Positions 1-32,000 of a stretch of DNA of 32,000 nucleotides are shown here, piece after piece. Where the stretch lies: positions 2,820,001-2,852,000 of the forward strand of contig OY776328.1 in assembly GCA_963675515.1 (NCBI GenBank). Reading direction: 5' to 3'. Within the stretch, counting starts at the first letter, position 1; each line of letters begins with the position of its first letter. The position numbers were made by a program, and so were the translations under genes. Origin of the DNA: Coprobacillaceae bacterium. GTDB taxonomy: Bacteria > Bacillota_I > Bacilli_A > Erysipelotrichales > Coprobacillaceae. The notes under the pieces are model-generated. The model was given only the letters and a program-made list of their open reading frames with translations, did no database searches and had not been told where the DNA came from.

Positions 1-1
1 T

Positions 2-397
2 GTCATCATCCTGGGGCCTACCCGCAATAGCACACAAGTGGAATTGTCACTGACTGACGCGCGCGGTATTGGGATCATCGCTCCAATCAGGGAATCAGGA
101 GACATCAGCGGAACTCCAGGTTGCAAACTGATAGGGCCGGCTGGTGAAGTTGAAATCAGCGAAGGTGTCATCGCTGCCAAACGTCACATTCACATGACCC
201 CGGAAGATGCGGAGGCATTTGGAGTGAACGACAAGCAGACAGTCCAAGTCGAGGTAAACAACGAAGGCCGCTCTATCGTATTTGGAGATGTGGTGATCCG
301 CGTCAGCGACAAATTCGCAACATTCATGCATATCGATACCGACGAATGCAACGCCGCAGGCGGTGTGCTCACTTCATCAGGTACCATTATAAAATAG
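2..397 (+). CDS. pduL: Phosphate propanoyltransferase / phosphate acyltransferase PduL, C-terminal portion (5' end outside window)
   Basis: The frame is open from the window edge (VIILGPTRNSTQVELSLTDARGIGI...). It has PduL-type motifs (GPxRxxTQVExSxTDA, AKRHIHMTPEDAEAFGV, RVSDKFATFMHIDTDE). The TAG stop at 395-397 is followed by an intrinsic terminator. Confidence 0.85.
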   Translation, partial: VIILGPTRNSTQVELSLTDARGIGIIAPIRESGDISGTPGCKLIGPAGEVEISEGVIAAKRHIHMTPEDAEAFGVNDKQTVQVEVNNEGRSIVFGDVVIRVSDKFATFMHIDTDECNAAGGVLTSSGTIIK

Positions 398-405
398 TCG
401 CCACA

Positions 406-431
406 AGCAGGAAATAATCCTGCTTTTTTTT
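406..431 (+). terminator. Rho-independent terminator after pduL
   Basis: 7-bp stem AGCAGGA (406-412) / TCCTGCT (418-424), 5-nt loop, then a T8 run. Confidence 0.8.
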
Positions 432-456
432 GCGCCCATTTTTTATGATGAGATAT

Positions 457-482
457 AAAAAAATAGCTAGCAAAGCTAGCTA
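457..482 (-). terminator. Rho-independent terminator after hup
   Basis: 8-bp stem TAGCTAGC (464-471) / GCTAGCTA (475-482) with a 3-nt loop. On the minus strand it is followed by a T7 run (A-run 457-463 on plus). Confidence 0.8.
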
Positions 483-488
483 CATATC

Positions 489-764
489 TTATTTGTTTAA
501 TGCGTCTTTGAATGTAGAACTTGCTTTGAATCCAGGAGCTTTGCTTGCCGCGATTTGGATGACTTCCTTGGTTCTAGGATTGTGACCTTGACGTGCAGCT
601 CTTTCACGAACTTCAAATGTTCCAAATCCTTTGATTGCAACTTTGTTGCCGGCAACTAATTCATCAGATACAACACCTACAAAAGCATTCAACATTTTTT
701 CTACTTCAGTTTTTGGTAAATCTGTTGCAGCAGCGATTGCTCCAATTAATTCAGTTTTATTCAT
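489..764 (-). CDS. hup: HU family DNA-binding protein
   Basis: The 91-aa ORF MNKTELIGAIAA...GFGTFEVRERAARQGHNPRTKEVIQIAASKAPGFKA carries the classic HU/IHF arm motif. SD GGAGA lies 7 nt upstream. Confidence 0.96.
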   Translation of the reverse strand: MNKTELIGAIAAATDLPKTEVEKMLNAFVGVVSDELVAGNKVAIKGFGTFEVRERAARQGHNPRTKEVIQIAASKAPGFKASSTFKDALNK

Positions 765-800
765 TTTCTATCTCCATTTCATTATAAAGTTTACCACTAC

Positions 801-829
801 ATTATATCCCTAATCAGGCCATTTTGCAA
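801..829 (-). promoter_or_regulatory. Sigma-70-type promoter of hup
   Basis: Minus strand: TTGCAA (829-824), 17-nt spacer, TATAAT (806-801), about 35 nt upstream of the hup ATG. Confidence 0.65.
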
Positions 830-869
830 CATAATAAGCAAGCATCGCCTGGCTTCAAAGAGGAATTAT

Positions 870-1883
870 TCACGAATTCACATATTTGATAAAGCGATTG
901 ACGATATCGAAAGTGGTCGCGTATGAAGTCACGATCCGCGCCACGAGGTAATCATCATGTTTTTCAAAACACCCGATCTCGAATTCCTCATTGATGTAGT
1001 CAAATTCAACCTGACTCATTTTGAAGAACAGCTGGTTTGAGAAAGTTTCAAGATGCTGCTGGTAACCTTTCCTGACCATCGCATCCTTGATCATCGTAGC
1101 CATCGCATTTTCATGGCGTCCGATTGAAAGATAGAGTTCGTTTGAGAAAAGTTCCAGGAACTGGACTCCAAGAATCCGTCCCTTGGCCATCAGCGCGCCC
1201 CCTTGCTTGATCACATAACGGAAATCGGCCTGCAGTTGCTCATTGAGGATGACCAGGCATTCCCCAAAAAGCAATCCCGCCTTGGTTCCCCCAAAATAAA
1301 AGGCGTCGCAATTTGAAGCGATTGTTTGCAGGCTCGCCGCTCCATTGATTGCCAGGGCGCTGACAAGCCGGGCCCCGTCAATGTAGAAAAAAAGATTATG
1401 GGTTTTACAGAAGCTGTAAAGTTCCTTTATTTCATCGTCGCTGTAGCAAGTGCCATATTCGGTCGTCTGGGAAATGTAGACCATCTTCGGTTGGACCATA
1501 TGTTCATCTGTGTGGGTAGCCAGCACCTGAGCGATCAGATCGCAGGTCAGTTTCCCCTGTTCATTCTTTACTGTAATAATCTTATGGCCCGTGGCCTCGA
1601 TTGCGCCCGCCTCGTGGACAGCCACATGGCTGGAATCACAAGCTACAACCCCCTGAAAAACCCTCAAAACGCCTTTGATGAAGGTGGCGTTGGTCTGGGT
1701 TCCCCCGGCAAAAAAATGGATGTCCGCCTTTTCGTTGCCCATCAGAGTCCTGAGCTTATCGGCCGCTTTCAAGCAGAAGGGGTCAAGTCCATAGCCGGCT
1801 GTTTCCAGCTCGTTGGTGTCCATCAGCGCCTGCAAGATGCGCGGATGACATCCGGTCGAATAATCATTAAAAAATGTAGCCAT
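870..1883 (-). CDS. Threonine aldolase-like PLP-dependent lyase (beta-eliminating lyase family)
   Basis: The 337-aa ORF MATFFNDYSTGCHPRILQAL...FFAGGTQTNATFIKG...GGTKAG resembles low-specificity L-threonine aldolases. SD AAAGGGG lies inside the end of the upstream gene. Confidence 0.8.
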   Translation of the reverse strand: MATFFNDYSTGCHPRILQALMDTNELETAGYGLDPFCLKAADKLRTLMGNEKADIHFFAGGTQTNATFIKGVLRVFQGVVACDSSHVAVHEAGAIEATGHKIITVKNEQGKLTCDLIAQVLATHTDEHMVQPKMVYISQTTEYGTCYSDDEIKELYSFCKTHNLFFYIDGARLVSALAINGAASLQTIASNCDAFYFGGTKAGLLFGECLVILNEQLQADFRYVIKQGGALMAKGRILGVQFLELFSNELYLSIGRHENAMATMIKDAMVRKGYQQHLETFSNQLFFKMSQVEFDYINEEFEIGCFEKHDDYLVARIVTSYATTFDIVNRFIKYVNS

Positions 1884-1884
1884 A

Positions 1885-2718
1885 TTACCCCTTTCTAGGA
1901 TACAAGATCCCGTACCGGAAATAGACCAAGTCCAAAAAAGTCTTAATCACGGTTGTTTCATTGGTGGAAGATTCGAAGATATCGTTTATTATCCCATCAA
2001 CAATAAAAGCGTCATCCACCTTTTCGATGACTTTGGCATCCTTGTTCATTGTCACCAGGATGACTTTGGAATGACGGGTCTTGATCGCATCGACCAGCGA
2101 GAACATCTGTAGGTCTCGCGCCCTTGATGAAAGCACAATCGCCAGCGAGTCCTTGTCGAGCAGTTCGATACGCTGGGCATCGTCGCCGCGGTCGGCAAAG
2201 GCGTAGGCGAGCTTGCCAAGTTTCAGAAGCTTGATTTGGAAATCCGAAGCCACTATCTTGTTGAACTGAAATCCAAAGAAATGGATCTTTTTTGCATCAT
2301 GGAGTATCTGGCAGAACCGATCGACATTCTCGATTGACAGACTCTCTTTGGCCATCTGCAGCGACTTGATCGAGGTATCGAAAATCATGTCGATGCAGCT
2401 TTGGGGATTGGAATATGCCTCCACCAGGGAACTGCCCGACAACTTGATCTCGTTGCGCGCCATGTAAAGAGATTCGCTGACTTCGTTCTTGAATTCGGCG
2501 AAATTGGCAAATTTGAGATGGCGGCAAAACCGGGAAATGGTAGCCGGCGAGGTATAACACATCTTGGCCAGGTCGAGAATATTGATGGTTGGAATCTCGT
2601 CAATATGGGTCAATATGTTATAACAGATGGTATAAAACATTTCTTCGGAACTCGAGGTATTCAGGAAAGTCACCAAGTTGTAAAGAATGTCTTTTTCATA
2701 ATAATTATTAGTTTCCAT
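1885..2718 (-). CDS. MurR/RpiR family transcriptional regulator (HTH_6 + SIS domain)
   Basis: The N-terminal HTH segment LDLAKMCYTSPATISRFCRHLKFANFAEFK is typical of the RpiR family. The C-terminal half is SIS-like (KIHFFGFQFNK...AIVLSSRARD). Confidence 0.85.
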   Translation of the reverse strand: METNNYYEKDILYNLVTFLNTSSSEEMFYTICYNILTHIDEIPTINILDLAKMCYTSPATISRFCRHLKFANFAEFKNEVSESLYMARNEIKLSGSSLVEAYSNPQSCIDMIFDTSIKSLQMAKESLSIENVDRFCQILHDAKKIHFFGFQFNKIVASDFQIKLLKLGKLAYAFADRGDDAQRIELLDKDSLAIVLSSRARDLQMFSLVDAIKTRHSKVILVTMNKDAKVIEKVDDAFIVDGIINDIFESSTNETTVIKTFLDLVYFRYGILYPRKG

Positions 2719-2785
2719 ACATTACTCCTTGCCAATATTATAATACAAATATCAAACACATACAAAGAAAACTGTCAACCAGAAT

Positions 2786-2813
2786 GAAAAAGCACCCTTC
2801 CGGGTGCCTTTTC
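2786..2813 (-). terminator. Rho-independent terminator after the GH1 gene
   Basis: Stem GCACCC (2792-2797) / GGGTGC (2802-2807), loop TTCC, flanked by A- and T-runs. On the minus strand it reads AAAAGGCACCCGGAAGGGTGCTTTTT. Confidence 0.8.
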
Positions 2814-2824
2814 AGGTTCATATA

Positions 2825-4297
<1,473 letters not shown>

Positions 4298-4343
4298 TTA
4301 CCATATCATCGGAGGAGATCAGCTTTTTTTAACATATTTGAAA

Positions 4344-5240
4344 CTACAATTTTTCGATAAACGCCTTGAGCGTTTCGTGGTACTCGTCTGTTTCCTTCAA
4401 ATCATACAGATAGTGCTCGTCTTTCAATACGAACAGGGCCTTGTGGCCGCGGTTGGCATTGTACAGAGGATAGACATGATCAAGTGGCACGAATTCGTCA
4501 TGACGGGCATGGAAATAAAGGGTCGGAACGTCATTATGTTTGACCAGGTCAACAGTCGATTCATTGATTTCGACATTGGCTACCCGCTTTATTTTTTTGG
4601 CGACAATCTGATAGACCGGGAAAACCGGCAAACGGTAATCGTTCAAAATCCGATGCTTGAGCAGATCGCTAAACGAAGTGTATGCCCCATCGGAAATCAC
4701 TGCCTTGATGTTTTTCAACCGGTGGAGGCTGACCGTGTTCAGGATTGTGTTGGCGCCCATTTCCTTGCCATAGAGGATCAGCTGATGGTCCTGACCGTAG
4801 CGCTCGAGCACAAAACGGTTCCAAGCCATCAGATCGTAGACATCGCGGATTCCAAACCCGCGGATATAGCCATCGGAAATGCCATGGGCCGAGGCGTCAA
4901 TCAGCAAGATATTGGCTCCGGGGATTTTCTTTTGGAAAAAGTCGATGTAAAGGACCATGTCGCTGGAATCAAGCGCCAATGGATGGAGAATGACCAGCGT
5001 CATTTTGTTCTCCGGGTTCTCAATAAGAATTCCGCGTTGCTTGATATTCATGTCATTGGCCATCGTAACAATCTCACCATGATATTTTTCCAGCAGCATT
5101 GAATGGTCGACATCATCTTTTTGATAACGGTAAATCAAAGACTTGGCGATTTGGTTGCCTGTCGTATACAAAGCGGTGAAACTCGCCCCGGCAAGTGCGG
5201 TTGCCGTCCCGGTAACTTTCAGTATTGTGCTTGGTTTCAT
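4344..5240 (-). CDS. Membrane-anchored alpha/beta-hydrolase-fold protein (COG1073-like) with a non-canonical nucleophile elbow (GKEMG)
   Basis: The 298-aa ORF has an N-terminal hydrophobic anchor (TGTATALAGASFTALY) and an alpha/beta fold pattern (VILHPLA..., LILYGKEMGANT, ISDGAY, KDEHY). Its ATG overlaps the stop of the upstream ORF (TAATG). Confidence 0.75.
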   Translation of the reverse strand: MKPSTILKVTGTATALAGASFTALYTTGNQIAKSLIYRYQKDDVDHSMLLEKYHGEIVTMANDMNIKQRGILIENPENKMTLVILHPLALDSSDMVLYIDFFQKKIPGANILLIDASAHGISDGYIRGFGIRDVYDLMAWNRFVLERYGQDHQLILYGKEMGANTILNTVSLHRLKNIKAVISDGAYTSFSDLLKHRILNDYRLPVFPVYQIVAKKIKRVANVEINESTVDLVKHNDVPTLYFHARHDEFVPLDHVYPLYNANRGHKALFVLKDEHYLYDLKETDEYHETLKAFIEKL

Positions 5241-6433
5241 TAGTCATACCCCCCGAAATTTTCCATTAAAATCCGATTAATATTAGTAACCTGTTCAAAC
5301 GATGGCAAATAGTACCTTGGATGCTCCATTCTTGCGGCATAGAAGCGAATAGCCTTGATCAGTGCCCTCTTGATTCGCTGCTTGTAGATATCCGGGAAAG
5401 TTGATATCGGGAAAGCCGCGAAGACAAAAGTGTTGTAGTCGACAGAGAAATAGTCAATGATGAAATCATAACCTTGGATTTCGATTATGGCATTGCCGAT
5501 ATCCAATATCAGCTCATGATTCACAAAAGAAAGAAAGTCATGAACGATCATCCGGACCACTTCGATTGTAGTAACCCGCAACAAATCCTCATCCTGTTCA
5601 TAGATGCTCTTCAAGTAATCGATCACAAAATTGTGGCTGTTCTCCCTATGGGTGCGCTCTACAAGGTATTCGATCATGTCAGCCACAGGTGCCAGCGACC
5701 GGACAAAGTTGATGTCGATTTTCACCAGAATAAGCAGTGCGAAACGCCGAACTTGCACGAGGTTGAAGACGATCTCATAGAAATCAAGAAGCTGTTTTGA
5801 GTCGAACTGGTCGAGCAACGAAAGACACTCGATCAGGATATTGGTGAAGAATTTCAAATGATACTGGTACTCGGTATCGAGATACTTGCTTGTCGAACCG
5901 TCCCATTCATATTCATATGATATCTTGTCAAGAATCAAAGCTATCGAATCAATCAGCTTGCTGTAGCTTTTGGTCGCGATCAGCCTTTTGATGTAAGGAA
6001 TATAGATATCGTAAAACTCGCTGATGGTCGCGTCATTGGTCCCTTTGTGGAATTCCAGATAATCAAGAATGTTGCGATAGTCGATTGGAGCCAGCATGGA
6101 TATCGATTCGGAATTGCGAATGAAATGTTCGAAAATATCGGTGTGCAGCATCGACTGGTAAGAAGAAAGTGTCGCAATCTTTTCAAGGGCATCCTTGATC
6201 ATGTATTGCTGCTCACGTTGATTCAAAGAAAGCGAAAAGGTCGGGATGATCTCATCGTTGCTAAAGGCAATCGTCAAGAAAACCGAGATTTCGCGTAATT
6301 GACTGTCATATATGTAATATTGGAATTTATGTTCGTTAGGTTTAGTTTGAACACTGGAATGGCAGCGGTATTTGCCGACATAGGTGCTTTGATTTTTCTC
6401 CAGATATTCATTAATAAGTTTCAGTTTTGACAT
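5240..6433 (-). CDS. Hypothetical protein, 397 aa, no recognisable domain
   Basis: This is a long uninterrupted ORF. I prefer the start MSKLKLINEY at 6433 because AGAGGTGA lies 3-4 nt upstream and the longer ORF-track start sits inside a -10 element. I recognised no motifs. Confidence 0.7.
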   Translation of the reverse strand: MSKLKLINEYLEKNQSTYVGKYRCHSSVQTKPNEHKFQYYIYDSQLREISVFLTIAFSNDEIIPTFSLSLNQREQQYMIKDALEKIATLSSYQSMLHTDIFEHFIRNSESISMLAPIDYRNILDYLEFHKGTNDATISEFYDIYIPYIKRLIATKSYSKLIDSIALILDKISYEYEWDGSTSKYLDTEYQYHLKFFTNILIECLSLLDQFDSKQLLDFYEIVFNLVQVRRFALLILVKIDINFVRSLAPVADMIEYLVERTHRENSHNFVIDYLKSIYEQDEDLLRVTTIEVVRMIVHDFLSFVNHELILDIGNAIIEIQGYDFIIDYFSVDYNTFVFAAFPISTFPDIYKQRIKRALIKAIRFYAARMEHPRYYLPSFEQVTNINRILMENFGGYD

Positions 6434-6450
6434 CCTATCACCTCTAACCC

Positions 6451-6459
6451 ATTGTAGCA
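6451..6459 (-). promoter_or_regulatory. Candidate extended -10 promoter for the hypothetical/hydrolase pair
   Basis: The minus strand reads TGCTACAAT (TGn + TACAAT). The -35 region is poor (TGGTTT). Confidence 0.4.
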
Positions 6460-6541
6460 TTTTTGCAGTTCAAAAACCATTAATTTATTTCAACCAAAAT
6501 TAAATGCTCCCGCCTCGCCAATTGAGGCGATGGGAAGCATC

Positions 6542-7420
6542 TTACTTGTTTCCTTTTCGAAATTCGAATTCGGTCACGATATTGAGATCGAACCCGCTGG
6601 CAAATTCCAGCATTTGCTCATAAATGCCGTGGTTGAGTTCCGCGGGCGAATGGGCATCGATACCAAGGATAATATCGTTGCCGACTTCTCCGGCAATTTC
6701 AAAGAAATGGCTTGAAGGGTAGGGATACTCGTAACCACCGGGAACTTCCCTTCTGCCACGACGGATTCCGCCGCCATTGATCTCCAAGGGGATATTGAGT
6801 TCCTTGGCCTTGTTGCAGATATCATATGTTATTTCCCGGGCAACATCATCGAACACGACTTTACCGATCATGAAAAGATCCGGATGGGCAAGATATGAGA
6901 ACAGATTGGTTTCGAGTGCCTTGATCACATCGTCACGGTAGCTGTAAAGATCATGGTCGGTAACTTTTTCCTTGCCATAATAACAGCTGGTCGAATTATA
7001 ACAATTGAAATGGTTACCTAGAATCAGGTAATCCACATCGCCGTCAAGGAGCTGCTGATAGTATTCGAGATACCCCTCGAAATACTCGGCTTCATAGCCC
7101 TGATAGATTTCAATCTGATGGGCATGATCATTTTTGAGTCGGCTTACATGTTCCTGGTGGACTGTCCTGCTCGCAAAATCCATGCGCATGGCCGGTCCAT
7201 TGGAGATGAAGTTGGAAGCCAGGGTCTTGATACCGACCGGACTGAACGCCACCGAATGGAATCCCTTCAACAGGAAGCGGCGATAATCAGGCAACGGGAT
7301 ATGGTCGGAAAATCCCAGTTTGGATATATTGGCTTCGATTGCCGCCTGGACAATTTCCTGTTCGTTGCCGATGGCATGTCCGCAGCGGAATGTATGGGTA
7401 TGAAAGTTGGTTTTAATCAT
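6542..7420 (-). CDS. PHP-family histidinol-phosphatase-like phosphoesterase
   Basis: MIKTNFHTHTFRCGHA is the PHP metal-binding N-terminus. The protein also has GFSDHIPL, YLILGNHF, AHPDLF and LGIDAHSP. The start at 7420 is chosen for AGGAGG 6 nt upstream. It overlaps the truA stop by 8 nt. Confidence 0.85.
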   Translation of the reverse strand: MIKTNFHTHTFRCGHAIGNEQEIVQAAIEANISKLGFSDHIPLPDYRRFLLKGFHSVAFSPVGIKTLASNFISNGPAMRMDFASRTVHQEHVSRLKNDHAHQIEIYQGYEAEYFEGYLEYYQQLLDGDVDYLILGNHFNCYNSTSCYYGKEKVTDHDLYSYRDDVIKALETNLFSYLAHPDLFMIGKVVFDDVAREITYDICNKAKELNIPLEINGGGIRRGRREVPGGYEYPYPSSHFFEIAGEVGNDIILGIDAHSPAELNHGIYEQMLEFASGFDLNIVTEFEFRKGNK

Positions 7421-8141
7421 ATCGGACCTCCTGTAAATATAAGCCCTGGGGCTTTGCCTTATGCAGGCACCGGATTTCTCCCTTGCTTTCAAGCATCTGT
7501 TCAAGCCTGGCGATTGGCATCCGCCCCTGTCCTACCTGGATCAATGCGCCCACAAGATGACGGACCATATAACGCCTGAAGCCGTTGCCAAGGACCCGGA
7601 AACAGACGATGCCATCAATCTGGGTGATCGCAAACTCGTAAATAGTCCGGGTGGTCGTCCCGAGCTGATCAAGGGCACAGTATGACGCGAAATCATGTTC
7701 GCCCACAAAGATATCGGCCCCATCTTGCATCGCTTTGAGATCAAGGGGCTTGTTTAGCTGGTAGATATAGTTGGTCTTGAAAGGATCATAATCGTCGACA
7801 TTGACATAATAGCGGTATTCTTTGCTTTTGGCGCTGTATCTGGAATGGAAATCATCGTCGACTTGCTCCACCTGCTTGACATACACATCATTTGGCAAAA
7901 AATGATTGATTGCCTGATGCCATCTGTTCTCGCTCAACTCTTTGGATGAGTCGAAATGAAAAACCTGATTGCAGCCATGCACCTTGCCATCGGTCCTTCC
8001 CGATCCATGAATCGCGACTGGCTCCTGGCAGATGTTTTTGAGCGCTGCCTGGATTTCACCCTGGATGGTCCGCTGGTTGTTCTGGATCTGCCACCCCTTG
8101 AATTTTGATCCGTCATAGCTGACGGTACATTTAAAACGCAT
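7413..8141 (-). CDS. truA: tRNA pseudouridine(38-40) synthase TruA
   Basis: MRFKCTVSYDGSKFKGWQIQ...GSGRTDGKVHG contains the catalytic Asp motif. The ATG overlaps the ecfT stop (TAATG). The position after ecfT is conserved in Firmicutes. Confidence 0.93.
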   Translation of the reverse strand: MRFKCTVSYDGSKFKGWQIQNNQRTIQGEIQAALKNICQEPVAIHGSGRTDGKVHGCNQVFHFDSSKELSENRWHQAINHFLPNDVYVKQVEQVDDDFHSRYSAKSKEYRYYVNVDDYDPFKTNYIYQLNKPLDLKAMQDGADIFVGEHDFASYCALDQLGTTTRTIYEFAITQIDGIVCFRVLGNGFRRYMVRHLVGALIQVGQGRMPIARLEQMLESKGEIRCLHKAKPQGLYLQEVRYD

Positions 8142-8941
8142 TATAACACCACACTTAACATTATTATTCCAATCAAAACAAAAATACACAAAGTCAAAGC
8201 GATGCTGTCCTTGAAATTCCATGACAGCAGTTTGTAACGAGTCCTTTTGGCAACCGGATTGTAGTTGCGCGACTCCATCGCATTGGCCAGATCCTCCGCC
8301 CTCAAAACCGAAGATATGAACAACGGTATAATCAGCGAAACCATCGATGTAACCCGGGTGACAAACGAACCCTCATTGAAATCGACACCGCGGCTGGCCT
8401 GGGCCTTGGTTATCCGCTTAGTCTCATCGATCAAATCGGGAATGAACCGCAATGCGATTGATATCATCATCGCCAGCTCATGAGAAGGGAAATTGAACCT
8501 CTTTAGCGGTTCAAGCAGCTTTTCAATTCCCAGCGTCAGATCCAACGGCTTGGTGGTCGAGGTCAGGATTGTCGAGATGGTGATGATCAAAAACAGCCTG
8601 ATGATGATATAGGCTGTCTGGAACAGCGCCCCCTGGTAAATCTTGAGAAATCCGAAACTGTAAAGCAGCGGACCGGTCCTGATAAGAAAGACGTTGAACA
8701 ACGAAATGATGATCATCATCACAAGCATCGGTTTGAGTGCCTTGAAGATGTCCTTGATCCGCGTCTTCGACATGATGACAACGAAAATCAGAAATACTGT
8801 CAAGACCCCGTATCCCAGAAAACCGGCATCGAAGAAAACGGCAATCAGCAGGATGAACAAGGCCATTATCTTGGCCCGGGGATCGAGATGATGAATGAGT
8901 GAATCGCCTGGTATGTAGCGTCCAAAAGTAAGATTATCCAT
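8141..8941 (-). CDS. ecfT: ECF transporter transmembrane component EcfT
   Basis: The 266-aa polytopic protein begins GRYIPGDSLIHHLDPRAK and has ASRGVDF and ARxR-type coupling helices (ALRFIPDL, MESRNY). Synteny is ecfA1-ecfA2-ecfT. Confidence 0.93.
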   Translation of the reverse strand: MDNLTFGRYIPGDSLIHHLDPRAKIMALFILLIAVFFDAGFLGYGVLTVFLIFVVIMSKTRIKDIFKALKPMLVMMIIISLFNVFLIRTGPLLYSFGFLKIYQGALFQTAYIIIRLFLIITISTILTSTTKPLDLTLGIEKLLEPLKRFNFPSHELAMMISIALRFIPDLIDETKRITKAQASRGVDFNEGSFVTRVTSMVSLIIPLFISSVLRAEDLANAMESRNYNPVAKRTRYKLLSWNFKDSIALTLCIFVLIGIIMLSVVL

Positions 8942-9785
8942 TTATCTGCTCCTTTAGCGCCCTGATCAGCTCATCGCTGGTCTTGATCGCCCCGTCAAGA
9001 TGGTAACCGCAACTGTTTATATCGTAAATGAATTTTGATATGATCGGCAATTCGATATTCATGTTATTGATATACTGATGGTCATTGAACAACTCATTGA
9101 CGGCGCAGTTGCGCGCAATCCTTCCTTCATTCATGACAACTACCTGGTCGCAATACTCCAATACATGATCCATATTGTGGGTGACAAGGATGATGGTCAC
9201 ACCTTGCTTGTTCAATCTGGCAAATAGCTGCATCATCTCGATGGCGCCCTGGGGATCGAGTCCCGCAGTCGGTTCGTCGAGAACAAGGATTTCCGGTTCC
9301 AAAGCCAATATCCCGGCGATGGCCACCCGGCGTTTCTGTCCTCCGGAAAGGTCGAAAGGGGAACGGCTCAGGAAACTTTCATCCAGGCCCACCTCATTGA
9401 TGACCTTGATTGCGATGCGTTTGGCATCCTCATCGGATACACCGAAGTTCTTCGGACCAAAGCAGATATCCCTCTCCACCGTCTCTTCGAAAAGCTGATA
9501 TTCCGGAAATTGGAAGACCATGCCGACCTTCTTGCGCAGCGGCTTGAGCGGCATCTTCGGCTTTTCACTCGTTATGACAAAATCATCGATGGTGATTGTC
9601 CCTGAATAGGGTAGCAGCAAGGCATTAAGATGCTGGATCAGAGTCGATTTTCCACTTCCGGTGTGTCCGACAATCGCGGTCACTTTCTCCTTCATGATTT
9701 CCAGATTGACATCCTTTAGTGCCTGAAATTCAAATGGAGTATTCAGGCCGTATATATGGTTTACTTTTTCAAATTTAATTGACAT
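8934..9785 (-). CDS. ecfA2: ECF transporter ATPase EcfA2
   Basis: Walker A GHTGSGKST, signature LSGGQKRRVAIA, Walker B ILVLDEPTAGLD. It is the second ATPase of the ecf module. Confidence 0.93.
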   Translation of the reverse strand: MSIKFEKVNHIYGLNTPFEFQALKDVNLEIMKEKVTAIVGHTGSGKSTLIQHLNALLLPYSGTITIDDFVITSEKPKMPLKPLRKKVGMVFQFPEYQLFEETVERDICFGPKNFGVSDEDAKRIAIKVINEVGLDESFLSRSPFDLSGGQKRRVAIAGILALEPEILVLDEPTAGLDPQGAIEMMQLFARLNKQGVTIILVTHNMDHVLEYCDQVVVMNEGRIARNCAVNELFNDHQYINNMNIELPIISKFIYDINSCGYHLDGAIKTSDELIRALKEQING

Positions 9786-10591
9786 ATCTGGTCGACCAAC
9801 TCCTTTTCATCGATTGTCTTGTCTATTTTGTAACCGGCCTTTTTAAGTTCGCTTGACACTTTCAAGGCAAAAGGCACATCCAGGCGCATCGCCTCCATGA
9901 ATTCCTGATCGAGGAAAACTTCCTCGGGCCGGCCTTGTCTTTGCACGACACCGTCATTGACGATGATGACCCGGGTCGCCTCTTTGGCAGCCTCGATGTC
10001 ATGGGTTATCGAGATGACCGTGATGTTCTTGTCCTTGGATATCTTGTTGATCGACCGGTTGATCTGCCCTCTTCCTTGCGGATCCAGCATACTTGTCGCT
10101 TCATCAAGGATTATGATATTCGGTTCCATCGCCAGACAGCCGGCAATGGCCACCCGCTGCTTCTGCCCACCCGAGAGTTTGGTCGGCTCATGGTCGAGGA
10201 ACTTCTCCATATGAACCTTGCGGGCATTGGACACAATGATTTCGTCCATCTTTTCCTGGGGAACGCAGATGTTCTCCAGGCCAAAGGCGATGTCGTCGCG
10301 GACCGTCGAACCGATAAACTGGTTGTCGGGATTCTGGAAGACCATTCCGATGTTTTTGCGGACCTCATAGAGATTCTGGATATTGAGTTCCAGGTTGTTG
10401 ACGATGATCTGGCCCTTTTGCGCCTCAATCAGGCCCAGAAGCAATTTAGCGATTGTGCTTTTGCCGCTGCCATTGGGGCCAAGAATGGCGACATTTTCCC
10501 CTTTTTTAATCGAAAGGTTCAAACCCTTCAATACCGGATTGCCTTCGGCATAGCTAAAATGCAGATCCTTTATTTCGATAATATTGTTCAT
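9761..10591 (-). CDS. ecfA1: ECF transporter ATPase EcfA1
   Basis: Walker A GPNGSGKST, signature LSGGQKQRVAIA, Walker B IIILDEATSMLD. The start MNNIIEIK at 10591 is chosen for GGAGG 6 nt upstream. Confidence 0.93.
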   Translation of the reverse strand: MNNIIEIKDLHFSYAEGNPVLKGLNLSIKKGENVAILGPNGSGKSTIAKLLLGLIEAQKGQIIVNNLELNIQNLYEVRKNIGMVFQNPDNQFIGSTVRDDIAFGLENICVPQEKMDEIIVSNARKVHMEKFLDHEPTKLSGGQKQRVAIAGCLAMEPNIIILDEATSMLDPQGRGQINRSINKISKDKNITVISITHDIEAAKEATRVIIVNDGVVQRQGRPEEVFLDQEFMEAMRLDVPFALKVSSELKKAGYKIDKTIDEKELVDQICQLNLKK

Positions 10592-10612
10592 TGCCGGCCT
10601 CCAATTCAATTT

Positions 10613-10641
10613 ATTTTATGAAATAAACACGATGTTGTCAA
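10613..10641 (-). promoter_or_regulatory. Sigma-70-type promoter of the ecfA1-ecfA2-ecfT-truA operon
   Basis: Minus strand: TTGACA (10641-10636), exactly 17 nt, TAAAAT (10618-10613). It lies between the rplQ terminator and ecfA1. Confidence 0.7.
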
Positions 10642-10650
10642 CTGATTAAC

Positions 10651-10680
10651 TAAAAAAGCGGGCTAGGCCCGCTAAAAAAA
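10651..10680 (-). terminator. Rho-independent terminator ending the alpha operon (after rplQ)
   Basis: Stem GCGGGC (10658-10663) / GCCCGC (10667-10672), 3-nt loop, flanked by A6 and A7 runs so it is symmetric in both directions. Confidence 0.85.
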
Positions 10681-11046
10681 TTATTTCGTCAATTGCAATA
10701 AAGCCATTGGGGCATTATCACCTTTACGGTTGTCTAATTTGTAAATACGTGTGTATCCACCGTTAACACCTTCAAATTTAGGTGCTACTTCGTCAAATAA
10801 GATTTGAACAGCGTTCTTTCCAGTTTCCGGATTAGATACTTTATGCATTTCTGCAGCTGCCTGTCTTCTTGCGTGTAAATCTCCACGTTTTCCCAAAGTG
10901 ATTAACTCTTCAACAACTGAACGTACTTCTTTTGCGCGAGTTTCTGTAGTACGGATTTGACCGTTAACGATCACTTCAGTTGCCAATGAACGTAACATTG
11001 ATTTACGGATATCAGATGTGCGTCCTAATTTTCTATTTTTAGCCAT
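10681..11046 (-). CDS. rplQ: 50S ribosomal protein L17
   Basis: [24 protein letters not shown]... is a bL17 family match, in the position after rpoA. Confidence 0.98.
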
Positions 11047-11070
11047 GGTAGCGCTCCTTCCTTAAAAATG

Positions 11071-12015
11071 TTAGTCGACAGGTCTAAAACCTAGACCAAG
11101 TTCGCTTAACTTTTCTTTTACTTCTTTTAATGATTTCTTACCTAAGTTACGTACTTTGATCATCTCGTCTTCAGATTTAGCAGCTAAATCTTGGACAGTC
11201 TGAATTCCAGCACGTTTTAAGCAGTTATATGAACGAACTGATAAATCAAGTTCTTCAATCGTCATATCTAACACTTTATCAGTAGTATCTTCTTCAACTT
11301 CAGACATAACTTCCATATTTTTAGCTATGTCAGTCATTTCGACAAACATGTTTAAGTGTTCAACTAATATTTTAGAGGCAATTGAAATTGCTTCGTAAGG
11401 TTTTAATGAACCGTTTGTTTCAACTTCCAAAGTCAATAAATCATATTTAGCTGATTCACCAACACGAGTTGGTTCCACACTATAAGATACTTTTTCAACT
11501 GGAGTAAAGATCGAGTCGGTTGGAATGATTCCGATAGTTTTGATCTCTTTCTTGTTTTGATCAGCACTGTTGTAACCGCGATCCTTACGCGCGTAAAGTT
11601 CCATATAGAGGTGTCCACCCTCAGCGACATTGGCGATTTCCAAATCTTCAGAAATGATTCGAACGTCAGAAGGACATTGAATATCTTTACCAGTTACTCT
11701 TGCAGGACCTGCAACATCGATGATCATTGTTACATTCTCATCGCTGTCAATGTTGAACACTAATTTCTTTAAATTAAGAATAATAGCAGTAACATCTTCA
11801 ACGATTCCATCCACTGCCGAAAATTCATGGATCGCTCCTTGAATTTTGACCGCGTAGACAGCCGATCCCGGTAGAGAAGATAATAACACTCTTCTTAGGG
11901 CATTTCCTAAAGTAGTTCCAAACCCTCTTTCCAATGGCTCAATCACAAATTTGCCATAGTTGTCAGATTCATCTAAATTACGAATATTAATGTTTGCTTT
12001 TTCAAATTTATGCAT
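11071..12015 (-). CDS. rpoA: DNA-directed RNA polymerase alpha subunit
   Basis: The 314-aa ORF has [28 protein letters not shown] and a C-terminal domain [19 protein letters not shown]. Confidence 0.98.
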
Positions 12016-12045
12016 GTCTGCCTCCTCTACTAGTAAAAATATTTA

Positions 12046-12438
12046 TTATCCACGAGGGCGTTTTGGTGGACGGCAACCGTTATGTGGGATAGGTGTCACG
12101 TCAGTGATTGCCGAAACTTCCAATCCCGCAGCTTGTAATGCACGAACCGCAGATTCACGTCCTGGTCCAGGACCTTTTACGTTAACTTCAACAGATTTCA
12201 TTCCGTTGTCCATTGCAGCTTTTGCAGCAGCTTGAGAAGCTTCTTGAGCAGCATATGGAGTAGATTTACGAGAACCTTTGAATCCTAACGCACCTGCAGA
12301 TGACCAAGAAACAACATTCCCGTGTTCATCTGAGATAGTTACGATTGTATTGTTGAATGTTGAATGGATGTGAGCTACACCCTTAGCTATATTTTTCTTT
12401 GCACGTTTTTTACCACGTACTTGTCTTGCTTTTGCCAT
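12046..12438 (-). CDS. rpsK: 30S ribosomal protein S11
   Basis: [18 protein letters not shown]...[14 protein letters not shown] is a uS11 match. Confidence 0.98.
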
Positions 12439-12457
12439 TTATCCAATCCTCCTTAAA

Positions 12458-12823
12458 TTATTTTTTCTTTCCTGCGATTGGACGTGCTTTTCCTTTGCGA
12501 GTACGAGCATTTGTTTTTGTTTTTTGTCCACGAACAGGTAATCCTTTACGATGACGGATACCACGATAAGAACCGATTTCCATTAAACGTTTGATGTTCA
12601 AAGCCACTTCACGACGAAGGTCACCTTCAACTTTAACTGATTCGATTTCTTTTCTGATTAAATTGACTTGATCTTCAGTCAAATCTTTTACACGAGTATT
12701 TTCGTCGATTCCTACTGTTTCTAAGATTTTTTGAGAAGTAGGTTTCCCAATCCCATAAATATATGTTAAAGATACAACAACACGCTTGTCACGTGGGATA
12801 TCTACACCTGCTATACGAGCCAT
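12458..12823 (-). CDS. rpsM: 30S ribosomal protein S13
   Basis: [26 protein letters not shown] is a uS13 match. Confidence 0.98.
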
Positions 12824-12835
12824 ATTTTCCTCCTA

Positions 12836-12949
12836 TTAACCTTGTCTTTGTTTATGTTTAGGGTTTTCGCAAATAATCATTACGCGCCCTTTTCTTCTAA
12901 TTACTCTGCATTTATCACACATTGGTTTTACAGATGGTCTTACTTTCAT
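12836..12949 (-). CDS. rpmJ: 50S ribosomal protein L36 (not in the ORF track, below its length cutoff)
   Basis: Manual translation of the minus strand gives [37 protein letters not shown] (37 aa, C-x2-C...C...H zinc form). SD GGAGGAAG is upstream. It sits in the canonical infA-rpmJ-rpsM slot. Confidence 0.95.
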
Positions 12950-12970
12950 CTTGCTTCCTCCTAGTACTTA

Positions 12971-13192
12971 CTATTTATGTCTAAATGTAATTCGCCCACG
13001 TGTTAAGTCGTATGGAGATATTTCAACGGTAACTCTATCCCCCGGTAAAATGCGAATGTAGTGCATACGGATTTTACCAGAAACGTGAGCAAGAATTTCC
13101 ACTCCATTTTCTAATGCAACCTTAAACATTGCATTTGGCAATGTTTCAAGCACGGTTGCTTCTACTTCGATTACGTCATCTTTTTTTGCCAT
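12971..13192 (-). CDS. infA: Translation initiation factor IF-1
   Basis: [25 protein letters not shown]...[16 protein letters not shown] is an IF-1 S1-like fold match. Confidence 0.98.
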
Positions 13193-13204
13193 ATTAACTC
13201 CTTA

Positions 13205-13951
13205 CTAAAGTTTTGTTGTTATTTCATATCCATCATCAGTTATTATTACAGTGTGTTCAAAGTGAGCTGCGAGTGAGCGGTCTCTTGTCACAACTGTCCA
13301 CCCATCTTGCAAGGTTTGAGTTTCCTTCGCCCCTAAATGAGCCATGGGTTCGATGGCCAAAGCCATTCCCTTTTTTAACCGTGGACCACGTCCTGGATTC
13401 CCGAAATTAGGAACTGCGGGATCTTCATGGACTGTGCTTCCAATCCCGTGACCGGTATAGTCACGAGGCGTCGAGCAGCCATTACTTTCCAGATACGTCT
13501 GAATTGCATAAGAAATGTCAGAAACGCGGTTGCCGGGTTTAATCTGTTCAAGCCCCACATACAGTGACTGTTCGCAAACTTCCATCAGCTGTTTGGCTTT
13601 TTCATCAATCGTCCCGACCGCGTAAGTCCAAGCGCTATCTCCATGATATCCATGAACACAGGCTCCAACATCCACCGAGATTATATCACCATTTTTTAAT
13701 ACTGTGTTATCAGGTATCCCGTGAACGACAACTTCGTTTATAGAAGTGCAGACGCTGGCCGGGAAACCATACAAATTCAAAAATGAAGGAGTTGCACCAT
13801 TAGCGTAGATGACTTCCTCGCAGATCTCATTGATTTGCTTGGTCGTCATTCCTGGCACAATTGTCATTGCTAGCTTCTGGTGAACTAACGCTACAACCCT
13901 TCCGGCTTCTTTCATCCAAACTATTTCTTGTGCATCTTTAGTAATGATCAT
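13205..13951 (-). CDS. map: Type I methionine aminopeptidase
   Basis: The 248-aa ORF has metal ligand contexts DIISVDVG, GYHGDSAWTY, GHGIG, EPM and FEHT. Confidence 0.97.
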   Translation of the reverse strand: MIITKDAQEIVWMKEAGRVVALVHQKLAMTIVPGMTTKQINEICEEVIYANGATPSFLNLYGFPASVCTSINEVVVHGIPDNTVLKNGDIISVDVGACVHGYHGDSAWTYAVGTIDEKAKQLMEVCEQSLYVGLEQIKPGNRVSDISYAIQTYLESNGCSTPRDYTGHGIGSTVHEDPAVPNFGNPGRGPRLKKGMALAIEPMAHLGAKETQTLQDGWTVVTRDRSLAAHFEHTVIITDDGYEITTKL

Positions 13952-14598
13952 TACAAAGCCTCCAACCGGGCTTTAATATCGCTAAAGACGTTTTCCATAG
14001 ATTGATCACCATTTATATTAGTAATATCGCCGGTCATTGTATAATAATCAACTAATGGGCGAGTTTGCTTGTTATAAGTTTCTAAACGAACTTTAACAGC
14101 CTCTTCACTTTCGTCAGCGCGCTGATATAATTCGCCACCACATTTATCACATACATTTAGAGTTTTTGGAGGATTGAATTCGATATGGTAAGTAGCTCCA
14201 CAATTGCGGCAAGTTCTTCTTCCTGAAAGACGAGTAGCCAGGATGTCCAAATCAACATCCAGGTTCAGTACTGCATCGATCTTGAATCCGAATTCTTTGC
14301 CGATTGATTCCAGCTCACGAGCTTGAATAATAGTTCTTGGGAAGCCGTCAAGAATGAACCCATTAGGGAATTCATGCTCTCTCAGGTATTCTCTTACCAT
14401 CCCAATTGTGTAGTCATCAGGGACTAAATAACCAAACTGGATGAAGTATTTTGCAATAACTCCGTATTTGGTCTGTTCCTTTAAGGCTTTTCTGAAAATA
14501 TCCCCAGTAGAAATATGGGCTAACCCATACTCACTGACAAGTTTCGCTGCCTGTGTTCCCTTACCTGCACCAGGTGGGCCCATTAAAATAATATTCAT
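13951..14598 (-). CDS. adk: Adenylate kinase (zinc-lid type)
   Basis: MNIILMGPPGAGKGTQ P-loop, with a Cys4 lid CRNCGATYH...CDKCGG. Confidence 0.97.
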   Translation of the reverse strand: MNIILMGPPGAGKGTQAAKLVSEYGLAHISTGDIFRKALKEQTKYGVIAKYFIQFGYLVPDDYTIGMVREYLREHEFPNGFILDGFPRTIIQARELESIGKEFGFKIDAVLNLDVDLDILATRLSGRRTCRNCGATYHIEFNPPKTLNVCDKCGGELYQRADESEEAVKVRLETYNKQTRPLVDYYTMTGDITNINGDQSMENVFSDIKARLEAL

Positions 14599-14613
14599 TG
14601 ACGCCTCCTACAA

Positions 14614-15897
14614 CTATTTTCGAATATATCCGTGATACTCTTTACGAGTGACTTGTGTCTTTATTTGTCTGATTGTTTCTAATGCGACCGAGGTCACGAT
14701 AATCAACCCCGTTCCCCCAAGGGAAACTTGCGCGTTAGATGTCTGCTCCCAAATCACAGGAGTAATAACCGGAATGGCGGCAATAATTATCAAAAATAAA
14801 GCCCCAACTACAGTTACTTGGTTGATTACTCGATATAAATACCAACGTGTCTCATCACCGGTGCGCACACCAGGAATCGACCCTCCATTTTTGCGCAGAT
14901 CCTTGCTTATCTTCTCAGAATCTATTTGCAGGTTGCTGTAGAAGAAAGTGAAGAACGCAATCATCGCGATGTATAGAACAAACCCGACTGGTTTTTGGTA
15001 GTTACATATAGTATCGATTATCTCCGTAACATTGTTAGACTCCATGAACGAAATAACCGTTCTTGGTGCAGCCATCACTGATGCGGCGAAGATTACTGGG
15101 ATTACCCCAGAACTATTTATCTTGATAGGCATATGCGTTTGTTCCTTGGTCCGCATGATTGTGTTCGTGCTTGACGCATAAACGATTGGGATCTTTCTTT
15201 GTGAACCTTCATTGAAGACCACGAAGATAATGATCGCGATATAGACCACAACAAACAACAGATACCATAATAAATCCAGGGTAAAACTTGTTCCTTCAGT
15301 TACAATTGAATTAAATGTTGTAATGAAAGACGCTGGCAAGTTTGAGACGATTCCTGTGAAGATCAGCAGTGAAACGCCGTTGCCGATACCCTTATTGGTG
15401 ATTTGGTCACCTAACCATACGGCGAACATCGATCCCGCTGTCATGATAACGACAACGTAGATGTATGACATAATGCTTGAGTTTTCTAAAATCCCATAGC
15501 CTTTGTCGAACGCGTAGGTAAGGACCCCTCCTTGAAGTAAAGATAAAGCCAGTGTCACATAACGTGTCACCTGGTCTTTCTTCTTTTTCCCTGTATTTCC
15601 CTCTTTCGACCATTGGGTCAGTGTCGGGATAACATCCATCGATAATAATTCAATGATTATCGATGAAGTGATATAAGGTGAGACTCCTAATGCAAATATT
15701 GAAAATCTTTCTAAGGTTCCCCCACCAATCAGATTCATGATCCCGAAGATTCCTTCGGTTGAATCGATTGCGCCGATATTTACCGTAGGAATAGTAATTG
15801 CCGCTCCAAGACGGAAGACAAATAAAATTCCTAAAGTAAAAATTATCTTTCGACGAAGGTCACCTTTTGCGAAAACACTTTTCAAAAAAGTTCGCAT
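14614..15897 (-). CDS. secY: Preprotein translocase subunit SecY
   Basis: The 427-aa polytopic protein has LGVSPYITSSIIIELL and sits in the conserved position between rplO and adk. Confidence 0.97.
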   Translation of the reverse strand: MRTFLKSVFAKGDLRRKIIFTLGILFVFRLGAAITIPTVNIGAIDSTEGIFGIMNLIGGGTLERFSIFALGVSPYITSSIIIELLSMDVIPTLTQWSKEGNTGKKKKDQVTRYVTLALSLLQGGVLTYAFDKGYGILENSSIMSYIYVVVIMTAGSMFAVWLGDQITNKGIGNGVSLLIFTGIVSNLPASFITTFNSIVTEGTSFTLDLLWYLLFVVVYIAIIIFVVFNEGSQRKIPIVYASSTNTIMRTKEQTHMPIKINSSGVIPVIFAASVMAAPRTVISFMESNNVTEIIDTICNYQKPVGFVLYIAMIAFFTFFYSNLQIDSEKISKDLRKNGGSIPGVRTGDETRWYLYRVINQVTVVGALFLIIIAAIPVITPVIWEQTSNAQVSLGGTGLIIVTSVALETIRQIKTQVTRKEYHGYIRK

Positions 15898-15898
15898 T

Positions 15899-16339
15899 TT
15901 AGATCACCTCGGTTTTACCACCAGCAGCTTCGATTGCAGCGATCGCTGATTTAGAGAATTTGTTTGCTTGAACTGTTAAAGCTTTTTCTAACTCACCGTT
16001 ACCTAAGATTTTAACACCAGCCAATTCTTTCTTAACCAATCCTGCTTCTTTTAAAGTTTCAATAGTAACAACACTGTTTGCATCGAATTTGTTTAAAGAT
16101 TCAACATTAACGATTGCATATTCTTTACGGTTGACGTTAGTGAATCCACGTTTTGGGATACGCATGAATAAAGGTGTTTGTCCCCCTTCGAATCCAGGTT
16201 TTTTCAAACCACCTGAACGAGAAGATTGTCCTTTTTGTCCTTTACCGGCAGTTTTACCAGTACCAGAACTAGTTCCGCGACCAATACGTTTTCTAGCTTT
16301 ACGAGAACCTTCAGTGTATTGTAATTCATGTAATTTCAT
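15899..16339 (-). CDS. rplO: 50S ribosomal protein L15
   Basis: [34 protein letters not shown] is a uL15 match. Confidence 0.98.
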
Positions 16340-16350
16340 CAGTACACCTC

Positions 16351-16533
16351 CTAATTTTCTTCAACTTTTACAAGGTGTTTAACAACATTGATCATACCTT
16401 GAGTATAAACATTGTTTTGTTTAACAACTGTTTTGTTTAATTTAGTTAATCCTAACGCTTGAAGAGTTGCCCTTTTTTTAGGTTTTTGACCAATCGGACT
16501 TTTAACAAGCGTGATACTTAATTTTTCTGCCAT
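16351..16533 (-). CDS. rpmD: 50S ribosomal protein L30
   Basis: [29 protein letters not shown] is a uL30 match. Confidence 0.97.
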
Positions 16534-16545
16534 TAATATGTCCTC

Positions 16546-17103
16546 CTAACCGTAAATCTCTTGAACAGTTTTGTCTCTTAAGCTAGCAACTTCTTCAACT
16601 GTTTTTAATGAGCTTAAACCTTCAACAGTAGCTCTAACCATGTTGATTGGAGTTCTTGATCCTAATGATTTAGATAAGATATCTGTGTAACCTGCCAATT
16701 CGACAACCGCACGAACAGGTCCCCCAGCGATGATTCCAGTACCGGCAGAAGCAGGTTTCAAGAATACATTCCCTGATTTGAACTGACCATTGATTTCATG
16801 AGTGATTGTTCCCTTAACCATTGGTACAGTGATCAAGTTGCGTTTTGCGTTTTCAATTGCTTTACGGATTGCATCAGGTACTTCGTTAGCTTTACCAGTT
16901 CCAAAACCAACTCGTCCTTTTTTATCACCGATAACTACCAACGCCGCAAATCTCATTTTACGACCACCTTTTACTACTTTGGTGATACGGTTAATAGTTA
17001 CTACACGTTCTTCAAATTCTTTTTCTTCTCTTCTAGGTCTATTTCTTGAATTTTTGCGAGTTCTTCTAGGACCACTAGACTCTCTTGGCTTACGTTCTTC
17101 CAT
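16546..17103 (-). CDS. rpsE: 30S ribosomal protein S5 (with Arg/Lys-rich N-terminal extension)
   Basis: [27 protein letters not shown]...[13 protein letters not shown] is a uS5 match. Confidence 0.98.
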
Positions 17104-17115
17104 AGTTGACCTCCT

Positions 17116-17472
17116 TTAGAATTTTAATCCAGCTTCTCTAGCAGCTTCTGCTAAAGCTTTAACACGACCATGATAAACATATCCTCCACGGTCAAATACT
17201 ACATTTTCAACACCAGCGGCTTTAGCACGTTCTGCGATTGCAGTACCTACTTGAGATGCAGCTTGGATGTTGCTACCATTTTCTAATTTCATATCAACGC
17301 TAGATGCGCTAGCTAAAGTCACACCGTTAACATCATCGATGATTTGGGCATGGATATGAGCGTTAGAACGGAACACGTTTAAACGTGGGCATGAAGCTGT
17401 TCCAGATATTTTTCTACGAATACGGGCATGTCTTTTAAGACGGTTTCCGTTACGTGATAATTTTTTTGCCAT
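17116..17472 (-). CDS. rplR: 50S ribosomal protein L18
   Basis: [37 protein letters not shown] is a uL18 match. Confidence 0.98.
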
Positions 17473-17498
17473 TATGTAAGCTCCTTTCCTTTAGCTAA

Positions 17499-18044
17499 CT
17501 ACTTCTTACCAGCAGTTTTTCCTTCTTTTCTGATGATCTTTTCATCAACGTAGCGAATCCCTTTACCTTTGTAAGGTTCAGGTTTACGGTAAGATCTAAT
17601 AACCGCTGCAACTTGTCCAACGCGTTCTTTAGAAATTCCTGATACGATGATTTTTGTGTTTGTTGGGGTTTCTACAGTAATTCCTTCTTCAACTACCATC
17701 TCAATTGGATGAGAGTAACCTAAAGCAAGGTTCAATGCATTGCCCTTCATTTGAGCACGGTACCCGATCCCTACGATTTCAAGTTCTTTTTTGAAGCCTT
17801 CGCTACATCCTTGAATCATATTCGCAAGTAAAGCTCTAGTTGTTCCGTGCAATTGTTTTACACGTTTGATTTCACTGCTTCTTTTAACAGTGATTACACC
17901 ATCTTCGATTTCCATTGAAATAGATGGATCAAATTGTCTAGTTAATGTTCCTTTAGGTCCTTTAACAGTTACTTCGTTATTTGCAGCAACTTCTACAGTG
18001 ACACCTTCAGGAATGTTAATAATTTTATTACCGATACGAGACAT
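17499..18044 (-). CDS. rplF: 50S ribosomal protein L6
   Basis: MSRIGNKIINIPEGVTVEV...LEIVGIGYRA is a uL6 match. Confidence 0.98.
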   Translation of the reverse strand: MSRIGNKIINIPEGVTVEVAANNEVTVKGPKGTLTRQFDPSISMEIEDGVITVKRSSEIKRVKQLHGTTRALLANMIQGCSEGFKKELEIVGIGYRAQMKGNALNLALGYSHPIEMVVEEGITVETPTNTKIIVSGISKERVGQVAAVIRSYRKPEPYKGKGIRYVDEKIIRKEGKTAGKK

Positions 18045-18064
18045 CGTTTAACCTCCTGTTTTCC

Positions 18065-18460
18065 TTACCAAATATATGCAAGGACTTCTCCACCAACTTG
18101 TTTAGCGCGTGCTTCTTTGTCAGTGATAACCCCTTGTGAAGTTGATACAACAACGATTCCTAAACCGTTCAATACTTTAGGAATTTCATTTACTTTAGCA
18201 TAAACACGTAATCCTGGTTTAGAAATACGTTTTAAGTCAGTAATTACTCTTTCATTTCCTCTGTATTTTAAAGCAATATTGATATTTTTAGAGGCACCTT
18301 CGCCCTCAACTTTAAAACCTTTTACGAACCCTTCATTAACTAAAATTTGAGCGATTTCTTCTTTAATTTTAGAGTAAGGAATAGCCACATCATCATGACG
18401 TTGTCTATTCGCATTACGGATTCTTGTTAGCATATCTGCAATTGGATCTGTCATTACCAT
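18065..18460 (-). CDS. rpsH: 30S ribosomal protein S8
   Basis: [17 protein letters not shown] is a uS8 match. Confidence 0.98.
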
Positions 18461-18496
18461 TGCTTAAATCCTCCTTCCACGAATTCTTTCTAATTT

Positions 18497-18682
18497 TTAC
18501 CAGCTTGCTTTTTTAACGCCTGGAATTTCACCTTTGTACGCTAGCTCGCGGAAACAAATACGACAAAGTTTAAATTTACTGATTACCGAGTGTGGTCTAC
18601 CACAACGTTCGCAACGTGTATACTCACGTACTTTGTATTTTTGAGGACGTTGTTGTTTAACCTTCATTGATGTTTTAGCCAT
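18497..18682 (-). CDS. rpsZ: 30S ribosomal protein S14, type Z (zinc-binding, 61 aa)
   Basis: [41 protein letters not shown] carries the CxxC...CxxC motif. Confidence 0.98.
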
Positions 18683-18699
18683 TGATTGTACAACCTCCG

Positions 18700-19239
18700 T
18701 TATTTTTGGAATGGCATTCCTAATTGAGCCAATAATTCGCGACCTTCGTCGTCATTTTCAGCTGTAGTTACGAATACGATATCCATCCCTCTGATTTTAT
18801 TTACTTTATCAAAGTCAATTTCTGGGAAGATTAATTGTTCTTTGATACCTAATGTATAGTTACCTCTACCATCAAATGCGTTTCTAGATACACCTCTGAA
18901 GTCTCTTACACGTGGTAAAGAAACACTCACCAATTTATCCAAGAATTCATACATTTTATCGGCACGCAAAGTTACTTTACACCCGATAGGTGCACCTTCA
19001 CGTAATTTGAAACCTGCAATTGATTTTTTTGCTTTTGTGATTACTGGTTTTTGTCCAGTGATTAATGTTAATTCAGCCACAGCGTCTTCTAATAATTTAG
19101 AATTATTTACCGCATCTCCAACACCAACGTTTAAAACGATTTTTTCAAGTTTTGGTGCTTGCATTGTTGAAGAATAATTGAATTTTTCCATTAATGATTT
19201 GATTACTTCGTTATTATAACGTTCTTGTAAACGATTCAT
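18700..19239 (-). CDS. rplE: 50S ribosomal protein L5
   Basis: The start [12 protein letters not shown] at 19239 has GGAGGAG upstream. The longer ORF-track start would overlap rplX. The ORF is a uL5 match. Confidence 0.97.
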
Positions 19240-19261
19240 TATAGCTCCTCCTTCCAACAAT

Positions 19262-19585
19262 CTAAATTTCTGTTCCTGTTGCTTTGTTAACACGAACTTT
19301 TACTTTTTTACCATCAGTTTCAGTCACTTTATAACCTAACTTAACTGGTTTTTTAGCCTTCTTATCGTAGTATGCTACATTAGAAACATGAATTGGAGCT
19401 TCTCTTGTAATAATACCACCTTCAGGGTCAGTTTGTGATGGTTTGACATGTTTAGTTACCATGTTCACACCTTCAACGATTACGCGATCTTCTTTAGCAA
19501 GAACTTGTAACACTTCACCTTGTTGACCTTTGTCTTTACCTGCGATTACTTCGACAGTATCACCTACGCGGATTTTCAATGTCAT
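19262..19585 (-). CDS. rplX: 50S ribosomal protein L24
   Basis: [22 protein letters not shown] is the KOW motif, a uL24 match. Confidence 0.98.
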
Positions 19586-19594
19586 GTCCTCCTA

Positions 19595-19963
19595 TTATAA
19601 TACTTCTGGAGCCAAAGATACGATTTTCATGAAGTCAGCATCTCTCAACTCTCTTGCTACTGGTCCAAAGATACGAGTTCCTTTTGGAGACTTGTCATCT
19701 TTGATAATTACACAAGCATTGTCATCGAACTTGATGAAAGAACCGTTTTGACGTCCTACACCGTATTTAGTTCTTACGATAACAGCTTTTACTACATCAC
19801 CTTTTTTTACAGAACCACCAGGGATGGCTTGTTTTACTGTACAAACGATAATATCACCGATATTACTTGTTTTTCTATTTGAACCACCTAAATTGCGGAT
19901 TACTAATACTTCTTTGGCACCAGTATTGTCAGCTACTTTAAGTCTACTTTCATTTTGAATCAT
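19595..19963 (-). CDS. rplN: 50S ribosomal protein L14
   Basis: [22 protein letters not shown] is a uL14 match. Confidence 0.98.
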
Positions 19964-19990
19964 TTAGGCTACCTCCTTTTTCTAGAGTTC

Positions 19991-20251
19991 TTATACGATA
20001 TCTGCTTTTTTAACGATTTCCACTAAACGGAAACGTTTTGTTGCAGATAAAGGTCTTGTTTCCATGATTTTAACAGTATCACCGATGTTAGCAGTGTTGT
20101 TTTCATCATGAGCTTTGAATTTAGTTGAACGTTTAACACGTTTGCTGTAAAGTTTATGTTTTACGTGAGTTTCAACCAGCACTGTAATGGTTTTATCCAT
20201 TTTAGATGATACAACAGTTCCAGTATAAACTTTTCTTGCGTTTCTTTCCAT
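19991..20251 (-). CDS. rpsQ: 30S ribosomal protein S17
   Basis: [34 protein letters not shown] is a uS17 match. Confidence 0.98.
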
Positions 20252-20265
20252 TTGTATCTCCCTAA

Positions 20266-20460
20266 TTAACCTTGAAGTTCTCTTTCTCTAATGATTGTTT
20301 TGATTCTTGCGATAGATTTACGAACTTCTTTAATACGTGCTGTATTTTCTAATTGCCCTGTAGCTTGTTGGAATCTCAAACCGAACAATTCAGTTTTGAA
20401 TTCTTCAACCTTAGCCATCAATTGAGCATTGTCTAACTCTTTGATTTCTTGTACTGTCAT
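20266..20460 (-). CDS. rpmC: 50S ribosomal protein L29
   Basis: [35 protein letters not shown] is a uL29 match. Confidence 0.97.
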
Positions 20461-20462
20461 AA

Positions 20463-20873
20463 TTATTCACCCTTTCCAATGATTTTACATTTAATAGGTA
20501 ATTTATGAGAGGCAAGTCTTAAAGCTTCTCTAGCAACTTCTTCGTCTACACCGGCTACTTCGAACATTACGCGGCCAGTCTTAACTACAGCTACCCATTC
20601 TTCTGGTGAACCTTTCCCAGATCCCATACGCACTTCTAAAGGTTTTTTAGTTTTAGCTAAGTGAGGGAAGATACGGATCCAAACTTTTCCGCCACGTTTC
20701 ATGTAACGGTTGATTGCGATACGGGCAGCTTCAATTTGACGTGAAGTGATCCAAGCACCTTCTTGAGCCGCTAATCCGAACTCACCGAATGATACTTTAG
20801 TTCCGCCTTTTGATTTACCTTCATATTTAATTCTATGTGGTCTTCTATATTTCGTTCTTTTAGGCATCAACAT
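20463..20873 (-). CDS. rplP: 50S ribosomal protein L16
   Basis: [14 protein letters not shown]... is a uL16 match. Confidence 0.98.
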
Positions 20874-20875
20874 AA

Positions 20876-21529
20876 TTATTTAGCCTCCTTTTTCTTTTCA
20901 GGAAGGATTTCACCTTTACAGATCCAAACTTTAACTCCTAATTTCCCATAAGTTGTATCTGCTTCAGCTGTAGCGTAATCAATGTCTGCTCTTAAAGTAT
21001 GTAAAGGCACGTTACCTTCGCTGTATCCTTCAGCACGAGCCATGTCAGCTCCACCCAAACGACCTGAAACGTTAGTTTTGATTCCTTTAGCTCCGGCTCT
21101 CATCGCACGTTGAATTGCACGTTTTTGCACAGTTCTGAATGATGCACGGTTTTCTAATTGTTCCGCGATACTGTTAGCCACCAATTGAGCGTTAATATCT
21201 GGATTTTTGATTTCAACGATATTGATAAATACTTGTTTTCCATCAGTCATAGTAGTGATTTCTTTACGTAATTTATCAACAGCTTCACCTTCTTTACCGA
21301 TGACAACACCTGGTCTAGAAGTGTGAACGATTATTGTAACTCGTTTTTTAGATCTTTCGATCTCAACACGAGCCACACCCGCTCTTTTTAGTTTGTTTAA
21401 GATAAAAGCACGGATTTTGATATCTTCATGTAATAAAGTTGCGAATTCTTGATCGTTGGCATACCATCTAGAATCCCAATTACGGTTAACACCAACGCGT
21501 AAACCAACTGGACTTACTTTTTGACCCAT
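20876..21529 (-). CDS. rpsC: 30S ribosomal protein S3
   Basis: [24 protein letters not shown] is a uS3 match. Confidence 0.98.
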
Positions 21530-21540
21530 ATGTCAACCTC

Positions 21541-21873
21541 CTATCTTTCAGCTACCACAGCAGTGATGTGGCTTGTTCTTTTTAAAATTCTAGTTCCGCT
21601 ACCTTTTGCTCTTGCAGCGAATCTTTTCAATGTTGGACCTTCGTTAACACAAATTTCTTTGATATATAAATTGGCTTCATCTGCACCGTCGTTGTTTACA
21701 ACGTTAGCTGCAGCTGATTTAACTACTTTAATGATTGCAGGAGTTGCACTTTTGTTCATGTATTCCAAGATACCAAGTGCTTCTTTTAAATCCTTACCTC
21801 TAACTAAGTCAGCGACCAAGCGGGCTTTTTGAGGTGAAACACGAATCATTTTAGCTGTTGCTTTTGCTTCCAT
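21541..21873 (-). CDS. rplV: 50S ribosomal protein L22
   Basis: AKMIRVSPQKARLVADLVRGK is a uL22 match. Confidence 0.98.
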   Translation of the reverse strand: MEAKATAKMIRVSPQKARLVADLVRGKDLKEALGILEYMNKSATPAIIKVVKSAAANVVNNDGADEANLYIKEICVNEGPTLKRFAARAKGSGTRILKRTSHITAVVAER

Positions 21874-21892
21874 GTATAATTCTCCTCCCTAA

Positions 21893-22171
21893 TTATCTTT
21901 TCTTACCTGATTTGTCAGCGTCATGACCAAGGTAAGTTCTAGTTGGAGCGAATTCTCCCAACTTGTGTCCTACCATGTCTTCGCTAACGTAAACCGGAAT
22001 ATGTTCTCTTCCGTTATAAACTGCGAATGTATGTTCGATAAATGTAGGGAAGATTGTTGAACGTCTTGACCAAGTTTTGATCACTTCTTTTTTACCAGCC
22101 GCATTTAATGCTTCAACTTTTTTCATTAAATGTTCATCGACAAATGGTCCTTTTTTTAAGCTACGTGCCAT
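21893..22171 (-). CDS. rpsS: 30S ribosomal protein S19
   Basis: [19 protein letters not shown]...[12 protein letters not shown] is a uS19 match. Confidence 0.98.
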
Positions 22172-22188
22172 TATTTTCTTCCTCCTTA

Positions 22189-23022
22189 TTATTTCTTGTT
22201 ACGACGTCTTACGATTAATTTGTTAGATGCTTTTTTACTGTTACGAGTTTTAACACCCATAGCTTTTTTACCCCAAGGAGTCATTGGAGCTTTACGACCG
22301 ATAGAAGTTCTACCTTCCCCACCACCATGAGGGTGATCGTTAGGGTTCATTACCGAACCACGAACTGTAGGGCGGATCCCTTTCCATCTCATACGACCTG
22401 CTTTACCGTAGTTTACCAAGCTGTAGTCTTCATTTCCAACCACACCGATAGTAGCGCGGCAAACCGCCAGGATTTTACGAACTTCGCCAGAAGCCAATCT
22501 TACGATTACATATCTGTCTTCTTTACCAAGGATTTGGGCTGACACACCTGCTGAACGCGCGATTTGTCCACCTTTACCAGGTTGAAGTTCGATGTTGTGG
22601 ATTACTGTACCTTCAGGGATGTTTGCAAGCGGCATAGCGTTTCCGACTAAGATATCCACGTTTTCGCCAGATACGATAGTGTCTCCGACTTTCATTCCTT
22701 TAGGTGCTAAGATATATCTTTTTTCACCATCTACATAGTTGATCAATGCGATGTTTGCAGATCTGTTTGGATCATATTCGATAGTTGCTACTTTACCTGG
22801 GATGTTGTCTTTGTTACGTTTGAAATCGATTAAACGATATTTACGTTTGTGACCACCACCGTGATGTCTTGTAGTGATAACACCTTGGTTATTACGCCCA
22901 CCTTTTTTAGATAAGCTCACAACTAAAGATTTTTCTGGTTTGTTTGTTGTAATTTCTTCATATGTCAATGAAGTCATGTTACGACGACCATTTGTTACTG
23001 GCTTGTATACTCTAATTGCCAT
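22189..23022 (-). CDS. rplB: 50S ribosomal protein L2
   Basis: [14 protein letters not shown]...[14 protein letters not shown] is a uL2 match. Confidence 0.98.
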
Positions 23023-23080
23023 TCTCTAGTTCCTCCTCTTTAATTATCTGGAATGAGTTATTCCAATATTGTTGTTTGGA

Positions 23081-23368
23081 TTATTCTCCAAATAGATTGA
23101 TTTCGCTACCTGCAGCCAATTTTACGATGGCTTTGCGGCGACGGTTTGTTTTACCTTCGTAACGTCCAACGCGTTTTGTTTTAGGTTTGACGTTCATTAC
23201 GTTTACTGAAGCGACTTTCACATTGAACATTTTTTCTACTGCGCTTTTGATTTCGATTTTGTTTGCAGTAACTTCCACGTCAAATGTATATTTGTTTTCT
23301 TCAGCCATTAATCTCATTGATTCTTCTGTAAGTACTGGTTTTTTTAATACGTCAGTAATGTGTGCCAT
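23081..23368 (-). CDS. rplW: 50S ribosomal protein L23
   Basis: [14 protein letters not shown]...KYTFDV...KAIVKL is a uL23 match. Confidence 0.97.
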
Positions 23369-23988
23369 TATCCAAGTACCTCCTCAACTGCTTTGATTGC
23401 TGCTTCTGTCATGATCAATTGGTTGCTGTTTAAAACATCATAAACGTTTACACGTCTTGCATCCAAGATTTTCAAACCTGGGATGTTGTTTGCTGATCTT
23501 GCAACGTTTTCGTCGATTTCATCAACAACGATCAATGTTTTTGCAGGAGCCTGTAAGTTTTCCAAAACTTTAACCATGTCCTTGGTTTTTGGAGCTTCGA
23601 ATGAAATTCCATCAATTACCATGAATTCCGCATCTTTAACTTTAGTAGATAACGCAGATTTTAAAGCCAATCTTCTGACTTTACGATTTAATTTGAATGT
23701 ATATGATCTTGGTGTTGGTCCGAATACAACTCCACCACCACGCCATTGTGGCGCACGGATTGAACCTTGACGAGCACGTCCAGTTCCTTTTTGACGCCAT
23801 GGTTTTTTTCCACCACCGGCAACTTCAGTACGGTTTTTAACTTTGTGAGTTCCTTGTCTTAAAGAAGCTCTTTGAAGTAAAACCATGTCGAAGATAGCTT
23901 GGTTGTTTGGTTCAATATTAAAGACAGCTTCGTTCAATTCGATATCTTTAACTTCAACACCTTGTTGGTTTAATACCTTAACTTGCAT
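23368..23988 (-). CDS. rplD: 50S ribosomal protein L4
   Basis: [34 protein letters not shown] is a uL4 match. Confidence 0.98.
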
Positions 23989-24005
23989 TATGTATCTCCT
24001 TTCTG

Positions 24006-24713
24006 TTATTCTGCAGCTTCAGTAGCTTCTGTATTTTCTTCAACTGCAGGAGTATAGTCAACTAAAGCTTGAGCTTCGTTAATTTTCCCATTTCCTTTAA
24101 CCGCTGATCTTACAACCACTAAACCTTTTTTAGGTCCAGGGATTGAACCTTTGATTAATAATAAGTTGTTTTCAACATCAACTGCCACAACTTCCAAGTT
24201 TTGAACAGTTCTGGTTACATGTCCCATTTGCCCAGGTAATTTTTTACCAGGAGCGATTCTGTTTGGAGCGATTGGTCCCATTGAACCTACGATACGATGA
24301 GCTCCAGAACCATGTCCTTTAGGACCGATTTTTTGGCCATGTCTTTTAATAACACCTTGATAACCTTTACCTTTAGAAGTTCCTTGAACATCTACAACTT
24401 CACCTGCTACGAAGCTATCAACAGCGATTTTATCTCCAACTTCATAACCCATCATTTCGTCATAACGAAATTCTTTGATGAAGCGCTTAGGAGCAGTTTG
24501 TGCTTTAGCGAAAATACCTTGTTCCGCTTTGTTTGCTAATTTTTCTCTTTTGTCTTCAAAACCAACTTGGATAGCATCATAGCCATCTGTTGCTGTTGTT
24601 TTCTTTTGTAGAACAACGTTTGCGTTTGCTTCTACAACTGTAACTGGAATTAATGTTCCTTCTTCATTGAAGACCTGAGTCATTCCGATCTTACGACCTA
24701 AGATTCCTTTCAT
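24006..24713 (-). CDS. rplC: 50S ribosomal protein L3 (with acidic C-terminal tail)
   Basis: [15 protein letters not shown]...[12 protein letters not shown] is a uL3 match. Confidence 0.98.
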
Positions 24714-24732
24714 GAGTTACACCTTTGCCTTT

Positions 24733-25041
24733 CTATAATTTGATTTCGATGTCTACACCACTTGGTAAGTCCAAACGAGTCAATACATCAACTGTTTCTG
24801 GTGTAGGGTTCACAATGTCAATTAATCTCTTATGAGTTCTGATTTCGAATTGTTCACGAGAATCTTTGTATTTGTGAACAGCTCTTAAGATAGTATAAAC
24901 TTCCTTTTGAGTTGGAAGAGGTACTGGACCTACTACTTGAGCACCTGATTTTTTAGCAGATGAAATAATTTTTTCTGCCGAAGAATCCAGGATTTTGTGA
25001 TCAAATGCCTTTAGTCTAATTCTAATTTTGTTGTTTGCCAT
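24733..25041 (-). CDS. rpsJ: 30S ribosomal protein S10
   Basis: [21 protein letters not shown]...[13 protein letters not shown] is a uS10 match. It is the first gene of the S10 operon, with SD AAAGGAGA upstream. Confidence 0.98.
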
Positions 25042-25169
25042 GATTTTTCTCCTTTCGCCTATCTAATAAATAGACTTGCTCCATGCGAATTACCTGAAAT
25101 CAACGATCACATGACAACGCCTTCCGGTGTTTCAGCAACCTCGCACATCTTCGCAATGTCAACATCCGT

Positions 25170-25230
25170 ATTATAACAAAAATCGCCGTCATTGCAAGGT
25201 TTTTTTTCACTTTTTTTTAATTCTTTTTCA
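25170..25230 (-). promoter_or_regulatory. Strong sigma-70-type promoter of the S10-spc-alpha ribosomal operon, with extended -10 and A-rich UP-like tract
   Basis: Minus strand: TTGCAA (25197-25192), a 16-nt spacer ending in TGT, then TATAAT (25175-25170). It is preceded by AAAAAAAAGTGAAAAAAAACC (plus-strand T-tracts 25200-25229). It lies about 125 nt upstream of the rpsJ ATG. Confidence 0.75.
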
Positions 25231-25455
25231 CCCATGCCTAAGACGTGATCTTAACGGCCTTGGACACCATTACAACGGGATAATGAACCCCCTCTTTTCA
25301 CGCATATATATGGAAGGAAGAATCATGACATTGTTGCAGCAGTTTTGTGACCTGCCATTCCCAAAGACTCCATTACGCCATTTCCTAATTTTCAAAACCT
25401 TATATTTACCTTATTAATAAATGGCTTTGTTTTTTTGATTTTAGGATGGAAATAA

Positions 25456-25484
25456 TTGCATAATTGCATTTATCGATATACAAT
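25456..25484 (+). promoter_or_regulatory. Candidate sigma-70-type promoter of the ABC uptake operon
   Basis: TTGCAT (25456-25461), 17 nt, TACAAT (25479-25484). The -35 and spacer overlap a tandem repeat TAATTGCA TAATTGCA (25453-25468). This implies a leader of about 180 nt before the ATG at 25674. Confidence 0.5.
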
Positions 25485-25673
25485 ATTTTAAACCGTTGCG
25501 AAATAAGCCGGCCCTTGTTGATCAACTAATAAGCGCCAAGACCAGCTGATAACGCCAAAAAAGGGCATGGCTGATGGATTGTTGGCATATTTAAGGTAGC
25601 ACGGGTATACACTTGTTCTTTTTGGGTGGGTGTTTTTTATTTTTATAGGGAAATCAAGAAAGAGGAAGAGAAT

Positions 25674-26636
25674 ATGAAAAAATTGCTATCATTATTTTTG
25701 GCGGCAGGTTTGCTGCTGACAGGATGCTCGTCAAACACAAGCGTCGACACTTCAAAGAAAATCGGGGTTATCCAGCTTATGGACCACACCTCGTTGAACC
25801 TGATCTACGATTCATTTTTAACCCAGATCAGGGAACTGGGATATAGCGAAGACCAGATCACCTTCTTGAATGCAAATGGCGATATGACAAACGTGGAAAC
25901 TTGCGTGAACCAGCTTGCCAGCGAACAGGTTGATGTGGCCGTAGCCATCACCACTCCAGTGGCGATGAGTGCCATCAAACTGACTCAAAGCATGCCGGTA
26001 ATCTTCTCCGCGGTGACCGATCCAATCAGTGCCGGATTGGTTGAAGATTTGAATGCGCCTACCACAATGACAGGAACCAGCGATGCGATCGCAGTCGACC
26101 AGATTATCGATTTGGCTATGCAGTTCGTTCCGGAAGCAAAAAAAGTTGGTTACATCTACAACCCCGGGGAATCAAACTCAGTTGCCAACCTGAGCAAACT
26201 TGAACAGATTGCCCAGGAACAAGGTTTCACTGTTGAGACTGCCTCAGTTTCATCTTCAGCCGACCTGCAGACAGCTACAACAGTATTGGCACAAAAAGTA
26301 GATTTCATCTTCGTCGCCAATGACAACACAGTTGCCGAAGGAATGCCAATAGTCGCTCAAGAAGCAAAAAAATCGAACAAGCTTGTTTTCACCGGAGCGG
26401 ATTCCATGGTCATGGATGGCGGCTTTGCGACAGTCGGCATCGATTACGCTTCACTTGGCCAAGAAACAGCGAACATGGTGGACAAGGTATTAAACGGCAC
26501 TGCAATCAGCGACATCCCGGTAAAAGTATTTGACTCCGACCTCTATATCTATGTCAATTCTGCCTATGCAACTGAATTGAATGTAACTATTCCCGACAAC
26601 ATCCTAAACAACGAAAAATACGTTGCAATCGATTAG
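25674..26636 (+). CDS. ABC transporter substrate-binding lipoprotein (PF04392 ABC_sub_bind family)
   Basis: The start MKKLLSLFLAAGLLLTGCSS is a lipoprotein signal with lipobox LLTGC, and AGAGGAAGAG SD lies upstream. The longer ORF-track start lacks both. The body (KKIGVIQLMDHTSLN...TDPISAGLV...GADSMV) is typical of this family. Confidence 0.88.
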   Translation: MKKLLSLFLAAGLLLTGCSSNTSVDTSKKIGVIQLMDHTSLNLIYDSFLTQIRELGYSEDQITFLNANGDMTNVETCVNQLASEQVDVAVAITTPVAMSAIKLTQSMPVIFSAVTDPISAGLVEDLNAPTTMTGTSDAIAVDQIIDLAMQFVPEAKKVGYIYNPGESNSVANLSKLEQIAQEQGFTVETASVSSSADLQTATTVLAQKVDFIFVANDNTVAEGMPIVAQEAKKSNKLVFTGADSMVMDGGFATVGIDYASLGQETANMVDKVLNGTAISDIPVKVFDSDLYIYVNSAYATELNVTIPDNILNNEKYVAID

Positions 26637-26644
26637 GTAGTCAT

Positions 26645-27553
26645 ATGTCTTTGCTTACAATTGTCGGAGGGATTGAATTGGGGTTGATCTTTTCAATCCT
26701 TTCCTTAGGTTTATATATTGCATTCCGGATTCTTGATCTTCCGGATCTGACTGTCGATGGTTCGTTCGTCACAGGCTTGGCCATTTCGGGGGTTTTGGCC
26801 CAACAGAATCATCCCTATCTTGGGATATTGCTTGCGGTGATAGGCGGAGCCCTGGCAGGTATCGTAACCGGCTTGTTGCATACCAAGCTCAAAATCCAGG
26901 CGATCCTGGCTGGAATTCTTACAATGACGGCCTTATACTCGATAAATCTTATCATCCTTGATGAAAAACCTACGGTCATGTTTTTCGGACAGGAAACAAT
27001 GTTCAGTTTTTCCAATGGCTTATTGATAATCAACGGGGTTGATATCTCCAAAGGAGTTGTCCTTTTGGTTATAAATATCCTGGTTGTCGCCTTGATGATC
27101 TACTTCCTGAACACCAAAATCGGGTTGTCTCTTAGAGCTACCGGTGACAATGAGGTCATGGTCCGTTCTTCTTCAATCAATACCGACCTGATGAAAGTTA
27201 TCGGTTTTGGCCTGACCAACGCCTTGGTGGCTTTAAGCGCTGCAATCTATGTCCAATACAACCAGCAGGGTTCATATACCGTCGGCAATGGAATGCTGGT
27301 GTTGTCATTGGCTTCGATCATTATCGGCGAGGCTTTGATAGGCAACAAGACAATACTTCGAAACCTTGTGGCAATTGTCCTGGGGTCGATTGTATACCGG
27401 CTTGCCTTGACCTATTCATTTCAACTGGGATTGCCCTCAAGTTACCTGAAATTGTTCAGCGCCCTGATCGTAGTATTCGCAATCTTTTTACCGCAGGTCA
27501 AATCGATATATCAAAATTACCGAAAGAGAGTCAACCATGTTAGAGGTCAGTAA
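26645..27553 (+). CDS. ABC transporter permease partnering the PF04392 binding protein
   Basis: The 302-aa polytopic ORF (LGLYIAFRILDLPDLTVDGSFVTG, RATGDNEVMVRSSSIN) lies immediately downstream of the binding protein. It overlaps the ATPase start by 17 nt. Confidence 0.88.
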   Translation: MSLLTIVGGIELGLIFSILSLGLYIAFRILDLPDLTVDGSFVTGLAISGVLAQQNHPYLGILLAVIGGALAGIVTGLLHTKLKIQAILAGILTMTALYSINLIILDEKPTVMFFGQETMFSFSNGLLIINGVDISKGVVLLVINILVVALMIYFLNTKIGLSLRATGDNEVMVRSSSINTDLMKVIGFGLTNALVALSAAIYVQYNQQGSYTVGNGMLVLSLASIIIGEALIGNKTILRNLVAIVLGSIVYRLALTYSFQLGLPSSYLKLFSALIVVFAIFLPQVKSIYQNYRKRVNHVRGQ

Positions 27554-28055
27554 AGTAAATGTAATTTTCAATCCCGGTACCATCCATGAAAAGCACGCCC
27601 TCAAGGATATCGATTTTGTCCTGAATGACGGCGATTTCGTGACCATCATCGGTTCCAACGGTGCTGGCAAATCAACTCTGTTCAACGCAATTTCAGGGAA
27701 TGTTGAAGTCAGCGATGGCACAATCAAAAACAACGGGGAGATAATCACATACCTTAAGGACTACAAGCGGGCCAGGTTCATCGGACGTTTGTTCCAGGAT
27801 CCATTCCAAGGAACGGCACCGAACCTTTCAATAATCCAGAATCTCGGTTTGGCCTATTCCCGAGGTAAGAAACAAAGTCTGGCGTTGGCCATTTCCAAGA
27901 AGGACCGTCAATATTTTTATGAAGTCCTCAAAAAGCTCGACCTGGGGCTCGAACAAAGGATGGACACTCCGGTGCGGCTGCTTTCGGGCGGGCAGCGCCA
28001 GGCCCTTACGCTTCTTATGGCAACCATAGGGAAGGATCTGATTTTTTTCCTTTAA
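27537..28055 (+). CDS. ABC transporter ATP-binding protein, 3'-truncated (ends just after the signature motif, no Walker B/H-loop), probably non-functional as encoded
   Basis: Walker A GSNGAGKST, Q-loop LFQDP, signature LSGGQRQALTLLMATI, then 8 unrelated codons and TAA. It is 172 aa, whereas my recollection is that this family is about 250-260 aa. Confidence 0.85.
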   Translation: MLEVSKVNVIFNPGTIHEKHALKDIDFVLNDGDFVTIIGSNGAGKSTLFNAISGNVEVSDGTIKNNGEIITYLKDYKRARFIGRLFQDPFQGTAPNLSIIQNLGLAYSRGKKQSLALAISKKDRQYFYEVLKKLDLGLEQRMDTPVRLLSGGQRQALTLLMATIGKDLIFFL

Positions 28056-28889
28056 GAAAGTTGCCCCGGTAGAACTGTTTTTCCGTTCCCGGACTGATGC
28101 CTATCAGACGTGATGTGTAAAGCTCTTCTCCCTTCCGTGGTGCCGCAATGGTTTGAGTTCTTACATCCACGGTGCCGGGACCCGTAAAGAATACGGTTCT
28201 GCTTGTTATAGGCTTTATACCTTCCGGCTTTACCAAATGCCAGCACACTTCGTTGCCTATTATTTTAATTTCTTTGACCCGGGGCTGTAAGGCCTGGGAA
28301 AGTGACTCTATCCCCATCTCACCGAAAGAAGGGATTCCGGCTCCGAAAATTTTAACAGCCGATACGATTATCATTTCATCCCATAGATTTTTTTTTGTAA
28401 AAGATGTCAATATGGTAGAACCGCCTTCGACCATGACACTCTCAATTCCCATATTCTCAAGTTCTTTCAGAATTTTCTCCAGGTCGAGAAATCCGTCACT
28501 GCCGGCGGGAACATCCTTTACAATTATGTTTCTGTTCTCCAGTTTTTCAATCCGTCGGCAAGGGATGCCTTTTCGGCTTTCCGGCTGTTATAGAAAATAA
28601 GAGTCTTAATATCCCGGGACGTCCGGGCTATCTTTCCATCCAGGGGCATCCTGAGAGAGGAGTCCAGTATGACCCTCATGGGGCTTTTCTCAGGATCTAT
28701 GCGGCAGGTCAGCAAAGGATCATCGCATATAACCGTACCGATACCTACAATGATGGCATCGTGATTCCTGCGGAGATCCTGATTCAGCTTAAGACTGCCT
28801 TCCTCACTTATATACCTGGATTCTCCATTGGTAGTGGCAATTTTTCCATCCAGGGTCTGGGCAAATGTTAAAGTGACAGGTTTAAGCAT
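28015..28889 (-). pseudogene. RibD C-terminal-domain (DHFR-fold pyrimidine reductase-like) gene with a frameshift near 28551-28560. It reads in frame into an N-terminal fragment of an MDR/zinc alcohol-dehydrogenase-like protein that is cut off at the ~28.03 kb junction.
   Basis: ORF 28524-28889 reads LTFAQTLDGKIATTNGESRYIS...DAIIVGIGTVICDDPLLTCR...PMRVILDS. The family continuation RIEKLENRNIIVKDVPAGSDGFLDLEKILKELENMGIESVMVEGGSTILTSF is in the -1/+2 frame, which is open over 28015-28587. Further on, TVFFTGPGTVDVRTQTIAAPRKGEELYTSRLIGISPGTEKQFYRG resembles an MDR N-terminus. Confidence 0.75.
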
Positions 28890-28892
28890 AAA

Positions 28893-29731
28893 TTAAGGAT
28901 ATACTCCTTCATATCTGAAAACAAGTTTATAATACCCTGACACCCTTAACTGCTGAAGGAGCAGCAGGGTACCCCCCCCGATAATATTATCCAGTGCCGG
29001 GGACTGCAGGGGCAGCTGGGTGAGAAGCTGTAAATACAGGCCTCTAAGGAGGGGGCTCAACAGGGGCCTTTTCATTTGGGACGTAAGATCTGTCATATTG
29101 CAGAGGACAAAACCATTTTTCTTGAGAATGCTTATAAACTTGCTGACAGAGGTGAATCCATGGGCGTGCCAGTGCTTTTTAAACCTTCTTACCAGTCTTT
29201 TTTCCCTCTTTCCGGGTGTTATTCCATCAATTAAGAAATCATCAATGATCTGTATATGTGATCCCTTGTTCACAATTTTAAAAGATTGCTGATAAGCATT
29301 TCATGGTCGGGATTATGCTGAAGGCTTTCAATGGCAAAGATGAAATCAAAGGCTCCTTTATTCTCAAACCATGAGGAATCCAGATAGCTGCCGAGCTCCA
29401 CGGGTATATTCTGTTCCATTGCGATCCTGTATTGGACGGGGCTCAAAGTGATACCTGTATAATCCCCTTCGTAGCGGCTCCTCAGGTAGCTGATACTGCC
29501 CCCCACACCGCAGCCGAGATCCAGGATTCTCCGGGCTTCCGTCTCTCTGATCATATCGAGAACCAAAGCATCCGAGATATGGGCCGGGTCATGAGACCCG
29601 TCCTGTTCTTCAGGGTAGAGTTTTCGGTGAATGGTTCCGGAAGACTTTTCCGGAACAAAGCGGAGGAACCGGGCCGTGTTCTTATTATAGTAACGGGCCA
29701 CCTCACTTTCTGCAGTTTTAAAGGCGGACAT
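28893..29731 (-). pseudogene. Class I SAM-dependent methyltransferase split by a frameshift within 29270-29300 (T4A4 run at 29274-29284)
   Basis: ORF 29270-29731 carries motif I RILDLGCGVGGSISYL and post-I YTGITLSP. ORF 28893-29273 has only a GTG start and continues the fold as (K)IVNKGSHIQIIDDFL. The two ORFs overlap by 4 nt in different frames. Confidence 0.7.
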
Positions 29732-29822
29732 ACTAATATTCTAGTCTTAAAGCTGCCAGTTTACGAATTGTTCCTGATTTATCATTGGACAAGGGCAGAT
29801 GGGGATAGTTATAATTTAGACA

Positions 29823-31343
29823 ATGTACCTTTTTCACCGGATTAACACAAACTGGCTGCCCCGTGTCTCTTTATTCCTCATTCTATTAACAATTTTGAGC
29901 AACTACCGGTATGTCCCGGGCAGTAACTTTTATCTTGGCATCCTGCCGGCAGTTTTCCTTATTGTAATTTTTTACGGACTTTCAACTGTATTAAAGGACA
30001 GTGGTGTAAACTTCAGTGAGTTTTACCGGCGTCCTGCCAATATTGCCACACTTGTCAGAAGCCTGCTGGTTCTGGCGGGGCTTGTCTGCGGGGCACTCTG
30101 GCTGACCGGCGGATTCTCCTTGTATAAATGGTTTTCTCTCATTTTTATAAGTTTGGGATATGGGGCGGATTTTCTGGACGGCTGGCTGGCTCGGCGTGAG
30201 AAAGTCAAACCGCCGGCGGCGGAGTGGGGTGCCTGGTATGATGCTGAAACAGACGCTCTCTTATTGCTTATAAGCGGTATTTTTATAACGTATTTTACAG
30301 AGATTACCCCGCTTCTGCTTCTACCCGGTCTGTTCCGGTATATATTCGGGCTCCTATTCTGGTTTTTCCCCTCGGATTATGATCCTCCCGTGTGGTATTT
30401 CTGGTATTCCAAGACCATTGCCGCAATTTTTGAAACTGTCATGGCAGTTCTCTGGTGTACAATCCTGCTCAAGGAAAGCTCTGGTTTTATGAAGGCCTTC
30501 CTGACCATACAGATCAGAGTTTTTATTCCTCTGATAACTCTGCTTATCCTGTCAAGCTTTATTGTGGAATCCCATTACAGGGCGGCATCCCTACTCAACA
30601 GGGTGCCCGCGGGTTTTCGTTGGGGAATTTTCCGCTCTTTCATTATCTATTACAGAATCCCTTTCCGTTATGGAAAGATGAAGAAATTCTACAGCAGACT
30701 CATCAATTCCAGGGACCTGGTTTTTGATGTGGGAGCTCATCTGGGTAACCGGACCAGAACCTTTCTTGATCTGGGTGCATATGTCGTAAGCTTTGAACCA
30801 CAGCCGGCATGCATCGGGCTCCTTGATCTCTGGTTTGGATCTCACGAGAACGCACAGCAAAGCTACTGCGCTCTGGGGGCAAACAAGGGCAATGTGGAAA
30901 TGCTGCTCTCAAGCCGGAACCCCACACTTGCCAGTACTGATTCTAAATGGGTAAGTGAAATGCTCAGCCACCCCGAATTTCAGGGAATAGAATGGGATGG
31001 CCGCTGCAGGACAGAAGTGCATACCCTTGATGAAATGATTGATAAATTCGGTATGCCGAAGTTTATAAAGATTGATACTGAAGGAAATGAAGGGAAAGTC
31101 CTGAAAGGGCTCAGCAGTGCAGTCGCCCTTATAAGTTATGAGTTTCTTCCCTCCCAGAAAAACCGGGCGAAAGAGTGCATCACCAGGCTTTCCCGTCTGG
31201 GAAAGTACTTCTTTAATTATTCCATTGGAGAATCCATGAAAATGGCCCTCAAAGATGCGCTTAGTGCCGAAGAAATGACAGCTCTTATTGATTCCTATCC
31301 CCAGGAGGGGAAGAGCGGAGATATTTATGCCTTCCTTCAATAA
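29823..31343 (+). CDS. Fusion protein: polytopic CDP-alcohol phosphatidyltransferase domain (N) + FkbM-family SAM methyltransferase domain (C)
   Basis: N-terminal half: several hydrophobic segments and the signature DFLDGWLAR-x11-GAWYDAETD (DxxDGxxAR...GxxxDxxxD). C-terminal half: VFDVGAHLGNRTRTF...VVSFEPQP...PKFIKIDTEGNEGKVLKGL (Methyltransf_21/FkbM hallmarks). It is one uninterrupted 506-aa ORF. Confidence 0.8.
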   Translation: MYLFHRINTNWLPRVSLFLILLTILSNYRYVPGSNFYLGILPAVFLIVIFYGLSTVLKDSGVNFSEFYRRPANIATLVRSLLVLAGLVCGALWLTGGFSLYKWFSLIFISLGYGADFLDGWLARREKVKPPAAEWGAWYDAETDALLLLISGIFITYFTEITPLLLLPGLFRYIFGLLFWFFPSDYDPPVWYFWYSKTIAAIFETVMAVLWCTILLKESSGFMKAFLTIQIRVFIPLITLLILSSFIVESHYRAASLLNRVPAGFRWGIFRSFIIYYRIPFRYGKMKKFYSRLINSRDLVFDVGAHLGNRTRTFLDLGAYVVSFEPQPACIGLLDLWFGSHENAQQSYCALGANKGNVEMLLSSRNPTLASTDSKWVSEMLSHPEFQGIEWDGRCRTEVHTLDEMIDKFGMPKFIKIDTEGNEGKVLKGLSSAVALISYEFLPSQKNRAKECITRLSRLGKYFFNYSIGESMKMALKDALSAEEMTALIDSYPQEGKSGDIYAFLQ

Positions 31344-31908
31344 ACTGAAAAGACCCCTCTCTGTCGTTCTTCTTGTGCATTTTCTTTTTGCTTCCTACCG
31401 CCTTTTTCCGCTTATACAGAATTACCAGCCCCTTAGTTTTTTTATCCCCATGGGAGAACTTCTTATTCTCATTGTTATTATGAACGGCAGGAATCACCGG
31501 CTTCTGAGAAGCACTGCTTCCCTGCTTCTGCTGTCATTTCTCATGTTTTATCTCTCGGGAGAGCTTTTTTTCAGGCTTATCTATCTTGAAAGCTTTGATA
31601 TGATTTCAGACATGAAATTTATTCCCGGTTTATTTGTCATGCTGATGCCGGAAGGATTTCTCTCTGTGGAAACCATAAGGGCCGGGGCAGTCCTGCTAAC
31701 AGTTCTTCTGACTCTGTTAACAGCCTCTCTCCTGTTCTCTGCCATTCGAAAGCATTCGGGTATAACGGTACTGTCCCTCAATACTCCGGTAAAAATACTG
31801 ATTACCATGGCGGCTGCTTCACTTATGATTTTTTCCCCCGCTGATTCCCCCCTGCTGATGACCAGGCGGGATTATAGGCCGCCGGTCTTTATATGCCGAT
31901 CAAAGTGA
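31327..31908 (+). CDS. Polytopic membrane protein of unknown function, possibly the N-terminal membrane module of a larger protein
   Basis: The start MPSFNKLKRPLSVV at 31327 has GGAG about 10 nt upstream and overlaps the previous gene by 17 nt. There are four to five hydrophobic segments. I recognised no catalytic motif. Confidence 0.6.
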   Translation: MPSFNKLKRPLSVVLLVHFLFASYRLFPLIQNYQPLSFFIPMGELLILIVIMNGRNHRLLRSTASLLLLSFLMFYLSGELFFRLIYLESFDMISDMKFIPGLFVMLMPEGFLSVETIRAGAVLLTVLLTLLTASLLFSAIRKHSGITVLSLNTPVKILITMAAASLMIFSPADSPLLMTRRDYRPPVFICRSK

Positions 31909-32000
31909 GGCCTCTTTTCTCAGTAAAATACCTGATGAACAGCCTGTATCCCTGCAGAACATAGCAGTTCCGGTTGAGGAAATCAAAGAGCCGGAGTGGG

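Follow-up and report, generated by a model that had tools for sequence, protein, structure and literature searches.

Cross-phylum chimeric contigs, and open reading frames broken by indels that the reads do not support, have been documented for metaMDBG, metaFlye and hifiasm-meta (Trigodet et al., bioRxiv 10.1101/2025.04.22.649783). The join described here carries the markers given in that paper: a phylum switch at a single point, a shift in composition and ORF-breaking indels. The published chimeric contigs were, however, defined by read clipping and coverage, whereas this join is described from its sequence. In the window, the whole 32,000-nucleotide stretch analysed, GC is nearly equal on both sides, and only higher-order composition and taxonomy reveal the change. 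Two other kinds of junction invite comparison. Like a horizontally acquired genomic island, the window has a block of foreign composition and taxonomy beside core genes, but it lacks an integrase, a tRNA or att site, direct repeats and mobility genes, its boundary genes are cut in mid-domain and its cargo is an arbitrary piece of a biosynthetic cluster with frameshifts. Like the scar of microhomology-mediated end-joining, it joins unrelated sequences bluntly, any microhomology being limited to 0-3 nt, but its partners come from different phyla and the junction is without population or comparative support.

The lineage switches at nt 28027/28028. To the left lies chromosomal DNA of Erysipelotrichaceae (Bacillota), to the right Spirochaetaceae DNA, and one gene is halved on each side (Table 1). 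This pattern makes it quite probable that the join is an inter-phylum chimeric junction made during metagenome assembly, which would have no biological function. The sequence-only reading, made from the letters of the window before any comparison with relatives, had preferred the view that two unrelated contexts were joined as a chimera of assembly or scaffolding. The chimera is supported by the phylum switch, the composition, the blunt half-genes, the intact parental contexts and the one-sided frameshifts. The contexts are indeed unrelated, as the protein clusters on the left and the relatives of a 506-aa protein on the right place the two sides in different phyla.

Table 1. Features of the window around the join
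Feature	Position (nt)	Strand	Basis
Erysipelotrichaceae-type colinear block, all genes intact	4615..25507	-	blastn to JAQVDW010000015.1 (L088)
ABC transporter substrate-binding protein (PF04392), intact, first in three-gene operon	25626..26636	+	Pfam, E=4e-70
ABC transporter permease (BPD_transp_2), 302 aa, intact	26645..27553	+	Pfam, E=2e-28
ABC ATPase, native part, residues 1-164	27537..28028	+	Pfam, homologue alignment, DNA alignments of five relatives
Fortuitous tail of minus-strand ORF, WLP and TAA 28015-28017	28015..28026	-	antisense of ATPase
Join	28027..28029	.	left homology to 28027/28028, right from 28027; 0-3 ambiguous bases
Fortuitous tail of ATPase ORF, eight codons GKDLIFFL and TAA 28053-28055	28029..28055	+	antisense of Spirochaetaceae fusion gene
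RibD_C-MDR-like fusion, first ~290 residues	28030..28889	-	tblastn against L002 fusion; Pfam RibD_C in both pieces
SAM-dependent methyltransferase (~275 aa in relatives), split by frameshift	28893..29731	-	tblastn; Pfam Methyltransf_23/25/11
CDP-alcohol phosphatidyltransferase and FkbM methyltransferase fusion, 506 aa, intact	29823..31343	+	Pfam, homologues
Membrane protein, start only (536 aa, next after the 506-aa gene in L002), continuing past window edge	31327..32000	+	tblastn

The left-hand half-gene encodes the ATPase of a three-gene ABC transporter operon, whose substrate-binding protein gene is syntenic in five relatives (L001 and L003-L006). The whole ATPase ORF (27537..28055, 172 aa) matches Pfam ABC_tran (PF00005) over model positions 1-130 of 137. 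Aligned with the family, it keeps Walker A (GSNGAGKST), the Q-loop and the LSGGQ signature (LSGGQRQ); when eight members of the family are aligned with it, the retained signature region reads LSGGQRQALTLLMATI. It is without the C-terminal ~100 residues that hold Walker B (LLLLDE), the D-loop and the H-switch. Up to I164 (nt 28026-28028) the protein is 91% identical to a 264-aa homologue (P0001). Homology is last seen at LLMATI, and family members continue past I164 with LLLLDEHTAALDP (Walker B and D-loop), then the H-switch, over ~100 more residues. The sequence-only reading had the ATPase truncated after its signature motif and running through eight non-homologous codons to the TAA; the Pfam match and the family alignment bear out both statements. 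Relatives with an intact ATPase of 263-264 aa (L001 and 17 contigs carrying P0155) have a downstream context that differs from that of the window, the native order being (Zip,) HAD hydrolase, ferredoxin (Fer4), 204-aa Fe-S protein and Crp.

The right-hand half-gene, convergent with the ATPase, had been taken for a separate MDR/alcohol-dehydrogenase-like ORF. tblastn and alignment show instead that it is the beginning of a RibD_C-MDR fusion. This fusion is 539-553 aa long in relatives, and one member matches Pfam ADH_zinc_N_2. In the 545-aa protein of a Spirochaetaceae relative (L002), the N-terminal RibD_C reductase domain leads in frame into the MDR-like domain (MGISPGTEKQIYLGNFLSGRPSDPAVDCMDGEF). 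By tblastn, residues 1-102 of that protein match window 28889-28584 in frame -1 and residues 116-290 match 28554-28027 in frame -3, the frame shifting within the gene at ~28555-28583; the last ~255 residues are absent. After one frameshift correction the window aligns with residues 1-290 of four family members (P0189-P0192), including the GISPGTEKQ motif at the start of the MDR-like domain. The window lacks the complete C-terminal MDR-like domain (residues ~291-545) as well as the PTPS and GTP cyclohydrolase II genes downstream of it. In L002 and in another Spirochaetaceae relative, L007, the fusion gene is complete and these two genes come after it.

At the join itself, GNFLKGKKSDPS of the window aligns with GNFLSGRPSDPA of L002, which shows that right-hand homology runs leftward to ~nt 28030. 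The minus-strand ORF (28015..28452) had been thought to lose its reading frame here, but it stays in frame as it enters the antisense strand of the ATPase. Its stop codon does lie inside ATPase-derived DNA, as had been claimed, and the L codon ahead of WLP, 28027-28029, is the ambiguous join.

DNA alignments with five independent left-side relatives (L001, L003-L006) all end at nt 28024-28027, and protein-level alignments with two independent right-side relatives (L002, L007) end at nt 28027, so that alignment ends from either side are all confined to 28024-28030. An earlier placement of the breakpoint at 28029-28065 is therefore refined to 28027-28029; the left edge of that range stands, and the remainder falls away because right-hand homology reaches further left. 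There is no filler between the two half-genes. As the homologies abut, an IS end or a target-site duplication would not fit between them, and neither would a sequencing adapter, which the zero spare bases rule out. We found no tRNA in the window, no direct or inverted repeats bracketing the join, no terminator-like site at the join and, by Pfam, no integrase, IS-element or recombinase domain in the right-hand ORFs as far as the edge of the window, past which the segment continues. These searches agree with the earlier remark that terminator, tRNA, integrase, IS end and direct repeat are all absent from the join. The recombinase plus tRNA, att or flanking repeats that characterise a genomic island or mobile-element insertion were not seen.

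The left side of the window follows Erysipelotrichaceae chromosomes closely. The block 4615-25507 pairs with an Erysipelotrichaceae MAG contig in one unbroken blastn alignment of 20.9 kb (91.6% identity). The block contains an alpha/beta-hydrolase, a 406-aa gene, a PHP-domain gene, TruA, EcfT, EcfA2, EcfA1 and the alpha, spc and S10 operons, and its gene order and gene lengths agree with those of that contig (398/406 aa across the pair for the 406-aa gene). Identity to relatives is 94-95% in the r-protein operon and 78-81% in the ABC operon. The permease, ATPase and SecY fall into 90% clusters with proteins named "Erysipelotrichaceae bacterium", the permease with permeases of Erysipelotrichaceae MAGs.

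The right 4 kb is colinear with a Spirochaetaceae MAG chromosome, OZ246985.1 (L002/L010; 2.52 Mb, "chromosome 1"), and with L007. The order fusion gene, methyltransferase, 506-aa protein and 536-aa membrane protein is shared with both. Judged by organism names, full-length relatives of the 506-aa protein come exclusively from Spirochaetaceae or Spirochaetales MAGs. L007, a short linear contig of Spirochaetaceae lineage, likewise carries split genes.

Composition changes with taxonomy, although GC content is the same over the join (0.46 vs 0.46). Tetranucleotide frequencies, which the sequence-only reading had named as a check, correlate at 0.38 between the right 4 kb and the left non-ribosomal DNA, compared with 0.82 for left non-ribosomal DNA with itself. 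The right side correlates at 0.65-0.75 with non-homologous DNA of its Spirochaetaceae relatives, and left non-ribosomal DNA at 0.67-0.77 with the DNA that natively follows downstream in Erysipelotrichaceae and is missing from the window. Each side thus resembles its own lineage (0.65-0.77) but not its neighbour across the join. The RSCU correlation between the sides is 0.44. The right side had been described as richer in CCC, GGG, AGG and CGG. This holds for CCC (22.0 vs 6.2 codons per thousand, right vs left), AGG (17.3 vs 8.2) and CGG (14.2 vs 9.2) but not for GGG, which is about equal; TCC is also enriched right of the join. A contrast between SD-rich genes on the left and SD-poor genes on the right was not reproduced in a crude motif test with uncertain start codons (5/13 left non-ribosomal, 2/4 right).

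The two sides also differ in frameshifts. The right 3.97 kb has two clear ones, in the fusion gene and in the methyltransferase, and a probable third in the membrane protein. The methyltransferase homologue matches by tblastn with residues 1-153 in frame -2 and residues 152-272 in frame -1, the frameshift lying at ~29273-29279. For the membrane protein, homologue residues 1-184 match in frame 1, and a weak match in frame 2, EEIKEPEW against QDQEPEW of L002, supports the third frameshift at ~31862-31875. The left 28 kb has zero frameshifts, with more than 35 genes equal in length to those of relatives. The sequence-only reading had seen two frameshifted genes to the right and intact genes to the left, a count now extended by the probable third. 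If frameshifts were uniformly distributed, all three would fall in the right 12.4% of the window with P=0.002, and a left side with the right-hand rate would be expected to carry 14-21. Homopolymers at the frameshift sites are runs of 3-4 nt only and are not diagnostic.

We then counted, after frameshift correction, the otherwise-invariant alignment columns in which one sequence is the sole deviant. In the 506-aa family the window is the sole deviant at 3 such columns, compared with 0-4 for other members, and in the fusion family at 14, compared with 14 and 16 for equally divergent lineages. Indels in genes that keep their conserved residues suggest consensus indel errors in a thinly covered segment rather than prolonged pseudogene decay.

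Exact look-up in NCBI and ENA records proteins of both sides on one 2,881,239-bp contig and on no other: the 172-aa ATPase, permease, L3 and SecY from the left, and the 506-aa protein, the RibD fragment and both methyltransferase fragments from the right. This places the junction in the deposited assembly itself. No exact match to it was found among GTDB representative genomes or JGI metagenome contigs, a negative of little weight, since there is apparently no other assembly of the strain; the adjacent right-hand sequence was likewise not found in the exact-match scan. Taxonomy and composition change at one point, and both parental arrangements are present in relatives, none of which has the junction. 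Querying with both missing C-terminal halves, concatenated, gave no matching protein from the 2,881,239-bp contig, in a search limited by cluster masking. As neither half was found there, an end-to-end misjoin fits better than an insertion. Looking up the 90% clusters of the native downstream Erysipelotrichaceae genes gave no member from the 2,881,239-bp contig, a test of low power, most of these genes failing to co-cluster even between the two relatives.

A separate observation, which counts against a chimera, is that the join lies within a deposited 2.88-Mb contig that passed a pipeline. The contig names of relatives, ctg71188l and ctg63611_70.47x_c, resemble metaMDBG output and, together with the length of the contig, are the basis for supposing long reads; they serve as a lead only.

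In the account that we favour, Erysipelotrichaceae chromosome DNA would have been joined end to end with Spirochaetaceae DNA of the same sample. Such a join would cut the ATPase after its signature motif and the convergent RibD_C-MDR fusion after residue ~290, and each half-gene would then read into the other's antisense strand until it met a chance stop codon. A chimeric read, a graph error or the N-less concatenation of contig ends could have produced this arrangement. Assembler misjoins usually fall at shared repeats. The join has no shared repeat, so a chimeric read or a graph error must be invoked, and the likely cause would be a chimeric long read or a graph error that linked a well-covered with a poorly covered genome. 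The right-hand frameshifts would then be indel errors of a low-coverage consensus.

Alternatively, the join may record a real event, in which illegitimate recombination or horizontal transfer brought at least 4 kb of Spirochaetaceae DNA into an Erysipelotrichaceae chromosome by end-joining or microhomology. We consider this improbable. The ambiguous zone of 0-3 nt would be compatible with microhomology-mediated joining, but the join is without mobile-element machinery, att site, tRNA or repeat, and both genes are cut in mid-domain with no gain for either partner. A real capture would further imply that the 3' third of the ATPase was deleted very recently, with no mobile element involved, and that the frameshifts arose in foreign genes already decaying, a course of events to which we give little credence. 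Frameshifts confined to the foreign side are also expected from pseudogenisation of useless DNA; the conserved residues of the foreign proteins are nevertheless intact despite three frameshifts, unlike neutral decay, and the foreign composition is completely unameliorated. The junction does sit in a deposited 2.88-Mb contig, and relatives of both lineages occur in metagenome and MAG data, but it was found in no relative and no other assembly searched, and the 3' half of the ATPase was not found elsewhere on the contig. Cross-phylum chimeras are, moreover, a known and frequent assembler artefact (bioRxiv 10.1101/2025.04.22.649783).

It is also unlikely that the join arose after assembly, by concatenating or scaffolding two contig ends of a contaminated bin into a pseudo-chromosome without an N spacer. 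A blunt join flanked by truncated genes is what abutting contig ends would produce, and the sides differ in apparent consensus quality as well as taxonomy, but NCBI and ENA list the record as a single 2,881,239-bp contig, at least 23.4 kb leftward of the join is colinear with L088 without a further break, and N-less concatenation is unusual in deposited MAGs.

There is next to no chance that the short ATPase is a natural variant and the two genes an ordinary convergent pair: the existence of the open reading frame is all that speaks for it, and it is refuted by homologue lengths (the best 120 are nearly all 251-268 aa with Walker B, D-loop and H-switch, so that an end after the signature is not natural to the family, and the few shorter ones of 168-241 aa are on contigs of ~1-4 kb), by the family alignment and by tblastn of the fusion over the tail, whose last eight codons are antisense Spirochaetaceae sequence, while EcfA1 and EcfA2, other ABC ATPases in the window, match the full 137-position ABC_tran model.

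If the join is the chimeric junction that we propose, both truncated proteins, the ATPase and the RibD_C-MDR protein, are most likely by-products of a false join, without biological meaning. A near-complete-looking deposited contig of 2.88 Mb appears to hold DNA of two phyla, which is a flag on the quality of the data. Such a contig would contaminate taxonomic placement, pangenome and horizontal-transfer analyses and protein databases, where the 172-aa pseudo-protein and the frameshifted fragments already have entries. Were the junction true, it would be a rare snapshot of inter-phylum DNA capture independent of mobile elements, taken before amelioration and with the first inactivating indels present.

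A second mosaic boundary within the left side, at the r-protein operon, was considered and rejected. It was suspected because GC3 is 0.28 in the operon and 0.58 elsewhere, the two correlate in RSCU at -0.28, and identity to relatives falls from 95% to 80%. Relatives show a corresponding GC3 split between the r-protein operon and the remaining DNA (0.23 vs 0.58 in L003 and 0.21 vs 0.45 in L001), and the split is hence a trait of the lineage.

The ribosomal-protein operons of the window (10600-25100) were compared in codon usage with the adjoining genes of the same genome (1-10600 and 25600-28027), and two contigs of Erysipelotrichaceae relatives, L001 and L003, were also taken in. GC3 is 0.26-0.28 in the operons versus 0.54-0.58 in the adjoining genes, and codon usage in the two sets is anticorrelated (RSCU r=-0.28). 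The same split recurs in L001 and L003 (0.21-0.23 versus 0.45-0.58). It is therefore a codon bias of highly expressed genes, unusually strong and lineage-wide, and a second mosaic boundary at the ribosomal-protein operons is rejected.

The long non-coding stretch upstream of the ABC-transporter operon has flanks that are conserved on both sides in relatives; its middle aligns poorly (38-68% in 200-nt windows).

Features of the window and of related contigs
Feature	Coordinates	Remark
Non-coding stretch, 585-nt	window 25042-25625	between divergent S10 and ABC-transporter operons
Contig ends past Crp	L001 9130-9417; L003 13336-13558; L005 11925-12050; L006 10490-10615	
Split genes	L007 2511-4587	11.8-kb linear contig, Spirochaetaceae relative
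Conserved, uncharacterised Spirochaetaceae cluster	window 28030-32000; L002 (Spirochaetaceae MAG chromosome) 2406-13112; L007 48-5272	right of join

Four independent contigs from the related Erysipelotrichaceae lineage (L001, L003, L005 and L006) each stop 120-290 bp past Crp, some 3-4 kb downstream from the ATPase gene. This suggests that a repeat at that site, such as an rRNA operon or IS element, breaks the relatives' assemblies.

The Spirochaetaceae cluster encodes GTP cyclohydrolase II, PTPS, a RibD_C-MDR-like fusion (545-aa), a SAM methyltransferase, a CDP-alcohol-phosphatidyltransferase/FkbM-methyltransferase fusion (506-aa), a membrane protein (536-aa) and an MFS transporter. Lipid-headgroup enzymes adjoin pterin- or flavin-type enzymes. 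Among the relatives found, full-length two-domain relatives of the 506-aa protein (CDP-OH_P_transf + FkbM; window 29823-31343) occur only in Spirochaetaceae/Spirochaetales MAGs; its FkbM half, taken alone, has 36-44% identity to matches in many phyla.

In L007 separate RibD_C (242 aa) and MDR-like (289 aa) genes replace the single fusion gene, and PTPS is in two pieces (77 and 64 aa). These splits appear to be indel damage of the type found on the right side of the window.

Follow-up and report, generated by a model that had tools for sequence, protein, structure and literature searches.

The window analysed here, a stretch of 32,000 nucleotides of Bacillota DNA, carries an intact gene whose product is a true two-module membrane protein, predicted from its sequence and its structural model to join a CDP-alcohol phosphotransferase to an FkbM-type methyltransferase in a single chain. 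The two halves of this fusion exist as separate genes, side by side, in a conserved cluster of 9 to 11 genes found in at least eight phyla, and the gene in the window is probably the recently orphaned remnant of such a cluster that has decayed.

The fusion protein and its two halves

The fusion gene occupies positions 29823..31343 of the + strand and encodes 506 amino acids from an ATG start, the same single open reading frame that an initial annotation of this DNA had given, and its assignment draws on Pfam and NCBIfam matches, an alignment of homologs and an AF2 model. The two domains named in that annotation are borne out by a Pfam profile search, in which PF01066 (CDP-OH_P_transf) matches amino acids 72-222 with 29.6 bits against a curated cut-off of 22, and PF05050 (Methyltransf_21) matches amino acids 302-436 with 50.5 bits against a curated cut-off of 22.7; the NCBIfam profile TIGR01444 (fkbM_fam) adds a score of 72.6 bits against a cut-off of 37.7. 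AlphaFold modelling, which had been proposed as a check, yields one confident chain (pLDDT 92.5, pTM 0.85), and a Foldseek comparison of the whole model with the PDB returned generic class I methyltransferases only, with no informative two-domain match. The motifs also lie where they had been placed: DFLDGWLARREKVKPPAAEWGAWYDAETD at 30168-30254, VFDVGAHLGNR ending at 30752, and IKIDTEGNEGKV at 31065-31100. An alignment of 22 sequences (the fusion ORF and 21 homologs) contains 43 invariant columns, and the motif residues of both catalytic signatures are invariant throughout, so that the description of both signatures as intact holds. The fusion ORF departs from its family at none of the 43 invariant positions and at 2 of 67 highly conserved ones; relaxed constraint is not evident, and the gene could thus still work, with partners elsewhere in the 2.9-Mb genome. 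A consensus scan identifies a promoter-like site, TGGACA-18-TATAAT, at 29786..29815 on the + strand (11/12, ending 8 nt before the ATG), which is only suggestive because the number of such sites in the region is not above shuffled expectation.

The membrane half (amino acids 1-262; 29823..30608, + strand) has eight predicted transmembrane helices, at residues 6-26, 34-57, 71-96, 99-124, 133-155, 163-181, 190-219 and 221-260 of the AF2 model, an arrangement that is predicted to comprise two extra N-terminal helices followed by the six-helix core of the CDP-OH transferases. From the model, together with hydropathy and the distribution of lysine and arginine, we infer an N-in/C-in topology, in which the K/R-rich loops and tail fall on the active-site side of the membrane, and the signature is carried by helices 99-124 and 133-155 with the K/R-rich loop 125-132 flanking it. 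This signature, D116-x2-D119-G-x2-A-R-x11-G136-x3-D140-x-E142-x-D144 (30168..30254, + strand), reads D116FLD119GWLAR-x11-G136AWYD140AETD144 in translation and fits the family signature D-x2-D-G-x2-A-R-x(7-12)-G-x3-D-x3-D. D116, D119, G120, G136, D140, E142 and D144, as well as R79 and R172, are invariant in the 22 homologs, and the D-x-E-x-D variant is present in the split orthologs too. The spacer between AR and G is, as had been noticed, longer than the canonical 8 residues, at 11; since this loop ranges from 7 to 23 residues among homologs (8 in the split orthologs), we regard it as a variable loop and no defect. The best solved relative of the membrane half is PgsA (7drj; E 3.8e-8), and the PgsA equivalog profile TIGR00560 scores the fusion ORF at 15.2 bits against a cut-off of 109.1. 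Judged by sequence, the membrane half is PgsA-like, yet not PgsA.

The halves meet in a junction of two basic/aromatic helices (amino acids 263-291; 30609..30695, + strand) that corresponds to the N-terminus of the standalone FkbM orthologs. These align from about residue 266 of the fusion ORF, all of them start with interfacial basic/aromatic helices, and the one from the split-gene locus L045 begins MRPDLAASLGMARSLLIYYGQ; the junction residues G268, Y276, P280 and Y290 are invariant in the 22-sequence alignment. The FkbM-type class I SAM methyltransferase domain follows at 30696..31340 on the + strand, recognised by PF05050 and TIGR01444 and by the motifs VFDVGAHLGNR, FEPQP and KIDTEGNE. Its invariant residues among the 22 homologs are D302, G304, H306, G308, R310, E325, P326, K416, D418, E420 and G421. 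The SAM motif DVGAHLG and the acidic FEP are likewise invariant, the AF2 model shows an alternating beta/alpha fold over residues 299-505, and Foldseek returns class I methyltransferases for this half.

Fused and split homologs and the conserved cluster

The same fusion, with a conserved junction, is carried by about 36-39 cluster representatives (50% identity) among 1.84 billion proteins, and 35 matches were collected, of which more than 20 are full length with both Pfam domains. These proteins are divergent (30-60% identity) and come from independent assemblies. Those with a named source are, among the matches listed, all from Spirochaetota, the GTDB scan having been seeded in the FkbM half and so under-sampling fused forms. 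A spirochaete origin of the window was considered on that account and rejected, as its SecY is 76-77% identical to that of Thomasclavelia and [Clostridium] saccharogumia (Erysipelotrichaceae). Literature searches yielded no characterised enzyme of this architecture, in agreement with the initial annotation, and no description of either the architecture or the cluster. The architecture is rare but present in databases, where its only label is 'FkbM family methyltransferase'.

Fused and split forms have in common the D-x-E-x-D, RYxF and C-terminal SFxx(D/E) signatures. At loci L045 and L026 the CDP-OH gene precedes the FkbM gene, in the order seen in the fusion and with overlapping stop and start codons, and the split cluster is also found in the RefSeq annotation of Peteryoungia. 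The FkbM orthologs form a distinct subfamily with about 40% identity across phyla. These sequence comparisons indicate that the fusion ORF arose by the joining of two adjacent, translationally coupled genes, and the physical coupling of phosphotransfer and methylation that had been suggested is plausible because the halves adjoin as overlapping genes, in the same order, in other phyla.

Two alternative accounts of the fusion itself deserve consideration. The initial annotation had named a lost stop codon as a case that would undo it, and such an artefact, in which a lost stop or an indel merged two adjacent genes in this assembly, draws some credence from the frameshifts in nearby genes and from the separate, overlapping state of the halves in other phyla, where one indel could join them. 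More than 35 divergent fused proteins from independent assemblies nevertheless have the conserved junction, which rules out the artefact for the family, and for the window protein we consider it exceedingly improbable, as AF2 renders one confident chain and other genes of the window are full length. The membrane half might otherwise be a mere anchor, a pseudo-enzyme that tethers the FkbM domain while a separate enzyme performs phosphotransfer. An arrangement of this kind is suggested by L010, in which the fused N-terminal membrane half lacks D-x2-DG...D-x3-D and the locus also has a separate, intact CDP-OH gene, and about ten long representatives align through the FkbM half alone; it is quite improbable for the protein described here, since the window protein and its 21 homologs all retain the motif residues, R79 and R172, and loci L001-L006 have no second CDP-OH gene.

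The conserved cluster is distributed over Spirochaetota, Pseudomonadota, Cyanobacteriota, Chloroflexota, Acidobacteriota, Actinomycetota and Bacteroidota, to which this window adds Bacillota. It contains a RibA-type GTP cyclohydrolase II (GCH-II), a RibD_C reductase, a polyol-dehydrogenase-like protein and a PTPS-like protein, together with a glycosyltransferase of the GT4 family, additional methyltransferases and a membrane transferase of LtaS-like type (SULF); an MprF-type flippase domain or a cytochrome b561 is present in some versions as well. At FkbM-ortholog loci of at least 15 kb (n=57, among the matches listed) a CDP-OH gene is present in 30, SULF in 28, U325 plus PTPS in 26, and both modules in 20, and about half of the FkbM-ortholog loci, again among the matches listed, have no partner inside 10 kb. 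The Nostoc clusters contain the head-group genes and FkbM with no CDP-OH or SULF gene found within 10 kb, so that the FkbM step may act on a soluble intermediate. Other cluster parts are also found fused: RibA with RibD_C in Nostoc, RibD_C with the dehydrogenase in L002, L004, L006 and the window, and CDP-OH with SULF as a single ORF at L071. Translational coupling also links SULF to the fusion gene, and in L001-L003 an MFS gene comes after SULF. No cytidylyltransferase was found in the examined clusters, which favours a housekeeping CDP donor.

Individual members depart to differing degrees from their best-known relatives; approximate E. coli RibA, QueD and PgsA sequences served as references. 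The cluster RibA exceeds the equivalog cut-off, and Tyr105 and the zinc cysteines are retained in 25/25 cluster copies, the RibD_C reductase scores 134.7 bits, just under the cut-off of 150.15 for the riboflavin-type domain TIGR00227, and U325 resembles polyol dehydrogenases. The PTPS-like protein keeps the ring-binding Glu, lacks the catalytic Cys in 36/36 cluster copies, and has the third zinc His replaced by Ala in the SCO6650-like subtype; it scores far under the cut-offs of TIGR00039 and TIGR03367 and does not have the full catalytic residue set of a PTPS or QueD. In SULF orthologs (n=16) ESYG, SPT, SSHxP and GDHQ are invariant. The only PDB relative of SULF is the lipoteichoic acid (LTA) primase LtaP (4uop), a weak match (E 0.0056) with catalytic motifs aligned, and among the orthologs that from Rhizobium alone exceeds the cut-off of the Pfam Sulfatase profile (29 against 25). 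The MprF-type transmembrane domain PF03706 reaches 148 bits and occurs in 12-13 loci. PimB', MshA and BGluT score alike against the cluster GT4, whose similarity is generic; a specific tie to the pterin glucosyltransferase BGluT (E 1.9e-9) was considered and rejected, as this match is no better than those to PimB', MshA and GlgA. An Rfam search of the window and 12 loci found no riboswitch, one tRNA being the sole match.

Decayed partners in the window

The genes neighbouring the fusion had been described as frameshifted, and comparison with orthologs by tblastn, together with frame-by-frame reading, shows this to be so. A SULF pseudogene (31327..32000, + strand) starts within the end of the fusion gene and runs off the window; it matches orthologs over amino acids 1-184 of 536, with a frameshift at ~31870-31908 beyond which the reading goes on in a different frame ('VEEIKEPEW', where the orthologs have 'QDQEPEW'). 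The divergent neighbour of the fusion gene is a pseudogene for a CMAS-like class I methyltransferase (28893..29731, - strand), which consists of two ORFs of 153 and 126 amino acids with Pfam Methyltransf_23/25/11 matches and has one frameshift at ~29273-29279, where the alignment to 275-amino-acid orthologs passes from frame -2 to frame -1. Equating this CMAS-like protein with the 'second class I MTase' of the proteobacterial clusters was rejected, as both co-occur in L029 and L075. Beyond it lies the remnant of a fused RibD_C reductase/polyol-dehydrogenase-like gene (28027..28889, - strand), recognised by tblastn, by Pfam RibD_C in both fragments and by custom HMMs, with a frameshift at ~28554-28584 and an end at residue ~290 of 545.

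This remnant abuts an ABC-transporter ATPase gene (27537..28055, + strand; 172 amino acids, PF00005 positions 1-130 of 137) that is cut before Walker B, has no continuation in any frame, and represents a boundary scar outside the system. The two genes are convergent and each is missing its 3' end, a pattern that one deletion would produce, and neither repeats nor IS scars were found at the deletion junction. In all, the window has three partner genes with frameshifts, one of which has also been shortened by a deletion, and lacks the remaining cluster genes. As the frameshifted neighbours are pathway partners, the pathway in this genome is broken, and the fusion ORF is probably an orphan. Composition gives no signal of a horizontally acquired island, GC3 being 0.48-0.57 in the cluster and 0.54-0.65 in ordinary neighbours.

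A candidate pathway and its relation to known systems

It is about an even call, in our judgement, that the cluster makes a GTP-derived, glycosylated and methylated head group on a CDP-diacylglycerol-derived phospholipid that is later flipped, the fusion in this genome having been orphaned from that route. In such a pathway RibA would open GTP to give 2,5-diamino-6-ribosylaminopyrimidinone 5'-phosphate, the ribosyl chain would be reworked by the RibD_C reductase together with the polyol-dehydrogenase-like enzyme fused or adjacent to it, and the PTPS-like T-fold protein and GT4 would complete the head group, a glycosylated polyol of aminopyrimidine or pterin-like type. The phosphotransferase half would couple this head group at the cytoplasmic face to phosphatidyl from CDP-diacylglycerol, and the fused methyltransferase, on the same face, would O-methylate the lipid-bound head group. 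A flippase (the MprF-type transmembrane domain in alphaproteobacteria, perhaps the MFS protein in fused-type clusters) would then carry the lipid outward, and the LtaS-like partner would pass the phospho-head group to an envelope acceptor. We infer CDP-diacylglycerol as the donor for the fusion protein by analogy, and likewise its acceptor and methylation site. The lipid reading is based on PgsA as the best solved relative, the LtaS-family relative of SULF, the MprF-type domain and the coupling of SULF, and the proposed GTP-derived head group on the RibA, RibD_C, U325 and PTPS-like features of the cluster.

Some members of the CDP-OH family take soluble CDP-alcohols, DIPP synthase being an example, and the product of the cluster could instead be a GTP-derived metabolite that stays soluble and is exported by the MFS protein, for example a methylated pterin or pyrimidine glycoside phosphodiester whose phospho-alcohol the CDP-OH enzyme would take from a soluble CDP-alcohol. 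The Nostoc version without membrane enzymes and the MFS gene after SULF in L001-L003 are in keeping with this, and cyanobacteria are known for pterin glycosides (PMC13259868). The missing cytidylyltransferase, the closeness to PgsA, the conservation of the MprF-type lipid-flippase domain and the LtaS-like enzyme as partners, and the interfacial helices at the start of all FkbM orthologs argue against it, and we consider it unlikely. A more conventional account would have an ordinary phospholipid with a standard head group (PC, PE or PG-like) made and methylated independently of the GTP-derived genes, given that the CDP-OH family includes PC, PS and PG synthases and that the divergent CMAS-like neighbour has a fold common to phospholipid N-methyltransferases. 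The PgsA equivalog score lies far below its cut-off, however, the co-occurrence with RibA, RibD_C, PTPS and GT4 persists across phyla and through gene rearrangements, and FkbM-family enzymes are not known to act as phospholipid N-methyltransferases, so that this account is highly improbable.

Extending the GTP-derived phospholipid reading, the cluster may, as a rather doubtful possibility, encode an unrecognised class of envelope molecule, either a phospholipid or an envelope decoration added by phospho-transfer, with a GTP-derived, pterin-like, glycosylated, methylated and redox-active head group, made by a FolE-independent route, attached through CDP-diacylglycerol by the fusion enzyme, flipped, and handed on by the LtaS-like enzyme. 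The route would run from RibA through the RibD_C reductase and the polyol dehydrogenase to the T-fold protein, with the dehydrogenase recreating the 2'-keto intermediate and closing the pterin ring, and the recurrent cytochrome b561, or a NOX-like flavocytochrome, would hold the head group reduced from across the membrane.

By itself the fusion is of modest novelty, both domains belonging to well-known families. Its value is that of a Rosetta stone: a PgsA-like membrane phosphotransferase is linked in it with an FkbM methyltransferase, and conserved neighbourhoods and three more independent fusions tie these halves to the RibA/RibD_C/PTPS-like/GT4 head-group module and the LtaS-like/flippase export module, in organisms from Rhizobiales and Nostoc to Chloroflexota, Actinomycetota and Spirochaetota. 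If the proposal is true, riboflavin- and pterin-type enzymes would have a new use, and the product would be a lipid head group or envelope modification of a new kind, built from GTP. Culturable hosts with an intact cluster include Peteryoungia desertarenae (FE840_RS18590-18640), Rhizobium terrae NAU-18, Neorhizobium huautlense, Micromonospora tulbaghiae and Marispirochaeta aestuarii, and the present genome serves as a cautionary case, in which one intact gene stands alone in a decayed cluster.

The membrane half shares with PgsA (7drj), a CDP-diacylglycerol-glycerol-3-phosphate 3-phosphatidyltransferase, its fold family, D-x2-DG-x2-AR...G-x3-D-x3-D on two adjacent transmembrane helices, the Arg of 'N-x2-T-x2-R' in TM1 and the 'AR' Arg after the motif helices; it differs in the two extra N-terminal helices, the 11-residue AR-to-G loop, the fused methyltransferase, the invariant Glu inside D-x-E-x-D, the C-terminal SFxxE helix and a non-housekeeping context. 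The other half has DVGAxxG, the acidic FEP and KID-x-EG-x-E in common with the FkbM/Methyltransf_21 O-methyltransferases (FkbM of FK506, NoeI and 2py6, the last a weak match at E 0.058), but has an interfacial helix pair and is joined to a membrane enzyme.

At the level of the pathway, the lipoteichoic acid route runs from PgsA, by way of the flippase LtaA, to LtaS, and the cluster resembles it in having a CDP-OH transferase inside, a flippase (MFS or MprF-type) and a putative LtaS-type extracytoplasmic transfer of a phospho-head group. The metal Glu, nucleophile Thr and SSHxP of SULF align with those of the LTA primase, at the marginal similarity given above. Unlike that route, the cluster apparently draws its head group from a dedicated GTP-derived pathway and not from glycerol phosphate, and it is also present in diderm phyla without LTA. 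The mycobacterial PI/PIM operon places the PIP synthase PgsA1 with the GT4 mannosyltransferase PimA, and thus offers a polyol-phosphate CDP-OH transferase beside a GT4 by which the head group is glycosylated; the solved structures that best match the cluster GT4 include PimA, PimB' and MshA. The cluster has no inositol-phosphate synthase, in whose place are RibA, RibD_C, the dehydrogenase and the PTPS-like protein, and it adds methyltransferases and the LtaS-like enzyme.

The PTPS homolog SCO6650 of Streptomyces coelicolor (3d7j) aligns with the PTPS-like proteins from end to end (E 2.5e-5), and the catalytic Cys is missing from it as well. Its LHGAT motif, with the third zinc His lost, is shared with the subtype found in proteobacteria, Nostoc and actinobacteria, whereas the PTPS-like protein of fused-type clusters keeps an H-x-H pair. 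The S. coelicolor GCH-II SCO6655, encoded near SCO6650, carries a Tyr-to-Met switch; the cluster GCH-II keeps Tyr105 in every copy, and an SCO6655-type assignment was rejected. A parallel for covalent joining is IPCT-DIPPS, a bifunctional archaeal cytidylyltransferase/CDP-alcohol phosphotransferase, in which, as in the fusion ORF, a CDP-OH transferase shares its chain with a soluble cytoplasmic enzyme that serves the same pathway. The soluble domain of IPCT-DIPPS is N-terminal and makes the CDP donor, whereas that of the fusion ORF is C-terminal and is a SAM methyltransferase that presumably acts after or beside the transfer.

A membrane transferase fused to a methyltransferase

The fusion gene at 29823-31343 (+) starts with ATG and encodes 506 amino acids, exactly as in the initial annotation, and the single-polypeptide fusion reported there is real. 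Searching 5.8 billion proteins with a word index yielded 35 relatives; more than 20 are full length (476-560 aa, at 31-60% identity) and carry both Pfam domains. When 1.84 billion representatives clustered at 50% identity were scanned exhaustively with HMMER, 443 proteins reached E <= 1e-30. Of the top 150 of these, 36 cover the protein from its membrane half through to the C-terminus, three more are fragments across the junction, and roughly 100 are standalone, ~250 aa long, and align to residues ~266-505.

Both proposed domains score above their Pfam gathering thresholds, PF01066 (CDP-OH_P_transf) at residues 72-222 (29.6 bits against 22) and PF05050 (Methyltransf_21/FkbM) at residues 302-436 (50.5 against 22.7), and with 72.6 the protein also exceeds the cut-off (37.7) of the NCBIfam model TIGR01444 (fkbM_fam). 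By all sequence criteria tested, the protein is thus a predicted member of the CDP-alcohol phosphotransferase (CDP-OH) and FkbM families. PgsA was rejected as its identity, the NCBIfam equivalog model scoring 15.2 against a cut-off of 109.1. The motifs quoted in the initial annotation are located on the plus strand, with the CDP-OH signature DFLDGWLARREKVKPPAAEWGAWYDAETD at 30168-30254, the SAM motif VFDVGAHLGNR ending at 30752, and the FkbM motif IKIDTEGNEGKV at 31065-31100. The AR-to-G spacer had rightly been called long, at 11 residues against the canonical 8; it has the canonical 8 in split orthologs, varies from 7 to 23 among homologs, and judging from these sequences is a tolerated variable loop.

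An alignment of 22 sequences has 43 invariant columns. The invariant residues include the catalytic D116, D119, G120, G136, D140 and D144, together with an extra E142, R79 and R172; S245, F246, G268, Y276, P280 and Y290 at the junction; and D302, G304, H306, G308, R310, E325, P326, K416, D418, E420 and G421 of the SAM/FkbM region. With this alignment as input, AlphaFold2, the modeling check suggested earlier, returned one confident chain (mean pLDDT 92.5, pTM 0.85) with eight long helices through residue 260 and two short ones (263-277, 282-291), after which comes a methyltransferase fold of alternating beta/alpha elements. Hydropathy and K/R distribution predict an N-in/C-in topology with eight transmembrane helices – the canonical six-helix core and two additional N-terminal ones – and put the active-site loop (residues 125-132) together with the tail, rich in Arg and Lys, on the cytoplasmic side; the methyltransferase, whose membrane face had been posed as a question, would therefore be cytoplasmic and beside the phosphotransferase active site. 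A near-consensus sigma-70-like candidate promoter (TGGACA-18-TATAAT, 29786-29815) ends 8 nt upstream of the ATG, such that the transcript would be leaderless or nearly so; the fusion gene and the divergent CMAS-like methyltransferase gene share an intergenic region of only 91 bp.

In the databases the fused proteins carry no label beyond 'FkbM family methyltransferase', and full-text literature searches found no description of the architecture or of its gene cluster, which agrees with the earlier statement that no characterised enzyme of this kind was known.

Two adjacent genes and a recurring cluster

Because its seed lay in the methyltransferase half, a GTDB-wide scan returned mostly a standalone FkbM subfamily; 86 loci among the matches listed were fetched. 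This subfamily is ~40% identical to fusion residues 266-506 and, among the matches listed, is found in Rhizobiales, Rhodobacterales, Burkholderiales, Gammaproteobacteria, Nostoc/Brasilonema, Chloroflexota (Caldilineae), Acidobacteriota (Vicinamibacterales), Actinomycetota and Bacteroidota. A CDP-OH gene directly precedes FkbM, in the same orientation, in eight loci from Rhizobiales and one from Granulosicoccaceae. The FkbM ATG is within the last codons of the CDP-OH gene in locus L045 (ATGCGGCCTGA), and the two genes overlap as ATGA in L026, so that one small indel would yield the fused form. Split and fused forms have in common a Glu in D-x-E-x-D, an RYxF motif and a C-terminal SFxx(D/E) helix, all of which PgsA lacks, and the N-terminus of the standalone FkbM proteins consists of the two interfacial helices that make the junction in the fusion.

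A recurring neighborhood surrounds the fusion homologs, and its genes are met again around the standalone FkbM genes. Profile HMMs built for each neighbor from L001-L006 were searched against six-frame ORFs of the 86 loci, and co-occurrence was counted over the 57 loci that are 15 kb or longer. The CDP-OH half has an ortholog in 30 of the 57, SULF (a ~540-aa LtaS-like membrane protein encoded next after the fusion gene) is present in 28, and the two occur together in 27; a PTPS-like protein and U325 (~325 aa, dehydrogenase-like) occur together in 26, and both modules, membrane and head-group, in 20. A split cluster is annotated in RefSeq for Peteryoungia desertarenae (NZ_CP058351.1), in the order cytochrome b561, RibD family protein, class I methyltransferase, GT4, '6-carboxytetrahydropterin synthase', zinc-binding alcohol dehydrogenase, RibA, CDP-alcohol phosphatidyltransferase, FkbM methyltransferase, lysyl-PG-synthase TM-domain protein and sulfatase. 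Four independent gene fusions link the cluster genes: RibA-RibD_C (Nostoc), RibD_C-U325 (L002, L004, L006, L036 and the window), CDP-OH-FkbM, and CDP-OH-SULF.

Several loci depart from the common arrangement. In a Pseudonocardiaceae MAG (L071, 14829-17513) the CDP-OH transferase and SULF occupy one uninterrupted frame of ~895 codons. Five Nostoc/Brasilonema loci (L023, L025, L033, L040, L053; about 4.4-11.8 kb) hold a RibA-RibD_C fusion (571 aa), U325, PTPS-like and GT4 genes, a 237-aa ORF, FkbM and another class I methyltransferase. In a Spirochaetaceae MAG (L010) the catalytic CDP-OH motif has been lost from the membrane half fused to FkbM (6334-7746), while 5.5 kb away the locus has a second, intact CDP-OH gene (105-806); this natural variant, whose fused half is a pseudo-enzyme anchor, shows that there is selection for tethering the methyltransferase to the membrane as such.

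The partner proteins are recognizable to varying degrees. The GTP cyclohydrolase II passes RibA models (252 bits against 148; 230 against 206) and in 25 of 25 copies keeps the three zinc cysteines and the residue aligned to Tyr105 of the E. coli enzyme, so the canonical product, 2,5-diamino-6-ribosylaminopyrimidinone 5'-phosphate, is expected. RibD_C is a riboflavin-type pyrimidine reductase domain (134.7 bits, slightly below the domain cut-off), and a profile search of the protein found no deaminase domain. U325 resembles medium-chain polyol dehydrogenases (BchC, arabinitol, iditol and galactitol-1-phosphate dehydrogenases). The PTPS-like T-fold protein (for example L001 5850-6248 and L045 8071-8478) lacks the PTPS/QueD catalytic Cys in 36 of 36 copies and retains the ring-binding Glu; one subtype, in fused-type clusters, keeps the H-x-H zinc pair (PHSH), and the other reads LHGAT, as does SCO6650 (PDB 3d7j), itself a full-length PDB match. 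The SCO6650 structure paper, which reportedly describes an inactive PTPS homolog with no function assigned, is the only earlier trace known to us. The GT4 is generic, with PimB', MshA, PimA and the pterin glucosyltransferase BGluT scoring alike.

SULF has invariant ESYG, SPT, SSHxP and GDHQ motifs, and its sole solved relative is an LtaS-family lipoteichoic acid primase (E 0.0056), with which the metal Glu, nucleophile Thr and SSHxP align; in the window and in every fused-type locus the SULF gene begins within the 3' end of the fusion gene, and in the fused-type clusters an MFS gene follows it. An MprF-type flippase domain (PF03706, 148 bits) is present in 12-13 loci and an additional class I methyltransferase in 26. 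Cytochrome b561 is encoded in nine loci (L026, L063, L067, L070, L084, L050, L076, L035, L020) and in L087 (2713-3240), all ten alphaproteobacterial, and the Marispirochaeta cluster has a NOX/ferric-reductase-like flavocytochrome (L001 2815-4128); these recurring transmembrane electron carriers hint at a redox-active product on the membrane's outer face.

Decay and background of the window copy

The neighboring genes are frameshifted, as previously noted: the CMAS-like methyltransferase (28893-29731, -) near 29273-29279; RibD_C-U325 (28027-28889, -) near 28554-28584, stopping at residue ~290 of 545; and SULF (from 31327) near 31870-31908, continuing in another frame. An ABC-transporter ATPase gene (27537-28055), the third of a PF04392/PF02653/PF00005 system, breaks off at a T7 run ahead of Walker B and abuts the truncated, convergent RibD_C-U325 gene at 28027-28060. 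Both genes being cut where they abut is the signature of a single deletion, which appears to have removed their 3' ends and everything between; GCH-II, PTPS-like, GT4 and MFS genes were not found within the window. Ten genes at 870-10606 are full length in Pfam, which argues for local damage and not an assembly-wide error pattern. Relaxed constraint was not seen in the fusion ORF, with 0 of 43 invariant columns changed and two of 67 columns of >=90% conservation changed, both conservatively. The window copy is nevertheless probably an orphan: given about three frameshifts in ~2.4 kb of partner sequence, a Poisson estimate puts the chance of an intact 1.5-kb ORF at roughly 0.15, and intactness alone is no proof of selection.

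SecY is 76-77% identical to those of Thomasclavelia and [Clostridium] saccharogumia and 90-98% to closer relatives, and the order rpoA-rplQ-ecfA-ecfA'-ecfT-truA (rpoA and rplQ being putative assignments) looks Firmicute-like; together these mark the backbone as Erysipelotrichaceae-like. The ribosomal-protein/secY/adk/map/rpoA block, followed by ecfA-ecfA'-ecfT-truA, spans 7413-25041, and GC3 of its genes is 0.21-0.44 against 0.54-0.65 in the other window genes. Consecutive minus-strand ORFs there and adjacent overlap by 82-92 nt (PHP 6542-7504, TruA 7413-8222, EcfT 8141-8941); calling the longest ORF probably set their start codons too far upstream, and the overlaps are not frameshifts since all three proteins are full length in Pfam. 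No Rfam family, tRNA, ribosomal-protein leader and riboswitch included, reached its gathering score in 1-32000. Among the matches listed, all named fused homologs are from Spirochaetota (Marispirochaeta, Salinispira, Spirochaetales MAGs), placing the fusion in at least two phyla; the nearest intact-cluster loci are weakly Spirochaete-like (galactokinase 53% identity, against 50-51% to Ruminococcus). It is plausible that the cluster was gained horizontally and then decayed, but composition gives no support for this.

A possible lipid pathway

The fusion is of value mostly because it exposes a widespread, uncharacterised pathway, a significance tempered by a chemistry that we infer and by the probable orphan status of the window copy. 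What the data do show is its architecture, its conservation, its orthology with the split genes and its gene neighborhood. We place about even confidence in a mechanism in which a GTP-derived head group is put on a phospholipid made from CDP-diacylglycerol, methylated, flipped and passed on outside. The soluble module would convert GTP to a 2-amino-4-oxopyrimidine or pterin-like polyol (phosphate) that is then glycosylated, and the PgsA-like half of the fusion would transfer phosphatidyl from CDP-diacylglycerol to this head group. CDP-diacylglycerol is the suggested donor because no cytidylyltransferase gene was found in the clusters and because PgsA is the best solved relative of the membrane half (E 3.8e-8).

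The main rival, that the product is a soluble methylated glycoside, draws on the five Nostoc/Brasilonema loci, in which CDP-OH and SULF genes were not found within 10 kb, and we consider it unlikely. Quite improbable is a membrane half that serves solely to anchor the methyltransferase: the Spirochaetaceae locus provides a precedent, having a motif-less fused half and a separate intact CDP-OH gene, but the catalytic motif of the window protein is intact. Under the favored lipid mechanism, the fused FkbM domain would act at the same face of the membrane and methylate the head group once it is bound to lipid, the flippase would move the lipid outward, and the LtaS-like enzyme would transfer the phospho-head group to an outside acceptor. 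So arranged, the proposed mechanism mirrors the logic of two established pathways, PgsA-LtaA-LtaS and PIP-synthase-PimA.
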